Source of the DNA: an uncultured Gemmatimonadaceae bacterium | GTDB taxonomy: Bacteria > Gemmatimonadota > Gemmatimonadetes > Gemmatimonadales > Gemmatimonadaceae | Assembly: GCA_963781585.1 (NCBI GenBank) | Contig: CAWAGQ010000007.1 | Coordinates: forward strand, 32,001 to 96,000 | Direction: 5' to 3' | Length of the DNA: 64,000 nucleotides | Part shown: positions 1 to 64,000 of the stretch, one piece after another | Numbering within the stretch: position 1 is the first letter of the stretch | Layout of the letters: every line of letters begins with the position of its first letter | Program-made: the position numbers and the translations under genes | Notes under the pieces: generated by a model | What the model saw: the letters and a program-made list of their open reading frames with translations, nothing else | Databases searched by the model: none | Told to the model about the DNA's origin: nothing

Positions 1-567
1 ACGCCGTCGGTGGCAGGCGTGGCGGTACCGACCGTGCCCGGCTACACGCAGAACGGAGGGTCCACCGTCCCGAACGGATCGCCGCCCATCCTCGACATGG
101 GAACGCAGGCGAATGCGGACTCGATGGTGAAGATCGACTGGGCCGGGATCGTCAATGGTGCGGCGCTCACTCCCGACATCACCATCCCCGGCGGGAGCTG
201 GCCAGGCTTCTCGAACGCGAGCTATTGGCCGGTGATCTACGTCGATCAGCCGGGTGCGTTCTCGGTGCCCGGTGCGGGTCGCGGGGTGCTCATTGTCAGG
301 AACGACCTCACGATCAGCGGCTCGAACATGTGGAGCGGTGTCATCCTCGTCGGCGGCACGCTGACCTCCAACGGAAACAACACCGTGAGTGGCGCGGTGG
401 TGTCGGGCCTGAACGTGCTCCTGGGGCAGGCTGTCCCGGTCAACGCGGTCGGCAACGGGAACAAGACGTTCGAGTACAACTCGTGCAATATTACCAGTGC
501 AACGGCACGGTTCGGTGGCCTGATACCGCTGCGAAACACGTCGGTCGACAACTGGCCATCGTATTGA
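1..567 (+). CDS. 3' part of a secreted/pilus-associated protein (PilX-like C-terminal beta-rich region); begins upstream of the window
   Basis: Frame is open from base 1 to TGA at 565-567. Gly/Asn/Val-rich beta-repeat sequence (GRGVLIVRNDLTISGSNMWSGVILVGG...YNSC). Confidence 0.5.
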   Translation, partial: TPSVAGVAVPTVPGYTQNGGSTVPNGSPPILDMGTQANADSMVKIDWAGIVNGAALTPDITIPGGSWPGFSNASYWPVIYVDQPGAFSVPGAGRGVLIVRNDLTISGSNMWSGVILVGGTLTSNGNNTVSGAVVSGLNVLLGQAVPVNAVGNGNKTFEYNSCNITSATARFGGLIPLRNTSVDNWPSY

Positions 568-760
568 CGTCCCGTCGCGGATGCCCGACCGGCGTCCAAT
601 CCGCGATTCCACGGGAAGCTGAAGGTGCGGACGCTCGGCTGGACGAGGCGAAGATCCAGCTCTGACTGGTCTCAGGAACCAAGGCGCGCATTCCAGGGCC
701 GTCTTGCGGAGCGGCGCCGGGCCACAAGAACGCCTGAGCCGGCCCAACGGGGCGGGGCGA

Positions 761-1507
761 TCAGGGGTCCACGCCTAACGAGGCGTAGTAGCCGGCGACC
801 CGTTCGCGCGAGCCCGGCATCGTATACACGTCGGGCTGCCGGGTCTCGATCACGCGGGCGATGACCGCGGCCACATCGTCCGCGCTCTGCGAATGCGGCA
901 GCCCACGGGAATCGGGCCCTCCATGCACGGCGCTGAGCCCGAAATCCGTGCGCACCACCGGCGGCGACACAATCGAGAACTGGATGTCGGGATGCGTCGC
1001 CTGCACCTCGGCGCGGAAGGTCGCGGTGAGCGCATTCATGAAGTGCTTCGCGCCACAGTACGCGGAACGGATGACCGCGAAGGGAATGCGGCCGAGCATG
1101 GAGGACACGTTGATCACGTGGCCGGTAGCGCGCTCCCTGAAGTGCGGCAGAACTTCCTGCATGCCGTAGAACGCGGACTTCACGTTGATCCGCATCATGT
1201 CGTCCAGATCCTGGTCCGTGAGCTGCGAGGGCACACGCGAGATCCCCTGGCCGGCGTTGTTCACCCAGACGTCGATGTGCCCGAACCGGGAGAGCGACTC
1301 GGCGACCACGCGCTTGACGTCGTCGCGGCGGGTGACGTCCGCGACGATGACGTGGGCGCGCCCGCCGCAGCGCGCGGCGACGTCGCGGAGAAGCGCCTCG
1401 CGCCGCGCCACGAGGACAAGACTCGACGCGCTCTGCGCGAGCAGCCCGGCCAGAGCGGCTCCGATGCCGCTGCTGGCGCCGGTGATGACGACGACACGAT
1501 CAGCCAA
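761..1507 (-). CDS. Short-chain dehydrogenase/reductase (SDR)
   Basis: TGASSGIG NAD(P)-binding motif, NNAG, catalytic S and YCGAK (YxxxK). TTG start at 1507 after a GAGGA RBS. Confidence 0.92.
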   Translation of the reverse strand: MADRVVVITGASSGIGAALAGLLAQSASSLVLVARREALLRDVAARCGGRAHVIVADVTRRDDVKRVVAESLSRFGHIDVWVNNAGQGISRVPSQLTDQDLDDMMRINVKSAFYGMQEVLPHFRERATGHVINVSSMLGRIPFAVIRSAYCGAKHFMNALTATFRAEVQATHPDIQFSIVSPPVVRTDFGLSAVHGGPDSRGLPHSQSADDVAAVIARVIETRQPDVYTMPGSRERVAGYYASLGVDP

Positions 1508-1550
1508 CCCTGTATTCCTCGATGGAGGTTGGCCGCAACCTGTTCCGCTT

Positions 1551-1802
1551 TCACGATCCGGGCAAGCCGTGCTCGGCCCGGCGCCACACGTCCCGCCAGG
1601 CTGCTTCGAGCTCCCGGTTGATCGACCCCACGATACCCGGGATCTCCGGATCGGGCTCGCCAAGGCACGCGTTCAGCGCGAACCGCCTTGCGGCCAGCGG
1701 AATCCGCGCCAGGAAGGCTTCGAGACGTGCCGGATCGACCCGCGGGTCGAGCGCGGCACGTTGTTCCCGGGTCAGGCGAGCTGATGGTCCCGACGATTCC
1801 AT
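1551..1802 (-). CDS. Small hypothetical protein (83 aa)
   Basis: ATG ORF filling the gap between two co-oriented genes; plausible composition; no recognised motif. Confidence 0.5.
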   Translation of the reverse strand: MESSGPSARLTREQRAALDPRVDPARLEAFLARIPLAARRFALNACLGEPDPEIPGIVGSINRELEAAWRDVWRRAEHGLPGS

Positions 1803-1858
1803 TGGTTCACGACTCAGAGGCCGCCTCGGCAGGTGATCGCACCAGCGCTCCCGTCAGG

Positions 1859-2341
1859 CTACCACCGCTCGAGCTGCCTCCGATGCCTCAACAGATGACA
1901 GACGGCATGCTCCAGAATCATCTCCGGATCGTAGACCGGTCCCCACCGCACCGTGAATGTCAGTCCCTGGATCTCTTCCTGTGGCGCGTTCAACAACGGC
2001 TCGACGGTCGCTTCGGTGAACGTGATTCCCTCGGCGAGTGCCCCACGCACGTCACGTGGCGAGCCGATCCGGGCGGGGTCCAGGTCGTAGGGTTCGACGA
2101 AGTCCTGGCCGCGTGCTTTCCGGATGTAATGCGCGTACCGATGGGCCGCGCCGCAGGCGTGCACACAGATGGACTTCGGCGAAACGGTATTTGGATTGTT
2201 CGACGCGCGTTCCGTCATGAACCGCGGGGGGTCGAAGGTCTCCACCACGCGGCAGAAGTCTTCGGCGGCGCGCGCGTACTCGTCCATCAGGGCGCCGAAC
2301 GGGCCCGAGCGGCCGGGATGCATGATGAATGGGGTGGTCAT
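1859..2341 (-). CDS. DinB/YfiT-like family protein
   Basis: Four-helix-bundle pattern with His ligands (ICVHACG; EHAVCHLLRHRRQL). Confidence 0.8.
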   Translation of the reverse strand: MTTPFIMHPGRSGPFGALMDEYARAAEDFCRVVETFDPPRFMTERASNNPNTVSPKSICVHACGAAHRYAHYIRKARGQDFVEPYDLDPARIGSPRDVRGALAEGITFTEATVEPLLNAPQEEIQGLTFTVRWGPVYDPEMILEHAVCHLLRHRRQLERW

Positions 2342-2456
2342 GGAACTGGTGGGTGAAGGCTGGAATGTCGCAGGGCGCCTGGCGGCGGAGCCACGTACAC
2401 GTGAGGTTGTCGGTGGGGTTGGATGCCCAACCCCGTAGCCGCAGCCCTCCGTTGCT

Positions 2457-4427
2457 TCACGGCTTCCTCCACATGTTGTTGCCGCGGTCGACGTCCGGGA
2501 AATTCCCCGCCAGATCGATGGCGACGTGGGTGACGGGTTGACTCACGGCGTGGGTTGAGGTGATCTGTCGCGCACCGACGAACCATACCGACGCCGGTTC
2601 GCGCCACGACACCAGCGACCCGTCGGCCAGTGTGGCGGTCAGATCGACCGGCGCGTACAGGCCGCCCAGGTTCTCGACAGTCACGCTGACCTTGCCGCGA
2701 CTGGATTCGGCGCTGGTCACCGCCTGATCGAGCCGCTCGTTGGTGAAGAACCAGGGCTCCCAGAACCAGTCCAGGTTCTGGTGCGTCACGTCGGCGAACG
2801 CGTTGAAGAAATCCCACGGCGTGGGATGGCGGTAGGCCCACCGCTGGATGTACGTGACGTACGCCCGGTGAAAGAGATCCGGCCCCAGAATGGTGCGCAG
2901 GGCCCAGAGCGTCGAGCCCGGCTTGTCGTAGGCCTCGGGCCCGTAGCCGGAATTCGGAGACACGCCGAATGCATTGGCCGGGGACATCATCGTGAAATCC
3001 TCGTCGGCGCTCTTCGCGAACGCCACGTACGTGTCGCGCGAGTCGATCCGGCCCCGGTCCTGATTCGTCGTCCGGAAGTAATCATCGGTGGCGAAGAACG
3101 TGTCGAACGTGTTCAGCCCTTCATCCTGCCAGCCGTATCGCGTCTCGTCGCTCCCGACCAGCATCGGGAACCATTCGTGGCCGATCTCGTGCGCGGTGAC
3201 GCCGTCCAGCCGGAAGGTATCGGCGTAGGCCTGCACGAAAACGGTCATGGGGTATTCCATTCCACCGCTGCCGCCTTCGGTTTCGGTGAGCTGGGGATAG
3301 GGATAGGGCACCATGCGCGCCGAATGGGATTCCAGCGCGCTCCGTGCCATCGCGGCCACCTGCGTGAAGCCCGGGGCGCCCGGCCGGTACAGCACGTTGA
3401 CCGCCGCGTAGCGATGCGCCGCGGAATCGACCAGGGCCCGGGTCGCGTCCCACAGGTAGTGGTCACTGAACGAGAACGCCACGTCGCGCACGCTGTCCGC
3501 CGTGAAGGTCCAGGTCAGCAGATCGCCCGGTCGTCCCACTGTCGCCCCGCCGCCGCCTGACGAGGACGGCGTGACCACGTGCGCGATCTCGTCGTTCCGC
3601 ATCGCGCCGTCCAGCGCCTGCCGAACAGATGGCGGCAGCACCGCGTCGGCGTTGGTCAGGGTGCCGGTGCCGCCCACGAGGAATCGGGCGGGCAGCGTGA
3701 TGCTGTACCGGAAGCGGCCGTAGTCGAGATAGAACTCTCCGGTACCGGTGTACTGCTGCTCGTCCCAGCCGTGGAGGTCGTCGTACACGGCTACTTGCGG
3801 ATACCACTGGGCAACCTGGGCCGTGGTGGCGTCCTGCATCCCCATGCGGTCGGCGTTCGCCGGCGGGATAGTGAAGTGCCACTGGATGTGGAACGTCGCC
3901 GAATCCCCGGGAAGCAGCGGCCGGTGCGGCCGGACGATCAGCAATGTACCGATGACCTGCGTGGTATCGCCCATGGCAAACGCCGGCGTGCCCGCGATGC
4001 CCGGCGGGATGGGCAGCACGCCACCCTCCTCCTCCAGCCGATCGAGCACCAGACCGGCCGTGGTCCACCCGTTAGGCTGCTCGCGGGCCGCGCCGGCCGC
4101 GAACAGGTTCTGATAGACGTGCACCACCACATGCGACAGCGTATCGGGCGACCGGTTGAAGTAGACGATAGTCTCGTCGCCGCGCAGCAGGGAATCGCGC
4201 GGTGACACCGTGGCGTGGATGTCGTAGTTGGCGCCGTTCTGCCAGTAGCGCGGCCCGGGGGCACCGTTGACGGCGCGTGTGCCGCGCGCCACGGCACGCT
4301 GCACCGCGGGAGGCGGCACCACGAGCAGGGGCGAGAGGGCCGGCCCCTTCTGCTGGGCAGAGGCCGGAACGGCGGTACCCGCCACCGCCAGCACCATCGT
4401 CGCACGAAGCACCGGCCTGCTCCTCAT
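2457..4427 (-). CDS. Secreted M1 family zinc aminopeptidase
   Basis: Signal peptide (MRSRPVLRATMVLAVAG...ASA-Q), GGMEYP, HEIGH-x18-E, AYDKPG Tyr, HPTPWDFF. Confidence 0.92.
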   Translation of the reverse strand: MRSRPVLRATMVLAVAGTAVPASAQQKGPALSPLLVVPPPAVQRAVARGTRAVNGAPGPRYWQNGANYDIHATVSPRDSLLRGDETIVYFNRSPDTLSHVVVHVYQNLFAAGAAREQPNGWTTAGLVLDRLEEEGGVLPIPPGIAGTPAFAMGDTTQVIGTLLIVRPHRPLLPGDSATFHIQWHFTIPPANADRMGMQDATTAQVAQWYPQVAVYDDLHGWDEQQYTGTGEFYLDYGRFRYSITLPARFLVGGTGTLTNADAVLPPSVRQALDGAMRNDEIAHVVTPSSSGGGGATVGRPGDLLTWTFTADSVRDVAFSFSDHYLWDATRALVDSAAHRYAAVNVLYRPGAPGFTQVAAMARSALESHSARMVPYPYPQLTETEGGSGGMEYPMTVFVQAYADTFRLDGVTAHEIGHEWFPMLVGSDETRYGWQDEGLNTFDTFFATDDYFRTTNQDRGRIDSRDTYVAFAKSADEDFTMMSPANAFGVSPNSGYGPEAYDKPGSTLWALRTILGPDLFHRAYVTYIQRWAYRHPTPWDFFNAFADVTHQNLDWFWEPWFFTNERLDQAVTSAESSRGKVSVTVENLGGLYAPVDLTATLADGSLVSWREPASVWFVGARQITSTHAVSQPVTHVAIDLAGNFPDVDRGNNMWRKP

Positions 4428-4455
4428 GGCGCAATCCCCCGGTTCATATGGGCCC

Positions 4456-5013
4456 TCAGCATCGCAGTGCCGGCCGCTTCTCCTTCGGCTTGGGCCCGAG
4501 AAGAGAATACCAGACCATTTCTCCGACGTAGGCCCCGAACTGGGCCATCGTGGCGTGCGACCGGTCTCCGCCACACCGATTGAACCACCGGGTGTCGCCT
4601 GGCGCTTTCACCGAATCGTCGTTGCTGGTGAACAGCACCGCGACATCCGACGGCGCCACGCACGTATACCGGCTCCCCGTGCCCGGCAATCGGTCGCAGA
4701 GCGAACGGGTGTCGACCTGGGGCCGCACGGTGATCGAGAACGATGCGTCCATCCCCTGCAGCCGGAGCGCGTGGAGCGTGAGCGCGTGTCGCAGCGCAGT
4801 CTCGAAATCATCACCCGACCCGTACCGCTCATCGGCGCCGTAGTTTCCCGAATTCTTTCCCGGGCCCCAGTCGATCACGAGCTGGCAGGAATGCATCACG
4901 CAGGGAATCGTGCCGCCCGCCTGATTCTGCGAGGCCGCCATCGCCGGAATGAGCACGACGGCCGCGCTGGCGAGTCCATTCCTGATCTGCCGTTGAGCCA
5001 CACGCATATTCAT
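4456..5013 (-). CDS. Secreted Cys-containing hypothetical protein
   Basis: Signal-like N-terminus (LASAAVVLIPAMAAS), six Cys in the mature part, directly upstream of the M1 peptidase. Start uncertain (5028/5013/5007). Confidence 0.65.
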   Translation of the reverse strand: MNMRVAQRQIRNGLASAAVVLIPAMAASQNQAGGTIPCVMHSCQLVIDWGPGKNSGNYGADERYGSGDDFETALRHALTLHALRLQGMDASFSITVRPQVDTRSLCDRLPGTGSRYTCVAPSDVAVLFTSNDDSVKAPGDTRWFNRCGGDRSHATMAQFGAYVGEMVWYSLLGPKPKEKRPALRC

Positions 5014-5267
5014 CGCTCCCGAAAGCACGCGGAAATGACGTGGAACCGCGGGGCATCAGGCAACCTCCCCGCGGCCGTTGTCCGATCACCACTGAATTCT
5101 ATCGGCAATACGCCGCGACGCTGACCCCTGCTGCAGTCGGCGGCTCGGTCGATCATCGACGCAACGCCCCGTGGGCGCCCAATTGCGAGCCACCCGACCG
5201 CTCGCGCCACGCGCACGCACGTGTCCGGTTCGTCCCAGCACTGGCTGCCCGACCATCGCCGACCCAC

Positions 5268-5315
5268 TTGTCGGCGGTATTTCGTATAAATACTCTTTCA
5301 GCATATTTACCGCCG
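5268..5315 (+). promoter_or_regulatory. Putative sigma70 promoter with inverted repeats (candidate PadR operator)
   Basis: TTGTCG(5268)-N17-TACTCT(5291). Inverted repeats GTATTT/AAATAC (5277-5293) and CGGCGGTA/TACCGCCG (5272-5315) in an AT-rich patch upstream of padR. Confidence 0.5.
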
Positions 5316-5372
5316 CTGTATTTGTCGGAACCGGTCGGCCGTGCAGCGCGGAGAACTCAACACGAGAGCGGC

Positions 5373-5702
5373 ATGAGCATCCTCGAATACCATGTGCTGT
5401 TGGCGCTCGCAAGCAGTCCGCTCTACGGGTATGCCATCAAGGACGCCGTGGCTACGGAGTCCGCAGGCACGCTGACCCCCCGTGCAGGCTCACTCTACCG
5501 CGTACTCGCTCGACTGATGACCTCCGGACTGGTTTCCGAGACCACGCCGGCTGACATGCCTCCGCCCCACCCGGGTCACGCGCGGAAATACTACGGACTG
5601 ACCGGAGCCGGGCGCAGGGCACTCACTGCCGAGGCTCGGCGGCTGAAGCGCACCGCCACGGTCGCCGAAAAGCGACTCGGCGTGGCCCAGGGCCGCCCGT
5701 GA
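5373..5702 (+). CDS. PadR family transcriptional regulator
   Basis: LLALASSPLYGYAI...GSLYRVLARL...RKYYGLT.AGR winged-helix signature. Stop overlaps the next start (GTGA). Confidence 0.92.
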   Translation: MSILEYHVLLALASSPLYGYAIKDAVATESAGTLTPRAGSLYRVLARLMTSGLVSETTPADMPPPHPGHARKYYGLTGAGRRALTAEARRLKRTATVAEKRLGVAQGRP

Positions 5703-8359
5703 GATCTGTGCTGACTCTGCTGGTGCGACTGTTCCCGTCTGCGTTCCGGGAGCAGTTCGGCGCGGGGATCACCGAGCAGGTCGAGCGCGACTATGACCGC
5801 GCGCGGTCGCGCGGATTCCCGGCGGCGCTCTGGTGCACGCTTGTCACGGCGCTGGATCTCGTTCGATCGGCCGTCGCCGAGCGATGGAGTCCCACCTGGG
5901 TGAGCGCACCTCCGCCTACGATGAAGGAGAGGAATATGCGGTCGACCCTGAGTGAATGGGCACGGGACCTGCGCCACGCGTCGCGCTCGCTCAGGCGATC
6001 TCCCGGATTCGCGGCGGTGACGATCGGAACCCTCGGCCTCGCGATCGGCGCCAATGCGGGCATGTTCAGCGTGGTCGATGCCGTCCTGTTGAAGCCTCTG
6101 CCATACGGCCACGCCGATCGACTCGTATACATCGCGGCCTCCGCACCGGGTTCCGATTTCCCCGCGGAGTTCGGCGTGTCGTCCGAGTTCTACGTGCAGT
6201 ACAAGGAGCAGTCGCGTCTGCTCGAGGACGTCTCGACGTTCAACTCGTTCACCAACACGCTGCGCGCGGGCGACCGTGTGGAGCGCGTCCGGATGTCGTG
6301 GCCCACGAACTCGCTGTTCTCGACGCTTGGCGCGAAGCCGATCCTCGGTCGGCTGCCGGTGGCGGACGATGGGAGCCGCGTTGCCGTGATCAGCTACGCA
6401 CTCTGGACGACGTGGTTCGGCCGCGACTCGGCGGTCATTGGGCGGTCGTACGAGATGGGTGGCGCTCCCCGAACCGTGATCGGCGTGATGGGACCGGAGT
6501 TCCGCTTCCCCAACGACGGCACGCTCCTCTGGCTCTCGAGTGAAATCACTGGCGACTCGATCGTCCCGGGTCGGTTCGGGACATCGCTCGTGGGTCGGAT
6601 GAAGCCGGGCGTCACCACCGAGACACTGGCGAAGGAACTCACCACGCTGTCCAGGCGCCTGCCGGAGCGCTTCGGCGGATCGCCGGCGTACGCGCGCCTG
6701 ATTTTGCAGCACCGCGCCGTCGTGCGCCCGCTCGAGGAGCAGCTCCTGGGTCGCGTTGCCTCTCCGCTCTGGGTGCTGGTTGGGGCGGTCGGCTTTGTCC
6801 TGCTGATTGCGTGTGCCAACGTGGCGAACCTGTTCGTGGTGCGCGCCGAGGGGCGGCAGCGCGATCTGGCCGTGCGTCGCGCCATCGGAGCTGCCAGAGG
6901 GCAACTCATCCGCCTGCAGATCTCGGAAGCGGTCGTGGTCGCGACGTTCGCGGGCGTCTTCGCCGTGATGTTCGCGATCGCGGGACTTCCGACGTTTCTC
7001 CATGCCGCGCCCGCGGGGATTCCGCGCCTCGAGGACGTGGGGATCAATGCCACGACGCTGCTGTTCACGGTGACCGCCGTGCTGCTCTCGGCCATCGCCT
7101 GCGGCATCGGTCCGGCCGTTCGGGCTTCCGCGCCGGACCTCGCGCGGCTCCGTGAAGGAGGGCGCGGCGCGACGCACCGACGAAGCTGGGCGCGTGACAG
7201 CCTGGTGATCGGGCAGACGGCGCTGGCGCTCGTGCTGCTCATCGGGTCGGGACTTCTCATCCGCAGTTTCCGTGCACTCAGCCACGTCGACCCCGGCTAC
7301 AGCACGAAGGATATCTTCACGTTCCAGATTGCGCCGGACCAGCCGCAGCTGAAGGACGGTCCATCATTCGCGCGCTTCGATCTGGATTTCGTGGATCGTC
7401 TCCGGGCGCTCCCGGGCGTGGAATCGGTAGGCCTGGTGGAGAACGTGCCGCTCAACGAGGGAACGGCGAGCGCGCATTTTCTCAGTGAAGCGATGGTCGG
7501 TGGTGACGGTGTGCTGCTGAACTACACTTTTGCCGCTGGCGACTATTTCAGGACGATGGGCATCGACCTGCTGCGCGGCAGAACGTTGGAGAGAGCCGAG
7601 GAGACGTCGTGGCGTGGGAACGTCGTCATCAGCCAGTCGGCAGCGAGGCTGCTGTGGCCCGGCGAGAATCCCATTGGCCGGCGAATGCAGCAGCGGGGAG
7701 ACTCCACATGGGTGACGGTCGCGGGCGTGGTCGAGGACGTGATGCAGTACGGCTTCCGCGACACGCCGCAGCCGCTCGTCTATCTGCCTCTCGTCGGACC
7801 CACCCCGACGAGCTGGTTCATCTCCTCGCCGGCGTATGTGGTGAAGACGCCGCGGGCCGAGCACATCGCACCCGACGTGCTCGCACTCGTGAGGCAGGTG
7901 GCGCCGGAGGCGCCGATGTACCGCATCTTCACCATGGCGGGCCTGGCGGCGGACTCGATGGTGCAGTTGTCGTTCACGATGCTGACCCTCGGCATCCTGT
8001 CCACGCTGGCGCTGATCCTCGGTGCGGTGGGACTCTACGGCGTGCTCTCGTACATCGTCACCGAGCGGACGCGGGAGATCGGTCTCCGGATGGCGCTCGG
8101 CGCCAGGGGCGAGCAGGTGCGGCGCATGGTGGTCGTGCAGGGAGCACGACTGGTCGCGGTGGGGGTGGTCCTCGGCATCGTGGTCGCCGTGGCCTCCACG
8201 CGCATCCTCGGGAGTCTGCTCTTCGGTGTCGCGGCGCTCGACACGGTTACCTTCATGGCGATGTCTGCTTCAATGGTCGCGGTCGGGCTGCTGGCGAGCT
8301 ACCTGCCGGCGCGGCGCGCGTCCAACGTAGACCCGATCGAATCGCTGCGTGGCGAGTGA
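5699..8359 (+). CDS. ADOP-type duplicated ABC permease (MacB/FtsX-like)
   Basis: DLRHASRSLRRSPGF, LLIACANVANL, REIGLRMALGA, YLPARRASNVDPIESLRGE; two MacB/FtsX halves. Confidence 0.93.
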   Translation: MRSVLTLLVRLFPSAFREQFGAGITEQVERDYDRARSRGFPAALWCTLVTALDLVRSAVAERWSPTWVSAPPPTMKERNMRSTLSEWARDLRHASRSLRRSPGFAAVTIGTLGLAIGANAGMFSVVDAVLLKPLPYGHADRLVYIAASAPGSDFPAEFGVSSEFYVQYKEQSRLLEDVSTFNSFTNTLRAGDRVERVRMSWPTNSLFSTLGAKPILGRLPVADDGSRVAVISYALWTTWFGRDSAVIGRSYEMGGAPRTVIGVMGPEFRFPNDGTLLWLSSEITGDSIVPGRFGTSLVGRMKPGVTTETLAKELTTLSRRLPERFGGSPAYARLILQHRAVVRPLEEQLLGRVASPLWVLVGAVGFVLLIACANVANLFVVRAEGRQRDLAVRRAIGAARGQLIRLQISEAVVVATFAGVFAVMFAIAGLPTFLHAAPAGIPRLEDVGINATTLLFTVTAVLLSAIACGIGPAVRASAPDLARLREGGRGATHRRSWARDSLVIGQTALALVLLIGSGLLIRSFRALSHVDPGYSTKDIFTFQIAPDQPQLKDGPSFARFDLDFVDRLRALPGVESVGLVENVPLNEGTASAHFLSEAMVGGDGVLLNYTFAAGDYFRTMGIDLLRGRTLERAEETSWRGNVVISQSAARLLWPGENPIGRRMQQRGDSTWVTVAGVVEDVMQYGFRDTPQPLVYLPLVGPTPTSWFISSPAYVVKTPRAEHIAPDVLALVRQVAPEAPMYRIFTMAGLAADSMVQLSFTMLTLGILSTLALILGAVGLYGVLSYIVTERTREIGLRMALGARGEQVRRMVVVQGARLVAVGVVLGIVVAVASTRILGSLLFGVAALDTVTFMAMSASMVAVGLLASYLPARRASNVDPIESLRGE

Positions 8360-8449
8360 AGCGAGGCTCGCACGCTCCTCGGCCGGGTCGGGGGGACTCC
8401 GACGTACCCCTCCATCGTGGCGGCCTGGCGACGACCGCTCACCTGGCCG

Positions 8450-9535
8450 TCAGGAGTTGAGGCCGACGTAGGTGAAGACGAGGAGGAAGGCGATCGTGGC
8501 GAAGCCGGCGATACGCCAGGTCGGGCGGTACGCTCCGTCTTCTCCCGGCTTGTCGAGGAAAGGGATGAAGATGAGCAGCGAGGCGACGAGGCTGAACGCC
8601 ACGATTCCGAAGGCATCGCCATCGAGGCCGAGCACCTTGGCGGGGAGGTACTTCAGCATCTGGTACGGCGCCATGAAGTACCACTCGGGCTTGATACCAG
8701 CGGGGGCCGGACTGAACGGGTCGGCTTTCGTCCCGAGTTCGCCGGGGAAAAACACCGCGAGCGCGGCGATGGTGCCGAGGGCGAGGAGCCACCCGATGAG
8801 GTCGTGGAGCAGAAAGTTCGGCACGAACGGCACGGAGCGCGGCGCGCCCTTGCGCTCCACGCCCGGCGGCACGCTCATCCCGAGACGTTGCACCAGCAGG
8901 ACGTGTATCCCGAGAAACAGGAACGTGAGGCCCGGCAGCAGCGATGTGTGGAGCGCGTAGAAGCGGGTGAGTGTCGCGCCGGTCACGTCTGTCCCGCCCC
9001 GCAGCATGCGTTCGATGAATGGACCGATGCCGGGAACCACGCCGGCCATCGACGTGCCCACCCGCGTCGCGAAATAGGAGAGCGTGTTCCACGGCAGCAG
9101 ATAGCCGGTGAACCCGAGGCCGAGGGTGAGGCCGAGCAGGCCGAGGCCGCTCAGCCAGGTCAGCTCGCGGGGCGCGCGGTAGGCCTTCAGGATCCACACG
9201 CTGAACAGATGAATGAACAGCACGAAGATCATCAGGTTGGCGCCCCAGACGTGGATGGAGCGGATCAGCCATCCGAACTTGGCCTGCGTCATGAGGAACT
9301 GGACCGACTCGTACGCTTCGCCGGCGCTGGGCCGGTAGTAGAAGAGCATGAGGATGCCGGTACAGACCTGAATGACGAACAGGAACAGCACCATCCCGCC
9401 CAGGAAATACCAGACGCTGTGGCGGTGGACCGGCACCCGTTTCTTGTGGATGAGCGGGAGCACGTCGCTCATTCCGATGCGATCGTCGAGCCAGGTCCAG
9501 AGGCGGGCTCCGCGGCCGGCTGGTGGCTCGCCCAT
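8450..9535 (-). CDS. Cytochrome b of a Rieske/cytb (bc-type) complex, b6 and subunit-IV parts fused
   Basis: Heme-ligand His pairs ([24 protein letters not shown]), GYLLPW, and the Qo-site motif KPEWYF. Confidence 0.93.
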
Positions 9536-9537
9536 CG

Positions 9538-9966
9538 TCAGGCTTCCTTGTTCACGACGATCTGGTCGCCGCGCACGTTCACGGCATACGGCGTGAGCGG
9601 CCTTGGCGGCGGCCCGGAGACGTTGCGGCCGTGGAGATCGTAGTGGCCGTTATGGCACGCGCACCAGATATCGGTATTCTCGGCGCTGTACTGCACGATG
9701 CAGCCGAGGTGGGTGCACACGGCAGTGAACGCGCGAACTTCGCCGGCCGAAGTCCGGATGATGAGGGCCGGCTCGTTGCCGAACTTGAAGATCTGGCCGG
9801 AGTTGGGTTTCAGATCCGACGGCTTCATCGTGAGCGTGACCGAGTTGACGGAAGACTCCCCGGCCTCGGGGGGCACGACGTAGCGAAACATCGGATAGAA
9901 CACCGCGATGAGCAGGCCACCGAACGTGGTGCCGAGCAGCCAGTCGATGAACTTCTTGCGGGTCAT
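9538..9966 (-). CDS. Rieske 2Fe-2S subunit
   Basis: CTHLGC and CACH boxes, GPPPRPL, Tat-like TRKKF followed by a TM helix. ATG at 9966. Confidence 0.93.
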
Positions 9967-10070
9967 GGCGGTCGGGTGCGGAGTGGTGTGTCGAAGCGGA
10001 TCTGCCGAGCCGCGGAGCGTTAGGCGGTCTTCGTGAGCGGCCGGACGCGCGTCACCCTCGGCCCCCGGCG

Positions 10071-11408
10071 TCAACGGGTCCTCTTTCCAGTCGTGACATG
10101 CTCGTCCTCCTCGTCGCGCTGCTCGGCCTCGATCATGCGGAGCCGGAGCCAGAGGGTGCCAGCGAGTCCGAGAATGATAGGCACGGAGATGGCCAGGCCG
10201 AGGCGCCGATACCGGTGTTCCGCGAGCGCGGCCTGGCCCTGACCGGCCGCCCCGGTGGCGGTCTTCAGGCCGACCGCGACCTGTTTCGCCACCGTATCCG
10301 CCCGGAACGAATGGACCGCGGTGCGCGCCTTCGTCAGTGCGGTGGTCACTTCGCTCAGATCGAACTGTGCCTGGCTCACGTCCATGCCCAGGTTGTTGGC
10401 CTCGTCGAGTACGTTCTGGCTGTGCTCCTGCGCCGTGCGCAACGAATCGAGCAGCGTCCGCATGGCGAGGAACTGGCGGCCGGCAGGAGTGTCGGCGTCG
10501 TGACACCGCTGACACACCGTGTGTGCGCGCGCGGTCAACGTCGTCTCCGCCGGCTGCACGATGTCGTGATTGCTGTGACAGGTGACGCACCCCGGAAGCT
10601 TGTTAGCCGTGAAGATGCTGTCGTGTCCGTTGGCGGCAAAGTAGTCGGCGACGGTCGAGTGGCACTGGCTGCAGACGTGGGGCACGTCCGCCACGCCTGG
10701 CGGGGTGGCGCCATGATTGCCGTGACAACTGTTGCAGACCGGCGCCGAAAGGTCGCCCTGCTTCAGCATGTCCTGGCCATGCACGCTCTCCGTCCACAGC
10801 CTCTGCTGGTTCGTCGGAATGTCGTAGCGCGCCATGCGCTTCGAATCCGAGTGGCAGCGGCCGCAGGTCTCGGGCACGTGCGTCGGGTACACGGAGGACG
10901 CCGGATCGGACGGCGGCAGGATGCGGTGCGCGGGGTGGCAGTCGATACAGGTCGCGACCGACGTGTCGCCATATTCGAGCAGCCGCTTGCCGTGCACGGA
11001 GGTGCGATACTCCGCCACCTGGTCCACGCGCAGCATCGGGTTGAAGCGCTTCATGAACCCGGCATCGGAGTGGCAGCGGCCGCACAGGATGGGGATGTCG
11101 CGACGGGCCGGCTTGGCCAGGAAACCCGCGCCCGGGGTGATGTTGCGCGGATCGTCGCCATGCTGCGTGACGTTGCCATGGCAGTCGAGGCAGCTGAAGC
11201 CCTTCTGCGCATGGATGTCGGTTTCGAAGTTCTTCGCCGGGGCCGACAACCGCTCATCCCGCTGCTTGAGGTGGCAGTCAATGCAAACCTGCGAGCTCGG
11301 TAGCTGCTGCGCCCATGCGCCCGCCGGGGCGGCCAGCAGCGCGACGAGCGTCAGCAGTGCCGGCGCGCGCACCAGCGCACGCGCTGCCCCCCGCCTCGTG
11401 ATTCGCAC
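10071..11408 (-). CDS. Inner-membrane-anchored nonaheme cytochrome c
   Basis: Signal peptide (AWA-Q), 9 CXXCH motifs, helical C-terminal region, C-terminal TM helix (LGLAISVPIILGLAGTLWL). GTG start inferred. Confidence 0.9.
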   Translation of the reverse strand: MRITRRGAARALVRAPALLTLVALLAAPAGAWAQQLPSSQVCIDCHLKQRDERLSAPAKNFETDIHAQKGFSCLDCHGNVTQHGDDPRNITPGAGFLAKPARRDIPILCGRCHSDAGFMKRFNPMLRVDQVAEYRTSVHGKRLLEYGDTSVATCIDCHPAHRILPPSDPASSVYPTHVPETCGRCHSDSKRMARYDIPTNQQRLWTESVHGQDMLKQGDLSAPVCNSCHGNHGATPPGVADVPHVCSQCHSTVADYFAANGHDSIFTANKLPGCVTCHSNHDIVQPAETTLTARAHTVCQRCHDADTPAGRQFLAMRTLLDSLRTAQEHSQNVLDEANNLGMDVSQAQFDLSEVTTALTKARTAVHSFRADTVAKQVAVGLKTATGAAGQGQAALAEHRYRRLGLAISVPIILGLAGTLWLRLRMIEAEQRDEEDEHVTTGKRTR

Positions 11409-11415
11409 GCGGGGG

Positions 11416-12885
11416 CTACGCACCAGGGACCTTCGTGTGACAGAGCAGGCAGCTCTGCGGATTGCGCTGCTGCGCCCGCTTGGCATCGAAGCCGGCAGGG
11501 TGCGGATTGATTCCCCAGCCGCCGGTGGCGGAATGACACTGCGCGCAGCTGGCCTGCGTGTGACAGGCGGCGCAGGCCTCGAGCCCCTGCCGAGCGGCCT
11601 GGCCGTGGTTGAGCAGCCAGAGCGGCTGCGCGCTGTGGAACGGCGCGTTGGTGCGCGTGCGCGCGCCGTTTCCTGTCCGCATGTGACACGTGCGGCAGAA
11701 CGCTTCGGTGCTGTGACAGGCTGTGCACTGCGCGTCGCTGCCATAGGCCTCCGGACCGTGCTGCTCGACGAAGTTCGGCGGATGGTACTGTGCCTTCTGG
11801 CCCTGGTGACAGTCGACGCAGAAGCTGCGGGCGTGGCAGGCGGCACATGCGCCGCCTGCTGCGGCTTGGGCGGGGTGGTCTTTCAGGAATCCGGTTGCGT
11901 GAACCGGCCGCTGTGGGATATGCACCCCGAAAAGGGTGTCGGCTCCCGGCGCCGGCAGCGCGTCGATGGCCGGTGTCACGCCTGAGCGATGACAGGTCCG
12001 ACAACTCGCCTGGACGTGACAGTTGCTGCACGTTCTGGTGGCCGCCACAACGCCGCCCGTGCCGACCCCGCCACCACCGGCGACAGTACCGTGTTTCCAC
12101 TGCCACGTACCGGTGTCGTGGCTCGCCGGCTTCGGGTACGATGGCGCGCGTCCGCGCACCAGCGCGGCGATGCGGTCGTCGGGTTCGAGCGCGCGGATGG
12201 CCGGAATCGTGGCGGCATTGAAATGACAGCGCTGGCAGCTCTCCCGCGCGTGGCAGATGGCGCAGCGGCCAGTCGCGATGCCCGGAGTGGAAGGTGCGTG
12301 CTGCATCACCCAGTCGGGCGCCGCATGGTCGGTCGGTTTTGGCAGCATCTCGACTCGAAAAGCAGGCAACCGGGTGCGGACGAGTGCGACGTGGCACGTG
12401 GCGCAGCGCGCCGCCGTGTCCGTGTGCTCGGGAGCCGCATGCGCGTGGCATCCGATGCAATACTGTGGTTGAGGCCCGCTCACTGCCATTGCGCTCGTGT
12501 CTCCCGGCGTGCGGTGACAATCGAGACAGGTCAGCCGATCGCCGGCAGAGTCGATCGACTGTTGATGCCGCACGTGCGAGTAGGCCAGGTTGGAGATCCG
12601 TGGCGTCGGGCCCATCCAGCTCACAGGCGGCTGCACCGTGCCGTCGTGACAGTTCGCGCAGGCGCCGGACGGCGGGAACATCCTGGCCGTGTCGCCCGTC
12701 GGCACACCGGAATGGCACGTGGCGCACTGGGTAAACAACCCCGCGTGCCGGCGGTGTGGAAACTGCGGCGTTGCCGGCTGGGCATACGCGTCGGTCGCCC
12801 GGCCTGGCGCAAAGGGAGCCGTCTGCGCGGTAACGGTGACGAGGAGACCTATCAGGAGCGGTGAAGCGAGAGCAGCGACTCGCAT
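11416..12885 (-). CDS. Periplasmic 16-heme cytochrome c
   Basis: Signal peptide, 16 CXXCH motifs including five closely paired doublets, AGGAGG RBS. Start overlaps the stop of the beta-barrel gene. Confidence 0.92.
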   Translation of the reverse strand: MRVAALASPLLIGLLVTVTAQTAPFAPGRATDAYAQPATPQFPHRRHAGLFTQCATCHSGVPTGDTARMFPPSGACANCHDGTVQPPVSWMGPTPRISNLAYSHVRHQQSIDSAGDRLTCLDCHRTPGDTSAMAVSGPQPQYCIGCHAHAAPEHTDTAARCATCHVALVRTRLPAFRVEMLPKPTDHAAPDWVMQHAPSTPGIATGRCAICHARESCQRCHFNAATIPAIRALEPDDRIAALVRGRAPSYPKPASHDTGTWQWKHGTVAGGGGVGTGGVVAATRTCSNCHVQASCRTCHRSGVTPAIDALPAPGADTLFGVHIPQRPVHATGFLKDHPAQAAAGGACAACHARSFCVDCHQGQKAQYHPPNFVEQHGPEAYGSDAQCTACHSTEAFCRTCHMRTGNGARTRTNAPFHSAQPLWLLNHGQAARQGLEACAACHTQASCAQCHSATGGWGINPHPAGFDAKRAQQRNPQSCLLCHTKVPGA

Positions 12886-14414
12886 CACATTCCTCCTGGC
12901 GCCGGCAACCCTGGCTCGGCGCCAAGGGCCCAGGTGCATGTGATGGTGGCGCGCAGCTGGCTCCAGTTCGGTCCGTTCTCCGGGACCCTTCCCACGTGTC
13001 GGTAATCGAAGACGGACGCGTTCAGCCGGCTGCGACTATTTAGGCGCAGTGCGCCATCCAGTCCTATTCCCACCACCGTGCCACTGCGCACACGCAGCTC
13101 GTCGGCTGTCTGGAAGGCCGTGCCGCTGAGGGCGACGGAATTGCCGTCCGCGAGGGAGCGACGCAACTGCAGACCTGCCCGGCTCCTCGCGGTGCCGAAA
13201 CCCAGGTCGAGACCGTACTGCGCATCCACGGCCCATTGCGGAGCGAGGCGGACCGCGCCGGAGCCGTTGAGCGACCACCCGCTGGAGTGCAGCGGTGCGA
13301 AGTCGACGGCGACGTCGGTATCGAGGTAGTGGCGGCGTGAGACCTGGCCGTCGAACGTGACCGCGCCGTCGCCGCGGCGCCAGCTCGCACCCGCTCCGCC
13401 GTCGACGTAGCCGACGGCGCCGAACGCGCCCCAGATGGTCCACAGATCGAAGTACGGCCGGTGTCGGCGGGCGAAGGCACGGACGGTCACACGCGGGTTG
13501 AGCGTGTAGTGAAACTGTCCGCGCAGCTCGTTCAGATCGGCCGTCGCCAGGTCGAGTTGAGCTGCCCAGTCGAACGACATCCGGTCGCCACGGAGCATTC
13601 CGTTCGTTGCCGCCCGCTCCGAATAGAGTCCGTTGCGATTCGCCGCAATGGTGCGCTCGTAGACGCCGGACAGCGACAGCGCCGGGACCGGCCGCGCCTG
13701 CGCGCGCAAGCCGAGAAGCACACCGCGCGACTCCGGGGCAAATGGCTCGACGGCCGCCAGGGCGCCACTGGTCACCGGCTCGTTGAGCCCGTTCTCCAGG
13801 GTCCATCCGCCGTACGCTTCGACGCTCAGCGCCCTCGTCGGGCGCAGCAGCACCGACGCGCCGTCGAAGTTGTTGAATGTCAGCCCGCTCACGTCCCACT
13901 GCCGGCCGGCACGCACGCGATACCGTGGGCGCTCCAGTTCGAGGTAGGCCTCCAGGGCGTCGAAATGGTCGTTGGCCTGCGGCCAGAGACTGTTGCTTCC
14001 TGCAACGACGGCCCGGCCGCGAACGTCGGCGTAGAAACGTACACCGCGTCCAAACCCCCACGCGCTCACGCGCAGATCCTGGAGCGCCGGTGCGGAGGAG
14101 GCCGTGGTTCCGCTCCCGTATACGTAGCAGTACGGCGCCGGATCGACGCACTCGACCGTGCGCCCGTCGGGGGCGCGGCGCAGCAGCGCATCACCCGTTG
14201 TGGTGGACGACAACACACTGTCGATCCGCAGCGGTCGCAGCTCCACGTAGTTCATGGTGGTGGTACCGCTGATCCGGACATGCTGTGCATCCACCCGCCG
14301 CGCGGAGACCAGCAAGGTGCTGAGGAGCGCGGCCACGAGCGTCCCGCGTGCGCGGAGCGACGCGCGACGCGCATCGATATCGAATCGAACGTCGAGAGGG
14401 CGCCGGGAATTCAT
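12885..14414 (-). CDS. Outer-membrane beta-barrel (porin of a porin-cytochrome conduit)
   Basis: Signal peptide (VDA-Q), many amphipathic aromatic-ended beta strands (YRVRAGRQW, FDGASVLL, VEAYGGW), no heme motifs, sandwiched and coupled between cytochrome genes. Confidence 0.8.
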   Translation of the reverse strand: MNSRRPLDVRFDIDARRASLRARGTLVAALLSTLLVSARRVDAQHVRISGTTTMNYVELRPLRIDSVLSSTTTGDALLRRAPDGRTVECVDPAPYCYVYGSGTTASSAPALQDLRVSAWGFGRGVRFYADVRGRAVVAGSNSLWPQANDHFDALEAYLELERPRYRVRAGRQWDVSGLTFNNFDGASVLLRPTRALSVEAYGGWTLENGLNEPVTSGALAAVEPFAPESRGVLLGLRAQARPVPALSLSGVYERTIAANRNGLYSERAATNGMLRGDRMSFDWAAQLDLATADLNELRGQFHYTLNPRVTVRAFARRHRPYFDLWTIWGAFGAVGYVDGGAGASWRRGDGAVTFDGQVSRRHYLDTDVAVDFAPLHSSGWSLNGSGAVRLAPQWAVDAQYGLDLGFGTARSRAGLQLRRSLADGNSVALSGTAFQTADELRVRSGTVVGIGLDGALRLNSRSRLNASVFDYRHVGRVPENGPNWSQLRATITCTWALGAEPGLPAPGGM

Positions 14415-15286
14415 CGGGACGCACCCCCGGTCTGATTGGCCGAACCCTGGGGCGGTTGGAGCATGTGGCACCGGGCGCAGACCCGGCCCGGTTCATGGTT
14501 TACCCGGTCCGCATGGCAAAGGAGACATTCATCGCGCGACAGCGTGGCAACCTTCACTGGAGCGTTCTGGTGACATCCCGAGCCCGCGCACCCGTTGTGA
14601 GCGGCGTTGGTATGAACGCCGGCCGGCGGTGGTTGGTGGCAGGTGCGACAGTTGGCCTGGCCTTCGTGGTGCACGTGGCAGGATCCGCAGGCCTTCGTCG
14701 GCACGAGTTGCGGCTGGTTGATGTGGCAGTCCGAGCACTGCACGCTCGTGTGCCATCCGTGGTCGAAGGTCACGCTTCGCTGCCGCGGCGTGGGCCACAC
14801 CGACAGTTTCCATTCGAGATTGAGCGTCACGGGCCCGCGGCTCGCGGGCGCGGCATGGCAGCTCATGCACGGTCGTCCTTGCGCTGTGGCGTGATGGCAG
14901 CCGGCGCACTGATCCCCTGCGGGTGGCGGGCCCGTGGCGGGTACCGGGGCGTGGCATGACGTGCAGGCCACATTCGTGTGTGCCGCATGTCCCGGTACCG
15001 CGGCGTGGCAGCGCACGCATTGGAGGCTCCGGTGCTTCTCGTGCCGGAAGGCGTACGGACCCAGGGAAACGGCTACCCGAGAAGCCCGGGTCAAGGCGCT
15101 GGTTGGGACGGTCGGAGGCTGCGAGGAGGCGGCGGACGAGTCCACGGCCGTGGAGTCCCCCGAGGCGGCCATCCCTGAATCCCCGGCCGCCTGCTCGGGC
15201 GCCCGCGAGCATGAGAGAACCGCGACGGCCAGCATCAGCCAGCAGGAAACAACCCGCACAGACCCCTCGAGTCTGGTCCCGGGCAT
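14411..15286 (-). CDS. Lipoprotein decaheme cytochrome c
   Basis: Lipobox (AVLS-C), Ser/Ala-rich tether, 9 CXXCH plus 1 CX4CH (CAGSGCH), cytochrome c3/c7-like FxHxxH motifs. Confidence 0.9.
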   Translation of the reverse strand: MPGTRLEGSVRVVSCWLMLAVAVLSCSRAPEQAAGDSGMAASGDSTAVDSSAASSQPPTVPTSALTRASRVAVSLGPYAFRHEKHRSLQCVRCHAAVPGHAAHTNVACTSCHAPVPATGPPPAGDQCAGCHHATAQGRPCMSCHAAPASRGPVTLNLEWKLSVWPTPRQRSVTFDHGWHTSVQCSDCHINQPQLVPTKACGSCHVHHEGQANCRTCHQPPPAGVHTNAAHNGCAGSGCHQNAPVKVATLSRDECLLCHADRVNHEPGRVCARCHMLQPPQGSANQTGGASR

Positions 15287-15314
15287 TAATAAGGATCGGC
15301 GCGTCCGCGCGCCA

Positions 15315-16763
15315 TCAAGGCGCTATTCTCCTGGCCGGGAGAATGTTCTCGAGCGTGATGCCGGCGACCGCCGGGATGCCATAGCTCTTCTGGAGCTGCT
15401 TGATGCTGGCGGTGAGCAGTGCCTCCATCAGGAATGGATTGTGGACCGGCGAGCCGGCCATGGCGCCGAGGGCAGCATTGAACTTGGCTCCTTCGCCAGG
15501 GGTGATCACGCTGTCCGTATTGACGAACGCCGATTTGGGCACCTGCGCCAACATGGCGTTGACCTCTTGCACCAGCAGGGAGATGCGCTCGGTGGCCACC
15601 TCCTTGGCGTTGCGGGCCACGCTCTGGTCGCCGTGACAGCCGCTCCTGGCGCAGGCGGCGAAGCTGCGCTGCGACTCGTCGCAGCCCTCGTCGACCGTGG
15701 GCTTGCCAGTGGCGTCGAGGCAGGGAATGGGCACGAAGAGGTGACCTGTGGAGTTGAACACCACCGCCCCGCTCGCGTCCTTCACATCCATGCGTGCCAC
15801 ATGACAGGTGACGCACAAATCCTCGTTGCGCGAGGAGCCGTGGGTTCCGTGGATCGTCGTGTCAACGGGCCCGAAGTCCGGCGATCGCCAGCCGGCCGAG
15901 CCGAGGAGGAGGGGACCCTGCGGCGACATCGGTCCGCGCTGGTTCGCGGCGATGTCCGGCTGGGAGCGATAGTGGTGGCACTTCATGCACAGGTTGTCGC
16001 TGACGCTTGCCACCGTAATCGGGTAGCGCAGTTGCTTGTCATTGGTCGCGTCGTGGGGATCGTGGCATACCCCGCACACGATGGGCATGTGACCAGCAAC
16101 GGCAGCCAGGCTGTCCTGCTCGGCGTATCGCACGTCGGCGCCCCACGCCTGCAGTGCGCCGTTGCCGGTGTGGCAGTCACGGCACGGCTCGTTTACCCCT
16201 GCGCTGCTGCTTGCGCGCGGCACCAGGCCGTGCGCCGACTGCGACCACTCCTCCAGGAACGGATACTGCGCGGTCTGATGGCACTCGCCGCAGCCGTTGG
16301 TGAGTGATTGCCCCACGAACATGGAGGCGAGCGGCTGCGAGACGTCAGGGTTCGTCACATGCGTCAGCCCCGGACCATGGCAGGATTCGCACTGGACATC
16401 CTGATAACGGGCGTTGCGCGTCGCCGTCCAACCGACGTTTGCGTCCGTCACGAAGTTCCCGTTGGCGTTCACGGTGTGGCATCCTTCACAGGCCGCCGAC
16501 GACATCCCGCTGTTTCGCAGATCCGTCCAGGCGTGGGAGTGCGCGGTCTGCTTCCACTCGCCGAGCTTGCCGATGTGACAATTTCCGCACACCGGCGTGC
16601 GCGCCGCGGTGTCCGAGAAGCCGAGGAACCCCTGCGCGGCCTCCGGCGGAGAATTCGCGGACGAATTCGGCGCGACGATCTGCGTCTTGTCCACGCAGGC
16701 AGCGACAGCGAGCGTCAGGATCACGACTGCCGAGAAGCGATTCACCCTGTTCTGCACATCCAT
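15315..16763 (-). CDS. Lipoprotein nonaheme cytochrome c
   Basis: Lipobox (AVAA-C), 8 CXXCH plus 1 CX4CH (CARSGCH), helical C-terminus. GGAGGG RBS before ATG at 16763. Confidence 0.92.
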   Translation of the reverse strand: MDVQNRVNRFSAVVILTLAVAACVDKTQIVAPNSSANSPPEAAQGFLGFSDTAARTPVCGNCHIGKLGEWKQTAHSHAWTDLRNSGMSSAACEGCHTVNANGNFVTDANVGWTATRNARYQDVQCESCHGPGLTHVTNPDVSQPLASMFVGQSLTNGCGECHQTAQYPFLEEWSQSAHGLVPRASSSAGVNEPCRDCHTGNGALQAWGADVRYAEQDSLAAVAGHMPIVCGVCHDPHDATNDKQLRYPITVASVSDNLCMKCHHYRSQPDIAANQRGPMSPQGPLLLGSAGWRSPDFGPVDTTIHGTHGSSRNEDLCVTCHVARMDVKDASGAVVFNSTGHLFVPIPCLDATGKPTVDEGCDESQRSFAACARSGCHGDQSVARNAKEVATERISLLVQEVNAMLAQVPKSAFVNTDSVITPGEGAKFNAALGAMAGSPVHNPFLMEALLTASIKQLQKSYGIPAVAGITLENILPARRIAP

Positions 16764-17175
16764 GCAGGTACCCTCCCCAGTGGCACGCAGCCCTGATGGT
16801 AATTCCGCCCCCTGGGCAGCGGCCGCGTTATGCAAAGCGTCGGACGCGTTTCTCGGCTTCTGTGTCAGGCGTTTCCGCCGTCCGTTGCCCGGGTTTTCAC
16901 CGCGATCCCAGCGGCCCTGCAGCGATAACGCCTCGAAGAAGATTGACTGAGAGGGAAACCCCTACTGGTCGCGTCGGACATTTGCCGCGATCCGTGCCCC
17001 GATTCCGTCTGACATGGATGGTCTGCACGACGGGTGCGGGGCGCGCGCAATGTCACCGAAGCTGTTGTCTGGAAAGAGTTTGGGATGAAACGTTAGGCGA
17101 ATCGGATTCGGGGCAGCGCGACGACAGCCGGTGCTTTCCCCACGAGCATGGATCCGTGCCGAGACTCCGGTGATG

Positions 17176-17213
17176 CGCAACGTGCCGGGGATCCTGAGCC
17201 CCGGCACGTTGCG
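17176..17213 (-). terminator. Perfect 15-bp stem-loop after the S10 peptidase gene (terminator-like or mRNA-stabilising)
   Basis: CGCAACGTGCCGGGG-ATCCTGAG-CCCCGGCACGTTGCG, 20 nt past the stop codon. No U-tract. Confidence 0.6.
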
Positions 17214-17232
17214 AGCCCCCCGACGTCACCTC

Positions 17233-18804
17233 TCAGGGCAGCACCGGCGTCGGGTGCTCCGTCGACGCAATGAAGTCCGCGATGTCCTTCTTGAGCTTCT
17301 TCGCCGACGACTGGTTGAGATACGCCATGTGGCCGCTCTCGTAGTACGCGAACTTCACCCGATCCGAATACGTCTTGTCGAAGCCAAGGTGCCTGAAGGT
17401 GTACTCGGCGCCCGCAAACGGGGTCGCCATGTCGTAGTAGCCCGCGCCCACCATCACGTGCAGGTAGGGGTCCTTGGCCATCGCGGTCCGCAGTGATTCG
17501 ACCTCGCTGGCGTAGCCCCCGCCAAAGCTGGCCGTCGTGTACTCCCAGCGACCCGTGTGGCCGCCCATGTAGTATTGCAGGTCGCTGGAGTATCCGAGAT
17601 CGTCGTGGAGATAGCGCATGAACGCCGACATGAACGCGCCCGACGGCGCCACGTCGGACGGATCGTAATCCTGTCGCTGACTGGCGGCGTTGCCGTTGAT
17701 GCCGATCATGCGGCTGTCATAGCGCCCCACGGTTTCACGCTGCTCGCGCAGCAACTCGGTCCGGTACGTGCCGGCGTCGATGCGCAGGTTGGTGTTCAGG
17801 ATGTACTGCTGCGACACCCCCGTGAGCTGCGCGATCTTCCCTGCGGTGGCCGTCCGCTCCGCAGGCGTCATCGCGTTGCCCCTGGCCAGCGCGGTCAGGT
17901 AATCGCCGAACGCGAAGTCCCGGGCCTGCTGCAATGCCTGCTCGAGGCTCAACTTCTGCAGGTCGGCGGGGAGTTTCTTGTGATACCAGGCGGTCGCGGT
18001 GTACGTCGGAAGAAAGGTGGCGAAGGCAAGATCGTTGTTAGGCGACTGGGCGATGGTCTGGAAGTCGAGCACCGTGCCGAGCAGCATGATTCCATTCAGC
18101 TCGATCCCCTCGTTGCTCTGCAGCTCCGACGCCAGCCCCGCCGATCGGAAGGTGCCATAACTCTCGCCGAACAGGTACTTCGGCGACGCCCAGCGCTGGT
18201 ACTTGTCCAGGTAGTTCCGGATGAATTCGCCGAACATCGCGATGTCGTTGCGATCGCCGGTGTAGTCGCTGGCCTTCACCCCCGGCCCCGGGCGGGAATA
18301 GCCCGTCATCATCGCGTCGACCTGAACGAGGTCGGTCACGTCGAGCGGCGAGTACGGATTGGTGGTGAGGTTGTAGGGGGGAGCCGGCTGCGTGCCGTTG
18401 GGGCCCATGTCCGGGTGCATCGGACTCATGATGCCCATGTCGAGCCAGATGGACGCCGAGCCCGGGCCACCGTTGTAGAAGAAGGTGACGGGACGGGTGG
18501 CTGCATTCTCTCCATCGCGTGTGTAGGAGATGTAGAACACCGTGGCCTTGGGTTTCCCGTCCGCGTCATGCAGAACCATACTGCCCGTGTGGGCGGTGTA
18601 CGCGATCTCCTTGCCGTCGATGGTGATCTTGTGCTGCGTGGTCGACACCTTCTCCACGGCGCGAACGCCCTCTGCGGCTCCCGAGTCGGACGGGGGAGCG
18701 CCGCCGCGACCGCCGGGGCCCCCCGGCGTTGGGCGCTGGGCCGGAACGGGCCCGACGGCAAGGAATGAAGTGGCGACGCCGAGCAGAAGCAGTCGAACGT
18801 GCAT
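17233..18804 (-). CDS. Secreted S10 family serine carboxypeptidase
   Basis: Signal peptide, FFYNGGPGSAS, catalytic GESYG, GYYDMATP, YESGHM. Confidence 0.93.
   Translation of the reverse strand: MHVRLLLLGVATSFLAVGPVPAQRPTPGGPGGRGGAPPSDSGAAEGVRAVEKVSTTQHKITIDGKEIAYTAHTGSMVLHDADGKPKATVFYISYTRDGENAATRPVTFFYNGGPGSASIWLDMGIMSPMHPDMGPNGTQPAPPYNLTTNPYSPLDVTDLVQVDAMMTGYSRPGPGVKASDYTGDRNDIAMFGEFIRNYLDKYQRWASPKYLFGESYGTFRSAGLASELQSNEGIELNGIMLLGTVLDFQTIAQSPNNDLAFATFLPTYTATAWYHKKLPADLQKLSLEQALQQARDFAFGDYLTALARGNAMTPAERTATAGKIAQLTGVSQQYILNTNLRIDAGTYRTELLREQRETVGRYDSRMIGINGNAASQRQDYDPSDVAPSGAFMSAFMRYLHDDLGYSSDLQYYMGGHTGRWEYTTASFGGGYASEVESLRTAMAKDPYLHVMVGAGYYDMATPFAGAEYTFRHLGFDKTYSDRVKFAYYESGHMAYLNQSSAKKLKKDIADFIASTEHPTPVLP
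17240..17288 (+). repeat. Repeat A, copy 1 (3' end of the S10 gene)
   Basis: 46/49 nt identical to 20323-20371. Confidence 0.9.
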
Positions 18805-18914
18805 GAGGATACCTCCGTGGTCTTGTGATAAAGTCGCGGACCAACCGGACGCGAGAGACGCAAAGGCCGCGGGCGCCTGCGCGGTGGGCCGTGGCCGACG
18901 GGTTGTAGCGTACC

Positions 18915-18959
18915 TTAGTGGTATCGCGCGATCATCGCGAGGCGTTGAGCCGGCTCAGC
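18915..18959 (+). repeat. Repeat B, copy 1
   Basis: 40/45 nt identical to 20439-20483; ends in the palindrome TGAGCCGGCTCA. Confidence 0.88.
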
Positions 18960-19337
18960 CGGCACGGGCGCAAGCTGGTTAACAGGGGACTGCCGTGCCT
19001 GCCGAATGCTGGACAGGAAACGCGCCGCGATCCGCTGCCAGGCCGGCACGCCGTCCGCGACGCGGTTCCGAGTCCGCCGCCAGCAATTTCAAGGACAGGC
19101 TTCGCGGCGGCCTCATGGTCAGCACCGGAGATAGTTTCCCGGAGAGCCGCTCCGCAGAGTTGCCGCGGATGATTGCGAGTTCGCGGAGAGGGGCGAAGTC
19201 AAGTTGCAAGGAGGGGAGGGTTGGTGGCGGAGAGCGCTGGTGCTGGTCCGTCAGCCATCGCAGCTCCGGGGCCGGAATCCGGGGTAGAACGACGCCACCC
19301 ATTTCACCTGATAGCTACTTGCGGTAGGGTACGATAA

Positions 19338-19724
19338 ACCTCTTGTCCCGATCCCGCCGGATTCACTCAGCCCTGCAACTCCCGCAGCTATGATGCCGTT
19401 CCGAACTTTACCTCGCAGTCATGCCGCGACGCGTCCGCTTGTACGACCGAGTACGTGAACGGTGCCACGCCGCCAATAAAGCTCTGGTGCCAGTACAGAA
19501 CTGGTGGTGGCGCCCAGGACGGCGACAGCGGATCACCATTCTTCAGTGTCGTCGACTGCGCTCCCGGGCAGCCGACGCGCGCCGATGGCACGGCGTGTGT
19601 CAAGTTTGCGGGTCTTCACGGGGGCACAAACCCCGATGGCCGAAGTCTCTTTTCTTCAATCACTGGCATGCAAACAGATTTTGGATATGACCTGCTGATG
19701 CGTCCGACCGATTGGCCCCACTAA
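19338..19724 (+). pseudogene. C-terminal fragment of a trypsin-like (S1) serine protease
   Basis: CQYRTGGGAQDGDSGSPFF...FAGLHGG. In-frame TAA at 19335, no signal peptide and no His/Asp catalytic region upstream. Confidence 0.7.
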
Positions 19725-19794
19725 ACGACGCATCCTGCGAACGCGACTTGCGGCACATCGTTATCGCGTGTCGCTGGTAATCATGGAGATCCTC

Positions 19795-20202
19795 ATGCAA
19801 CTGCACCGCATATTCTTGCGGGCCATGGTGGCCGCACTGCTGATCTCTTTCGGTGTGTCCGCGTGCGAGCCCGAGGTGTTCACCTGTGCCGAACCAGGCA
19901 GAGGGAGCCTCACAGCAGCAGTCGTCAATGCGGTGACGGGTCTCCCGGCCGGTTGGGCTGCCACGCTGAATATCCGGTCCGGTGCACATGTCGCGACCTA
20001 TGCAGCGACCGACTTCCCTGCCAGTGATTCTCTGCGAATCGTCCTGCTATCAGTCCCGGTCGATTGTCCGGGACTCTACGACGTCACTGTATCTCGCGAG
20101 GGATTTGCTACGTGGAGAGGCAAGTTTAGCGCCACCGCCGACCGCTGTGGTGTCAAGGACGCCGCGCAGATCGTCGTGCGCCTTCAGCAGATGCACCCTT
20201 GA
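19795..20202 (+). CDS. Lipoprotein with carboxypeptidase-regulatory-like beta-sandwich
   Basis: GGAG RBS, lipobox (GVSA-C), PGLYDVTVSREGFATW motif. Confidence 0.75.
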   Translation: MQLHRIFLRAMVAALLISFGVSACEPEVFTCAEPGRGSLTAAVVNAVTGLPAGWAATLNIRSGAHVATYAATDFPASDSLRIVLLSVPVDCPGLYDVTVSREGFATWRGKFSATADRCGVKDAAQIVVRLQQMHP

Positions 20203-20322
20203 GGTTGACCGTTCGATTTCCGGTGCGGCGCGCGTCGGCGGTCGACCCCATCGGGTCGCTTCGCGGCAGGTAGAGGCCGCCTGACAAGTCGGCGGTGCCG
20301 CGCGGTCTCCTGCTGGTCAGGA

Positions 20323-20371
20323 AGCACCGGCATCGGATGCGCCGTCGACGCAATGAAGTCCGCGATGTCCT
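20323..20371 (+). repeat. Repeat A, copy 2 (orphan remnant of the S10 C-terminus)
   Basis: Minus strand encodes DIADFIASTAHPMPVL versus DIADFIASTEHPTPVL in the intact gene. Confidence 0.9.
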
Positions 20372-20438
20372 CTTCAGACCCAGTGCCGCCTGCGGGGGCG
20401 GGGGCGGTCAGTGGCCGAAGGGCTGTAGTGGTACGTTG

Positions 20439-20483
20439 TTAGTGGTATCGCGCGGTCGTCACGAACCGTTGAGCCGGCTCAGC
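20439..20483 (+). repeat. Repeat B, copy 2
   Basis: 40/45 nt identical to 18915-18959; looser similarity continues about 50 nt upstream. Confidence 0.88.
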
Positions 20484-20682
20484 AGTGATCGCCGTGTGCT
20501 CCGAAATGGGGTCCGCAGAAAATGGGGTCAGACTCGATTTATCGGACCGGGGCTCCCTTCGTCGCATCGAGTCGGGCCCTGGAGCCCGGCATTGCCCCGG
20601 AAACGCTTTCCATAGGAACGATTCGGCTGTACTTTCGCCTTCGATCCCGGCTTCGACCGGGAGGCCTCTTGCACCTATTGTC

Positions 20683-21342
20683 ATGGCCTTCTCCTTCTTC
20701 CGCGCCGCGACCGGATCCGCGCTCGCCCTGAGCACCCTCGCCATCCCGAGCGCCGCCCAGACGCCCCTGTCGGGCGTCGAGCAGGCAAGGCAGGACAGCA
20801 TCCGCCGGCCCTACACCAGGGCCGACATCGACTTCATGTCGGGGATGATCGGCCATCACGCCCAGGCCGTGAAAATGGCGGGCTGGGCGCCGTCGCATGA
20901 TGCGAGCAAGTCGCTCCAGATCTACTGCGGCCGGATCGCGATGGGACAGTCGGCCGAGATCGGGCTGATGCAGGCCTGGCTCCGGGACCGGAACCAACCG
21001 GTTCCGGAAGCCGATCCACGGGGCATGAAGATGGAAATGGGGGGCATGACCCACTACATGGTGATGCCCGGCATGCTCACCGACTCCCAGATGGCGCAGC
21101 TCGACTCCGCGCGCGGCGTGGAGTTCGACCGGCTGTTCCTGATCTTCATGATCCAGCACCACCAGGGCGCGATCGATATGGTGGATACCCTGTTCAACAC
21201 GCCGGGCGCCGGACAGGACGAGATCGTCTTCAAGTTCGCCAACGACGTCCAGGTGGATCAGAGCACCGAGATCGAGCGCATGAAGCAGATGCTGGCGGCG
21301 CTCCCGCCGGCGTCGAAGCCCCGACCGCATAACCACGACTGA
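20683..21342 (+). CDS. Secreted DUF305 family protein
   Basis: Twice-repeated FM.GMI.HH.QA / FL.FMIQHHQGA motif, MPGMLT, Q.TEIERM; signal peptide. Confidence 0.9.
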   Translation: MAFSFFRAATGSALALSTLAIPSAAQTPLSGVEQARQDSIRRPYTRADIDFMSGMIGHHAQAVKMAGWAPSHDASKSLQIYCGRIAMGQSAEIGLMQAWLRDRNQPVPEADPRGMKMEMGGMTHYMVMPGMLTDSQMAQLDSARGVEFDRLFLIFMIQHHQGAIDMVDTLFNTPGAGQDEIVFKFANDVQVDQSTEIERMKQMLAALPPASKPRPHNHD

Positions 21343-21420
21343 ATGGCGCGACGCAGCTGATCGCGCGCATCGCGTCTTTCCCCGGATTGCCCCGCTCCCT
21401 CACCCAGACCGGAAGCACCC

Positions 21421-23667
21421 ATGCGTCCCGTTCCATCCACGCACCGTATTGGTGCGAGATCCCCATGGCCCGTGCTGCGCACCGCTTGCGCGGCGATTGC
21501 CTCGCTCGCCGTGGCAGGCTGCGCGTCATCGTCAGGCAGCGCGATGTCGGAGAATCCGCAACCGCAGGGGATGGTCGACATGTCCGGGCCGGTGGTGACG
21601 GCGCCGTCGCCCGATCCGCGGGTCGGCCTGAAGGCCGGGCTTCAGGACGCCGGATCGGCGATCTGGAACATGCGGCTGGTCTCGCACACGCCGTCGCCGC
21701 AGGGATTTGCGGGGATCACCAACTCCGACCTCGCGTTCTCCGGCCAGAATGTCATTCAGGGGAATTACAACGGCTTCCAGGTCTGGGACGTCTCGAATCC
21801 GGCCCAACCGAAGCTGCGAATCGGCAAGATCTGTCCGGCTTCGCAGAGCGACGTGTCGGTCTATCGGAACCTGCTGTTCGTTTCGGCCGAGGCGCCGAGC
21901 GCGCGCCTCGATTGCGGAACGCAGGCCCCGCGCGATGTGGTGAGCAGCGATCGCATTCGCGGCCTCCGCATATTCGACATCACCGACATCGACAATCCGA
22001 AGTACATCGCCAACGTGCAGACCTGCCGCGGTTCGCACACCCACACCGTGGTGCACGATCCCCGGGACCCCGCCAACGTGTACGTCTACATCTCGGGGAC
22101 ATCGGGTGTGCGTCCATCCGAAGAACTCGCGCGCTGCAATGACAATCCGTGGGACCCCAACACCTCGCAGTTCCGCATCGAGGTGATCCGGGTTCCGCTC
22201 GCGCACCCCGACCAGGCGGAAGTCGTGAGTGCACCCCCGATCTTTGCCGACCCCACGTCGGGCTCGGCCGCCGGTCTCGCGTACATCACCAGCCACGGCG
22301 CGTCGCCGGCGGACACCGCGAACCTTCGACGCCGGGCGCAGTTCGACAGCGCGCGTGCCCGGTTGGCGCCGGTGACCGCGACGTCGACCGCGGCGGATTC
22401 CGCGCGCTGCAACGCGGAGGTCGAGGCGCTGGCGCGGACGTACGAGGTGGACCTGACGGCGGGGCGTGGGGGGCGCGGCGGTCGCGGCGGACTGGTGGGC
22501 GGAGGATGCGGACCCGATGCCGTTGGCGGACGGGGGGGCCGCGGCGGTCGCGGCGGGGGAGGGAATGCGGCTCCCGTGACGCGTGAGGATTCGGCGCGCG
22601 TCGCCTTTACGAATGCGGTGGAGGCGCTCAGGCCTCTGACCGCGACGTCGAACAGGTCGGACTCCGCCGCGTATCGCACACAGGTCGATGCGCTGGCGAA
22701 ACGGTACGGGGTCACCTCGCCGTTCGCGCCGCGCATGATCACGCAGTGCCACGACATCACCGTGTATCCGGATGTCGGCCTGGCCGGTGGCGCGTGTGCG
22801 GGGATGGGGCTGCTGCTCGACATCCGCGACACACCGCATCCGAAGCGCATTGCCGCGGTGTCCGATTCCAACTTCTCGTTCTGGCATTCGGCGACCTTCA
22901 GCAACGACGGGTCGATGGTGCTGTTCACCGACGAGTGGGGCGGGGGCGGTGCGGCCTACTGCCGGGCCGGCGATCCGCGGGAGTGGGGGGCCGACGCGAT
23001 CTTCCGGATCGTGAACGGGAAGATGGTCTTCCAGAGCTACTACAAGCTGCCGGCGCCGCAGACCCAGCTCGAGAACTGCGTGGCGCATAACGGCTCGCTG
23101 ATTCCCATTCCGGGACGCACGATCATGGTGCAGGCCTGGTATCAGGGCGGCCTGTCGGTGTTCGAGTGGACCGACCCCCGGCATCCGCACGAGATCGCGT
23201 TCTTCGACCGGGGACCTAACGATTCGACGCGGGCGATGGGCGGTGGATTCTGGTCCGTATACTGGTACAACGGACATCTGGTCGGATCCGAGATGCAGCG
23301 CGGACTAGACATCTTCGAACTCACGCCGAGCGCGGCGATTTCGCAGAACGAGATCGACGCGGCGCAATCCGTCCGGATGGATTTTCTCAACGTGCAGGAT
23401 CAACCAAAGTTCGTCTGGCCGGCGAGCTTTGCGCTGTCGCGGTCGTACGCCGATCAGCTCGAGCGATGGAAGGGTCTTGCGCCCGACCGGATCGCGGCGC
23501 TGCGCAGCGGCCTGACGAGCGCAGAGGCGCTGACGGGCGCCGCACGGAAGAGCGCGTTGAGCGCGCTGGCCGGGCAGGTGGGTGGATACGCGAAGGGGTC
23601 GGGCGATCCGCAGCGCGTGCAGTGGCTGGCGGCGTCGGTCCGGGATCTCGCGGACGCGACCCGCTGA
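21421..23667 (+). CDS. LVIVD-repeat beta-propeller lipoprotein
   Basis: NSDLAF, GNYNGF, CRGSHTHT, CHDITVYP, FWHSATF, DEWGGG, CVAHNGS; lipobox (AVAG-C). Adjacent to DUF305, the usual pairing. Start uncertain. Confidence 0.85.
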   Translation: MRPVPSTHRIGARSPWPVLRTACAAIASLAVAGCASSSGSAMSENPQPQGMVDMSGPVVTAPSPDPRVGLKAGLQDAGSAIWNMRLVSHTPSPQGFAGITNSDLAFSGQNVIQGNYNGFQVWDVSNPAQPKLRIGKICPASQSDVSVYRNLLFVSAEAPSARLDCGTQAPRDVVSSDRIRGLRIFDITDIDNPKYIANVQTCRGSHTHTVVHDPRDPANVYVYISGTSGVRPSEELARCNDNPWDPNTSQFRIEVIRVPLAHPDQAEVVSAPPIFADPTSGSAAGLAYITSHGASPADTANLRRRAQFDSARARLAPVTATSTAADSARCNAEVEALARTYEVDLTAGRGGRGGRGGLVGGGCGPDAVGGRGGRGGRGGGGNAAPVTREDSARVAFTNAVEALRPLTATSNRSDSAAYRTQVDALAKRYGVTSPFAPRMITQCHDITVYPDVGLAGGACAGMGLLLDIRDTPHPKRIAAVSDSNFSFWHSATFSNDGSMVLFTDEWGGGGAAYCRAGDPREWGADAIFRIVNGKMVFQSYYKLPAPQTQLENCVAHNGSLIPIPGRTIMVQAWYQGGLSVFEWTDPRHPHEIAFFDRGPNDSTRAMGGGFWSVYWYNGHLVGSEMQRGLDIFELTPSAAISQNEIDAAQSVRMDFLNVQDQPKFVWPASFALSRSYADQLERWKGLAPDRIAALRSGLTSAEALTGAARKSALSALAGQVGGYAKGSGDPQRVQWLAASVRDLADATR

Positions 23668-23730
23668 CCGCCTGCAGGTTCGGATCCGGGCAACTCGTGA
23701 GGTTCATTTTCCTGAGGAGACGGTAGCCAC

Positions 23731-24807
23731 ATGCGCAGCGCACCTCTCGCCCTCCTGTCCGGCATCCTGACCGCCGTTTCGGTCTCCGGTCGCCCGCCCA
23801 TGGCGCCTCCGGTCGCGCCGTGCACCCACGCCGTCACGGCTTGCGAGCGGTGGATCATCTACGGCAGCGGCCCCGCCCGGTCGATGGTCTACTCGAGCTA
23901 TGCGCTCGATGCGCCCAATCCGGCCATCACGCGCGCGCTCATCATGGTGCATGGGGCCGGCCGGAACGCCGACCACTACTTCGAAACGGCCACGTCCGCG
24001 GCATTCCTCGCGGGAGCCCTCGAGAATACCGTGGTCATCGCGCCGCGCCTGATCGCCTCCCCCGACAAACCGCAGCCGGACGAGGTCGTGTGGCCGAACG
24101 GTCGCAACAGTTGGCGAGCCGGCGGGGTGTCCCCGTCGAATCCAACCCTCACGTCGTTCGACTTCGTCGACGAGATCGTGCGGAAGCTCGCCAACAAGAA
24201 GACGTTCCCGAACCTCACCCGGATCGTCGTCACCGGCCATTCGGCCGGCGGCCAGTACACGACCCGTTACGAGATGGCCAACAAGGTCAACGATACCCCC
24301 GGCGTGTCGATCACCTACGTGGTGGCCAATCCGTCGAGCTACGCCTGGCCGGCCGCTGTGCGGCCGCTTCCCACCGGAGACGCCGATCCCGCGACCGCCG
24401 ACAAGGAGGCGCTGGGCCGGGATGGCGAGAAGGTGCACACCCAGTTCAGCTACGGGCCGTTCGACTCGACCAGGGTGCGCAACTACAACCAGTGGCCCAT
24501 GGGACTCGATGATCTGGCGGGGTACACCGAGAAGATGACCGCCGATCAGCTGCGCCGGCAGCTCGCCCAGCGCCCCACCACGTACCTGCTGGGTCAGGTG
24601 GATGTCCTCCCGCTCGGCGGATTCGATTCGTCGCCGGCCGCGATGGCGCAGGGTCCGACGCGACGGGCGCGGGGCGAAGCGTTCGTCAAGTATGTCGACG
24701 ATTCGCTCGGCGCGAAGCACACCGCGATCATCGTTCCCGAGTGCGGCCACAACGACCGCTGCATCTTCACGACCGATATCGTGTTTCCGGTGATCTTCCC
24801 GAAGTAG
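23731..24807 (+). CDS. Secreted alpha/beta hydrolase
   Basis: VHGAGRNA, nucleophile GHSAGG, ANPSSY, C-terminal CGH; signal peptide; AGGAG RBS. Confidence 0.88.
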   Translation: MRSAPLALLSGILTAVSVSGRPPMAPPVAPCTHAVTACERWIIYGSGPARSMVYSSYALDAPNPAITRALIMVHGAGRNADHYFETATSAAFLAGALENTVVIAPRLIASPDKPQPDEVVWPNGRNSWRAGGVSPSNPTLTSFDFVDEIVRKLANKKTFPNLTRIVVTGHSAGGQYTTRYEMANKVNDTPGVSITYVVANPSSYAWPAAVRPLPTGDADPATADKEALGRDGEKVHTQFSYGPFDSTRVRNYNQWPMGLDDLAGYTEKMTADQLRRQLAQRPTTYLLGQVDVLPLGGFDSSPAAMAQGPTRRARGEAFVKYVDDSLGAKHTAIIVPECGHNDRCIFTTDIVFPVIFPK

Positions 24808-24893
24808 CGCAGTTCGCCCCGAACGATCACTGTGGGCCACCGCGTCCGGCGGGGCCGCACGCCGAAGCGTCCCGCGAGCCGGCCGGCCAACCA

Positions 24894-24947
24894 CTTGACA
24901 GTCTAGTGATGAGCGCAGCATCTTGCGCCAATCACTAGACCGTCTAG
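24894..24947 (+). promoter_or_regulatory. Sigma70 promoter flanked by two palindromic PadR operators
   Basis: TTGACA(24895)-N18-CATCTT. CTTGAC-A-GTCTAG at 24894-24906 and perfect CTAGAC-C-GTCTAG at 24935-24947. Confidence 0.75.
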
Positions 24948-24958
24948 CCATGGTGCCC

Positions 24959-25291
24959 ATGTCCGGCAAGCACGCGCCGCTGCTGCAAGGGACGCTCGAC
25001 CTGATCGTGCTCCAGCTCCTCAGGGCCGAGCCGACCAACGGCTACGATCTGAGCCTCCGCATCCAGGCCATCTCCCGCGACGTCCTGAACGTGAACGCCG
25101 GATCGCTCTACCCGGCGCTCTATCGCCTCGAGGAACGCGGCCTGGTGCGCGCGGCATGGCAGGAGACCGGAACCGGCCGGCGCGCGAAGGTCTACTCCGT
25201 TACCGCCGCCGGCCGCCGTCACCTCGCCGCACAGCGTGAGAACTGGGGGCGGTTTTCCGCTGCCCTGACCGCCATCCTCAAGGTCGACTGA
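24959..25291 (+). CDS. PadR family regulator (acidobacterial type)
   Basis: LLQGTLDLIVL, GSLYPALYRLEERG, RRAKVYSVTAAGR. Alternative start at 24950. Confidence 0.93.
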   Translation: MSGKHAPLLQGTLDLIVLQLLRAEPTNGYDLSLRIQAISRDVLNVNAGSLYPALYRLEERGLVRAAWQETGTGRRAKVYSVTAAGRRHLAAQRENWGRFSAALTAILKVD

Positions 25292-25304
25292 CCGGCGAAC
25301 GGCC

Positions 25305-27992
25305 ATGCTGCACCGGATTCGCCTGTGGCTGCGCGTGCTCCTCCACGCCGAGGCGCTCGAGGAGGACATGGACCTGGAGATGCGGCAGCACCTCGACCGC
25401 GCTACCGAGCGCTTCGTCGCCCGCGGCCTGTCGGTGCGCGACGCGCGGAGAGAGGCACGCCGGGAATTCGGCGATTTCGATGATGTCCGCGACGAGGCGC
25501 GCAACGCGCGCCGGGGACGTACCGCCATGGAACGATTCATCACCGGATTCCGTCAGACGATCCGCCGCCTGGTCCACGAGTGGCGCTTCTCGGCTGCCGT
25601 CGTGCTGGTGCTGGCGGTGGGAATCGGGCCGACCGCCGCGATCTCCTCGGTGGTCTACGAGATTCTCATCCGGCCGCTCGAATACCGCGACCCCGACCGT
25701 CTCGGATTGGTTCGCATCACGCTGGGACAGATCGAGAACCATCCCGGTCTGTCGCAGGGTGAGGTGCTCGACCTGCGACGCGCCGACCTGTTCGAGAGCG
25801 TCGAAGCCGAGGCCCGGCTGGATGAGGCCTCGCTGGGAACGGCGCCCGATCTGGTCCCGCTGCTGCGAATCGGAATCAGTCCCGGCATGCTCTCCATGCT
25901 CGGCGTGAAGCCGATCCTCGGTCGCGACTTTCTCGAGGAGGATCTGTTCACCCCTCCGCCTCCGGGGCAGGCGCGTCCCCAACCGGGTGCTCCGGGGGGA
26001 GCCGTTCCCCCGCCGCCGCCAATACGGGTGCTCCTCGATTACGCGACGTGGCAGAACCAGTTTGGCGGCGCAGGCGACGTGATCGGGCGATTGCTGCAAC
26101 TGAACGGCAATCGCGCCGAAGTGATCGGCGTCCTGCCGGATGGCTTCCGTCTGGTCACCGGGCGCGGCGTCCCGCAACGCGTGGACCTCTACTATCCCAT
26201 CCGCCTGACCGAGTACCGGAATTTCTGGGGACAACCGACGCTCGTCAGGCTGAAGCCCGGGACGACGTTTGCCCAGGCCGAAGCGAGGCTCGCCTCGATC
26301 GCGACCGCGATGAAGAGCGAACATCCCGACCTGTATCCGGACCAGCTGCGACTCACCGTGACGCCGCTCCTCGCCGACATGACCCAGGCGGCGAGACCGG
26401 CGCTTCGCGCAGCGGCGGCAGCGGTGCTGCTGCTCTTCATCATCGCGTTCGCGAATGCCACCGCATTGCTCGTGGCGCGCCTCAAGACCAGGGAAGTGGA
26501 TGTGGTGGTACGCTCGGCCCTCGGCGCACGATCGGGCGCGCTGGTTGGCGAGGTGGTGCGCGAAAGCATCGTCCTGGCCGCGGCCGGTGCGGTGGTGGGA
26601 GCCGTGCTGGCGATGGCGGCGACGATCGGCATCCGCGGGATCATTCCGAGAACCGTGCCCCGATGGGACCAGATCGGCGTCGGTTGGGAGCAACTGCTGT
26701 GCGCCACCGCCCTCACCCTCGCAGGGCTCCTTCTGCTCGGCGTGATCCCGGCGTGGAGAATTTCGCGCGGTCCCGACTTCAGGATCCTGCGGTCGGGATC
26801 GGTGCAGGGCGGGAAGGCCGAGGGCGCACTGTCGCGACTCGTGCTGGTGGGTTCGCAGATGGCCTTCACGGTGGTGCTCGGATTCGGCTGTGTGCAGCTG
26901 GCGCGCAGCGCCGTCGCGCTGCGGCGGGTCGACCTGGGCTTCGACCCCAACGTGCTCACGCTCCAGGTTCCCTACGACTTCCGGCGTTACCGGTCGGACA
27001 CCGCACGGGCGCTGCTCTATCAGCACATCCGTGATCGCGTGCGACAGGTGCCCGGCGTGACGGCGGTGGGCGTCACCACGCACATCCCACTAAGCGGATC
27101 GATGATGATGGATGGCTATGAGGCGGATCTTTCGAAGGAGCCGTCGTTCAACCAGTCGGCGAACTACCAGGGCGTGACGCCGGGGTACTTCGCGGCACTG
27201 CGAATCCCGTTCGTGGACGGTCGCGACATCACCGATGTCGAGGATGCCGCGCAGCAGCCGGTCATTGTCGTCGACGAGTCTCTGGTGCGCACGGTATTCC
27301 CGGGTGAGCAGCACGTCCTTGGCCGGGTGCTCCGGCTGGGGTGGGGGTTGCAGAACGCGCAGATCGTGGGAGTGGTGCGGCACGCACGGACCGTGGACGT
27401 GACGCGCGAAGTGCGCCCACAGATCTACGCGCCGATCGGGAACCTGTTCCAGCAGGCGGGGATCGTGACCGTGCGCGCCTCGGTCGATCCGCGATCGCTT
27501 TCGAGCGCGATCATCAGCGCCATCAACGAGGTGGGGCCCGGACGCGCGGTGTCGAAAGTCGCGATGCTGACCGATAACGTTTCGGCTGCGACCAGTACCC
27601 TCCGTGCGGTGACGGGACTCGTCACGCTCCTCACCCTGTCGGCGGGACTGCTTTCGGCGGTTGGCCTCTATCTCGTGATGGCATACATCATTCACCAACA
27701 TCGTCGCGCCACGGCCATCCGGTCGGCACTCGGCGCCACTCCGCGACGCGTGATGTGGGAGCACTGCAGGACGAGCGGTCTCGTCGCCGGAGCCGCGCTT
27801 CCCGCGGGTGCGCTGCTGTCCCTGGCGGTGGCGCCGTTCTTCGGTGATCTGGTGTATCGGGTTGCTAATCGCGATCCCGTCAGCCTCTCGGGCGCGATCG
27901 TGCTGGCCGCCGTGGCCGGCCTGCTCGGCACGTACCTTCCGGTCAGAAGATCCGCCAACGTGAATATCCTCAACACGCTGCGGGAGATGTAG
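25305..27992 (+). CDS. ADOP-type duplicated ABC permease
   Basis: Permease-prefix domain (EEDMDLEMRQHL..ARREFG), two MacB/FtsX halves, Pro-rich insertion. Confidence 0.9.
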   Translation: MLHRIRLWLRVLLHAEALEEDMDLEMRQHLDRATERFVARGLSVRDARREARREFGDFDDVRDEARNARRGRTAMERFITGFRQTIRRLVHEWRFSAAVVLVLAVGIGPTAAISSVVYEILIRPLEYRDPDRLGLVRITLGQIENHPGLSQGEVLDLRRADLFESVEAEARLDEASLGTAPDLVPLLRIGISPGMLSMLGVKPILGRDFLEEDLFTPPPPGQARPQPGAPGGAVPPPPPIRVLLDYATWQNQFGGAGDVIGRLLQLNGNRAEVIGVLPDGFRLVTGRGVPQRVDLYYPIRLTEYRNFWGQPTLVRLKPGTTFAQAEARLASIATAMKSEHPDLYPDQLRLTVTPLLADMTQAARPALRAAAAAVLLLFIIAFANATALLVARLKTREVDVVVRSALGARSGALVGEVVRESIVLAAAGAVVGAVLAMAATIGIRGIIPRTVPRWDQIGVGWEQLLCATALTLAGLLLLGVIPAWRISRGPDFRILRSGSVQGGKAEGALSRLVLVGSQMAFTVVLGFGCVQLARSAVALRRVDLGFDPNVLTLQVPYDFRRYRSDTARALLYQHIRDRVRQVPGVTAVGVTTHIPLSGSMMMDGYEADLSKEPSFNQSANYQGVTPGYFAALRIPFVDGRDITDVEDAAQQPVIVVDESLVRTVFPGEQHVLGRVLRLGWGLQNAQIVGVVRHARTVDVTREVRPQIYAPIGNLFQQAGIVTVRASVDPRSLSSAIISAINEVGPGRAVSKVAMLTDNVSAATSTLRAVTGLVTLLTLSAGLLSAVGLYLVMAYIIHQHRRATAIRSALGATPRRVMWEHCRTSGLVAGAALPAGALLSLAVAPFFGDLVYRVANRDPVSLSGAIVLAAVAGLLGTYLPVRRSANVNILNTLREM

Positions 27993-28013
27993 CGCCCGAC
28001 AGGCCGACCCGGT

Positions 28014-29918
28014 CTAGTTCTGTCCCGTCCGGGTCGCCGTGCGCATCCGCAGCCCGGGCGTGCATAACGATGCCAGGATCGTCGGAGTCTGACCGGCTGC
28101 CGTGATCGTCCAGTTCGACACGGCGTTCGCCGCCGGCGCCCACGAATCGTCCCACCCGTTCACACCGCCGAAGTCCGGCGTGACCAGCCCGACTGCCGCG
28201 CCGGTACCCGTCCAACCGACGGTGGCCGTCATCGACACCGTGTTCCGAACACCGGTCAGCGGGAAGTAGGTGAGCGCGACGAAGACGTTGTAGTCGGCCG
28301 CCAGAATGAACGCGCTGTTGAGCCGCTTGTACGCCCCCGACGCCTGAATGACCGCCGGCGCAATCTCCGGCGGCAGGTCGATCGCGCGATCCGCCATGGA
28401 GTGGAACACCTCGGTGACGCTCCGCGTGCCGGTCGTCGCTGTGGTCGCCCCGACGCTTACCATGTGCATGTCGCCCGCCCGCATCCTGGCGTCAGGAATG
28501 CCCACGAGCAGGAAGGGAGAAGTCGCCGGCGAGTACCCGGTGAGCGCCGACGCGTCGCACGACGCCCCGCTCAGGAACACCACGCTCGAGGTGATGATGC
28601 TGCCGGCCGCCACGCCGTTCAGGGTGAAGTTGCCCGTCGCGGCGGCAAACGACTCGGCGCCTGATACGTCGAGCGTGCCGACATTGGTGTTGTGCACCAG
28701 AGTCTGGTCCTGGCGAATGAGCCCCCGATCCTGCGCGCTCGGCGCCGACGTGCTGCGGAATACCACCAGATCGTGCGCCCCGTCGGGCACGTTGGACAGA
28801 GTGAAGTTGGGGAGAGCGGGCGATGCGATGCCGGGCCGCCCGCCCAGGTATACGTTCGCCGCCTCACCGCCGCTCAATCCCGCGACCGTGCCCGTGATCG
28901 TGCGCGTGGGCGGGGCCGCCGCGTTGCAGAAGTTCGTCGGCGCACCGCCGGCGCTGACCTCCGCGCGCGTCCCGAAGAAGACCGTCGTGCTGTGCGTGGC
29001 GCCCGCCTGTTGCGGCGTGACGTAGGCGTAGCCGCCTTTGGCCTGGGTGATCGTGAAGGTATACGTGTCATTCGTTCCTGTGACACGCACCCAGGTGCCC
29101 GACTCGCCGTCCAGGAACGCTACCCAGACTGGCCTCTGCGCGACGTTGCACTGCGAGAAGTTGAGCGTCACCGATCCGCTCCCGCCACCGGTGGCGGTGA
29201 TCGTGACCGCGACCGCTACCGTCTGTTGCGTGGCGCCGGAGGCTGTGCCGCGGACAGTGAGGTTGTACGTACCGGTCGCGAGGCTGGCGGTGGCCGTGAG
29301 CGTGAGCGTGGAGGTGGCGCCGGTGACGCTCGTGGGGTTGAGCGAGGGCGTGAGTCCTGCCGGCGCACCTTCGACGGTCAGAACAACCGCGCCCGCGAAT
29401 GGCGCGGTGCGGGAAATGGTGAGCGTGGTCTGCCCGTTGGCGCCTTGCGCGAGCGAGAGTGCCGCCTGACTGACCGAGAGCGTGAAGCTGCCGTTTCCTC
29501 CACCGCTGCTCGTGAGGCTGAGGGTGAGCGTGGCGCTGATCGTCTTGACGCCCGAACCGGATGCGCTGACGGTAACGGTGGATGATCCCGCGGTCGCCGA
29601 GTTTCCCCCCGCGAACGTGATGACGGCGGTGGTGGTCGTACCGTTCGTGTTCTGGGTGTTCGAGGCTACGGTCACTCCGGTCGGCAGGTTCGCCACGCTG
29701 AACGTCACCGCTCCGCTGAATGTGCCGGTCCGCGTGACCGTCGCCGTCACGGCACCTGTGCCTCCGATCGCGACGCTGACGACCGAGAGATCGAGCGACA
29801 TGGCAATCGAGCCCGAGCCCGGACCGGACGAATCACCTCCTCCCGAGCAGGCGAACAGCGCGCCGACGGCGAGGAGCGCTGCACGGCGGACTGCGCGAGC
29901 GAACGGCGTGGCGTGCAT
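28014..29918 (-). CDS. Thr/Gly/Ser-rich surface lipoprotein with tandem Ig-like domains
   Basis: Lipobox (ALFA-C), two repeated Ig-like units (vTvTRTg.F.GaV.l.v.nlP.G.T), AGGAG RBS. Confidence 0.8.
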   Translation of the reverse strand: MHATPFARAVRRAALLAVGALFACSGGGDSSGPGSGSIAMSLDLSVVSVAIGGTGAVTATVTRTGTFSGAVTFSVANLPTGVTVASNTQNTNGTTTTAVITFAGGNSATAGSSTVTVSASGSGVKTISATLTLSLTSSGGGNGSFTLSVSQAALSLAQGANGQTTLTISRTAPFAGAVVLTVEGAPAGLTPSLNPTSVTGATSTLTLTATASLATGTYNLTVRGTASGATQQTVAVAVTITATGGGSGSVTLNFSQCNVAQRPVWVAFLDGESGTWVRVTGTNDTYTFTITQAKGGYAYVTPQQAGATHSTTVFFGTRAEVSAGGAPTNFCNAAAPPTRTITGTVAGLSGGEAANVYLGGRPGIASPALPNFTLSNVPDGAHDLVVFRSTSAPSAQDRGLIRQDQTLVHNTNVGTLDVSGAESFAAATGNFTLNGVAAGSIITSSVVFLSGASCDASALTGYSPATSPFLLVGIPDARMRAGDMHMVSVGATTATTGTRSVTEVFHSMADRAIDLPPEIAPAVIQASGAYKRLNSAFILAADYNVFVALTYFPLTGVRNTVSMTATVGWTGTGAAVGLVTPDFGGVNGWDDSWAPAANAVSNWTITAAGQTPTILASLCTPGLRMRTATRTGQN

Positions 29919-30162
29919 GACTCCTCTGGCGCGAAGGTTGGCTACCCCAGTCAATGCGCCAAAGGCGGGCAGAAACCGTCAGCGGGGCGGCCGGCTCCTG
30001 GGCAGCGCCCGTTCGATCGGGTCGATCACGACCGCAACGTCAACGGAAGCCGGTGATCGGTTCACGATCAAAGAGGCCGGACTCCCGTCCGCGCGACGAA
30101 CTCGTCCCGATACACCATCCCGGGCGAGCCGACGCGTTCGACGCCAGGTCTGTTTCGCGCGC

Positions 30163-30435
30163 CTATTTGTACAGGGTGGAGAGGACCGCTCCGGCATCGG
30201 CGTCCTCGAGGACCGGCGTCGTCTGCAAGGGCAGGAATTCCGCCCACTCGGCCACCCAGGCGCAGAGCGCCTTTGCATCACTCGTGTCGACGACAGCGAA
30301 CCCGGCGCCGCTCATGCCGTGCCATCGGCCGATCAGGTTCACCCCTGCGGGCGGCATGCCGCCGCCCTTGAGGAAGCGCGCTACGGCCGGTCGAAAAGTG
30401 TTGGGTGGCAGGGACCAGGAAACGACGAATTTCAT
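30163..30435 (-). CDS. DUF3303 family protein
   Basis: MKFVVSW...RF...GG.PP.GV.LIGRWH...GFAVV...W...TPVLED pattern. Confidence 0.85.
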   Translation of the reverse strand: MKFVVSWSLPPNTFRPAVARFLKGGGMPPAGVNLIGRWHGMSGAGFAVVDTSDAKALCAWVAEWAEFLPLQTTPVLEDADAGAVLSTLYK

Positions 30436-32369
30436 GGCCGACTTTGGTCGGAGAGGACAACGTGCGTCTCGTTCACCGACCATACTTCCAGCCTCGCGTC
30501 AGCGCCAGACGTCAGGGCGCCAGCCGGCAAATTCAGGATCCGACGCCGCCATCCGGTGCCGGTGGCTCGGCATCCATCCGGCCGCGCACCATCGTCTCGG
30601 GAGTGCCGAGCAGGATGTGGTCCACCGCCTCGACTCTCTGCAGCGCAGAGCGATCCTGGTTGGACACCTCGTACCTCCGTGGTGTTTCGCGCCGAGGATT
30701 CCCGGCTGGCTGCCGCGAGCCGATGTCCCGCCTGGCGAATCACGTCGGGAGGCCGCACGCCGCGACGGATGTGCCACCACCAGCGGTTCGGCCCCGCACT
30801 ACCGCGCTCCAGCACCACGTGTCCCGAGGCCTCATCCACCCACGTTTGGCCGCCAATGCCGCGCTCGATGACCACTACCGCAATCGGCGCCTCCCTCTGC
30901 CACAGCGTGTCGCGACGAATGACGCGTAATGAGTCGAGTCGCGTCGCGACAGGATTGGGTCCGAACAGGCTGTAGACCGGCGCCACGAACTGCTGTCCTG
31001 CGGCCGGGTTGGCGGCGGCGATCGCCGCATGAATCGCGAGGCCTCCATAACGCTCGCCCGTCGCCGGAGCATCGAACAGCGCCGCCGGTTTCCCCGCCGG
31101 AACGACCCATCCGGTCACGCGATCGGCCGTAACGAGCATCGACGCCGAGTCACCGGGAGCGCGCACGGTTTCCACCTCGGTCGCCAGCGAACCGGGCGAC
31201 GTGCGCGAATACTGAATTGCCGTGACGGTGCCGAGCGAATCGAACCAGGTGTCCTGCAGCGCCCACCGCTGACCACTGGTGCGCGCGACAGCGCTTACCA
31301 CATAAGCTCCATTGCCGCGTCGTATTTCACCGCCCACCGAGCTCTCATAGGTGTCGAGGGTATCGGTTCCGACGGTCAGCGTAGCGGTTCGCAGATAGCC
31401 CAGGGGACCGGCGCCCGGACCGCCGGTGACCAGACGCTCGCGTCGCGTTGTGATGTCATACACGTAGATGCCCGACCACCCGTCCACCCGCTTCGCATAG
31501 GCAAGCTGCCGACCGTCAGGAGACGGTTTCACAGTCGGCACGACGGCGGCGTCCACCACTCGGCGCACCACGGTATCTCGCGCACCCTTCATATAGATGG
31601 CGCGTGCGCCATCGCGGTCGGACTCGAAAAAGGCAAACTGACCGCTCCTGGTCCAGATGGGAGCCGAATCGCCGGAGTGAATCCCGTCAACCGGCGACAA
31701 TCCCGATCCGTCAGTCCGGATCGCGACCGGGCGCTCGCCGTTCCGTGCCGCGCTCATGTCGGCCGGACTCATCTCCTTCCACAATCGCTTCGGATACGGC
31801 ACCTGACTGAACGTGATCGTCTTGCCGTCGGACGACCAGCGCGGTTCCTCCGCACCATACGAGGAGTCGGTGAGTTGCCGCATTCCGGAGCCGTCACTGT
31901 GAACGATGAACACGCGGTCGCGCGTCTCGCTGTTGTCAGGCCGGCCCTGGAAGACAATCTCCTGGCCGTCAGGCGAGAACGAGGCCTCGTAATATCCACC
32001 GCCCGCCGTATTCGTGAGTCGCGTCTGGCCGGAGCCGTCGGCATTCATCACGTACAGGTCGAGGTGTCCCGCCCGATCGGAGGAGAACACAATGCGGTGG
32101 CCGTCAGGCGACCAGTGGGGCTGCTCGTCGTTTGCGTCGTTCGTTGTCAGGGGCTGCAGTCCCGTGCCGTCCGCCGCTATGCGGTAGATGGAGAACTTGC
32201 CTTCGAGCGTGGATTCAAAGACCAGCGTGCGCCCATCGGGCGACCAGTCAGGGTTGTAGTACGCGATGGGCGTGGTCGGCAGCGTGACCTGCGCCGGGAG
32301 GCGCGCCCCGTACGCGACAGTCAGCACCGTGGTCATGACGACGAAGGACCTGAACATGCGCAGTCCCAT
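30432..32369 (-). CDS. Secreted TolB-like PD40 beta-propeller protein with a C-terminal domain
   Basis: Repeated P.WSPDG..IVF.S units and a signal peptide. The last ~100 codons look non-native. Confidence 0.85.
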   Translation of the reverse strand: MGLRMFRSFVVMTTVLTVAYGARLPAQVTLPTTPIAYYNPDWSPDGRTLVFESTLEGKFSIYRIAADGTGLQPLTTNDANDEQPHWSPDGHRIVFSSDRAGHLDLYVMNADGSGQTRLTNTAGGGYYEASFSPDGQEIVFQGRPDNSETRDRVFIVHSDGSGMRQLTDSSYGAEEPRWSSDGKTITFSQVPYPKRLWKEMSPADMSAARNGERPVAIRTDGSGLSPVDGIHSGDSAPIWTRSGQFAFFESDRDGARAIYMKGARDTVVRRVVDAAVVPTVKPSPDGRQLAYAKRVDGWSGIYVYDITTRRERLVTGGPGAGPLGYLRTATLTVGTDTLDTYESSVGGEIRRGNGAYVVSAVARTSGQRWALQDTWFDSLGTVTAIQYSRTSPGSLATEVETVRAPGDSASMLVTADRVTGWVVPAGKPAALFDAPATGERYGGLAIHAAIAAANPAAGQQFVAPVYSLFGPNPVATRLDSLRVIRRDTLWQREAPIAVVVIERGIGGQTWVDEASGHVVLERGSAGPNRWWWHIRRGVRPPDVIRQAGHRLAAASRESSARNTTEVRGVQPGSLCAAESRGGGPHPARHSRDDGARPDGCRATGTGWRRRILNLPAGALTSGADARLEVWSVNETHVVLSDQSRP

Positions 32370-32505
32370 TACTATGGATGTGGACCAGACCAGACCTCAG
32401 CAGGCTCCCAATTTGCGAACAACCGCGCCCGCCGCGTAGTGGATTGGTGCGCGAGTTGTCAGGGAGATGTGAAAAGCCGTGTTCCAGCAGCCGGAGGAGG
32501 GTCCC

Positions 32506-35139
32506 CTACTCGCTCCGGATCGCGGCGAGCGGCGACACGCGCGCCGCGCGCCACGCCGGCACCAGGGCCGCAGCCGTCGCTGCAGCCAGAAGCATGGCCG
32601 TCACGCCGGCGAACGCCACGGCATCGGTCGCCCCGATTCCGAACAGCAACGCCGCGATCCAGCGCGTAAGCACCAGCGCCGCGACAATTCCGACCGCGAC
32701 GCCGATCGCAGCCCGCTGCAGCGCGCGACGCAGCACGATGCCGAGAATGCGCCACGTCCCCGCACCGAGCGCGCGCCGGATCCCGATCTCTCCCCGGCGG
32801 CGCGAGACGTCCGCCGTGAAGACGCCGTAGATCCCGACGCCCGCCAGCAGCAGCGAGGTGAGCGAGAACGCGCCCAGCAGGAACGTGGTGAAGCGGTCGC
32901 GCGCGAGCGACCGGTCCACCAGATCCTGCAGCGGCTCGACGTTGTAGACCGCGGCCATGGGATCGATCGCGGCGCTCGCCTGCCGCAGTGCCTGCATGAG
33001 TACGGACGCGTCGACGGTTCCTCGCACCACGACGTCATTCACAAGGTCGGGATACCGGGCGCTGGCCAGATACGCGGTCGGGCGCGGCGGTGTCCGCGGA
33101 TTCACGAGATGCACGTCGCCTACCACGCCGATGATCTGCGCGTGTATTCCCCCGTTGAGGGTGATGTCCACCGCGCGGCCGACCGGAGTTGCGGGCAGCT
33201 CGAGCGCCTGGACAAGCGCCTTGCTCACCACCACCCGTGGCGGCCCGTCCGGTTGCTCGTGCGCGGCGAACGGCGTGCCCGCCAGCACGGGAATGCGCAG
33301 CGTCCCGAACAGCGCCGAATCGGCAAAGCGGATGTCTGCGATGGGAGATTCGGTGCCGGGCGCCGGCGGATGCGTCGGGTCGGTCACCCTGGTGGAGGGG
33401 GCACCGCCGCGGAACGGCCGCACGGTCACCACGCTCGCTGACTGCACGCCTGGTGCGGCTCGCAGCTGCGCAACCAGCCGGTCGAAGAAGCGGCGCTGCG
33501 CGTCGGCGGATGCATAACGATCACCGGTCAGGGCCACGCGGGCCGCCACGACCTGGCGTGCGTCGAATCCCAGGTTCACGGCGCGGAGATTGGCGAAGCT
33601 CCGCGCCATCAGACCCGCCAGCACGGTGAGCACCAGCGACAGCGCGATCTCGGCGGTGATGAGCGAACCGCCGCCGAGGCGCGAGGTCGCCCGCATGCGC
33701 GTGGCTCCCACCAGTGTCGCCGGAGTATCCGCGTCGCCTGCTCCCCGAAACGCGGCGACCGTGCCGAACACCAGCGTGGCGAGTGCGGTCGCGACGATCG
33801 CCGCCAGCAGCACGGTTGAATCAACCCGGATGGTATCGACGCGAGGGACGCCGGGGGGCATCAGGATCGTCAGCACACGCACGCCTGACGCGGCCACGCC
33901 AAGTCCCGCCGCGCAGCCGAGCGCGCCAAGCAGCGCGCTCTGGGTGAAGAGCTGCCGCGCCAGACGCGATGTCGTCGCGCCGACGGCGCGGCGGACCGCA
34001 AGCTCGTGCTCGCGCCGGCGGGTGAGACCCAGCGTGAGGTGGGCGACGTTGGTGACCGACATGAGGAGCAGGAGCAGTACGCCGCCGAGCAGGAGAAGCA
34101 GCGGGAGACGCACATCACCTGTGATCTCGCGGGCCAGGCCGTTGGCGGCGATGGACCATCCCTTCTGCTCGGGATTCTCGACTGCCAGCTGCGTTCCGAG
34201 ATCGGCGAGTTCGGCGTTGGCGACGTCGAGCGATACACCCGGCCGCAGACGCCCGACCACGTGCAGCACGTGTCCCCAGGAGCGATTCTGCGGCGACGCA
34301 CCGAACGGCAGCCAGAAGTCCTGCTCGTCGATCCATCCGTAGCGCGGTGGGTCGAATCCTTCCGGCATCACACCCACGACGGTGACCGGCTGGGCGTCGA
34401 TGATCAGCGATTGTCCGACGGCAGCGCTGTCGCCACCGAACCGGCGCTGCCAGTACGCGTGGCTCAGGATCACCACGCTGGCGCCGCCGTTCGCCGACTC
34501 GGCATCCGTGAATTCACGTCCGAGGGCCGGCGTCACACCGAGCATGCCAAAGTAGCCCGGCGACACCTGCACGCCACTCACACGTTCCACGGTGGAGCCG
34601 GTGCGCACCGTCACCGGGTCGGGGATGAGCGCCGCCATTCTGGTGAACACGCGCTGGCGCGCGCTCAACGCCTCGAAGTTCGCCACCGAAACGACGTTGT
34701 ACGCGCTGCTTCCGGTCCGGCGCTCCCACACCGCGACCAGTTGCTGCGGGTCGCGATAGGGAAGGGGGGTGAGCAGCACCGCATTCACCACACTGAAGAT
34801 GGCCGTGGCTGCGCCGATGCCGAGCGCGAACGTCGCGACCGCGGCGAACGAGAAGCCGGGGTTGCGGGCGAGGAGTCGCGTGCCGAACCGGAGGTCCTTG
34901 AGGAAATCCTCGGCCGCGCTGTTGCCGCGGGCGTGGCGCCCTTCTTCCTTGAAGCGCTCGATGCCGCCGAAAGCGACGAGGGCCGCGCGCCGCGCTGCGT
35001 CGGGCGCCATTCCGCGCGCGACGTAGTCGGCGGTTTCGCGCGCGATGTGATCGCGCATCTCGGCGTCCATCTCGCGCTCGACGGCGTCGCGCCGCGCCAC
35101 GAGGTGGAGGCGGTGGCGGATGCGCAGGATCCAGGTCAT
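32506..35139 (-). CDS. ADOP-type duplicated ABC permease
   Basis: EREMDAEMRDHI..RRAALVAFGG, DLRFGTRLLARNPGF, EIGIRRALGA, PAWRAARVSP.AAIRSE. Confidence 0.92.
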   Translation of the reverse strand: MTWILRIRHRLHLVARRDAVEREMDAEMRDHIARETADYVARGMAPDAARRAALVAFGGIERFKEEGRHARGNSAAEDFLKDLRFGTRLLARNPGFSFAAVATFALGIGAATAIFSVVNAVLLTPLPYRDPQQLVAVWERRTGSSAYNVVSVANFEALSARQRVFTRMAALIPDPVTVRTGSTVERVSGVQVSPGYFGMLGVTPALGREFTDAESANGGASVVILSHAYWQRRFGGDSAAVGQSLIIDAQPVTVVGVMPEGFDPPRYGWIDEQDFWLPFGASPQNRSWGHVLHVVGRLRPGVSLDVANAELADLGTQLAVENPEQKGWSIAANGLAREITGDVRLPLLLLLGGVLLLLLMSVTNVAHLTLGLTRRREHELAVRRAVGATTSRLARQLFTQSALLGALGCAAGLGVAASGVRVLTILMPPGVPRVDTIRVDSTVLLAAIVATALATLVFGTVAAFRGAGDADTPATLVGATRMRATSRLGGGSLITAEIALSLVLTVLAGLMARSFANLRAVNLGFDARQVVAARVALTGDRYASADAQRRFFDRLVAQLRAAPGVQSASVVTVRPFRGGAPSTRVTDPTHPPAPGTESPIADIRFADSALFGTLRIPVLAGTPFAAHEQPDGPPRVVVSKALVQALELPATPVGRAVDITLNGGIHAQIIGVVGDVHLVNPRTPPRPTAYLASARYPDLVNDVVVRGTVDASVLMQALRQASAAIDPMAAVYNVEPLQDLVDRSLARDRFTTFLLGAFSLTSLLLAGVGIYGVFTADVSRRRGEIGIRRALGAGTWRILGIVLRRALQRAAIGVAVGIVAALVLTRWIAALLFGIGATDAVAFAGVTAMLLAAATAAALVPAWRAARVSPLAAIRSE

Positions 35140-35200
35140 GGCCGGTGCGTTTGACGAATGGGAGCGAGGTGAGGTGGCCCGCGATGGCGACCCGGGGCGC

Positions 35201-35252
35201 GATACATTGACATTCGACAATACGGGGCCGTATTGTCGAATGTCAAGGTATC
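35201..35252. promoter_or_regulatory. 52-bp near-perfect palindrome containing back-to-back sigma70-like promoters/operators
   Basis: 25-bp arms with one mismatch (19-bp perfect core TTGACATTCGACAATACGG), 2-nt centre; TTGACA-N18-TATTGT reads on both strands. Confidence 0.7.
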
Positions 35253-35428
35253 TGGGGGAGAGGCCGCGGAGCCGAGTCGGTGTTGGCCATTCCCCCGCAG
35301 GCTGCCTGGGCTACGCCAGGCTCGGGCGGGGTCATGGGCGATTCTCCACACCCGCCGCCCACGCGTCCATCGTGCACCACTCTCGTTGCGTCCGGGTACT
35401 CGCGTCCCCGCTGACTCCAGTTTCAGAC

Positions 35429-36628
35429 TTACGGCAACCACTGATCGGGGGTCCAGCTGGTCTCCAGTCGCCCCGAGAAGAGCAGGAATCCCAGGCACAC
35501 CGCGTTGAACGTGACCGCGAATCCAAGCAGTCGCCAGCTCGTGGACTTTCGGAGCCTGGGCCAGCGGCGCGTCCAGCGCACCACCATGCTGTGCCCGATC
35601 AGCAGGGTCGCGTGATAGAGGCCGTAGAGGATGTAGCGCTGTTCGAGTCCGTGCCACGCTCCCATCAGGAGAAACGTCACCAGGAATCCGATGTGAGACG
35701 CGATGTACCGGTTTCCGCCAAACCAGCGCCCTCTGGCCGCGGCCATCGCGAACCGCATGTAGATGTGGTCCCGGAACCAGGTCGAGAGACTGATGTGCCA
35801 GCGATTCCAGAAGTCCACGATATTCACGGCCGCGAACGGACGATTGAAGTTCCCGGGCGTTCGCACCCCGAAGAACCGACTGACTCCGGTCGCGATTGCG
35901 CTGTAGCCGGCGAAATCGAAGAAGAGATAGGAACTGTAGACGTACATGTACTTCACAACGCCCACGAATCCGGGGGATTCGGCCCGAGGGAGCACGAGTT
36001 TCTGGATCAGGGCCGCAATCACGAACTTGTAGAGCAGGCCGCGAAAGATCTGGCTCACGCCTTCGTCGAACCCGGCCAGGAACGTCTGGCGCTCCGGTAC
36101 CGCACGATAGTCCTCGGCGAACCGCCGGTAGCGGTCAATCGGGCCGGAGGAGATGGTGGCCGGGAACATGAGATAGGCCAGGTAGGTCCCCGGCTCGATC
36201 CGCGTCTCCAGCCGGTCCTGCACGATGATCAGGGCATCGACGGCGCGGAAAGTCACGTACGAAATCCCGATGAATGCCGGTCCGGCGCCCGAGCCGGACG
36301 CGGTCATCACCTTGACCATGATGAGCGGCGCAGCACTGAGGACGATGGCGGCAGCGAAGACCCCCGTCGACTTGCGATGGGCGCGTGATCGCGCGAACGC
36401 GGCCACGAGACCCAGCTGGAACGCCGCGAACGCGACAGCGATCGCGAGTTCCGGGATGGCGTGACCCCGGAGGACGGTGTGACTCGGGCCGAAGTTGACG
36501 ACCGCCATGAGGACGGTCGCCGCGAGGATCCACCCCCGCCGGGAACGCCCGGCCATACCCAGGAACACCGCCGGCAAGCCGACGGTCAGGATGACGACGA
36601 AATAGGGAAGGTCGGTATAGGGAAGCAC
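35429..36628 (-). CDS. dltB: D-alanyl transfer MBOAT protein DltB
   Basis: GISYVTFR, ISSGPIDRYRRF, YLFFDFAGYS, NFNRPF, DFWNRWHISLS.WFRD, MGAWHG...YGLYH, all DltB-type MBOAT motifs. Confidence 0.92.
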   Translation of the reverse strand: MLPYTDLPYFVVILTVGLPAVFLGMAGRSRRGWILAATVLMAVVNFGPSHTVLRGHAIPELAIAVAFAAFQLGLVAAFARSRAHRKSTGVFAAAIVLSAAPLIMVKVMTASGSGAGPAFIGISYVTFRAVDALIIVQDRLETRIEPGTYLAYLMFPATISSGPIDRYRRFAEDYRAVPERQTFLAGFDEGVSQIFRGLLYKFVIAALIQKLVLPRAESPGFVGVVKYMYVYSSYLFFDFAGYSAIATGVSRFFGVRTPGNFNRPFAAVNIVDFWNRWHISLSTWFRDHIYMRFAMAAARGRWFGGNRYIASHIGFLVTFLLMGAWHGLEQRYILYGLYHATLLIGHSMVVRWTRRWPRLRKSTSWRLLGFAVTFNAVCLGFLLFSGRLETSWTPDQWLP

Positions 36629-36637
36629 GCCCGCTGC

Positions 36638-38107
36638 CTAACGCACCATCTGCGCGAGTGCCTGGCGATCCAGCTTTCCATTCGCGGTCATGGGCAGGGC
36701 GTCGAGGCAGAAGATCCGGCGCGGAATCATGTAGCCGGGCAGTCGTTCCGCCAGCCTGGCTTTGACAGACGCCGTGATGTCGCTCGCCCGGTCCGACGCC
36801 GGAGAATCCAGCACGACGAAGGCGGCCAGGGAATGCGGCAGACCGTTCCTCGGCACGACGACCGCCGCGGCGTGCTGGACGCCGGGCACGGCGCGCAACT
36901 GCGCTTCGACGTCGCCGAGTTCGATCCGATAGCCGTGCAGCTTGATCTGATCATCCTGCCGTCCATCGAAGAAAAGCAATCCGTCCTGGACGTGGCCCCG
37001 GTCCCCGGTGCGGTAGGCCCACTGCCCGTTCCAGCGAACGAACGCCCGGCCCGTCAGTTCGGGAGCGTGAAGATAGCCGGGGCTCACGTTGGGTCCGACG
37101 ACCAGGATCTCGCCCCGCTCTCCCGCCGGCTGCGACACCAGCTGGTCGTCAACCACGACGACCTGGCACCCTGGTGCTGGCCGGCCAACCGGAAGCGCCG
37201 GGTAACGGTGGAGCAGCCCCTGGTCGACACGCACCGAGGTGGTGGCGACGGTGGTCTCGGTTGGACCATACGTGTTCCAGACCTCGGCCGCAGGAAACCG
37301 CTTCAGCAGGGTCTCCGCGGTCCCGGGCGCGAGCGTCTCACCGCAGAAGAGCAACCTGGCAAGGCGCGGCAGCATCGCGGCATCGAAGCGCCGTTCGGTC
37401 AGACAGAACTGCGCGAAGGTCGGGGTGGATACCCAGGTCGTCAGGTCGGCGTTGGCCAGGATGCGAAAGGCCCGACGCGGATCCGCGACGTCTTCCCGGG
37501 TGAGACTCACGAGCGTTCCTCCCGTCACCAACGCCGGATACACGCTCATGACCGAGAGGTCAAAGGAGTAGACGGCCTGGTCGAGAAACCGCTCGCCGCC
37601 GGGAGCGAACCCGTGCTCCTCGACCATCCAGCCCACGAACTGCTCGAGGTTGGCGCGAGTAATGGGCACGCCCTTGGGGTCCCCGGTGCTGCCCGAGGTG
37701 AACATGATGTATTGCAGCTGCTCGCCGGCAGGCTGCACGGGGACTGCTGTACCGCCCTGGCGAACGATCCGGGCGATCTGGGAGGGGTCCAGGACGAGCG
37801 AGGCCCGAGCGAGCGCGATGATTCGTTGAACGCGCACGTCGGGGATTGCGCTATCGACCGGGACGTAGGGATGCCCGGCGAGCAGACAGCCGAGGAAGCC
37901 AACCAGCATCTCGGGCTCCTTGTGTCCCCGCACCAGGATCGGCGCACCCGGCGTCACACGTTGGGCGGCGATGAAACCGGCGACCGCGCGCGCGCCATCC
38001 GCCAGCGCTCCGTAAGTCAGCGTTCGACCCTCGCTTTCGAGCGCCGCGCGATCGGGAGTCGCTACGGCCCAGCGGTCCACGGCCGCGACGACATCGATCG
38101 GGATCAA
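36638..38107 (-). CDS. dltA: D-alanine--D-alanyl carrier protein ligase DltA
   Basis: Stand-alone adenylation domain: FTSGSTG.PKGV, SFDLSVM, LFCGE, NTYGPTE, YRTGD, QIKLHGYRIELG, LPMTANGKLDR. Confidence 0.93.
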   Translation of the reverse strand: MIPIDVVAAVDRWAVATPDRAALESEGRTLTYGALADGARAVAGFIAAQRVTPGAPILVRGHKEPEMLVGFLGCLLAGHPYVPVDSAIPDVRVQRIIALARASLVLDPSQIARIVRQGGTAVPVQPAGEQLQYIMFTSGSTGDPKGVPITRANLEQFVGWMVEEHGFAPGGERFLDQAVYSFDLSVMSVYPALVTGGTLVSLTREDVADPRRAFRILANADLTTWVSTPTFAQFCLTERRFDAAMLPRLARLLFCGETLAPGTAETLLKRFPAAEVWNTYGPTETTVATTSVRVDQGLLHRYPALPVGRPAPGCQVVVVDDQLVSQPAGERGEILVVGPNVSPGYLHAPELTGRAFVRWNGQWAYRTGDRGHVQDGLLFFDGRQDDQIKLHGYRIELGDVEAQLRAVPGVQHAAAVVVPRNGLPHSLAAFVVLDSPASDRASDITASVKARLAERLPGYMIPRRIFCLDALPMTANGKLDRQALAQMVR

Positions 38108-38235
38108 AAGCCCTGATAGATGAAGTTCGGCGGCGCGGCCGTCCGGAACGAGTCGACGGCCATGATCGCCAGCAGGATGGCGATGTAATAAGCGACGCGG
38201 AGCGTCAGGCTGGCGAGGCTAGCGAAGCGAATCAT
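38104..38235 (-). CDS. dltX: DltX D-alanyl shuttle peptide (43 aa; absent from the ORF track)
   Basis: Hand translation MIRFASLASLTLRVAYYIAILLAIMAVDSFRTAAPPNFIYQGF*: one TM helix and a C-terminal FIYxxF motif. Stop overlaps the dltA start. Confidence 0.9.
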   Translation of the reverse strand: MIRFASLASLTLRVAYYIAILLAIMAVDSFRTAAPPNFIYQGF

Positions 38236-39451
38236 GGTAAAACGCATTCAGGACAGAGTCGAGAACCACCCAGCCCTTGGACGTCGGGTGCTGAAAGGGA
38301 TCCTTGAGCAGCGACGGCTCATACTCCCGTTCCTCGAACGTCAGGCACTCGATCGCGTATGACGCGGCGACTGCACGCAACCGTTCGTGATATTGCTGCC
38401 TGGCCGATGCGGATATACCCCAATAGTCCATGAACGCACCCGGGAAAGGGATACTGAGCACCAACGTGCGCGCACCGAATGTGTGAAGGAGTCGGAACAG
38501 CAGATCCAGGTCCTCCCACCGAGGCTCGGTGCGCAAGGACCTGAGAAACTCCTCGTCCGATCGGACTCCCTTGAGGTTCCGGTATTCGCCCGACTGCTCG
38601 CTGAAGCGGTCCGGGAGAAACCCGAAAGCATGGTCCGGGACGCTGCGCGCATATCCTGCTTCGGCATCGCGCTTCAGGGCGTCCCAGTCCAGACGCGCGG
38701 GGTGCCGCCGTACCGGCGTACGATACTCGGGGTGCGTCCACAACAAGGCGAGCACGTTGGCCTGGTCGCCCGCTTCGAGGGCGACGTTCTGGAGGCGCCC
38801 TAGCAACTGAAGCGCGGGGTTCAGGAACCAGCGCCGCCAGTCACCGGCTGCCAGCCCTTCGAGCGTGACCCGAAGGAATGCGTCGCGTTCCAGAACCTCG
38901 GGAAACGCGAGAAGGCGGCGCGCCAGTTGCTGCTTGAACCGGGCATCCAGCCCGGGGTTGAACACCGCCTCTCCCGTCTGGAGCCGGGAGAAGTTCGCGA
39001 TGTAGCCTGTGCGACTCATCGGCATGGCAGTGAACATCAGCGGGGTGAGGATCACCACCACCCTGCGGTTCCGGAGTCCCTCGCCGACCGATGCCAACTC
39101 CGCAAGGGTCTCGAGGGTTTCTGTGGCCCGCGATCCCACCTGGAAGACCGCGAAGCCGGTCGGGAAACGCGCGAAGAACTCGGGGGCCCGATAGTCGCTT
39201 TCGCGGACCAGCTCCGAACTCCCGTACACCGGGAGCAATGCCGAATCTTCGAAGGCGGCACGCTGGAGCTCGACCCCATACGTCTTCCGGGTCAGCGTGA
39301 GCGGCGCGATCCGCTCGATGTGGGCCAGGGACTGGCGGCGGGAGACGACTCCCAGGCCTGCCACGATCGCGACCCAAAGGACCGCCGCAACGAGCGCGGC
39401 CGTCAGGTGCGGAAGCGCTCCCGGTCGCGGGGAGGCGTCCCGCGACATCAC
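38219..39451 (-). CDS. dltD: D-alanyl transferase DltD (SGNH-like, N-terminal anchor)
   Basis: N-terminal TM helix, LLPVYGSSEL, C-terminal KDPFQH...KGW; lies between dltC and dltX. Confidence 0.88.
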   Translation of the reverse strand: MMSRDASPRPGALPHLTAALVAAVLWVAIVAGLGVVSRRQSLAHIERIAPLTLTRKTYGVELQRAAFEDSALLPVYGSSELVRESDYRAPEFFARFPTGFAVFQVGSRATETLETLAELASVGEGLRNRRVVVILTPLMFTAMPMSRTGYIANFSRLQTGEAVFNPGLDARFKQQLARRLLAFPEVLERDAFLRVTLEGLAAGDWRRWFLNPALQLLGRLQNVALEAGDQANVLALLWTHPEYRTPVRRHPARLDWDALKRDAEAGYARSVPDHAFGFLPDRFSEQSGEYRNLKGVRSDEEFLRSLRTEPRWEDLDLLFRLLHTFGARTLVLSIPFPGAFMDYWGISASARQQYHERLRAVAASYAIECLTFEEREYEPSLLKDPFQHPTSKGWVVLDSVLNAFYHDSLR

Positions 39452-39729
39452 GAATCAGGGCCGCGGCCGGATGCCTGCGCAGCGTCGCGCAGATTCACGC
39501 GCCGTTCCACGTCCTCGATGATCGCGAGCGGTGTTGCCCACGCTTCGCGATCGAACTCCGCCGGAGAAATCTCGATATCGAAGACCTCGCACACCCTAAC
39601 GACGAGGTCGACGGTTTGAAGGGAGTCGACCACGTGCGTGGCGAACAATCTGAGATGCGGATCGCGGCGAACCTCGTCAGTCTCTGCGACGTCGGCCAGG
39701 ATGTCCAACACCTGCTCAGCAAGCGTCAT
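39448..39729 (-). CDS. dltC: D-alanyl carrier protein DltC
   Basis: QVLDILADV...LF...VDSLQTVDL (phosphopantetheine Ser)...EFDREAWATP, the DltC-specific pattern. Confidence 0.92.
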   Translation of the reverse strand: MTLAEQVLDILADVAETDEVRRDPHLRLFATHVVDSLQTVDLVVRVCEVFDIEISPAEFDREAWATPLAIIEDVERRVNLRDAAQASGRGPDS

Positions 39730-40172
39730 GCGCGTCCGTTCCGTGATGCCAAAGGCTGGGCGTTATCGACTGCCTCATCAAGACACCGTCTTGATGATAG
39801 GATCCGCCCGCCGGGCCGAACGTTCTAGCGGCCCCTTCAATACTAGCGCCGCGCTGCTTTGCGAGGTAGGTCGAGAGATGGAAGGGCCATGGGTCAAAGT
39901 GACGGATTCGGCAAGACGGCCGGCGTCCACCACGTGTCCGGCGAGCTGCGCCATCGTTGCAAGGTGTTCACCAGACTCAGGATGGCCGTCGCCGCGCCGA
40001 CGGCGTCCGCGAGTCACGCCGCCCATCCCGAAGCCGGGTCTCAAGTGGAACGCTCCAGTCCAGCGGGCAATTGACAACGGGAGTAGAATACTCGCTCGCC
40101 ATCCACCTGCGCTCCCGGGCACTCCGACGGGAGGATCCCCTCCCCAGTCGGTCACCATCAGGCCAGGCCACG

Positions 40173-40661
40173 ATGCTCCGTACTCGCTACCCTCCTTTCG
40201 CTGTCATCCTCGCGATCCTCGCAGCCTGCAGCGGCAGCAAGTCCGGCGGCCCAACCGGAAACCAGGGCGGCGGCGGTACATTCACGGCGTCGATCGACAA
40301 CGTGGCCTTCAGCGCGTCATCCGTCGTCGCGTCATACGCCAGCAACGCGTTCACGATCAGCGGCTCGCAGGTCATAGCCGGAGTCACACGATCGATCACC
40401 ATTTCGGTGCCGAATGCGCCGGTCGCCGGCGTGTATGGACTCACGATCGCCGGGGCGTCGGCGACTTACACCGAGACTACGGGCGGTGTGACAGCCACCT
40501 GGTCGTGCCACATCACGCAGGGCAGTGGACAGGTCATCTTCACGGCGCTCTCGTCGTCGCGCATGCTCGCCACTTTCAATTTCCAGGCGCCCGCGGACGC
40601 GGGCGGCGGCGGGACGGGCACGAAAGTGGCGACCAGCGGTCACATCGACGTGAGGCCATAG
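40173..40661 (+). CDS. Hypothetical beta-rich lipoprotein
   Basis: Lipobox (ILAA-C), Gly linker, FTASIDN...TFNFQA...G.IDV. Confidence 0.75.
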   Translation: MLRTRYPPFAVILAILAACSGSKSGGPTGNQGGGGTFTASIDNVAFSASSVVASYASNAFTISGSQVIAGVTRSITISVPNAPVAGVYGLTIAGASATYTETTGGVTATWSCHITQGSGQVIFTALSSSRMLATFNFQAPADAGGGGTGTKVATSGHIDVRP

Positions 40662-40748
40662 CGCCTGGCGCTGGACAACGTCCCTGGTGCAGCCTCCCGG
40701 CGTCGCGAGCCGGGCCACGGGTCGCCAGAGTCCGTCCCGCGGATCGGG

Positions 40749-42011
40749 CTAGCTGCCGGCCGGGTTGGTCGGCGGTGGCGCGTACCGCCAACCGGTGGCC
40801 CGCTGATACGCCCGGGCGAGCGCCAGCACCTGGTCGTCGCCACCCCGCGGACCGACGAACTGCACGCCTAACGGGAGACCGTTCGGGTCGACGCCACCCG
40901 GGATGCTGATGGCGGGCAGACCGAAGTAGTTGCAGAAGAAGGTGTTGTCGGCGGACACCGCCATCGCGCCCCGGGCACGCGCGTCGTCCACCGTGGGCGC
41001 CGGCGCGGTGAGGGTCGGCAGCATGATCGCGTCCACGTCACCGAACAACGACGCATTGATCGCCGCACGATCGCGCTCGATGTTGCTCAAATCGAACGAT
41101 GCGTCTTCGAAGGGGACGCTGAGCCCGCTCGTGGCAATTCTCAGCACCGCAAGATTTGCGGTAACCGCCGCGAAGGCGGCCTTCACTTGGTCGGTTGCCA
41201 CGAAATTCGAGACGATGCCGACGCGACGAACAGATGGGGGCTCCCCTGAAGACTCGTGGCGACGCACCGGACGGACTGATGCAGCGTCCGTGAGCGCATC
41301 GAATGCGAGTGCGACGTCGTCGGCGCTGCGCGCCGTCACGCACGGGTGGCTGAGCAACAGGATCGCCGGGTCCGCCTGTTCGCCGGCGAGAATCCCCGAT
41401 GTGCTCACGAGACCGAACGACGGCTTCAGGCACGAGACACCACAAATGGCGGCCGGGAGTCGTCCGGAGCCGACCGCATCCGTGTCCACGGTTGCGAAAC
41501 AGAGACCGGCCGCGACTGCCGCGGCCGATCCACCAGACGAACCGCCGGCCACGTGCCTCGCGCTCCACGGATTGACGACCGGCCCGAAATGGCTCTCCAG
41601 AGACGTCGTCCCCATGCCGAGCCTGTGCATGTTCGTCTTCCCAACCAGCACGGCGCCCGCTTCTCGAAGCTGCACGATGATTTCCGCGTCCTGAGTCGGC
41701 ACCCGATTCTCGAAATGCTCGAATCCAGCGGTGGTGCGAATACCCGCGGTGTCGTAGAAATCCTTGACGGCAACCGGCACGCCGTGCAGCGGGCCTCGCC
41801 AGTGTCCGCTTCGAATGTCGGCCTCTGCGCGGCGTGCCTGTTCGCGCGCCAGGTCGACGGTTATGGTGATGAAGGCATTGAGGATTGGATTGAGCGTCGC
41901 GATGCGCGCCAGACTATGCGCCACCAGAACGACAGGTGACAAGCTGCCATCCCGCAGCCGCGCACTGATGTCGACGATGGATGCGAACGAAAGGTCCAAT
42001 TCCTCCGCCAT
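40749..42011 (-). CDS. Amidase signature family protein
   Basis: LHGVPVAVKD, GKTNM, GGSSGGSAAAVAAG, GSGRLPAA, GLPLGVQ; GGAGG RBS. Confidence 0.9.
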   Translation of the reverse strand: MAEELDLSFASIVDISARLRDGSLSPVVLVAHSLARIATLNPILNAFITITVDLAREQARRAEADIRSGHWRGPLHGVPVAVKDFYDTAGIRTTAGFEHFENRVPTQDAEIIVQLREAGAVLVGKTNMHRLGMGTTSLESHFGPVVNPWSARHVAGGSSGGSAAAVAAGLCFATVDTDAVGSGRLPAAICGVSCLKPSFGLVSTSGILAGEQADPAILLLSHPCVTARSADDVALAFDALTDAASVRPVRRHESSGEPPSVRRVGIVSNFVATDQVKAAFAAVTANLAVLRIATSGLSVPFEDASFDLSNIERDRAAINASLFGDVDAIMLPTLTAPAPTVDDARARGAMAVSADNTFFCNYFGLPAISIPGGVDPNGLPLGVQFVGPRGGDDQVLALARAYQRATGWRYAPPPTNPAGS

Positions 42012-42053
42012 GCATTTCCTCCTTCGGCGACGCCAGCAACGGCTCGCCCGCAC

Positions 42054-42803
42054 TCAGCGAAAAACGAACAGATCGATGGGCTCGGTAACCACGCGGTCAT
42101 CATCCTCGGTCGCGCGACGGCGCAGCGCGGCCAGGCCGTCCTCCAGATCCTGTCGGCGCAGTCGGGCGAGGACCGAATCCCCGCCCGCGGCGAGTTTCTC
42201 CGCGTAGGCCGCCCAACCCGGCGCGATGGTCTGCGTGATGAGTTTCGACGCCACCAGGTGAAATCCGGCGGCCTCGAAGGCCTCCCGTATGATGGCACTG
42301 TCCGGCAGAGTCTCCTCGAGCATAGGCACGCTGGCGGGAAAGAACGGCACATACGGGTACGTCCTGCTCCGCTCGCAGATTGCCGTTCGTACAAGCGCGG
42401 GTCCCGCCTCACGCAGCACCCGTCTGCACTCCTCTGTCGCGCGGTGCGGGTCGCTGAAGTGGTGAAAGCTCATCGACATGAAGATCATGTCGACCGACCG
42501 CGGCGCGAGAGGAATGGCTTCCGCGTGTGCGCGCTGGTAGTGAACGCGATCGGTGCGACGCTTGGCGCGGGCGAGCGCCAGCATCTTCGCTGAGGGGTCA
42601 ATGCCGATGACGTCGGCGTCGAATCGGAGCGCGAGCGCCTCGGAGAACCGGCCGGTACCGCAGCCCACGTCGAGTATCCGCGTGATCGCCCGACCATCGA
42701 GACAAGATTCGATGGTCTTCATCCAGAGGTCGAGGAACTCGGGCCCGTGGTCCCGGCCCCGATCGTAGCCCGCCGGAATGTCGGTCAGGTCGTAGTCCGT
42801 CAT
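42054..42803 (-). CDS. Class I SAM-dependent methyltransferase
   Basis: ILDVGCGTG, GIDPSAKML, FHHF..ECRRVLR. Confidence 0.9.
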   Translation of the reverse strand: MTDYDLTDIPAGYDRGRDHGPEFLDLWMKTIESCLDGRAITRILDVGCGTGRFSEALALRFDADVIGIDPSAKMLALARAKRRTDRVHYQRAHAEAIPLAPRSVDMIFMSMSFHHFSDPHRATEECRRVLREAGPALVRTAICERSRTYPYVPFFPASVPMLEETLPDSAIIREAFEAAGFHLVASKLITQTIAPGWAAYAEKLAAGGDSVLARLRRQDLEDGLAALRRRATEDDDRVVTEPIDLFVFR

Positions 42804-42845
42804 TTCGGTTCGGGACGGATCGCAACGGCGGAGAGGCGGCAGGGG

Positions 42846-44267
42846 CTAGGCACGCGAAGGCATTGGGGCCAGATCCGTCGCGGCCACGGGAGCGACCGGA
42901 AGCGTCACGCGGAACTCCGTGCGGCCCGGCCGCGTCTCGACCGCGATCTGGCCGCCATGGGCCACTACGATACGGCGCACCAGGTCCAGCCCGAGCCCCG
43001 TTCCCTGACCTTGCGGCTTCGTGGTGAAGAACGGATCGAACATGCGAGGTTCCACCTCCCGCGGAATGCCCGGTCCATTGTCGATGACCCGAACCACGAT
43101 CTCATCGCGATCCCGGGTGGCCCGCACCTGTATCTCTCCCGACTCCCCCACCGCGTCGATGGCGTTGTCGAGCAGGTTCGACCAGACCTGGTTCAACTCG
43201 TCCCCCGCCATCACCAGAGGGAGCTCGGCGGGAACATCGAGTCGGACGGCGACGGACTTTGTCCGCGCCTTCACCGACAGTACGGTCAGTGTGTCGGCCA
43301 ACCCTTGCGCGATATCCATCGGCGTGGGGGACGCCGCGCGCCCCAGATTGGAGAAGCCCTTGACCGCTGATACGAGATCGTGAATCCGCACCGTGGCGCG
43401 CTCGACATCAGTGGCGAGCGACACCACAGCGTAGTCGGCCGCGATGCTGTGCAGAATGCGTTCGAGTGCCGCGCCACTCGCTGCCGCGGCCAGGCGGTCC
43501 AGCCCCTCGGTCGTGAGGGCACTGTCGGAGAGCACGTCGGCCAACGCTGGATCGACGCGATGGTCCTCGAGCCACCGGGTGATGCCTTCCTCACGGTCCG
43601 CTCGTTCAATGGCGGAATACACACCGGTGTGGGACGGCATCAGATTCTGCGCACTGAGTTCCCCCGCGGCGGCACGCTGATCGGCGGTGAGGTTTGCCGC
43701 GCCAAGCGCCGCGGCCGCGGCACTCGCCTCCTGCAATGCCTGACGAAGCAATTTTGCGCTTCGGACCGCCGCCGACGCGGGGTTGTTCAGCTCATGTGCC
43801 AGCCCGGCCGCCAGGCGAGCCAGCGACTGCAGTCTGTCATCCTCCACCGTGGTCGAGGACAAGACGCGGCTGCGGTCGATCATGAGGTGCACCAGCCGCT
43901 CAACCACGGTCGGGCACTCCCGGATCAGCTCCGGAAACATGTCCCGGTGCACGGCCAGGAGCTCTGTCTCCTCCTCCACTCGCCAGTCACCCAGCGAACT
44001 GACGACGCGGGAAAACGGAAGCAGCGCGGAAATGTCTCCGCCGCGCGTTTCGAGCGTAAAGCGCCTTCCGCTGCCGCGGTCCACTGTCGAGACGACCCGG
44101 CCGGTGAGCTGAATGATCATCTGATCGACGGGCTCGTTCTTCCTCGCCCCATATTCGCCAACCTGGTAACGGCGGACGGCACCGTGCGTCGCCAGCCACT
44201 CCAGTTCGCTGCGCGGGGCCCCAGCCAGAACCCTGTGTGCCGCCAATCGATCGACGATGTCCGACAC
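42846..44267 (-). CDS. Cytoplasmic histidine kinase with N-terminal cNMP-binding-like domain
   Basis: H-box LAHELNNPA, N-box NLLDNAIDA, DNGPGI, FDPFFTTK, GTGLGL; no TM helix. Confidence 0.92.
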   Translation of the reverse strand: MSDIVDRLAAHRVLAGAPRSELEWLATHGAVRRYQVGEYGARKNEPVDQMIIQLTGRVVSTVDRGSGRRFTLETRGGDISALLPFSRVVSSLGDWRVEEETELLAVHRDMFPELIRECPTVVERLVHLMIDRSRVLSSTTVEDDRLQSLARLAAGLAHELNNPASAAVRSAKLLRQALQEASAAAAALGAANLTADQRAAAGELSAQNLMPSHTGVYSAIERADREEGITRWLEDHRVDPALADVLSDSALTTEGLDRLAAAASGAALERILHSIAADYAVVSLATDVERATVRIHDLVSAVKGFSNLGRAASPTPMDIAQGLADTLTVLSVKARTKSVAVRLDVPAELPLVMAGDELNQVWSNLLDNAIDAVGESGEIQVRATRDRDEIVVRVIDNGPGIPREVEPRMFDPFFTTKPQGQGTGLGLDLVRRIVVAHGGQIAVETRPGRTEFRVTLPVAPVAATDLAPMPSRA

Positions 44268-44326
44268 CGGTCTCCTCCGGAAATTCCATCCAGGTACCGC
44301 GTCGCCACCTCTCCGGGTACCCCAGC

Positions 44327-44740
44327 CTACCAGCTCGCGCTCGATCCGTCTCCCGCCTCCGCGTCGTCCGGAGGGCTGAGTAGCCGCACCTGGTCCGGCG
44401 ACCGCAGGATGATCTCCGGTTTCCCCTGATAGATCTGAACTTTGCCGCGCACGTCAATGGTCCTGCCTTCCCACTGGTGCGGCGACGTGAAGCGCGCGGA
44501 ATCGCGAACGAAGATCACCGCGTTGAACGTGTGGTTGGGAAAGGGATTGTCGAAGTTGACGAAGATGGTCCCCGCGCGTGAGGTCGACACCTGAGCGACC
44601 CGCCCGCGGACGATGACCTCGCGGCCGTCGTACCGCGCGGCTGCCGACGGCGCTATGACCGGCAGGCTGTCACCCTGGCCACGCGCGAGGCGCGGGGCGA
44701 GCACGACCGAGGCCAGCAGGAGCAGTTTCACGGGCGGCAT
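44327..44740 (-). CDS. Secreted OB-fold protein
   Basis: Signal peptide; V.G.V..V....GTIFVNF..PFPN.TF.AVIF...G.V..Y.GKPEII..SP.Q. Confidence 0.8.
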   Translation of the reverse strand: MPPVKLLLLASVVLAPRLARGQGDSLPVIAPSAAARYDGREVIVRGRVAQVSTSRAGTIFVNFDNPFPNHTFNAVIFVRDSARFTSPHQWEGRTIDVRGKVQIYQGKPEIILRSPDQVRLLSPPDDAEAGDGSSASW

Positions 44741-44905
44741 GCGAAAACCATGTGTGAGCCGCCGGGTCCCCGCAAGCCTGCGCCGACACCGACGCCGCCT
44801 GACCCCGTGGAGTCGTCGCCGCCGAAGCCCACTTCGGCAGCTCCCTCTGGACAGCGGCCGCCCCGCGAGGAATCCCTTCTCATGACCAAGCCACTCGGAC
44901 CCGCC

Positions 44906-46198
44906 ATGACCAGTCGCAGAACGTTCCTGTCCTCGGCGCTCAACGCCGCCGTCGTCCTTCCGGTGCTGAACGCCCGCGCCTTCCGGCATCTGGAACGCGC
45001 CGGAGAACTCGCCGGCACGCGGCCCCCGCTCGGACTCGCCGATGACGAGGCGTACTGGGGAGAAATCCAGCGCGCCTTCGATCTCGACGACACCGTCATC
45101 AACCTCAATAACGGCGGCTGCAGTCCGGCGCCCACGCACGTCCTGGAGCAGATGATCCGGGACATCCGGTTCTCCAACGTCGTCCCGGTGGAGCACATGT
45201 GGCGCGTGCTCGAGCCTCGGGTGGAGAGCGTGCGACTGGATCTGGCCCGCGAGTTCGGCTGCGACCCGGAGGAGATGGCGATCACCCGCAACGCCAGCGA
45301 AGCCAACGAGAACGTCATCTTCGGCATCGACCTGGAGGCGGGCGACGAAATCATCGCCACCACGCAGAACTATCCGCGCATGGTGAACGCCTGGATGCAG
45401 CGCGGTCGCCGCGACCGCATCGTCTTCAGGCAGATCAAGCTGCCCACCCCGCCTCCATCGGACGACGAGGTGGTGGCGGCGTTCGAGGCGGCGATCACGC
45501 CGCGCACGAAGATGATCGAGGTGATGCACGTGAGCTGGCAGACCGGGTACGTCGCCCCGGTGCGCCGGATCGTGGATATGGCGCGGCGCCACAACGTGGA
45601 GGTGCTGGTGGACGGGGCACATGCGTTCGCCCATTTCCCGTTCACCCGCGACGAGCTCGGGTGCGACTACTACGGCACCAGCCTCCACAAGTGGTGCCTG
45701 GCGCCGATCGGGACCGGCTTTCTCTACGTCCGCCGCGAGAAGATCCCGCATATCTGGTCGATGTTCGCCGGTTCGCCTGACGAGGACGGGAATATCAGGA
45801 AGTACGAGGAGATCGGGACGCACCCGGCCGCGAACCACAACGCCATCTCGGTAGCGCTCGCGTTTCACCGGAGCATCGGCCCCGAACGCAAGATCGCGCG
45901 GCTGCGGTTTCTGCGGGACCGCTGGGCGAAGCGCCTCATTGCCGCCAGCGACCGGGTCCACATGATCACGCCGATCGGGCCGGACAAGAGCGGCGCGATC
46001 GGCGTGGTCGCCATCGACGGAATGGACTTCGGGAAGCTCGGCGGGTGGCTGGCTGCGCGGCACCACATCGTCAGCACGCCGATGGTGACTCCCGAGTTCC
46101 AGGGGTTGCGCGTCACGCCGAACGTCTATACCACGCTCGATGAGATCGATTACTTCGCGGATCGGATGATCGAGGCGGTCACCAGGGGTATCGCGTGA
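44906..46198 (+). CDS. Tat-exported class V PLP-dependent enzyme (isopenicillin-N epimerase/cysteine desulfurase-like)
   Basis: SRRTFL Tat motif, NLNNGG, VDGAH, SLHKW (PLP Lys). Confidence 0.88.
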   Translation: MTSRRTFLSSALNAAVVLPVLNARAFRHLERAGELAGTRPPLGLADDEAYWGEIQRAFDLDDTVINLNNGGCSPAPTHVLEQMIRDIRFSNVVPVEHMWRVLEPRVESVRLDLAREFGCDPEEMAITRNASEANENVIFGIDLEAGDEIIATTQNYPRMVNAWMQRGRRDRIVFRQIKLPTPPPSDDEVVAAFEAAITPRTKMIEVMHVSWQTGYVAPVRRIVDMARRHNVEVLVDGAHAFAHFPFTRDELGCDYYGTSLHKWCLAPIGTGFLYVRREKIPHIWSMFAGSPDEDGNIRKYEEIGTHPAANHNAISVALAFHRSIGPERKIARLRFLRDRWAKRLIAASDRVHMITPIGPDKSGAIGVVAIDGMDFGKLGGWLAARHHIVSTPMVTPEFQGLRVTPNVYTTLDEIDYFADRMIEAVTRGIA

Positions 46199-46336
46199 CC
46201 CGTGGCGCGCCTAACGCGGAAGCGACCACCAGGCCACCGCGCCGCGAGGGGGCGTGCACGCGCCGGTCACCGCCAGGACCAGCACGGTCAGAAACCCGCT
46301 CATCGTTCGCGACATGCTACCTCCGGAGGAGGGCGA

Positions 46337-48748
46337 TCAATCCGCGCGCAACGCCTGCACCGGGTCGATCCGCGTTGCAAATCGCGCCGGCACGTACGCC
46401 GCGACCAGTGCCACCACCAGAAGGAGTGCGGCTGACCCCACCATCGCGATCGGATCCGCCGGACTGACTTCATACAGCAGGGACGTCAGCAAGCGCGACG
46501 CCGCGAGCGCGGCCGCCAGTCCGACGATCACGCCCACCCCGGTCACGACAAACGCCCGGGCGAGCACACCACGCCGCAGGCGTTCGGGCGACGCGCCGAG
46601 CGCCGACCGCACGCCGAGTTCACGCATGCTCGCGCGCACGGATGAGGCCATGACGCCGTACAACCCGATCGCCGCCAGCAGCATCGATACCAGGGCGAAG
46701 GCGCCCAGCAGCAGCGCGCTCACCCGCGGCTGCATCAATGGGGCGGCGAGGAGGTCGCGCATCGGCTTGGCGTCCCAGAGCGTGAAGTCGGGATCGATCT
46801 CGCGCGCCGCCCGGCGCAGCGCGGGAAGAACGGTCGCGAGGTCTGTGGAGGTGCGCACGGCGAAATTGCCCTGCCAGAACGATTGACGCCACGGCAGGTA
46901 CACTGACGGCGTCGCCTCACGCAGCGAGCGATAGCGGATGTCGCCCGCCACTCCGACGACCGTCCGCCAGGTCGTGGAGTCGGGGCCCCAGAAGTAGATG
47001 TGCTTGCCGATTGGGTCGCCGTCAGGCCACAGGCGTCGCGCGGTGGCCTCGCTCACGACCGCCACCATTGCAGCGTTTTCCCGGTCAGCGCTTGTGAAGG
47101 AACGACCGCGACGGATCGGGATCCCGAACGTGCGGAAGTAGTCCGCGCCGCCGGCTTCCATGGGGAAGAACGCGTTCGACTTCATCTCCTCGCGCGTTTG
47201 CCCCTCGACATCGAGCCGGCTGATGAAGACGCTGGCGCCGAAGAACGGCGGAATGACGACCGGTGTCACGGCGGTGATCCCCGGCACGGCGCGCAACGCC
47301 GGCAACAGCCGGTCCCCCAGCGCGTTGACCATGGCCTGGCTGAACTGACCGGCCGAATCGAGGTATGCGCGCGGCGGGAACGAAAACGAGAGCAGGGAAA
47401 GTCGATCGGGATTGTAGCCGAGCGCGATACCTTGCAGCCGCTCGAGACTCCGGCCGAGCAGCCCGGCGCCAGCCAGCATCATCAACGCCAACGCGACCTG
47501 CGAGGCGACGAGCGCCTCACGCATGCGCCGGCGCGCTCTGGTCTCGGTGCCGGCGCGTGAATCGAAGCGCAACGGGGACGCAAGAGACCCGCGTGAGGCG
47601 ATGAGCGCGGGGACGACCCCGAACAGCAGCACGGCGGTCAGGGTCACGCCAACAGCGATGCTAATGGGCGCCCCGCTCAGGCCGATGACGTCGGTGCGCG
47701 GGAGTTTCGGCGGCGCGTACGCGAGCAGGACGCCGGTGAGCGCGGACGCGCAAAGCAGCCCGAGTGCGCCGCCGGCCACCCCGAGGAGCCCGCTCTCCAC
47801 CACCAGCTGCCGCACGATGTCGCCCGATCCGGCGCCGAGCGCCCGTCGCACGGACAGCTCGCGACCGCGGCCTGCAGCGCGCAACAGCAGCAGGTTGCCG
47901 ACGTTCACACACGCGATGAGGAGGAGGAGCCCCACCGCCGCCGCCAGCATGACCAGAATGGGCCGGATGTTGCCAACGACCACTTGCGTGAACGAGGCGA
48001 CATGAACGCCGTCGTACGCGCGGTCCGGGAACAGATGCCGCATGGTGCCGAAGAACTCGGTCTGCGCCGCCAGCGGAGTCGCGTCAGGCGCGAGGCGCGC
48101 AATCGCAATCACCGACAGGTTAGCCGACGGCTGCCAGGCGGGCATCCAGAGCCCGACCCCCGACGGATAGTCGAGACCAGCGGGCGCCACCCCGACAATG
48201 CGGTAGTTCAGCCGCTGGTACGGCTCCATCAGTCGGCGACCGACTATTCCCGAATCACCCCCGAACACCGTGCGCCACGTGCCATAGCTGATCACAAGTA
48301 CGGGTTCGGCCCCGGCCACCTCATCGTTCGGTTGGAGGAGACGACCGAGCACCGGTCGCGCGCCGAGCACGTCGAAGAAGTTGCCAGTGACGGTCGTTCG
48401 ACTGATGACCAGCGACCGATCACCGTCGAGGAACGGGGCGCCACTCGCACCCCAGTGCGCGACCCCTGCGATGTCGCGCATCGTCCGGCTGGTCGCTGCG
48501 ACCTTGGGCAGATCCTCGCGCAGCAACCAGAAGTCGGCGTTGGGGTCGCCCCGGTACGTGAACAACTGGACGATACCACGGGCGTCACGCACCGGGAGCG
48601 GGCGCAGCAGCACGGCGTCGAACACGGTGAACATCGCGACGGCCATGCCAATGCCGATCGCCAGGATCAGCACGGCCGTCGTCGCGAACGACGGCGAGTG
48701 TCGGAATCCGCGGAGCGCGAGGCGGGCGTCGTGCGCGACGCGATTCAT
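46337..48748 (-). CDS. ADOP-type duplicated ABC permease
   Basis: DARLALRGFRHSPSF, LLIACVNVGNL, RELGVRSALGA, VPARFATRIDPVQALRAD. Confidence 0.92.
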   Translation of the reverse strand: MNRVAHDARLALRGFRHSPSFATTAVLILAIGIGMAVAMFTVFDAVLLRPLPVRDARGIVQLFTYRGDPNADFWLLREDLPKVAATSRTMRDIAGVAHWGASGAPFLDGDRSLVISRTTVTGNFFDVLGARPVLGRLLQPNDEVAGAEPVLVISYGTWRTVFGGDSGIVGRRLMEPYQRLNYRIVGVAPAGLDYPSGVGLWMPAWQPSANLSVIAIARLAPDATPLAAQTEFFGTMRHLFPDRAYDGVHVASFTQVVVGNIRPILVMLAAAVGLLLLIACVNVGNLLLLRAAGRGRELSVRRALGAGSGDIVRQLVVESGLLGVAGGALGLLCASALTGVLLAYAPPKLPRTDVIGLSGAPISIAVGVTLTAVLLFGVVPALIASRGSLASPLRFDSRAGTETRARRRMREALVASQVALALMMLAGAGLLGRSLERLQGIALGYNPDRLSLLSFSFPPRAYLDSAGQFSQAMVNALGDRLLPALRAVPGITAVTPVVIPPFFGASVFISRLDVEGQTREEMKSNAFFPMEAGGADYFRTFGIPIRRGRSFTSADRENAAMVAVVSEATARRLWPDGDPIGKHIYFWGPDSTTWRTVVGVAGDIRYRSLREATPSVYLPWRQSFWQGNFAVRTSTDLATVLPALRRAAREIDPDFTLWDAKPMRDLLAAPLMQPRVSALLLGAFALVSMLLAAIGLYGVMASSVRASMRELGVRSALGASPERLRRGVLARAFVVTGVGVIVGLAAALAASRLLTSLLYEVSPADPIAMVGSAALLLVVALVAAYVPARFATRIDPVQALRAD

Positions 48749-48870
48749 GAACGATGCTGCTCCGCTGGGGAAATGGGGGGGCGAATGGAATAGAGCACCC
48801 GCGTCCGACCCGCGCCACTCATGACGGCTCTCGCGGCCGGGTGTGGTACGTACCTCTACCCGCGGTGGGC

Positions 48871-49632
48871 CTACTGCGTCGCGCTGCCCGCGACCGCCTT
48901 GCGGGCCAACGCCAGACGCTGCCGCAGCTGCGGGACGGCGCCGGCGGCCGCCGGGTTCGACGCCAGGCGGTTCAACTCGAGGTTGACCGCATCCAGCCCG
49001 AGGTTTGCACCGAAGCGCGCCGACACCTGCCTGAGCGCGCTCTGGAATCCGGGATCGGAGTCCATCTCGGTCTGCCCCAGCGCCTGCGCCTTGGCGAGGA
49101 TGTCGGTGAGAACGACGACCGCCCGCTGCACGTTCTCGGGTGACGCGAGAGACTTCGAGTTTGCGAACTGGGCGACCTCCGGGAGGCTCGTCGCGAAGCG
49201 TTGCAGCGCCGCGGCCTGTTTCGCGTTACGGGGGTGATCCTGATGCATGACTGCCTGCGCCGCCGCCATGATGGCGAACGGCGCCATCGCCGCGTGGGTC
49301 AGCACCGGCACACCGGGGACGACTCCTGCCACCGGGGCAGCGACCAGCGCCAGTCCACCGATAACGTGCACGAGATGCAGCGCTTTTCCCTCGACCTTGA
49401 AGACGACTCGGGTCACGTCGCGTAGCGGCATGAACCCGAACGCCGCCGCTGTCGCCAGGCTTGCGAGCGACGCCGTTGAGTGGCCTTCCGCCCTGAAATG
49501 CTCGTACGCCGCGCAGGACCCGATGGCGATCACCAGAAAGCCTGCGTGCAGGAGGATTCTCAAACCCACTGATTTCGGCGAGGCACGGCGCACAGCCGCG
49601 CCCTCCGGCACGGGCTCTCCGAACGACTTCAT
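48871..49632 (-). CDS. Hypothetical membrane protein
   Basis: About four N-terminal hydrophobic helices and a helical C-terminal domain; GGAGG RBS. Confidence 0.75.
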   Translation of the reverse strand: MKSFGEPVPEGAAVRRASPKSVGLRILLHAGFLVIAIGSCAAYEHFRAEGHSTASLASLATAAAFGFMPLRDVTRVVFKVEGKALHLVHVIGGLALVAAPVAGVVPGVPVLTHAAMAPFAIMAAAQAVMHQDHPRNAKQAAALQRFATSLPEVAQFANSKSLASPENVQRAVVVLTDILAKAQALGQTEMDSDPGFQSALRQVSARFGANLGLDAVNLELNRLASNPAAAGAVPQLRQRLALARKAVAGSATQ

Positions 49633-49860
49633 GCATCCTCCCTTCGCTTGCCGTGCGTATGGTAGTCGGGCGACCAGGCCGAAGCGGTACTCGTGGCCGA
49701 ACCTGCATTATGGATGTGGCGCGTCGCGATCCGCGTCCAGTGGCCTCTCACGGCGTCCGGTGCGTGTGGGCCAATCTGTCAGCACCCAGAAAATCCAACC
49801 GAGCACCCCGGACCGGAATGCCCTCGCTGGACGGAACTGCTCAGGCGGGAGTGCGACGCG

Positions 49861-51222
49861 TCAGCGCACCGTGATCACCAGCGGCGGAAGCGACATCGGA
49901 TTCCGGTTGGTCGGATCGGTCGTCGGTGTCGGTGTCACGAAGGGCTTCCTCGTGGCGCTCGATGCCGAGCCGGCCACGTCGAAGAAGAACTGCTGTTGCA
50001 CCAACTGCCTGATCTTCCGTCCATTCAGCTCGGGGGAAACGAATCGCATGTTCGGCACCGCGGCGCGTACGGCCTGCGTGAACAGGGAGTCGGTGGAGCG
50101 CACGATTCTCAGCGATCCCGTCAGCACCTGCCCGCTACTGTCCACCACGAACTGCGTCAGCACCTGCCCCTCGACGCGCGCGCTCCCGAGCGTGGAGGGA
50201 TAGGCGGGGACTCCAGACCCCTGGAGCGGGATGGCTGGTGTCGCGCCGTTCGGCGCGAAGTAGGTCCCTTCCTGCGCGCTGCCGGCCGCGGTCCGGTTAC
50301 CCGAAGTGGAAGTGGCCAGATCCGTTCCATACTTGGTCGAGCAGGCCAGAGCAGCTGCGGTGATCAGACCCAGTACCACGACGCGAGCACTCGGGTTGGC
50401 GGGTCGGGGCGTATTCATCTCGGAGATCCTCCGGCTCAGGTCGGAATTCGATTCGGCGAGCATGGTGGCGACATTCGTGCGTGACTGGCGCTGGGCGATG
50501 AACAGCAGGAGCCGGCCGTAGCGCTCTGTATCGCCGGACGTGCGCAGCACACGCGCGTCACAGTCCAGTTCCAGGGCGAGGCGCAACCGCCGAGCGATCC
50601 ACCAGGCGCCGAGGTTCCAGGGCATCAGCGCCACGGCCACCGCGACCGCGAGCGTCAGCTGCGGGTCGCGCGCCCGACAATGCTCCTGTTCGTGCTGCAT
50701 CACCAGCGCCCGCAACGGCGCATCGAGGTCGAGCAGCCACCGCGGCACGAGCAACAGTGGGCGCCGGACGCCGAAGACGGCCGGACCCAGCGAGGGCGTG
50801 ATGCAGACCGGGACACCCGCGATGACGTCCTTGAAGGCTGCTCGCTCCACCGCCGACAGAGACCGCAGCGCGAAGGCGAGCCTGACGAGTAACAACACGG
50901 ACGCGAGTGCCCAGAGTGCCACCAGCACCGCATCGACGCGTGTGGTCCAGGCTGCGGGAAGGGCGGGCAGGGCGGGGGCGATTGTGCCGATCGTCGTCCG
51001 CACTGCCGGCAGCGCAATCGGTGCGCCGTTCACTTCCGGCGCGGGAAGCAGCGCGGCGGCGACGGGAGCGATGATGGGCCAGGCGACGGCCACTGCGAGC
51101 GCGACCAGCCATGGGCCACGCGCCTGACGGCCAAGAGTGCGCAGGGCCCGCTCGGCCGCCAGGGCCGCCACACCGAGCAGCAGCGAGAACAGCGTGGCCG
51201 CAGCCATCCACGAGGCGATCAT
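49861..51222 (-). CDS. M56 (BlaR1/MecR1-like) metallopeptidase fused to a TonB C-terminal domain
   Basis: TM helices, HEQEH, PWN...ELDCD; C-terminal YP..L....VEG.V...FVVD..G...RF.P...G..V.Q. Confidence 0.9.
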   Translation of the reverse strand: MIASWMAAATLFSLLLGVAALAAERALRTLGRQARGPWLVALAVAVAWPIIAPVAAALLPAPEVNGAPIALPAVRTTIGTIAPALPALPAAWTTRVDAVLVALWALASVLLLVRLAFALRSLSAVERAAFKDVIAGVPVCITPSLGPAVFGVRRPLLLVPRWLLDLDAPLRALVMQHEQEHCRARDPQLTLAVAVAVALMPWNLGAWWIARRLRLALELDCDARVLRTSGDTERYGRLLLFIAQRQSRTNVATMLAESNSDLSRRISEMNTPRPANPSARVVVLGLITAAALACSTKYGTDLATSTSGNRTAAGSAQEGTYFAPNGATPAIPLQGSGVPAYPSTLGSARVEGQVLTQFVVDSSGQVLTGSLRIVRSTDSLFTQAVRAAVPNMRFVSPELNGRKIRQLVQQQFFFDVAGSASSATRKPFVTPTPTTDPTNRNPMSLPPLVITVR

Positions 51223-51602
51223 CGATGACCTCGCCGTTTCTTCTCCAGACTGCGCACCCGTCGCGACAGGCGCCGCAGGTCGTCCGTGCCCAGCGCGCGA
51301 TCGTCCACCAGGCGCGCGAGGAGCTGCTCGTGCGAGCCCTGGAAGAGCGTGTTCACCAGGCGGGCGAGTGCGCTCCGCTGCGCCGCGTGTTGGGCGACGC
51401 GGGGAAAGTAGCGGTGCGCGCGTCCCTCCTCCTCGTGCGAAACGAATTCCTTGGCCTCGAGGTTGCGGAGGATGGTGAGCACGGTCGTGTAGGCCAGCTT
51501 CGCGTCGAGCCGTTCGCGCACCTCGCTGACCGTGCCGGAGCCGATCTCCCAGAGCACCGCCATCACGTCGAGCTCGCGATCGCCCAGCGTCGTTTCGTCC
51601 AT
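51219..51602 (-). CDS. BlaI/MecI/CopY family repressor
   Basis: LGDRELDVMAVLW, LAYTTVLTILRNLE.K, F.GS...L; ATGA overlap with the M56 gene. Confidence 0.93.
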   Translation of the reverse strand: MDETTLGDRELDVMAVLWEIGSGTVSEVRERLDAKLAYTTVLTILRNLEAKEFVSHEEEGRAHRYFPRVAQHAAQRSALARLVNTLFQGSHEQLLARLVDDRALGTDDLRRLSRRVRSLEKKRRGHR

Positions 51603-51631
51603 GGGTCGCCAGTGCGGAAGGGGCGTTAGCA

Positions 51632-51689
51632 ACTATCAGGATAGTAGTATCTACCATCCGCGGCCCCGCTTGTCAACTATGCCGATAGT
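51632..51689 (-). promoter_or_regulatory. Two BlaI-type operators flanking a TTGACA -35 box
   Basis: ACTAT-N4-ATAGT at 51632-51645 and 51676-51689; TTGACA on the minus strand at 51676-51671. Confidence 0.75.
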
Positions 51690-51833
51690 AGCCGAGGCGC
51701 GACCGCGTTCGTGATCGTCACCGGCGCCAGTTTCGTGCGCAGCACTGCACCCGCGCCGTACCTCCAGACCAGCGAGAACTGCGTGGCGGCCAGACGCGCT
51801 CCGTCGTTTGGCGTCAGGCGGCGCGGATCGGAC

Positions 51834-52421
51834 TCACCGACTCGGCCGCGGCAGCGCCGACGGCGGAATCATCCCCAGGAGTCGCATGTAACTCGCGACC
51901 TGGCTGTAGTGCTCGGCGAGATCCGTCACGAACGCGAGAAGGTAGCGCGTGCGTACGATCGTGCGACCCGAGCCGGCTGGACCTGCCGGCAGCGGGTCGT
52001 CGAGCATCGCGTCATCGAGCCGGGCGATCGCACTGTCGCAAAACGCCAACGACGCCTTCAGGCGCGCGACCAGCGTATCCTTCGGCCACATGGCCTTGAC
52101 CGTGTCGGCCACCGAGTCCCTCGCAGAACGCGGGGCGTTGGCCTCACCGAGAGACGCGCACAGCTGGTAGTTCGCGTCCTCGAGGTGCTGGGCGATGTAC
52201 CCGATCGACTGCTGCACCGGAGTCGGCTTGTAGGCGTACCCGGCGGCGGGGATCGAGTCGAACGCCTCGACCAGCCAGCCGCCGTAGTGCGCGGCGAACG
52301 CTCGGTACGAGAGCGTCATGCCGTTGGTCGTTGGCCGCGGGGGCGCGCCAGTGGGCTGCTGAGCGACCAGAGTCATCGGCCCGGCCAGCGCGGACAGAAT
52401 CAGGATGCGGATGCTCGGCAT
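51834..52421 (-). CDS. Secreted DinB family protein
   Basis: Signal peptide, Y.YKPT, IAQHL, EHYSQ..SYMRL.G.IPPS. Confidence 0.85.
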   Translation of the reverse strand: MPSIRILILSALAGPMTLVAQQPTGAPPRPTTNGMTLSYRAFAAHYGGWLVEAFDSIPAAGYAYKPTPVQQSIGYIAQHLEDANYQLCASLGEANAPRSARDSVADTVKAMWPKDTLVARLKASLAFCDSAIARLDDAMLDDPLPAGPAGSGRTIVRTRYLLAFVTDLAEHYSQVASYMRLLGMIPPSALPRPSR

Positions 52422-52439
52422 GGGCGCTTCGCGGGGCCG

Positions 52440-52716
52440 GCTGTCCGGCACGCACCACCCGTGCAGCGCGCGCGGAAACACCTCGACCTCGGCGCGAACG
52501 TTCGCGGACGCGAACGCCCTACGGAGGGTGTCCTTGACCTCGGGTTCCCGCCTGTCGTCGTCGGACGCGATCGCGAAATACAGGCGCGCCCTGATTCGCG
52601 GGGCGAGGAGATGCGGACTGTCCGGCTGTTTGGTGACCAGAAATCCACCGTGGAAGGGACGCGCCCGCCCCCACCCGGTCGGGCAGCGCCGCTGCGGTCT
52701 TGATCACGTACGCACC
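52440..52716 (-). pseudogene. Dienelactone hydrolase family fragment (frameshifted, truncated at both ends)
   Basis: GAYVIKTAAALPDRVGAGAS / +1 base near 52657 / FHGGFLVTKQPDSPHLL...IASDDD...ALHGWCVPDS. Confidence 0.8.
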
Positions 52717-52897
52717 GCTCCGAATCCTCTGCGTCGTGTGTGTTCTCCACGGGATCCCCTCGCCGCGGGCCGGTGCGCCCAACGCGCGCTTCCACAATCG
52801 TCGTCGTGGCGAAACGGAGCGTCAAGTCCGAAACGCGGCTCGTGAGCCGCGCCGGCGCGTCGACGTGCTCGATGAGCGAGCATGTTACCTTGCCCGC

Positions 52898-53698
52898 GTG
52901 ACCACCGCGCTCACCATCGCAGTCGCCCAGACCATCCCGATCCGGGGTGACGTGGCGGCGAACACCGAGCAGCACCTGCGACTCGTTCGGCTGGCTGCGG
53001 GCGAGCAGGCGCGGGTGGTCGTCTTTCCCGAATTGTCGCTGACCGGCTATGAGCTGGATCTGGCGCGCGCGCTGGCGTTTACCGGGGAGGATCGTCGCCT
53101 GATGCCGCTGGTCGCGGAGGCGTCACTCCGCTCGATCACCCTCGTCGTTGGCGCGCCGCTCCGGATCGGAGTGGGGCTTCATATCGGCGCATTCATCATT
53201 TCGGCGGACGGCACAGTCGACGCGTACACCAAACATCGTCTGGGGGCCTTCGCAGCGAGTGCCAGCGCCGACGGCGTCGTTCCTCCCGCCGAGGCGACCG
53301 TCTTCGACGCCGGTGACCGGAATCCGCTCGTGAGGCTCGGCGACCATACCGCCGCGGTCGCCGTATGCGCCGACACGGGACGGGAGTCGCATCCGCGACT
53401 GGCCGCGGAGCGGGGCGCGACCACCTACCTCGCGAGCATGTTCGTCATTCCATCGGAATTCGAACGGGAAACAGCGACCCTCAGGGAACATGCCATCCGG
53501 TACGCGATGACGGTGGCGTTCGCGAACTACGGAGGCCCATCGGGGGGGCTCTCGTCAGGCGGAAGGAGCGCGATCTGGTCCGGGACGGGAGAAGTCCTGG
53601 CTCAGCTCGGCGCGTTCGGTGCAGGAGTGGCGGTCGCCGGCAAAGGCGATCCCGGCCGGGTCGGCAGGACGATCATGCTCGATCGCACCAGGGATTGA
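52898..53698 (+). CDS. Carbon-nitrogen hydrolase (nitrilase superfamily)
   Basis: E-K-C triad motifs: FPELSLTGY, YTKHRL, AVCAD. Confidence 0.9.
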   Translation: MTTALTIAVAQTIPIRGDVAANTEQHLRLVRLAAGEQARVVVFPELSLTGYELDLARALAFTGEDRRLMPLVAEASLRSITLVVGAPLRIGVGLHIGAFIISADGTVDAYTKHRLGAFAASASADGVVPPAEATVFDAGDRNPLVRLGDHTAAVAVCADTGRESHPRLAAERGATTYLASMFVIPSEFERETATLREHAIRYAMTVAFANYGGPSGGLSSGGRSAIWSGTGEVLAQLGAFGAGVAVAGKGDPGRVGRTIMLDRTRD

Positions 53699-53739
53699 GC
53701 ACGGCCTTCACCGGCTCCCGTGCTGCAGACTCGTGACGT

Positions 53740-54267
53740 CTATGGTCGCATGGGCGGCTGCACGATGAGAAGCGCCGTCGCGACAGAAGATCCGATGGTC
53801 GCGATGCCGAGCGCGACGAGCGCGAGAATATGGCCGATCACGCGCGCCTGAACCGGCCGACCAAGGAGGAGCTGGACATCGGCGGGTCGATCATCCCCGC
53901 CGAGTACGCGCAGTGTGTACGTCCCCGCGTGCCGAATCTCGAACGACCGCAGTTGCACCCGAACTCGCGTGAATGACCTGACGACGGTGCGGAAGACAAC
54001 GCGATGCATCGGGACGTCGCGTCCATCGGCGTCCGCGATCCCGAAATCGAGTCCGCCGAACCTCGCGGAAGTGGAACCCCCCTCAGCGTACAGGTCGTAC
54101 GAGCCGGCCGCGGCGAACGTCACGGTCTGCGCGACGGCGAGCGGCAGCGACGCGACGACCGATGATCGGAGCGTGCGAAGGAGACTCCTGATGGTGAATC
54201 CGAGGAGAATCGCAGCCACGACCGCGGCGGGTGCGCTCAGGAACACCCAATGCGATACCGGCTTCAT
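53740..54267 (-). CDS. Hypothetical membrane protein
   Basis: N- and C-terminal TM helices around a beta domain; ATGA overlap with the upstream gene. Confidence 0.7.
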   Translation of the reverse strand: MKPVSHWVFLSAPAAVVAAILLGFTIRSLLRTLRSSVVASLPLAVAQTVTFAAAGSYDLYAEGGSTSARFGGLDFGIADADGRDVPMHRVVFRTVVRSFTRVRVQLRSFEIRHAGTYTLRVLGGDDRPADVQLLLGRPVQARVIGHILALVALGIATIGSSVATALLIVQPPMRP

Positions 54268-54671
54268 GGGGTGTCGTGCACCGGGCGGCTGCCGGTTCGC
54301 GTCCGCTTGAGGAGGACGGCCAGCCGGCACTCGAAATCCGACGGGATGTAGATGTCCGTCTGATATGTCCGGTAGCCCGGAAATGAGATGCGCAGCGTGT
54401 ACTCGCCCATGCTCACCGGGCGAATGTCGTACGATCCATGGTCATCGGTGCGCGCGGTGTACACCACGTCCTTGTTGCCCTCCGCGCTGCCTCGCAGTTC
54501 GACTGTCGCATGAACGTCTTTCTCCTTCAGGTCGAGCCAGGTGACGCCCTCGAACTCCACGTAGCCGTGCATCAGCCCGCGGCCGGATTGATGCTCCGGA
54601 TGGCCCCCGCGGAGGATCAGCGTCAGAAGCAGTGCGCTTGCCGGGAGTGCGGCGCGAAACGATGTGAACAT
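54264..54671 (-). CDS. Carboxypeptidase-regulatory-like domain protein
   Basis: ATVEL...TDDHGSYDI..V..GEYTLRISFPGY; signal-like N-terminus. Confidence 0.8.
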   Translation of the reverse strand: MFTSFRAALPASALLLTLILRGGHPEHQSGRGLMHGYVEFEGVTWLDLKEKDVHATVELRGSAEGNKDVVYTARTDDHGSYDIRPVSMGEYTLRISFPGYRTYQTDIYIPSDFECRLAVLLKRTRTGSRPVHDTP

Positions 54672-54753
54672 GACAATCCCTCGGTGCCATGAGGAGGTGC
54701 TGGCGTGGGTGACACGCCAGATTCTGAATAGCGTCGCGGTGGTGCCGAAGCAA

Positions 54754-56427
54754 TCACCGGACGGGGCTGTGGCGGCTCGTGGCCTGGCTCTCGATGGCGG
54801 CCAACGCGTCGGCGATCACCACATCCGGATACTGCAGCAGCTTGAGCAAGGCAATGGCGTTCCGGGTGGACGAGGGCCCGGGCTGCAGCAGGTAGTCGAA
54901 CGTCAGCGCGTCACCATCGACCTGCTCCCGGAAATGATACGGTGTGTAGGCGTCACCCAGCATGTCGAGCATCTCCAGATCGTGCGTGGCAACCACCACG
55001 ATGTCAGCGCCGCGATCGAGGAACGACAGCACGGCGTAGGACGCCGCGATGCGCTCGGGAGTGTTGGTGCCCCGGAACAGCTCGTCCAGCAGGAAGAGCG
55101 CCTGACGCCCGTCCGCCTTGGCCTGGATCAGTGAGCGCACCGATTCGACTTCGGCGAGATAGTGACTCTTGCCGTCGACGAGGCTGTCGGAGCGGCCGAT
55201 CGACGAATGGACCTGAAGAAGCGGGGCGCGCCAGGTTTTCGCGCACACCGTGTGCAGCGTCTGCGCCAGCACCGCATTCACGCCGAGTGCGCGAACGAAC
55301 GTGGTCTTGCCGGCCATGTTCGAGCCGGTGATCAGCACGCTGGCGTCGCTGATCGTGATCGAGTTGGCGACGGGAGCGGTCAGCAGCGGATGATAGAGGC
55401 CGTCGGTGCGAAGTCCCTTTCGCGCTCCGGTGAATTCGGGTGCCGCGCAGTATCGCAGCGACCGCCGCCACGACACGATCGACTGCGCGGCGTCGATGTA
55501 GCCGATCGCGGCGAACATGGTCCGCAGCAGAGGACGTGCATCGCGCACGGCCTGGGTCCCGAACACGAAGGCGTTCACATCGAAGAGGAAGAGGAGGTTC
55601 AGGTACTCATAGATGGTGGCCGCCACCTCATTTGTCTGTCCCGGCTCGAACAACAACCAGCCGGTGGCCCGGCGAAGGAGTCCGAGTTGGCGCGCGCCGT
55701 CGCGTAGCGTCTCGACTTCCTCCTCGAGTCCGGGCAGCTGGAGTGCACCCAGCTGCCGCGCGACGCCAAGGAGCGCCGGGATTTCGTGGTACGCGGGCGT
55801 GAATGTCCGGACGCGCGGCTTGTAGTAGAGCTGCACGCAGATGTTGGTGGCGCACACGGCCAGCCAGATCACCGCGGCGCGCGGCCAGAACGCCACCAGC
55901 GCCAGGCAGCCGAAGGAGCTCGCGGTGAGAAGCGGGAAGATCCACCAGAGGCGCGGGCGGGAAGGGAGGTCGCCGAAGAGCAGCGCCACGATAAACGCGG
56001 CGCGGGGATCACGCAGTCGACCGAGGGCGTCGCGAAGCCGGGTCAGGACCGCGTCGTCGCCGGCCAGCGCCAGCACCGCCTGCTCGAGTCGCCGGAGCGG
56101 CGACGCCGAAAACCGGGGCGTGCGCAGCAGATGAAAGAGGTACTGGCGCCCGACCTGGCTCTCGGTGCGGTCGAGGGTGGAAAAGACCGCGTCCAGATCG
56201 AGGTCGCGCCAGGTGGCCTCGTCGATCGCGTCACCAGTCGCCGCTTCGGGCAGGCGGTCGTGATAATCGGCGACGTGTGACATGTCGGCCTTGCCTTCCT
56301 GCATACCGGGTCGCAAGCCGCGCATAACGCGAAAGGAGATGCGTCCCCGCGCGATGAGGCGCGGAATCAGCAGCCCGACGACGCCGACGAGGACGAGCGC
56401 GAGCAAGACGGGAGCAGCTTGTGTCAT
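54754..56427 (-). CDS. Membrane-anchored MutS-family ATPase (domain V; no mismatch-binding domain)
   Basis: ITGSNMAGKTT, KSHYLAEV, FLLDELFRGTN, VATHD, TRNAIALL; N-terminal and internal TM helices. Confidence 0.88.
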   Translation of the reverse strand: MTQAAPVLLALVLVGVVGLLIPRLIARGRISFRVMRGLRPGMQEGKADMSHVADYHDRLPEAATGDAIDEATWRDLDLDAVFSTLDRTESQVGRQYLFHLLRTPRFSASPLRRLEQAVLALAGDDAVLTRLRDALGRLRDPRAAFIVALLFGDLPSRPRLWWIFPLLTASSFGCLALVAFWPRAAVIWLAVCATNICVQLYYKPRVRTFTPAYHEIPALLGVARQLGALQLPGLEEEVETLRDGARQLGLLRRATGWLLFEPGQTNEVAATIYEYLNLLFLFDVNAFVFGTQAVRDARPLLRTMFAAIGYIDAAQSIVSWRRSLRYCAAPEFTGARKGLRTDGLYHPLLTAPVANSITISDASVLITGSNMAGKTTFVRALGVNAVLAQTLHTVCAKTWRAPLLQVHSSIGRSDSLVDGKSHYLAEVESVRSLIQAKADGRQALFLLDELFRGTNTPERIAASYAVLSFLDRGADIVVVATHDLEMLDMLGDAYTPYHFREQVDGDALTFDYLLQPGPSSTRNAIALLKLLQYPDVVIADALAAIESQATSRHSPVR

Positions 56428-56487
56428 GACGCTTACGTCCTTCACCGGGGGTTGATGGGTTCTGCAGCGATCCGTATTGTGGGCTCC

Positions 56488-57369
56488 ATGATACCCATCA
56501 AAACCTCCGCCTCCTTCGCTCTGATCGGAATCCTGGCTGCGCACGGAAATGCCGGGGCCCAAAGCGCGGCTCCGGCCACGGAAGTTACCCTTCCCGGAAC
56601 GGAGATGCGCTCGCTCCACTCCGATGTGACCGGGACCGACTACCGGATCTACGTCGCGCTCCCGCCTGACTACGCAACCAACAGGGAGGCGCGCTATCCG
56701 GTGGTCTATCTGGTGGACGGAGATGCGTTGTTCTCGCCCGCGATTGGGGCGCTCAATATCCTTGTCTCCGGCAAGCTGGCGCGCGGGGCGGTCCTCGTCG
56801 GCATCGGCTACCAGGCGCTGGATCAGAGGTCGGTATTACGATCGACGGAGTTGACCCCGACACGATGGCCGGCTGCCGACAGCGCGCTGAGCAAGGAATA
56901 CGGGTCGAAAGTCCGATCGGGTGGAGCCGAGAAGTTTCTGCTCGCTCTGAAGACGGAAATCGTCCCGTTCGTCGAAAAGACCTACCGTACCTCGCCCGAA
57001 AGGATGCTCGCGGGATACTCGTTTGGCGGACTGTTTGGCGTGTACGTTCTCTTCCACGAACCGAGCCTCTTCAAGGACTATCTGCTGGGCAGTCCGACGC
57101 TCGCGTGGGACAACGGGGTCGTGTTTCAGTACGAGAGCCAGTACGCGGCCGCCCACAAGGATCTGCCGGCTCGGGTCTTCCTGTCGTGTGGCTCGCTGGA
57201 GGACGCGCGAATGATCGGCCCCGTGCAGAAAATGGTAGAGACCCTCAAGGGGCGAAACTACGGTGGTCTCCAACTGACGGACCACGAGTTCGACGGAGAG
57301 ACGCACGTTTCCGGCATTCCCACCGCGATCAGCCGGGGTCTACGCGTGTTGCTCGCGTCCGGGGGATGA
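56488..57369 (+). CDS. Secreted esterase, IroE/BesA-like alpha/beta hydrolase
   Basis: YRIYVALP, YPVVYLVDG, GYSFGG, GETH; signal peptide. Confidence 0.88.
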   Translation: MIPIKTSASFALIGILAAHGNAGAQSAAPATEVTLPGTEMRSLHSDVTGTDYRIYVALPPDYATNREARYPVVYLVDGDALFSPAIGALNILVSGKLARGAVLVGIGYQALDQRSVLRSTELTPTRWPAADSALSKEYGSKVRSGGAEKFLLALKTEIVPFVEKTYRTSPERMLAGYSFGGLFGVYVLFHEPSLFKDYLLGSPTLAWDNGVVFQYESQYAAAHKDLPARVFLSCGSLEDARMIGPVQKMVETLKGRNYGGLQLTDHEFDGETHVSGIPTAISRGLRVLLASGG

Positions 57370-57478
57370 GGGCGCTTTCCGGCACCCGCATGCCTTCCGC
57401 AGCCCGGACCGCGGCGGCCCGAAGCGGCCCGGCGAACGGCCTGAGAGGAGCGAGAAGCAGCGGCCAGACTGACTCGCG

Positions 57479-57982
57479 CTATCCCGTCCCGTCGTACGCA
57501 CGGCGCAGGGCGGCGATCTCGAGCTTTTTCATCCGCAGCAGCGCTTCCATGGCCCGCTGCGACCCCGGCGAATTCTCGTCCTTGAAGATGTAGTCCATGT
57601 CGGCGGGGACGACCTGCCACGAGACGCCGTACCGGTCCTTCAACCACCCGCATTGCTGCGCCTTCGGATCGCCCCCCGCGCCGAGCTTCGCCCAGTAGTC
57701 GTCGATCTCGGCCTGGGTGGCGCAGCTCACCTCGAGCGAGATGGCCTCGTTGAACCTGAACAACGGACCACCGTTGAGGGCGGTGAACGCTTGACCGTCG
57801 AGCTCGAACCCGACCGTCAGCACCGATCCGGCGGGTCGATGATGCGTTTCGAATCCGGCGGTCCCGTACCGGGTAATCGCGGTGATCCGCGAGTTCTTGA
57901 ATATCCCGACATAGAAGCGGGCCGCTTCCTCGGCCTCGTCCGCAAACCACAGGCAGGGTCTGATTCTCTGAATCGCGGCCAT
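57479..57982 (-). CDS. VOC family protein (PhnB/YjdN-like)
   Basis: PCLWF...AEEAA.FY, ALNGGP.F.FNEAIS, CGWLKDRYGVSWQV. Confidence 0.92.
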   Translation of the reverse strand: MAAIQRIRPCLWFADEAEEAARFYVGIFKNSRITAITRYGTAGFETHHRPAGSVLTVGFELDGQAFTALNGGPLFRFNEAISLEVSCATQAEIDDYWAKLGAGGDPKAQQCGWLKDRYGVSWQVVPADMDYIFKDENSPGSQRAMEALLRMKKLEIAALRRAYDGTG

Positions 57983-58036
57983 GAGTTCGTCTCGGGTGAT
58001 GGTGACCCGAACAACACGAAATTCCGTCGTTGACGA

Positions 58037-58798
58037 CTATCCGACTCCGCTGACGCTGGCGAATTGCATCATGTCGAGACTGAAGTGGATGCACCAGAAC
58101 CACGCCACGTCCCGTGATCGCTGCAGCACGAGGATCACGGCCACGCCGAGGCCCGCGTCTCGCAACAGTCCGCCCAGCTCGGACCAGGTCGCGCCCTGCG
58201 ACACCATCGTGGGAACATGGCCTGCGGCAAACAGACAGGCGACGACAACGGTGGCCCAGCGGCTCCCGATGGCAGCGGCCAGGCGCACGAACAGGATGGC
58301 GATTGTCAGATCCTCGAGAAACACCTGCACCATCTCGTCAACGTGCTGATAGCGCCAGATTCTGACTGCCACGACCCATGGCGCGTCCGCTCCCGCTCGC
58401 AACCGGCAGTATGCGGTAACGGCGCCCATCGAGAGCACGAGCCCCACCAGAAGTCGCAGCGCGATTCGGCGCCGTGGCAGCCACGCCGTAGTCCACGACT
58501 GCCGGCGAACGAGCAGCACGAGAAGAATCGGCGCGAAAATCAGAATCTGGTTGATTGCACCCATGACCGGACCGAAGGAGCCCTGCTCCGGCAACCGGAT
58601 TCCCCTGGTCCACAGCTGACCCACCGCCACGATTCCGATCGCTCCGACCAGCGCGATCCCGAACTCCCTCCACGGCCGCGCAAAGCTCTCCACCGCCTCG
58701 AGGGGCCACACGCGCGGCCCGAAACGACTGACCACCAACCATCCGCCCACCCCGACCAGGTAGGCGAAGACCAGCGGAGGGTAGTGTTCCTGGAACAC
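58037..58798 (-). CDS. Polytopic membrane protein, CPBP/CAAX-protease-like
   Basis: Multiple TM helices; LED...R, LFAAGH, IHF..D degenerate CPBP motifs. AGGAGG RBS before GTG. Confidence 0.65.
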   Translation of the reverse strand: MFQEHYPPLVFAYLVGVGGWLVVSRFGPRVWPLEAVESFARPWREFGIALVGAIGIVAVGQLWTRGIRLPEQGSFGPVMGAINQILIFAPILLVLLVRRQSWTTAWLPRRRIALRLLVGLVLSMGAVTAYCRLRAGADAPWVVAVRIWRYQHVDEMVQVFLEDLTIAILFVRLAAAIGSRWATVVVACLFAAGHVPTMVSQGATWSELGGLLRDAGLGVAVILVLQRSRDVAWFWCIHFSLDMMQFASVSGVG

Positions 58799-58932
58799 GC
58801 GTTCCTCCTGTACGCTCCTCGCGCGCCTGGCGGCGTGCGCATCGGAGCAGTTTGCCGAGTCGCAAGTTGCGCCCGCGGATCGACCCTGGCTAGAATGCGC
58901 CCTCACGCGCGCCCGTACCGCGAGAACGACTC

Positions 58933-59313
58933 ATGCCGCCCACGACAGCGAACGGCAAGATCTGCTACATCGAAATTCCAGCGGTCGACATCGCTCGCTC
59001 GGCCGACTTTTTCGCCGGGGTTTTCGGCTGGCGCACGCGCAAGCGCGGCGACGGCGCGCTGGCGTTCGACGACGGGGTCGGCGAGGTCAGCGGCACCTGG
59101 GTCCTCGGCCGGCCACCAATGTCGGCAGTGGGGCTGCTCATCTACGTGATGGTCGACAGCGTCGCGGCCACGATTGACGCGGTGGTCGCCAACGGCGGGG
59201 TGATCGTGCAGCCGATCGGCGGCGACGCGCCGGAGGTCACCGCCCGATTCCGTGACCCGGCGGGGAACATCTTCGGGCTCTATCAGGAGCCGGGTCGCCC
59301 CGCATCCAGCTGA
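58933..59313 (+). CDS. VOC/glyoxalase family protein
   Basis: YIEIPA.DI.RS..FF..VFGW, FRDPAGN.FGL. Confidence 0.92.
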   Translation: MPPTTANGKICYIEIPAVDIARSADFFAGVFGWRTRKRGDGALAFDDGVGEVSGTWVLGRPPMSAVGLLIYVMVDSVAATIDAVVANGGVIVQPIGGDAPEVTARFRDPAGNIFGLYQEPGRPASS

Positions 59314-59325
59314 GCGCCGGGCCGC

Positions 59326-59967
59326 CTATCCGTCCGGTGGCGGCTGGACCGCGATGGCACGATACGAGGATCCCTGCACCAGCGGGCCATCCGGCTGCGG
59401 CTCCGCGTTCCTGAACACCATGGGAAGCGCCGGACACTGAGGCTGGGTGGCGAAGCCCGGCAGGCTCTCGCAGGCGTGAATCGAGAAGTGCAGGTGCGGA
59501 TGGTTCGCGGTATATCCGGTGTTGCCGCTCAGTGCCAGCGTGTCGCCCCGCACCACGACCTGTCCCGCCTGCACGCGCACTCCATCGTGCATCAGGTGTG
59601 AATAGACAGCGACCGTGGAATCGTCATGGCGGATCAGCACCAGGTTCGGTCGGGCTGTTGAATCGTGTGGCCCGTCGTCGCGCGCGGCACTGTAGGCGTA
59701 GTACACGGTTCCGCCACGGGCGGCGGTGACGATCGATCCCACAGGCATGTCGAAATCATAGCTGTACGCCCAGAAGCCGGAGTGCCCGTATCCGGAGCAG
59801 TTGCCTTGCACGACACGGTAGCTGGCTCCGATGGGATACGGCAGCGTGTAGGGCGACGCGCCCGCGGCCCCATATCCTCCGCACACCTCATGGATGGGAG
59901 CGGTCGCAACCTCGGATCGGCACCCGGCAGCACAGCCGGGCAACACCACGGCGGCAACCTGGTACAC
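59326..59967 (-). CDS. M23 family metallopeptidase (probable lipoprotein)
   Basis: H...YDF, AARGG.V, YSHL, SGNTG, PHLHF. Start uncertain. Confidence 0.85.
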   Translation of the reverse strand: MYQVAAVVLPGCAAGCRSEVATAPIHEVCGGYGAAGASPYTLPYPIGASYRVVQGNCSGYGHSGFWAYSYDFDMPVGSIVTAARGGTVYYAYSAARDDGPHDSTARPNLVLIRHDDSTVAVYSHLMHDGVRVQAGQVVVRGDTLALSGNTGYTANHPHLHFSIHACESLPGFATQPQCPALPMVFRNAEPQPDGPLVQGSSYRAIAVQPPPDG

Positions 59968-60008
59968 ACGCGAGAACGCGGCCCGCCGCACTCGAATCGG
60001 CCCGGTGA

Positions 60009-60314
60009 CTATTTCCCTTCCGCAAGCGCGCGGGCCAGCAGCGACTCCCACACGCCGTCCACGGCCTCGATCGCGCTCGTCGCGACCGAAGCGCCGTCCA
60101 GACGATTCAGGAGCCGGCGGCGATTACGGTGGAAGTGCTGCTGGTAGCGGGCGGTCGCCTGTTCAGGCGACAGGTTCCTCGCATACCAGGATGCGACGGT
60201 GGCGAGGGTGCTCTCGTTCCACGCTGTCGCGGGAAGCGACCCATCCTCGTACTGCATCACCAGTTCCCACTGCCACGCGCGGTGCTCCGCCGTGAACGAT
60301 CCGGGGTCCGTCAT
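60009..60314 (-). CDS. Hypothetical protein (101 aa)
   Basis: ATG with AGGA RBS; co-oriented between the kinase and M23 genes. Confidence 0.65.
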   Translation of the reverse strand: MTDPGSFTAEHRAWQWELVMQYEDGSLPATAWNESTLATVASWYARNLSPEQATARYQQHFHRNRRRLLNRLDGASVATSAIEAVDGVWESLLARALAEGK

Positions 60315-60425
60315 GGTTCGTATCCTCGTCGTGAATGACGTACGTATTCAAAGCGTTGCACGAACACCTGCGGACCGGCCACGAGTGTCAGCGCCGTGAC
60401 GCATCGCGCAAAATAGTACGGGGAA

Positions 60426-61604
60426 TCACCTTGCCGCTGGCTTTCGCGAACGCGACGTCGCTTCGACCAGCCGCCAGAATTGCCGTTCACCGATGACCGT
60501 TACCCTGTGTCCGCGGGCGGCGAGGCGTCGCACTTCGATCAGCTTCGATCCTCCGTGCCTGCCGGCAATCTGCTGCGCGTTGGGCCGTCCGCGCACCAGC
60601 ACGTCGGTCGATTGTCCTGGCTTCGCTTGCACGATGGCGCCCGCCTTGCGCGCCGCGACCACCGCGTCCTGTCGTGGGCGGGAGAGAAAGCCCGTGAACG
60701 AGACGCGCTTGCCGGTCAGACTCGGCACTCGACCGAGGCGCGGCTGCCTGGGGCGCTGCCGCAGCGCCGCAATCAGCTCGCTCGCGGCCTCGTACCGCTT
60801 GCCGCGCGATCCGAGGCAACGATGAATGACTTCCTTGAGGTGATCGCCGCACGGAAGCCCGCGCACGTCCTTGCTGCGCATCGGGCTCGTGATGTCGCCG
60901 CGCAGCAGCATCGCCGCGATCAGTCCGATCTGGTAGACATCGTCGCGTTTCTGCCAGCGGCGCACGCGGCCCCACGCGATCTCATTCGGGACGTGAAACA
61001 GGTTGAAGCTGTCGGCGGTGACGCCGCGGCGGCTGAGCTGGTGCGCCGCGATCCCGAAGTCTCCAAGCTTCAACTGCTCGCCCTTGCAGACGAAGACGTT
61101 GAACGGCGTGAGGTCGCGATGCAGCGCCTGTCCGCGGTGCAACACGTCGAGGGTCCTCAGGATCGCGGCGATCTCGCGGCGGACGAACCGCTCTGACTGC
61201 GCGCCACGTCGAGCCAGCCACGCACCAAGGTCGCCGTGTTCCGCGTATTCCATCGCCAGGCAGTATCGCATCTGGCCACCATCCGCTTCGGCGAACCGAT
61301 CGAACACGCGAAGGGCGCGTTCCTCGCGGGCGAGGAGCTCGGCGAAGTAGGCCTCGCGAAGCCACCCCGCGATGCGGTCACTGATCTTGACGCACACCTG
61401 CGCGGGAACGCCGGAGGCCGGTGTGGGCGTCGCGAGGTAGACCTCGCCGAAGCCGCCCTTTCCGATCAGGCGATCCAATCGGTACGTGCGGTCCGATTCG
61501 GAGCTGTAGGCCGTCGCGCCTGCCGCGCGTCCGGAGGGCCGCAGCTCGGGACGCGTCGTGTGTCGGGCAACCCGGGAGGCGCGTGCAGGGTGCGAGGTCG
61601 GCAT
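60426..61604 (-). CDS. Hanks-type Ser/Thr kinase with C-terminal BRCT domain
   Basis: IGKGGFGEVY, VCVK, HRDLTPFN, DFG; C-terminal LTGKRVSFTGFL..R..A....GA......TDVLV.G...GSKL...VI.E..F. Confidence 0.85.
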   Translation of the reverse strand: MPTSHPARASRVARHTTRPELRPSGRAAGATAYSSESDRTYRLDRLIGKGGFGEVYLATPTPASGVPAQVCVKISDRIAGWLREAYFAELLAREERALRVFDRFAEADGGQMRYCLAMEYAEHGDLGAWLARRGAQSERFVRREIAAILRTLDVLHRGQALHRDLTPFNVFVCKGEQLKLGDFGIAAHQLSRRGVTADSFNLFHVPNEIAWGRVRRWQKRDDVYQIGLIAAMLLRGDITSPMRSKDVRGLPCGDHLKEVIHRCLGSRGKRYEAASELIAALRQRPRQPRLGRVPSLTGKRVSFTGFLSRPRQDAVVAARKAGAIVQAKPGQSTDVLVRGRPNAQQIAGRHGGSKLIEVRRLAARGHRVTVIGERQFWRLVEATSRSRKPAAR

Positions 61605-61650
61605 CTGAAATCAGATCTGCTTGATGACCGGGCGGCAGCGAGGCGCTGAC

Positions 61651-62235
61651 CTAGTAAACGAAGGGAATCAGGCGCTTTCGCGTGCCCATGAACTGTCGAT
61701 ACGGCTCGCCGAGCACCGCCAGCAGCGTCCGCTCCTCGACAGCGATCCGATACATGTAGACTGCAAATGACGCTCCGCCGAGCAACAGTGCCGACGCCCA
61801 GCTCCCCAGTCCGATCCCAACGCCGGCATTCATCAGGATGCCGGCCGTGTACGCGGGGTGCCGGAGTATCCTGTAGGCACCGCGCGTGACCACCTCCTGA
61901 CCCACGCTGGCCCGGACGTCGCCGGTGAACGACGAACCGAGCATCCGCCAGCAATGCCGGCGTAGCAGGCTCCCCGCCACCATCGTGGCGACGCCCGCAA
62001 AGAACACGGCAGCCCGATGCGTCGGTGCGAGCTGCAGGGCGGAAACCCGGGCCAGCGGAAACGAAACGAAGAAGGCGACCGCCTGACCGACCATAATAAC
62101 CTGAAGTGATCTGGAGTCCGACGAGCCCTGGGTGCGCTGTGCACGACGCACAATGACGAATTCGGGCCAGTAGGCCCAGAGGAAGACGGCCCAGAAGATC
62201 AGCGCGTAGGGCCAGACATATGGCAGGGGTTTCAC
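61651..62235 (-). CDS. Isoprenylcysteine carboxyl methyltransferase (ICMT/PEMT) family membrane protein
   Basis: TM helices, GAYRILRHPAY.G, RI..EE..L...GEPY..F......RLIPF. Confidence 0.9.
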   Translation of the reverse strand: MKPLPYVWPYALIFWAVFLWAYWPEFVIVRRAQRTQGSSDSRSLQVIMVGQAVAFFVSFPLARVSALQLAPTHRAAVFFAGVATMVAGSLLRRHCWRMLGSSFTGDVRASVGQEVVTRGAYRILRHPAYTAGILMNAGVGIGLGSWASALLLGGASFAVYMYRIAVEERTLLAVLGEPYRQFMGTRKRLIPFVY

Positions 62236-62305
62236 GGATTCCTCAGCGGTGCCTAACGCGACGGTTCGACTGCCGGTGCGACAACAGACACGGGACGCAG
62301 CTGCA

Positions 62306-63061
62306 TCAGCGTGCCATGCGCCCGGCGTACACCTGCGTCGTGTACTCGAGCGTTACGGTCCCATTCGCGTTATGCGTTCGGAAGAGCACCTCGGCAGCTT
62401 GGCGCAGTTTGGCTGCCGCTTCACCGGCGTTCGGCATGTATGAGGAAGACAACAGTCGGCCGATCAATCCGTCGAGGTCGAGCGCCTGGAGGTTGGGGAA
62501 TTGCTGCTGTGTGAAGCCGCGGGCGCCGAAGAGAGCCTTGACCCGGTCAGGCAGGCTTTCGTCCGCCACCACGGGATATCGGATCCCATGGGTCCTCAGG
62601 ACCTCCTCATAGGCCGTCAGGAACGGCGTCCCCCGGACGTTGCGATTGTTCCAGATGAGGACGACCCATCCACCGGGCTTGAGCAGATGTGAGAAGGCTT
62701 CTCTCGCCTTCGCCATATCGAACCAATGAAACGCCTGCGCAGCCGTCACGACGTCGATGCTGCCATCTGGAAGCGACGGCGCTTCGGCCGTGCCCTTGAT
62801 GCTCCTGAAGTTCGGAAAGCCGTGCAACAACGATTCGGCGGCGCACCGCATTGGATCGTTGGGCTCGACCGCATAGACGGTGTTCCCGTGGCGGAGCAGC
62901 ATCTCCGTGAGTATCCCGGTGCCGGAGCCGATGTCGGCGATGACCGACGAACGCGTGAGCCCGATGTGCTGTTCGAGGAACGGCAGGATCTCAACCGGAT
63001 AGCGCGGACGAAACCGCCGATAGTTGTCGACGCGATCGGAAAAACGCTCGGTAGAGTCCAT
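62306..63061 (-). CDS. Class I SAM-dependent methyltransferase
   Basis: RFS.RV.NY..RP.YP, ADIGSGTG, AQAFHWFD. Confidence 0.92.
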   Translation of the reverse strand: MDSTERFSDRVDNYRRFRPRYPVEILPFLEQHIGLTRSSVIADIGSGTGILTEMLLRHGNTVYAVEPNDPMRCAAESLLHGFPNFRSIKGTAEAPSLPDGSIDVVTAAQAFHWFDMAKAREAFSHLLKPGGWVVLIWNNRNVRGTPFLTAYEEVLRTHGIRYPVVADESLPDRVKALFGARGFTQQQFPNLQALDLDGLIGRLLSSSYMPNAGEAAAKLRQAAEVLFRTHNANGTVTLEYTTQVYAGRMAR

Positions 63062-63308
63062 GTCGGCCCGGGCAACTCCGGCTTGGTCGGTCCAGCAGAC
63101 CGGGGTGGCGTCGCAAGCGCATCATACGGAACGCCACCGCGGGGCGCCATCCGCCGAGGCGTGCCCGGGCCGGCTCCAGCCACATGCCGGCGAGCGGCGT
63201 GGATTCGTTGCGCGCCTCTCTGTGCACCACTGCCTGCCTGCAAATCAACGCAGAGCGATCATCTCGGCTGGTCCGAGATCGTCCACACGGCCTGTGCTGG
63301 TCGCACCG

Positions 63309-63680
63309 CTACCGGGTCAGCGCGTATATCCGTACAGTCTCGACACCGTCGGCGTTCCGGCGCACGCCTACAACGTAGTCGCGCCCCACGTCCGTCACGC
63401 GGAATCCCGTGGCGACAGCAACCCGGGCGATCGGGCTTCCGTTCGCCGAAAGCACGACATATCGCGCTGGCGCAGCTCGATTCGCGTCCGGGACCTGCAC
63501 CCACAACTCCCCGCTCGTGCCAGGCACGAGTGCCTGAAACGCGGGGAGGTGCCTGGGAAGGTACGTCGCGCTGTACTTCGTCTCGACGAGGTCACGCGTT
63601 GCCTGGTCGCGCACCAGTTCGACTTCCCGCGCCCGCGCCTCAGCGACCACGTCTGCGGTCACAGGAGCGCCCTCTTGATC
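63309..63680 (-). pseudogene. C-terminal fragment of a 6-bladed beta-propeller protein
   Basis: LP..LPAF..L.....GELWV...Y.VL...G...ARV......V.DVG.DYV.GV....DGVE.V..Y.L.R. No credible start or N-terminal blades; an opposite-strand gene lies where they should be. Confidence 0.65.
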
Positions 63681-63698
63681 CCGTGGCCGACACAGGGC

Positions 63699-63715
63699 AC
63701 TTTGCAGTGCAAAGT
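63699..63715. promoter_or_regulatory. Perfect palindrome, candidate repressor site
   Basis: ACTTTGCA-G-TGCAAAGT, 60 nt upstream of the ATG at 63775. Confidence 0.55.
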
Positions 63716-63774
63716 ATGGGTGCCAGGCGGCAGCGCCATGAGAAGAGCCAGGAGCACGGGACCGTGAGGCAGTG

Positions 63775-64000
63775 ATGAAAAAGTGGCTGAGACGCATCCG
63801 CGGTGCGATTGGAATGGGCATGACTTGGGCTATTGGCTGGGCGGTCGTCGGAGTGCTGATCGGGATCAGCTGGAACCTCGGTGTTCCGATGGGCTGGTTC
63901 GTTGCGGTCTTTGATGCCCCGTTGCCGGCGCTGGCAGTACCCGGCTTCTTTTGTGGCGCGGCCTTCTCAATGGTGCTCGGGATTGCAGGGCGCCGTCGCA
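63775..64000 (+). CDS. Hypothetical membrane protein (5' part; runs off the window)
   Basis: MKKWLRRIRGAIGMGMTWAIGWAVVGVLIG...PGFFCGAAFSMVLGIAGRRR, open to the window end. Confidence 0.8.
   Translation, partial: MKKWLRRIRGAIGMGMTWAIGWAVVGVLIGISWNLGVPMGWFVAVFDAPLPALAVPGFFCGAAFSMVLGIAGRRR

Follow-up and report, generated by a model that had tools for sequence, protein, structure and literature searches.

A Gemmatimonadaceae gene cluster that looks like a 44-heme chain from the quinone pool to the cell surface

Several arrangements of multiheme cytochromes and outer-membrane barrels have been described. In the MtrCAB complex of Shewanella and in MtoAB/PioAB, a large barrel encloses a multiheme cytochrome of the periplasm, and a lipoprotein cytochrome lies on the outside. 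The OmaB/OmbB/OmcB and ExtABCD clusters of Geobacter encode a barrel together with a multiheme cytochrome for the periplasm and either one or two cytochromes that are lipoproteins; unlike the genes described here, they are not known to carry a linked Rieske protein or cytochrome b. The extHIJKLMNOPQS cluster of Geobacter sulfurreducens, as described in PMC5877670, encodes the porin-like outer-membrane protein ExtI, the Rieske protein ExtO and the b6-type cytochrome b ExtP, together with multiheme cytochromes of 5, 12, 10 and 4 hemes, with one lipoprotein; the combination of these four kinds of component in one cluster, which our locus shares, is thus precedented. The PCC3 and PCC4 clusters (He et al. 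2017, PMC5566968) are presented as combining a porin with multiheme cytochromes and with a b-type heme protein of the inner membrane that interacts with quinone, PCC4 having no extracellular cytochrome, in hosts that are mostly Proteobacteria. Finally, a 2026 survey (PMC13264449) devotes a sentence and a figure to four metagenome-assembled genomes in which petB/petC accompany porin-cytochrome clusters; one of them, SAW209, belongs to the Gemmatimonadales (family GWC2-71-9). The survey does not analyse these clusters at the protein level, model their structure, follow their synteny or define a family, and we liken the SAW209 clusters to the present genes by description. The idea of a conduit paired with a Rieske/cytochrome b module is less new than the first-pass annotation of this DNA supposed, given the ext cluster and the Gemmatimonadales genome with petB/petC: the kind of system is already known, and the proteins are mostly unstudied.

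The locus lies in a 64,000-nt Gemmatimonadaceae sequence (the window) and consists of seven co-oriented genes, g1 to g7, on the minus strand between 8450 and 16763, with successive gaps of 28, -4, -1, 7, 104 and 2 nt. The gene positions and shared orientation given by the first-pass annotation were reproduced, as were the overlapping or nearly abutting junctions (-4, -1, 7 and 2 nt), and a recount in the translations returned the same total of 42 CXXCH and 2 CX4CH motifs. The density of heme motifs at 10071-16763 is far beyond chance, because the 37 other open reading frames of the window (15,709 residues) contain no CXXCH, and six-frame translation of the whole window yields 46, with 43 inside this interval and 42 of these on the minus strand. 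The closest loci all come from Gemmatimonadaceae, Gemmatimonadales or Longimicrobiales genomes (top barrel identity 74%), in agreement with the earlier placement in a probable Gemmatimonadota; the host is a soil-type member of that phylum. The seven genes look like a 44-heme chain that starts at the quinone pool, crosses the outer membrane inside a barrel and ends at the surface, and we consider it probable, with some reserve, that they form one envelope-spanning path in which a dedicated Rieske/cytochrome b quinol oxidase of the inner membrane is joined to a porin-cytochrome conduit of the outer membrane.

The barrel gene, g3 (12885-14414, minus strand; 509 aa), carries no heme motif and had been flagged from its sequence as a beta-barrel; its predicted structure has 24 long strands (pLDDT 86.9, pTM 0.78), and its fold matches are outer-membrane barrels only, the best being the 24-strand ushers FimD and PapC (TM 0.46-0.48), with MtrB not among the matches listed. 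No Pfam or NCBIfam family was matched at E <= 0.1 and no PDB chain was found by the barrel profile below E = 1.4, so that a sequence relation to MtrB, PioB or the Ext porins was not found in the Pfam, NCBIfam and PDB profile searches; Pfam MtrB_PioB and TIGR03509 are the models for MtrB/PioB-type porins. With 552 representative proteins at E <= 1e-3, g3 is a Gemmatimonadota barrel family without a Pfam or NCBIfam model, and another, unannotated family when set against the porin-like protein described for the ext cluster. Its downstream neighbour g4 (11416-12885, minus strand; 489 aa), whose start overlaps the g3 stop codon by 1 nt, encodes a periplasmic cytochrome with 16 CXXCH motifs and a signal peptide without lipobox. 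The 16 motifs are kept in 66 of 70 orthologues, and sixteen additional conserved histidines could be distal ligands.

Structure prediction of the g3-g4 pair, the one complex modelled, gave ipSAE values of 0.72, 0.74 and 0.74, against 0.00 for the best of three controls; the ipSAE mark applied is reached by 116 of 157 solved complexes versus 2 of 215 mismatched pairs. The runs share at least 84% of their contacts, with partner pLDDT of at least 75. The predicted contacts touch 23 of the 24 strands, often at every second residue, and include the invariant WTIWGAF motif of g3; on the g4 side, 91 of 97 contact residues stand at position 330 or beyond. The model places the C-terminal stretch of g4 (residues from about 330 to 482), to which the final seven of the 16 heme motifs belong, inside the barrel, which would be wide enough for a cytochrome, as had been anticipated. 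Conserved g3 residues are only weakly enriched at this interface (odds ratio 1.5, p = 0.07). The model is less likely to repeat a solved complex, because the g3 profile lacks a PDB match below E 1.4; all our models (g1, g3 and g3-g4) were built without hemes. The predicted threading resembles that of MtrCAB and MtoAB/PioAB, with 16 hemes in the threaded protein in place of 10.

Upstream of the barrel gene are two lipoprotein cytochromes, so that the content of g1-g4 recalls OmaB/OmbB/OmcB and ExtABCD, although by model score the link to these is a single weak hit of g1 to "GSU2203 family decaheme" (42.8 bits, cut-off 325). The decaheme protein g2 (14411-15286, minus strand; 291 aa, 9 CXXCH and 1 CX4CH, lipobox VLSC; Pfam Cytochrom_CIII, 2.8e-11) has a low-complexity linker of about 45 aa after the lipid-bearing cysteine, a tether, and its orthologues in the clade linked to the Rieske/cytochrome b (bc) module likewise show the lipobox cysteine followed by an Ala/Pro/Asp/Thr-rich linker. 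The nonaheme protein g1 (15315-16763, minus strand; 482 aa, 8 CXXCH and 1 CX4CH, lipobox VAAC) has its nine motifs present in 57 of 61 complete orthologous frames, all of them invariant or at least 90% conserved across 57 sequences. In both, the residue at +2 from the lipid-bearing cysteine is not Asp, a check that follows the E. coli sorting rule only; g1 and g2 may be exposed at the surface.

The model of g1 (pLDDT 82.9, pTM 0.82) has a sole significant PDB fold match, OcwA, the nonaheme surface reductase of Thermincola potens (PDB 6I5B, PMC6703420), with E 2.2e-7 and TM 0.48/0.47 over 431 columns at 20% identity; the same entry was retrieved by sequence search (E 1.3e-5). Each protein has nine hemes, resembles c554 in its N-terminal part (Cytochrome_C554 of Pfam, 2e-6 in g1) and has long C-terminal helices, whereas g1 is a diderm lipoprotein encoded beside a barrel and OcwA sits on a Gram-positive cell wall. 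By its predicted structure g1 appears to belong to the OcwA/NrfA/c554/MccA fold group, and we propose it as the outermost electron-donating protein. Membership of this group also fits a quite different reading, which we regard as very unlikely: that g1 is a catalytic multiheme enzyme and the barrel a substrate or electron channel, the whole being a respiratory reductase that acts in the periplasm or at the cell surface on something dissolved or colloidal, such as nitrite, hydroxylamine, sulfite, polysulfide, or the selenite/tellurite proposed for Geobacter Ext. OcwA is described as having two open-coordination hemes and slow turnover of nitrite and hydroxylamine (PMC6703420), and eight further conserved histidines for nine hemes in g1 (57 sequences) suggest that one heme may have no distal His. 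Given the OcwA-type fold and the weak activities of OcwA, the earlier statement that no catalytic reductase is encoded calls for qualification. Sub-threshold model matches may also be read in favour of a reductase, namely g1 to the C-terminal part of "UshA-like (seleno)protein" in NCBIfam (60.6 bits, cut-off 275) and g7 and g5 to ExtP (201 bits, cut-off 290) and ExtM (22.6, cut-off 800), models from a selenite/tellurite reduction operon, but the Ext scores are all far under their cut-offs. The CXXCK catalytic motif is absent from the g1 translation. Moreover, the NrfA fold matches of g1 are weak compared with OcwA (E 0.01 or worse, TM about 0.25), and 44 hemes, a lipid anchor and a cytochrome-threaded barrel exceed what a soluble substrate needs.

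The inner-membrane side of the proposed path is assigned to g5, g6 and g7, whose products, like the others, were searched with Pfam and NCBIfam models. The nine-heme cytochrome g5 (10071-11408, minus strand, alternative start 11423; 445-450 aa, 9 CXXCH; Cytochrome_C7 3.7e-15, Paired_CXXCH_1 1.5e-14) carries a signal peptide and a helical stalk about 100 aa long and is anchored by a single hydrophobic membrane helix at its C-terminus; the nine motifs are kept in 26 of 26 orthologues, and a C-terminal hydrophobic 18-mer was detected by a crude rule in 20 of the 26. We propose that it is the counterpart of cytochrome c1 or f. The Rieske 2Fe-2S protein g6 (9538-9966, minus strand; 142 aa), PetC-like in the sense of b6f, with an N-terminal membrane helix, scores 50.2 bits with Pfam Rieske (cut-off 20.3) and 72 bits, under the cut-offs, with the NCBIfam PetC models, and both its Rieske boxes (C84, H86, C89, C102, C104, H105) are kept in 26 of 26 sequences. 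Cytochrome b itself, g7 (8450-9535, minus strand; 361 aa), fuses b6-like and subunit-IV-like parts (Cytochrome_B 1e-47, 162.9 bits, cut-off 27.2; Cytochrom_B_C 4.7e-11), its closest solved relatives being cytochromes b6 (1.9e-59) and full-length bc1 cytochromes b (2.2e-51). The heme ligands His95/His109 and His196/His211 and the PEWY motif (283-286) are retained in at least 25 of 26 sequences and, judged by these residues, the quinol oxidase sites of g6 and g7 appear intact.

Compared with the ext cluster as described, the present genes are without a rhodanese-like ExtH and a selenoprotein, g7 is fused to a subunit IV part while ExtP is given as 23 kDa, and the heme numbers are 9, 10, 16 and 9, with an OcwA-like outermost cytochrome. 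The difference from MtrCAB is that quinol would be oxidized by a Rieske/cytochrome b pair from the same operon, not by a CymA-type tetraheme protein. PCC3 and PCC4 resemble the locus as single clusters proposed to span the whole envelope; by description, their inner-membrane protein has five helices and two HX13H motifs, in place of the Rieske/cytochrome b found here.

The neighbourhood was followed through 80 Gemmatimonadota genome loci, each count using those long enough to judge, and the synteny that the first-pass annotation had called for proved strong. Downstream of the barrel gene, g4 follows directly in 71 of 71 loci; g2 lies directly upstream in 61 of 72, and g1 is present in 55 of 60. 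The g5-g6-g7 module comes after the conduit in 24 of 61 loci, always in the order g4-g5-g6-g7, and the other 37 with enough downstream sequence carry the conduit without it. In 13 loci the conduit adjoins genes for a periplasmic molybdoenzyme of NapA-like type, for its DsrO/DsrP-like partners and for two further cytochromes, in 11 [NiFe] hydrogenase genes, and in others housekeeping genes; these varied neighbours mean that the adjacency of conduit and bc module may partly reflect a respiratory gene neighbourhood. They would also suit two unwired units, a conduit (g1-g4) and an ordinary bc complex (g5-g7) of aerobic or nitrate respiration, as would the 37 loci without the module and the g5-g6 gap, 104 nt in this locus and anywhere from 9 to about 1000 nt among relatives, suggesting that g6-g7 may have their own promoter. 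We hold this separation to be very unlikely: g4 and g5 are only 7 nt apart, the gene order does not vary among the 24 scored loci, passing electrons to a soluble carrier would not call for a c subunit with nine hemes, and the phylum has another bc type. This last, found in locus L065, is a complex in which cytochrome b, 36% identical to g7, is fused to a monoheme cytochrome c, which suggests that g6/g7 may be a dedicated paralogue. Furthermore, the module-linked barrels form one group of 29 rows (25 with the module, 2 on short contigs, 2 Mo-linked; SH-aLRT 98), and the module label changes 4 times on the barrel tree, a value attained in none of 500 shuffles (mean 21.6). This shows co-inheritance of the barrel type with the bc module rather than proof of function, because kin share labels.

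The architecture of conduit and bc module is thus supported, and those refuting checks of the first-pass annotation that were run did not contradict it; on this basis the envelope-spanning path could operate as follows. Menaquinol would be oxidized at the PEWY (Qo) site of g7; one electron would return through the two b hemes in a Q-cycle-like manner, adding to the proton gradient, and the other would enter the Rieske cluster of g6 and move on to g5, a nine-heme protein held by its C-terminal helix like cytochrome c1 or f. From g5, electrons would enter the 16-heme g4, whose last seven hemes would be threaded through the 24-strand g3, and at the surface g2 (10 hemes) and g1 (9 hemes, OcwA-like) would hand them to an insoluble or large acceptor, for instance a Mn(IV) or Fe(III) mineral, humic material or a second cell. 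The idea of a self-contained, energy-conserving extracellular wire accordingly keeps its architectural part, while we infer every electron-transfer step, the extracellular transfer, the outward direction, the Q cycle, the energy conservation and the acceptor. Rieske centres as a rule deliver electrons to chains of high potential, whereas bis-His multiheme cytochromes are usually low-potential, which would suggest that an outward Q-cycle path fits only fairly oxidizing acceptors.

The direction could also be the opposite, with the conduit importing electrons that a cathode, a mineral, a partner cell or Fe(II) or Mn(II) outside the cell would supply, the multiheme chain leading them to periplasmic acceptors or oxidases, and the bc complex reversed uphill to quinone or linked to quinol-dependent steps. 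Multiheme chains are reversible in principle, a reverse-running bc1 complex is known in Acidithiobacillus ferrooxidans, and the 13 loci with NapA-like and DsrO/DsrP-like neighbours would fit uptake coupled to nitrate reduction. Reverse bc flow, however, costs energy and is mainly of use to autotrophs, whereas Gemmatimonadota are generally described as heterotrophs, and neither the operon nor the window has a gene for an oxidase, a cupredoxin, a small soluble cytochrome or carbon fixation. Annotation is said to be unable to separate iron reduction from oxidation in marine Gemmatimonadota (PMC11316326) and PCC3 and PCC4 were proposed for Fe(II) oxidizers (PMC5566968), but OcwA, the only structural relative of g1, is described as a terminal reductase (PMC6703420). 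On balance import seems unlikely, and we retain the outward path.

As for the control of these genes, the search for an operon promoter and terminator identified neither. The 469-nt intergenic region between g1 and the S10 peptidase gene upstream of it (16764-17232), in which no sigma-70-like site and no Rfam match was found, is presumed to be the promoter region of g1. In the g1-g2 gap, a GC-rich, terminator-like hairpin on the minus strand (15297-15314; seven pairs, six of them G-C, with a weak tail) possibly serves attenuation or mRNA stability.

Gene calls and translations bear out exactly the seven minus-strand genes that the first-pass annotation placed at 8450-16763 of the window, and the corresponding proteins are currently annotated as hypothetical. 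The set starts with two putative lipoprotein cytochromes, g1 (15315-16763; 482 aa), with a lipobox, eight CXXCH motifs and one CX4CH motif, and g2 (14411-15286; 291 aa), with nine CXXCH motifs, one CX4CH motif and a lipobox followed by a low-complexity tether of ~45 residues. The barrel g3 (12885-14414; 509 aa) has a signal peptide and no heme motif, and g4 (11416-12885; 489 aa) combines 16 CXXCH motifs with a signal peptide that has no lipobox. In g5 (10071-11408 or 11423; 445-450 aa), nine CXXCH motifs are accompanied by a helical stretch of ~100 residues and one C-terminal hydrophobic helix; g6 (9538-9966; 142 aa) is a Rieske protein, and g7 (8450-9535; 361 aa) a cytochrome b to which a subunit-IV-like portion is fused. 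The intergenic gaps from g1 to g7 are 28, -4, -1, 7, 104 and 2 nt. The density of heme motifs in this region is not due to chance, since the remaining 37 ORFs of the window, 15,709 residues in total, contain no CXXCH, and of the 46 CXXCH motifs counted in six frames over the window, 42 fall within the g1-g7 region on its minus strand. An origin as a horizontally transferred island was considered and rejected, because the GC content of the region resembles that of the remainder of the window. A GC-rich hairpin (15297-15314, minus strand) takes up most of the 28 nt that separate the g1 stop from the g2 start; it could set how much outermost cytochrome is made relative to the other products of the operon. 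The scan of the whole window against Rfam gave no match, the promoter scan gave no site, and the eight terminator-like sites seen, against 4.1 ± 1.9 expected, are no useful excess over background.

The barrel stands apart from described families. No Pfam or NCBIfam family matches g3 at E <= 0.1; a search of 5.8 billion proteins returned 185 relatives, every named one of which is a 'hypothetical protein' from Gemmatimonadota, and its profile collects 552 representatives at E <= 1e-3 (195 at E <= 1e-30) among 1.84 billion cluster representatives. In the Protein Atlas, g3 falls among unnamed Gemmatimonadota clusters only, the closest named clusters being generic barrels at 0.92. The AlphaFold2 model, built on a 60-sequence alignment (A1; mean pLDDT 86.9, pTM 0.78), consists of a signal helix and 24 long β strands. 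When this model is compared with the PDB by Foldseek, outer-membrane barrels are matched exclusively, with the 24-strand ushers FimD and PapC at the top (TM-scores 0.46-0.48) and no known conduit porin, MtrB included, among the fold matches listed. The 60-sequence profile finds no PDB chain below E = 1.4 and one chance-level match at that value, and neither the sequence models of the MtrB/PioB barrel family nor the solved MtrB chain place g3 in that family. From the barrel-only fold matches and a profile with no solved chain below E = 1.4, g3 is predicted to be a large outer-membrane barrel in a family of its own. On general barrel geometry, we take 24 strands to enclose a lumen of roughly 3 nm, a range that would suit a slim multiheme cytochrome.

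Threading of a cytochrome through a barrel, as in MtrCAB, is an established principle. As the genes for g3 and g4 overlap by one base, their products were chosen for complex prediction (g3 residues 40-509 with alignment A1, g4 residues 22-489 with alignment A3). Three runs gave ipSAE values of 0.72, 0.74 and 0.74, the top of three controls being 0.00; this score is the model's own confidence for chains modeled without hemes, and it supports binding by a mark attained by 116 of 157 solved complexes and two of 215 mismatched pairs, counts that are rough here as custom alignments were used. Partner pLDDT was at least 75 and contacts agreed between runs in at least 84%. Mapped on the model, the contact residues of g3 are spread over 23 of the 24 strands, often on alternate positions, and include the invariant family motif WTIWGAF (325-331). 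On the side of g4, 91 of 97 contact residues are at position 330 or beyond, the stretch that bears the last seven heme motifs. This pattern is the one expected if g4 were threaded through the g3 lumen, as predicted here; conserved g3 residues are weakly and not significantly enriched at the predicted interface (odds ratio 1.5, p = 0.07). A similar picture might arise from recall of the MtrAB structure by the predictor, which is less likely because the g3 and g4 sequences resemble no solved conduit.

The same arrangement recurs in related genomes. A scan of one genome per species gave 408 pattern matches, 400 of them confirmed, and the best 80 of these 400 were analysed, all in metagenome-assembled genomes named mostly as Gemmatimonadaceae, Gemmatimonadales, Longimicrobiales or Gemmatimonadota and in two cases just as 'uncultured bacterium'. 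Counting only loci long enough to judge within the best 80 of 400, g4 directly follows the barrel in 71/71, g2 directly precedes it in 61/72 and g1 lies at most 4 kb upstream in 55/60. Together with the 24-strand model, this is the barrel gene adjoining multiheme cytochrome genes that characterizes porin-cytochrome conduits; their second feature, a cytochrome inside the barrel lumen, is found here as a heme-free prediction. Next in order, the Rieske/cytochrome b module g5-g6-g7 (bc module) is present in 24 of 61 loci, and in L021, on a shorter contig, as well. Heme number is nearly constant, with nine motifs in 57 of 61 complete g1 ORFs, 16 in 66 of 70 for g4 and nine in all 26 for g5.

For Gemmatimonadota, searches of the open-access literature gave survey-level mentions and no paper that characterises a conduit of this kind. 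In g1, each of the nine heme motifs is conserved across 57 sequences, and the model (pLDDT 82.9, pTM 0.82), with helices at 380-405, 422-434 and 443-461, has a sole significant fold match in the PDB, OcwA (6i5b; E 2.2e-7, TM 0.48/0.47, 431 columns, 20% identity), NrfA-type enzymes being far weaker (E 0.01 or worse); Pfam Cytochrome_C554 is matched at 2e-6. OcwA is described as a nonaheme terminal reductase at the surface of Thermincola potens that joins c554-like and NrfA-like modules with a C-terminal helix bundle and also slowly converts nitrite and hydroxylamine (PMC6703420). The nine motifs, the c554-like N-terminal module and the C-terminal helix bundle of OcwA-like nonaheme cytochromes are all found in g1, and on the fold match and the nine conserved motifs we take it to be an OcwA-like protein that is lipid-anchored and belongs to a diderm cell. 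Two hemes of OcwA-like cytochromes have an open distal position; in g1, just eight further conserved His residues are seen for nine hemes, whose ligands are not assignable in a heme-free model. The 16 motifs of g4 are matched by 16 further conserved His residues, consistent with bis-His ligation throughout; a membership of alternative complex III was rejected, as g4 has just a short ActA-like stretch (7e-8 over ~50 residues). At the g2 position, a crude rule finds a lipobox in just 21 of 56 ORFs, a low count explained by the different, longer protein that clades without the bc module carry in this place; N-termini inspected by eye show the lipobox in proteins of the bc clade.

At the quinol end, g7 matches Pfam Cytochrome_B with 162.9 bits (cut-off 27.2), at least 95% of 26 sequences retain its His pairs H95/H109 (H-x13-H) and H196/H211 (H-x14-H), and in the PEWY motif (283-286) P, W and Y are found in 26/26 and E in 25/26. 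The Cys and His residues of the two g6 boxes, CTHLGC (84-89) and CACH (102-105), are present in 26/26 sequences, with a Pfam Rieske match of 50.2 bits and an N-terminal hydrophobic helix. Upstream of g6, g5 with its nine CXXCH motifs and C-terminal helix is found in 24/24 scored loci; no solved relative of it was found and it is not a homologue of cytochrome c1 or f, whose topology, a periplasmic heme domain with a C-terminal anchor, it shares. The features of the bc1/b6f superfamily, namely b-heme His pairs, PEWY, Rieske boxes with anchor and an anchored c-type subunit, are thus all found, and the conserved His pairs, PEWY and Rieske boxes indicate, as judged from sequence, that g6 and g7 have what is required to oxidise quinol at a Qo site. 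The second Rieske box continues as CACHNG rather than the high-potential pattern CPCHGS, which we assume, as a lead only, to mark a lower-potential, menaquinol-type centre. Another bc complex is encoded at L065:14140-16259, a Rieske protein with a cytochrome b that is 36% identical to g7 and continues into a C-terminal cytochrome c domain with one heme; it may be the housekeeping complex III of the phylum.

The bc module is inherited along with a particular type of barrel. In a maximum likelihood tree of 80 barrels (quick IQ-TREE search; L028 omitted for low coverage), all 25 bc-linked barrels belong to a single starred group (29 rows, SH-aLRT 98), whose sister is a group of 15 rows holding 10 of the 13 barrels that lie beside a NapA-like molybdoenzyme (Mo-linked). 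The bc label needs four changes on this tree, a number attained in none of 500 shuffles, the mean of which is 21.6. Barrel type and bc module are therefore stably co-inherited, which does not by itself show function: as relatives share labels, a tree pattern alone is no proof of it. Two conduits of different type occur in one genome in three cases (L006 with L033, L003 with L067, L004 with L080). The first of these pairs lies on one chromosome (OY970192.1, 1299926-1343358), as two clusters ~22 kb apart with barrels of different clades, one with the Rieske/cytochrome b module and the other followed by CcmF.

Where the bc module is missing, the conduit has other genes nearby. A NapA-like molybdoenzyme gene adjoins the conduit in 13 loci (L014, L026, L027, L032, L039, L041, L047, L061, L063, L069, L070, L071 and L076), 10 of which also carry genes for a DsrO-like iron-sulfur and a DsrP-type membrane subunit, and several of which have genes for cytochromes with five and four hemes; the DsrP model gives 393 bits, over its cut-off of 350, and the NapA model in L032 657 bits, under its cut-off of 904. 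A [NiFe] hydrogenase set with small and large subunits is found within a few kb of the conduit in 11 loci (L036, L050, L059, L060, L064, L065, L067, L074, L077, L078 and L080), those scanned with Pfam having a b-type cytochrome as well, and two of them a maturation protease. A second, divergent type of Rieske/cytochrome b, with 21- to 24-heme proteins, occurs in L059 and L079, CcmF is near the conduit in about two dozen loci, and other loci have housekeeping genes beside it. In 17 loci outside the bc clade (L019, L022, L030, L033, L036, L037, L045, L048, L050, L053, L056, L062, L064, L065, L072, L073 and L075), the gene in the g2 place encodes a protein of 620-730 aa that has hydrophobic segments near its N-terminus and 20-21 heme motifs, as at L036:7803-9890, just upstream of the barrel. 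A weak N-terminal NapC/NirT match is present in two of the five such proteins scanned, and this protein may be a membrane-anchored, built-in quinol dehydrogenase that replaces the job of g5-g7 there.

Several known systems resemble the one described here. PCC3 and PCC4 are reported as whole-envelope clusters with an inner-membrane b-type protein, in the account of PMC5566968 a 5-helix protein with two WX3HX13H motifs; none of the seven genes encodes such a protein, the inner-membrane part here being a Rieske protein with a cytochrome b. The closest precedent is extHIJKLMNOPQS of Geobacter, which includes a porin-like ExtI, cytochromes with 5, 12, 10 and 4 hemes, a Rieske protein ExtO and a cytochrome b ExtP, besides a rhodanese-like ExtH and a selenocysteine cytochrome ExtKL, as outlined in PMC5877670. 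Both ExtH and ExtKL are absent from g1-g7, in which Pfam finds no rhodanese domain, and the equivalog models score well under their cut-offs (ExtP 201.4 bits against 290, ExtM 22.6 against 800); g1-g7 would work like an Ext system without being a member of it. Within the phylum, a 2024 study of marine Gemmatimonadota mentions three MtrABC operons and DFE_461-465 homologues, with iron reduction and oxidation indistinguishable (PMC11316326), and a 2026 cave study mentions porin-cytochrome clusters with petB and petC in four assembled genomes, among them the Gemmatimonadales genome SAW209 (PMC13264449).

The first-pass annotation had read the operon as a self-contained, energy-conserving wire for extracellular electron transfer; the architecture of such a wire across the envelope is upheld by the gene set, the barrel model, the g3-g4 prediction and synteny, and its function is what we infer from them. 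In the proposed path, which we hold to be the best reading, the dedicated Rieske/cytochrome b complex would oxidise quinol, electrons would pass over the nine hemes of g5 to g4, and they would cross the barrel on the last seven g4 hemes to reach g2 and g1 outside. Electron uptake instead of export would also fit this layout, and the NapA-like neighbours in sister clades are compatible with it; outward flow, that is, respiration of external acceptors, is favoured because neither the operon nor the 64-kb window holds an oxidase, cupredoxin or carbon-fixation gene, because the outermost protein resembles a terminal reductase, and because reverse flow through a bc complex would be costly for a heterotroph. 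Passing electrons from a Rieske centre to low-potential hemes poses a thermodynamic difficulty if the acceptor is not rather oxidising and, given that demand, Mn(IV) and chelated or poorly crystalline Fe(III) would be the likeliest acceptors.

All together, these data allow a tentative joint reading, whose chances we rate as rather low: g1-g4 would form a phylum-wide 'electron socket' plugged into interchangeable inner-membrane modules, here a true Q-cycle Rieske/cytochrome b complex, unlike the non-pumping quinol oxidases of the CymA, ImcH and CbcL type in model metal reducers, with export to Mn(IV) or Fe(III) conserving energy at quinol oxidation. In sister lineages, as part of this same doubtful reading, the socket would be paired with the 20-heme membrane-anchored cytochrome or lie beside the hydrogenase or NapA-like modules. 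The concept itself is already known; new in detail are the family of the barrel, an OcwA-like lipoprotein, a threaded cytochrome with 16 hemes and the way in which inner-membrane modules are swapped.

Gemmatimonadota are an abundant phylum of soils and sediments and are viewed as aerobic heterotrophs. If the path works as proposed, many of them, with the barrel gene confirmed at 400 places on contigs from one genome per species, could turn to minerals, humic matter or partner cells for respiration once oxygen is gone, and the place of this poorly understood soil phylum in iron, manganese and carbon cycling would be altered. The system would then be a natural setting in which to test whether extracellular electron transfer can be driven by a Rieske/cytochrome b Q cycle, and bioelectrochemical engineering would gain new components in the barrel and the OcwA-like lipoprotein. 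Tools that annotate iron genes would be improved by family models for g3 and for g1-g4.

Elsewhere in the window, a gene for a DUF305 protein is followed by an ORF of 768 aa that matches no Pfam family (20473-23667, plus strand). Four long paralogous permease genes with a MacB periplasmic core and FtsX lie at 5555-8359 and 25269-27992 on the plus strand and at 32506-35310 and 46337-49225 on the minus strand, one of them directly behind a PadR regulator gene (24899-25291). Four adjacent minus-strand genes at 35429-39762 match DltD, an AMP-binding enzyme, an MBOAT acyltransferase and a phosphopantetheine carrier protein, and would make up a Dlt-like set of the D-alanylation type, unexpected in diderm Gemmatimonadota.

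Follow-up and report, generated by a model that had tools for sequence, protein, structure and literature searches.

Known Dlt systems and related transferases

The Dlt pathway of five genes is regarded as a teichoic-acid system of Firmicutes; what its few diderm homologues modify is a question of long standing. The dltX gene has been tallied in 809 species, 805 of them Firmicutes (PMC5541007), and the FxYxxF shuttle motif is defined in PMC12148441. The Bacillota DltXABCD system is represented by DltA of B. cereus (3fcc), DltB of S. thermophilus (6bug, 8jem) and several DltD structures (6pfx, 6o93, 3bma, 7dxm), and all five of its parts have a match in the locus described here. The enterobacterial dlt loci (dltD plus dltBAC in Dickeya and Pectobacterium) and Bordetella dra are also diderm Dlt-type relays and are linked to cationic-peptide resistance. 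Loss of dltB in Dickeya leads to 99% killing by polymyxin, the substrate being unknown (PMC3544676); the target is described as "probably" LPS, and the Dickeya dltD mutant is not sensitised (PMC5541007).

AlgI/AlgJ and PatA/PatB acetylation systems likewise pair an MBOAT with an SGNH protein and rely on a tyrosine shuttle motif, but they use acetyl-CoA as donor, have no carrier or ligase and carry the motif fused to the MBOAT, whereas the present locus has separate DltX, DltA and DltC proteins. MprF aminoacyl-phosphatidylglycerol synthases also lower the negative charge of the envelope by means of an amino acid, but they are single proteins, depend on tRNA and use L-amino acids, according to PMC4792211.

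The dlt operon and its genomic setting

The window, which is the whole 64,000-nucleotide stretch analysed, carries a dltC-dltD-dltX-dltA-dltB operon on the minus strand at 35429-39729, with five intact ORFs free of internal stops (Table 1). The dltD start is likely the ATG at 39448, which overlaps the dltC stop; dltA starts with TTG and overlaps the dltX stop, and dltB begins 9 nt after dltA. The original prediction of a complete operon with functional motifs holds, every named motif having been found. Its claim of host-like composition is roughly right, with a GC content of 64-67% over the operon and codon-usage percentiles, among 2147 genes of the genome, of 0.4 for dltC, 5 for dltD, 14 for dltA, 44 for dltB and 54 for dltX.

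Table 1. Window coordinates and predicted products of the dlt genes
Gene	Position	Strand	Length	Predicted product and features
dltC	39448..39729	-	93 aa	D-alanyl carrier protein; phosphopantetheine serine Ser36 (VDSL)
dltD	38219..39451	-	410 aa from 39451, 409 aa from 39448	SGNH-fold transferase; one N-terminal membrane anchor
dltX	38104..38247	-	47 aa	Microprotein of one helix with C-terminal FIYQGF; Tyr44 as shuttle residue
dltA	36638..38107	-	489 aa	D-alanine adenylating ligase
dltB	35429..36628	-	399 aa	MBOAT

Genome completeness is 93.5%, with 7.2% contamination. A chimeric contig is unlikely, because the operon sits within a contig of 486,885 bp and full-length DltD and DltB homologues of 86-88% identity are each listed on an ENA contig of 35,749 bp. 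A Firmicute contaminant was rejected on the grounds of the GC content of about 66%, the long contig and a branch apart from the sampled Bacilli.

That branch has a support of 100/100 in trees in which Bacilli are the only Firmicutes sampled, with no Clostridia, Negativicutes or other non-Bacilli Firmicutes. The lineage has a patchy spread, with members in Chthoniobacterales, Chloroflexota and Gemmatimonadota and among a small number of other MAGs, and one carrier, Chthoniobacter flavus Ellin428 (locus L061), is cultured and non-pathogenic. The operon is not peculiar to this organism: its lineage extends over several phyla, and its members are already named DltB or DltD in public databases. The order of the genes is a circular permutation, as originally noted, but it is one of several in the lineage, and a Lactobacillus crispatus record likewise has dltC ahead of dltX-A-B; gene order is labile and was discarded as a novelty, the constant feature among relatives being dltX directly before dltA.

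The D-alanine side of the relay

Four of the proteins score above NCBIfam cut-offs: DltC with TIGR01688 (78 bits, cut-off 52) and also NF003464, DltA with NF003417 (511 bits, cut-off 476), DltB with TIGR04091 (411 bits, cut-off 375) and DltD with TIGR04092 (157 bits, cut-off 150). DltA is below the cut-off of TIGR01734 (499 versus 560 bits), and DltX matches no Pfam or NCBIfam profile. As in Bacillota, the DltA pocket, the DltC serine, the DltB histidines, the DltX FxYxxF motif and the DltD serine and histidine are all present.

The D-Ala pocket of DltA is kept, Phe182, Asp183, Cys255 and Lys478 being equivalent to Phe196, Asp197, Cys269 and Lys492 of B. cereus. Its Asp and Cys are found in 46/46 lineage members and 9/9 Bacilli, and its Lys in 45/46 lineage members; Cys269 is a determinant of the choice of D- over L-Ala, according to PMC4176424. 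Genes for alanine racemase and PPTase are both found in the genome. His278, His326 and Tyr335 of DltB correspond to His289, His336 and Tyr345 of S. thermophilus, and in the lineage the catalytic His is conserved in 39/39 members, the second His in 36/39 and the Tyr in 39/39. DltB has no shuttle motif fused to its C-terminus and is the only MBOAT detected in the genome. DltX ends in NFIYQGF and is alignable with 27 homologues, its Tyr being invariant in all 28 aligned sequences.

The DltB-DltD-DltX complex is predicted with a score of 0.82, against 0.58 for the best control, which retained DltB, and 0.00 for controls with unrelated partners. The mark set for this score is reached by 116/157 solved pairs and 2/215 mismatched pairs, counts that apply only roughly here. 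At least 79% of contacts agree between runs, partner pLDDT is at least 72, and residues 40-47 of DltX and 325-327 of DltB both lie within the confident interface; this result may reflect likeness to the known Dlt complex.

From these conserved residues and the Firmicutes mechanism, DltA would adenylate D-Ala and load it onto the phosphopantetheine arm of DltC Ser36, His326 of DltB would pass it to Tyr44 of DltX at the periplasmic face, DltX would give it to the DltD serine, and DltD, anchored in the inner membrane, would transfer it to a hydroxyl of a molecule in reach. A functional D-Ala relay is highly probable on these sequence features. Another reading is that the operon is silent, that it moves a substrate other than D-alanine, or that the D-Ala ends up bound to a protein of the envelope, the outcome reported for Bordetella dra; the patchy distribution, with 7 true operons in 401 genomes of the phylum, is in its favour, but it appears unlikely given the five intact ORFs with every catalytic residue, a D-Ala pocket whose conservation in the lineage equals that in Bacilli, and close homologues that are also full length.

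Envelope of the host and candidate acceptors

LpxC and WaaA are encoded in the genome, so the host, most likely a member of Gemmatimonadota, is an LPS diderm, unlike Bacillota, and both the outer membrane proposed from the window and the presence of a full Dlt relay with a D-Ala pocket in a diderm are borne out. No glycosyltransferase, Tag or LtaS family was found among the 46 window ORFs scanned, in agreement with the original prediction. In the genome, a search for PF04464 and LicD gave nothing and the LtaS model reached 47.5 bits against 970, TagD and LCP families lying outside this search. LtaS is above cut-off in 0/26 dlt-carrying genomes, LicD is found in 0/5 genomes tested, and a strong TagB/F match occurs in 1/27 dlt-positive genomes, which is not that of the window. 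LpxC is found in 0/11 Chloroflexota carriers, 8/11 of which have weak partial PF04464 matches (E 6e-8 to 3e-6), and one Chloroflexota carrier has an LtaS-like protein (263 bits). By the LtaS, TagB/F and LpxC counts, a classical teichoic acid is not the acceptor, and LPS is not the acceptor in every carrier.

The claim that ltaS is missing stands as far as nothing exceeds the cut-off, but one protein of the LTA-synthase/OpgB superfamily exists, encoded on another contig (C11:438767-440749) and unlinked to the operon. About five membrane helices are seen in it, together with LtaS/OpgB-like motifs of the Thr type; it matches OpgB and LtaS weakly and is shared (64%) with a dlt carrier of the same family, G140, that also has a TagB/F match. 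This protein, or an unrecognised enzyme, could make a cryptic polyol-phosphate acceptor, that is, a teichoic-like polymer or a glycerol-phosphate substituent. Such an acceptor is quite unlikely, since the protein scores 49 bits against the 970-bit LtaS cut-off, its closest structure is Vibrio VP1736 and not LtaS, counterparts appear in 3/27 dlt-positive genomes with this protein as query, and the acceptor-side Gln and Trp of DltD described below are lost. Of about nine membrane-anchored sulfatase-fold proteins inspected in the genome, one was scanned and proved closer to sulfatases than to LtaS.

Periplasmic glucan, among the acceptors first proposed, is unlikely, since MdoG is absent here and present in 3/26 carriers overall. 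A phospholipid head group could be reached by the same relay, whose product would then be D-alanyl-phosphatidylglycerol or D-alanyl-cardiolipin, located in the inner membrane's outer leaflet. Two sources describe MprF-independent D-alanyl-PG in B. subtilis and D-alanyl-cardiolipin in Vagococcus (PMC4792211) and a PG molecule in the DltB cleft (PMC11035591). Dedicated acceptor genes would not be needed, which fits a cassette without conserved neighbours, and PgsA is above cut-off in 14/26 carriers. This acceptor is nevertheless improbable, as PgsA gives only a partial match below cut-off in the window genome and no match in 9/11 Chloroflexota carriers, the Gln docked on glycerol-phosphate is lost, one MprF is already encoded in the genome, and a single lipid would hardly account for two to four dltD paralogues.

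Peptidoglycan is a further candidate, by O-D-alanylation of the glycan strand in the manner of PatA/PatB O-acetylation. Acylation of peptidoglycan by MBOAT-SGNH pairs that use the same FxYxxF shuttle is described in PMC12148441. MurF is matched in 27/27 carriers, diderm and Chloroflexota, and is the only tested envelope marker to be so, but the polymer is near-universal and this co-occurrence weighs almost nothing. The variable DltD motif and the paralogues are left unexplained, and we know of no O-D-alanyl form of peptidoglycan; such an acceptor is distinctly improbable.

Acceptor side of DltD

DltD has GSSE at residues 77-80, Asp384-x-x-x-His388 and one N-terminal helix. The second Ser of GSSE is conserved in 108/108 lineage members and the His in 107/108, while the triad Asp lies one residue farther from the His than in Bacilli (DxxxH versus DxxH) and is replaced in 21/108. 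The protein is only 21-27% identical to DltD of Bacilli and lacks the Trp of HxGW. Where Bacilli have SPQWF the window protein has LTPLMF; the Gln is present in 9/9 Bacilli and 2/109 lineage members, the Trp in 9/9 and 26/109, and the QW pair in 0/109. The Gln touches glycerol-phosphate in docking to Lactiplantibacillus DltD, and Gln133 and Trp134 of L. plantarum are proposed to position glycerol-phosphate (PMC13653941). An acceptor role for the Gln is drawn from docking, and it could instead serve D-Ala or DltX binding. The net charge of the whole domain is -3 to +31 in Bacilli and has a median of -5 in the lineage, a difference confounded by composition.

In many relatives dltD is duplicated or detached from the operon, and 17/81 loci carry 2-4 copies, mostly unlike each other at the SPQWF-equivalent motif. 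DltB and DltD of relatives often bear added extracytoplasmic domains, and in some a LamG lectin-like or Ig-like domain is fused to one of them. A "GWAWD" domain found fused in relatives was rejected as an acceptor clue, being absent from this genome and occurring also on proteases, AlgJ-like proteins and methyltransferases. With the acceptor-side motif remodelled and variable and dltD the gene duplicated or moved, DltD probably sets the target.

A plasmid locus of Enterobacter (L152, order D-X-B-A-C) served as proxy for the enterobacterial type, its assignment to the Dickeya type being inferred from gene order. In the proxy the DltA Cys is replaced by Ile and the DltB catalytic His by Asn, and neither replacement, nor the gene order, is shared by the window; its DltD is very divergent, and it lies on a long separate branch. 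Compared with this proxy, which alone stands for Dickeya and Bordetella, the system of the window is much nearer to the Bacilli type; the Dickeya system is probably a different and divergent one.

Proposed acceptor and significance

The absence of detected teichoic-acid genes and the changed target-side residues of DltD point to another surface molecule as the likely target. If the relay is functional, the chance that its acceptor is a glycan is about even. That an intact five-part relay carries D-Ala across the inner membrane and esterifies a non-teichoic envelope glycan is our leading, tentative reading of the sequences, to be held at somewhat below even chances. In the diderm of the window this glycan would probably be of LPS type or another lipid-linked surface sugar chain, and we infer, as the original prediction did, a D-alanylated envelope molecule in the lineage. 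Against the glycan, glycan-synthesis genes are not linked to the operon and neighbours are not conserved across phyla: clustering of 1087 ORFs from 81 loci and the window, judged from representative sequences without a Pfam scan, recovered across phyla only dlt genes, transporters and lineage synteny. Since LPS is not a possible target in the 11 Chloroflexota carriers, the glycan reading needs the glycan to differ between hosts.

Relatives in several soil phyla probably decorate a non-teichoic surface molecule likewise. More doubtfully, a second branch of the full Dlt pathway, so far overlooked, in several phyla of abundant soil bacteria (Chthoniobacterales including Ca. Udaeobacter, Anaerolineae, Gemmatimonadota) may produce D-alanyl-esterified envelope molecules of a new class that has no relation to teichoic acids, the target being chosen by interchangeable DltD paralogues. 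In its boldest form the idea has a single target shared by diderms and Chloroflexota, for instance O-D-alanylated peptidoglycan. D-alanylation by the relay would likely benefit the cell by making its surface less negative and allowing it to tolerate cationic peptides or metals.

The relay chemistry, the diderm dlt loci of Dickeya and Bordetella and the DltB and DltD names in databases are already known; literature searches, which did not extend to most subscription papers, gave nothing relevant on dlt genes of these phyla or of soil diderms. With the donor side kept as in Bacilli and the acceptor side changed, this lineage lets the two be separated experimentally. If the reading is true, the D-alanylated envelope molecule of these common soil bacteria would be a new one, and the residues by which DltD chooses its target would come to light.

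The dlt operon and its host genome

Judged by its ORFs and residues, the dlt operon of this uncultured Gemmatimonadaceae bacterium is real and intact and is predicted to work like Bacillota Dlt. The five ORFs are packed tightly on one strand, as the original prediction of a complete operon had them, and the NCBIfam searches agree with the protein assignments, DltA passing one of two models. DltX has no match in the profile libraries searched (Pfam, NCBIfam), while the nearest solved structures are B. cereus DltA for DltA, S. thermophilus DltB for DltB and four DltD structures for DltD.

Features of the dlt region and its surroundings (window positions)
Feature	Position	Strand	Remarks
dltC	39729-39448	minus	intact ORF; NCBIfam equivalog cut-off passed
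dltD	39451/39448-38219	minus	intact ORF; NCBIfam equivalog cut-off passed
dltX	38247-38104	minus	intact ORF; FxYxxF present
dltA	38107-36638	minus	intact ORF; NF003417 cut-off passed, TIGR01734 failed
dltB	36628-35429	minus	intact ORF; NCBIfam equivalog cut-off passed
Inverted repeat	35207-35246		perfect, 19 bp, 2-nt centre; between dltB stop and ADOP permease gene
Cytochrome cluster	8450-16835	minus	several multiheme cytochromes c, cytochrome b, 528-aa ORF without Pfam match
MacB/FtsX duplicated permeases	5699-8359, 25305-27992, 32506-35220, 46337-48748		one confirmed ADOP family; one with PadR gene directly upstream

The inverted repeat carries a sigma70-like TTGACA-18-TATTGT on each strand (2 found, 0.4 expected); it may serve the permease as a PadR-type operator/promoter, and it might additionally terminate dlt transcription. 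The cytochrome cluster may be akin to a porin-cytochrome electron conduit.

The window sits within a 487-kb contig of a 5.7 Mb genome (17 contigs, 66-68% GC, 93.5% complete, 7.2% contaminated). Because LpxC, WaaA and MurF are all found in it, the host is an LPS diderm with peptidoglycan, and LpxC and WaaA uphold the diderm host of the original prediction. Host LpxC is 66% identical to that of a same-family genome, 62% to that of G421, a MAG titled Gemmatimonadota, and 34-43% to three others. Placement in the phylum is based on this G421 comparison together with the DltA tree that includes locus L046. Alanine racemase and PPTase genes are present and DltB is the sole MBOAT found. The genome also has an MprF-type gene and, on contigs C11, C17 and C7 (e.g. 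C11:150484-152397), an expanded family of sulfatase-fold proteins, roughly nine in all, which are anchored in the membrane and carry a SHAS-type motif; relatives have tandem arrays of sulfatase matches (genome G122, C3:1883918-1898966), and one adjoins the dlt operon of genome G108.

Donor side of the system

In the proposed relay, DltA would convert D-Ala to the adenylate and then to a thioester on DltC Ser36, DltB His326 would pass it from DltC to DltX Tyr44, Tyr44 would hand it to the DltD serine, and DltD would transfer it to a hydroxyl that its inner-membrane-anchored periplasmic domain can reach. B. cereus DltA uses Phe196, Asp197, Cys269 and Lys492, of which Cys269 favours D-Ala (PMC4176424). 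The window equivalents are F182, D183, C255 and K478, and in the alignment Phe, Asp and Cys are kept in 46/46 sequences of the lineage, that is, the non-Bacilli relatives, and in 9/9 Bacilli. The key DltB residues His336, His289 and Tyr345 (PMC11035591) correspond to H326, H278 and Y335, conserved in 39/39, 36/39 and 39/39 lineage DltB, respectively. FxYxxF, the shuttle motif of DltX (PMC12148441), occurs in 51 distinct small ORFs from 81 loci, 50 of them directly before a dltA match, locus L047 being the exception.

In a three-chain DltB-DltD-DltX model DltX scores 0.82 against 0.58 for the best control, a result that could stem from resemblance to the known complex. The score mark, reached by 116/157 solved pairs and 2/215 mismatched ones, applies only roughly here. 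The runs agree in at least 79% of contacts with partner pLDDT of at least 72, the confident interface includes DltX residues 40-47 and DltB 325-327, and the DltD model (pLDDT 84) has a long N-terminal helix. The donor side thus reads as canonical, and the D-Ala relay is very probably functional. A silent operon, another substrate or a protein target is an unlikely reading beside these intact genes and conserved residues.

Acceptor side of the system

Docking of L. plantarum DltD places Gln133 and Trp134 against a glycerol-phosphate chain (PMC13653941); the Q-W pair and the way it is spaced suggest that these are the residues of the Bacilli SPQWF motif, where window DltD reads LTPLMF. The Gln is present in 9/9 Bacilli versus 2/109 lineage DltD (2/108 without locus L046), the Trp in 26/109 (26/108), and the Q-W pair in 0/109. 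DltD paralogues of one operon mostly differ at this position, and the catalytic Ser and His are invariant or nearly so. The acceptor side therefore appears non-canonical.

The acceptor genes were surveyed in dlt-positive genomes, G421 being one of the 27, mostly MAGs of unknown completeness. LtaS is over cut-off in 0/26, with 263 of 970 bits for one Chloroflexota protein, and LicD is found in 0/5. TagB/F gives a strong match in 1/27 carriers and weak, partial ones in 8 Chloroflexota; the host has none. The original claim that teichoic-acid genes are lacking thus extends to LtaS and TagB/F genome-wide, with the qualification that the host has one LTA-synthase-superfamily protein (C11:438767-440749), closest to Vibrio VP1736 and found in 3/27 carriers; a cryptic polyol-phosphate acceptor is quite improbable. 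MdoG occurs in 3/26. A phospholipid head group, for which there is precedent (PMC4792211), is an unlikely acceptor; PgsA is over cut-off in 14/26 carriers, and neither the host nor genome G140 has a full-length match, both showing partial, sub-cut-off ones; the host loci noted for PgsA and the MprF-type gene are C4:85049-85291 and C13:190319-191161. MurF is found in 27/27 carriers, and peptidoglycan itself is a doubtful acceptor. LpxC is found in 16/16 non-Chloroflexota carriers versus 0/11 Chloroflexota, and the leading, tentative candidate for the acceptor is a non-teichoic surface glycan. In this host it may be of LPS type or linked to a lipid; in Chloroflexota it would be another glycan.

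A probably Ig-like, unannotated domain is fused to 16/120 DltB and 13/150 DltD homologues. Some DltD bear LamG domains; the window copies have neither fusion. The unannotated domain (about 100 aa, GWAWD...GxGxHGF, one or several copies; P0181, P0193, P0197, P0026, P0047, P0151, L061:11578-13164 of Chthoniobacter flavus Ellin428, a carrier of the full operon, and 14 other loci) is fused independently to DltB and DltD C-termini. It also occurs on proteases, AlgJ-like proteins and methyltransferases, has no Pfam family (the Atlas lead is Ig-like) and is absent from the host genome.

Phylogeny and distribution

The DltA tree (23 chosen rows, LG+G4; 4 Bacilli, 19 others) splits Bacilli from the others with support 100/100. 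Window DltA is sister to Myxococcota- and Spirochaetales-labelled MAGs (100/99) within its own-phylum group (98/95), and the AU test rejects own-phylum monophyly (p-AU 0.0014; the groups were defined once an earlier tree was at hand). The same sister pair recurs in the 57-row DltA tree and in the DltB and DltD trees, where Bacilli form one side of a branch, therefore transfer between phyla is supported, and the nesting suggests an outward direction from this phylum. The DltA, DltB and DltD trees set the window copies apart from Firmicutes insofar as these were sampled as Bacilli. Their outgroup sits on a long branch and, for DltB, puts the root in another place.

PF04914 matches in 8/401 genomes of the phylum; one, G013, is rejected as an AlgI-type pair, leaving 7/401 including the host. 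None of 40 near relatives matched a single-protein query, the same-genus genome being only 64% complete. The uniqueness given to the system originally was too high, as a search with a DltD alignment finds 213 relatives in the species genomes of GTDB; the 77 best loci belong to Chthoniobacterales, Anaerolineae/Chloroflexia and single MAGs titled Gemmatimonadota, Deltaproteobacteria, Spirochaetales, Proteobacteria and Dormiibacterota. DltB matches in 21/121 genomes of the order of Chthoniobacter flavus and 2/121 of the order of one Chloroflexota carrier.

At the 36 loci where dltA and dltB are both full length, the orders are C-D(n)-A-B (13), D(n)-C-A-B (12), no called dltC (5) and other (6), with A-B-C-D in 0/36. 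A Lactobacillus crispatus record has dltC-X-A-B, so the gene order is not the novelty first supposed. Two to four dltD copies occur at 17/81 loci, with up to four in tandem in Chloroflexota (L019, L026, L038, L063), and dltB lies elsewhere in 5/5 lone-dltD genomes examined; in a single MAG titled Proteobacteria, dltD stands alone at three different places (L018, L036, L062). At L014 (G108:C53), a dltB-C-D-X-A operon stands beside ORFs that look, by eye, like family-2 glycosyltransferases and a sugar epimerase, and L071, L081 and L091 likewise have a glycosyltransferase-like ORF close to dltD.

Relation to known Dlt systems

Every protein-level feature is shared with Bacillota Dlt except the SPQWF residues, the DltB-DltD-DltX complex being a prediction, but neither an LtaS over cut-off nor a TagB/F match, pointing to a teichoic-acid acceptor, was found in the host. 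Enterobacterial dlt is of a different type if a single proxy from an Enterobacter plasmid is representative. This proxy, L152:3502-7554 (NZ_CP071862.1, Enterobacter cloacae, typed conjugative), is an IS-flanked dltD-X-B-A-C cassette whose DltA is without the Cys and in whose DltB Asn replaces the catalytic His; a Klebsiella plasmid record has a partial DltB match. Dickeya dltB gives polymyxin protection, its substrate being described as unknown (PMC3544676), and in Bordetella the outer membrane receives D-Ala through dra (PMC4448142). Literature listings gave no paper that treats dlt in these phyla, and full texts and supplements of key papers may bear on it. The value of the operon lies in a directly testable acceptor question and in a remodelled, duplicated DltD.
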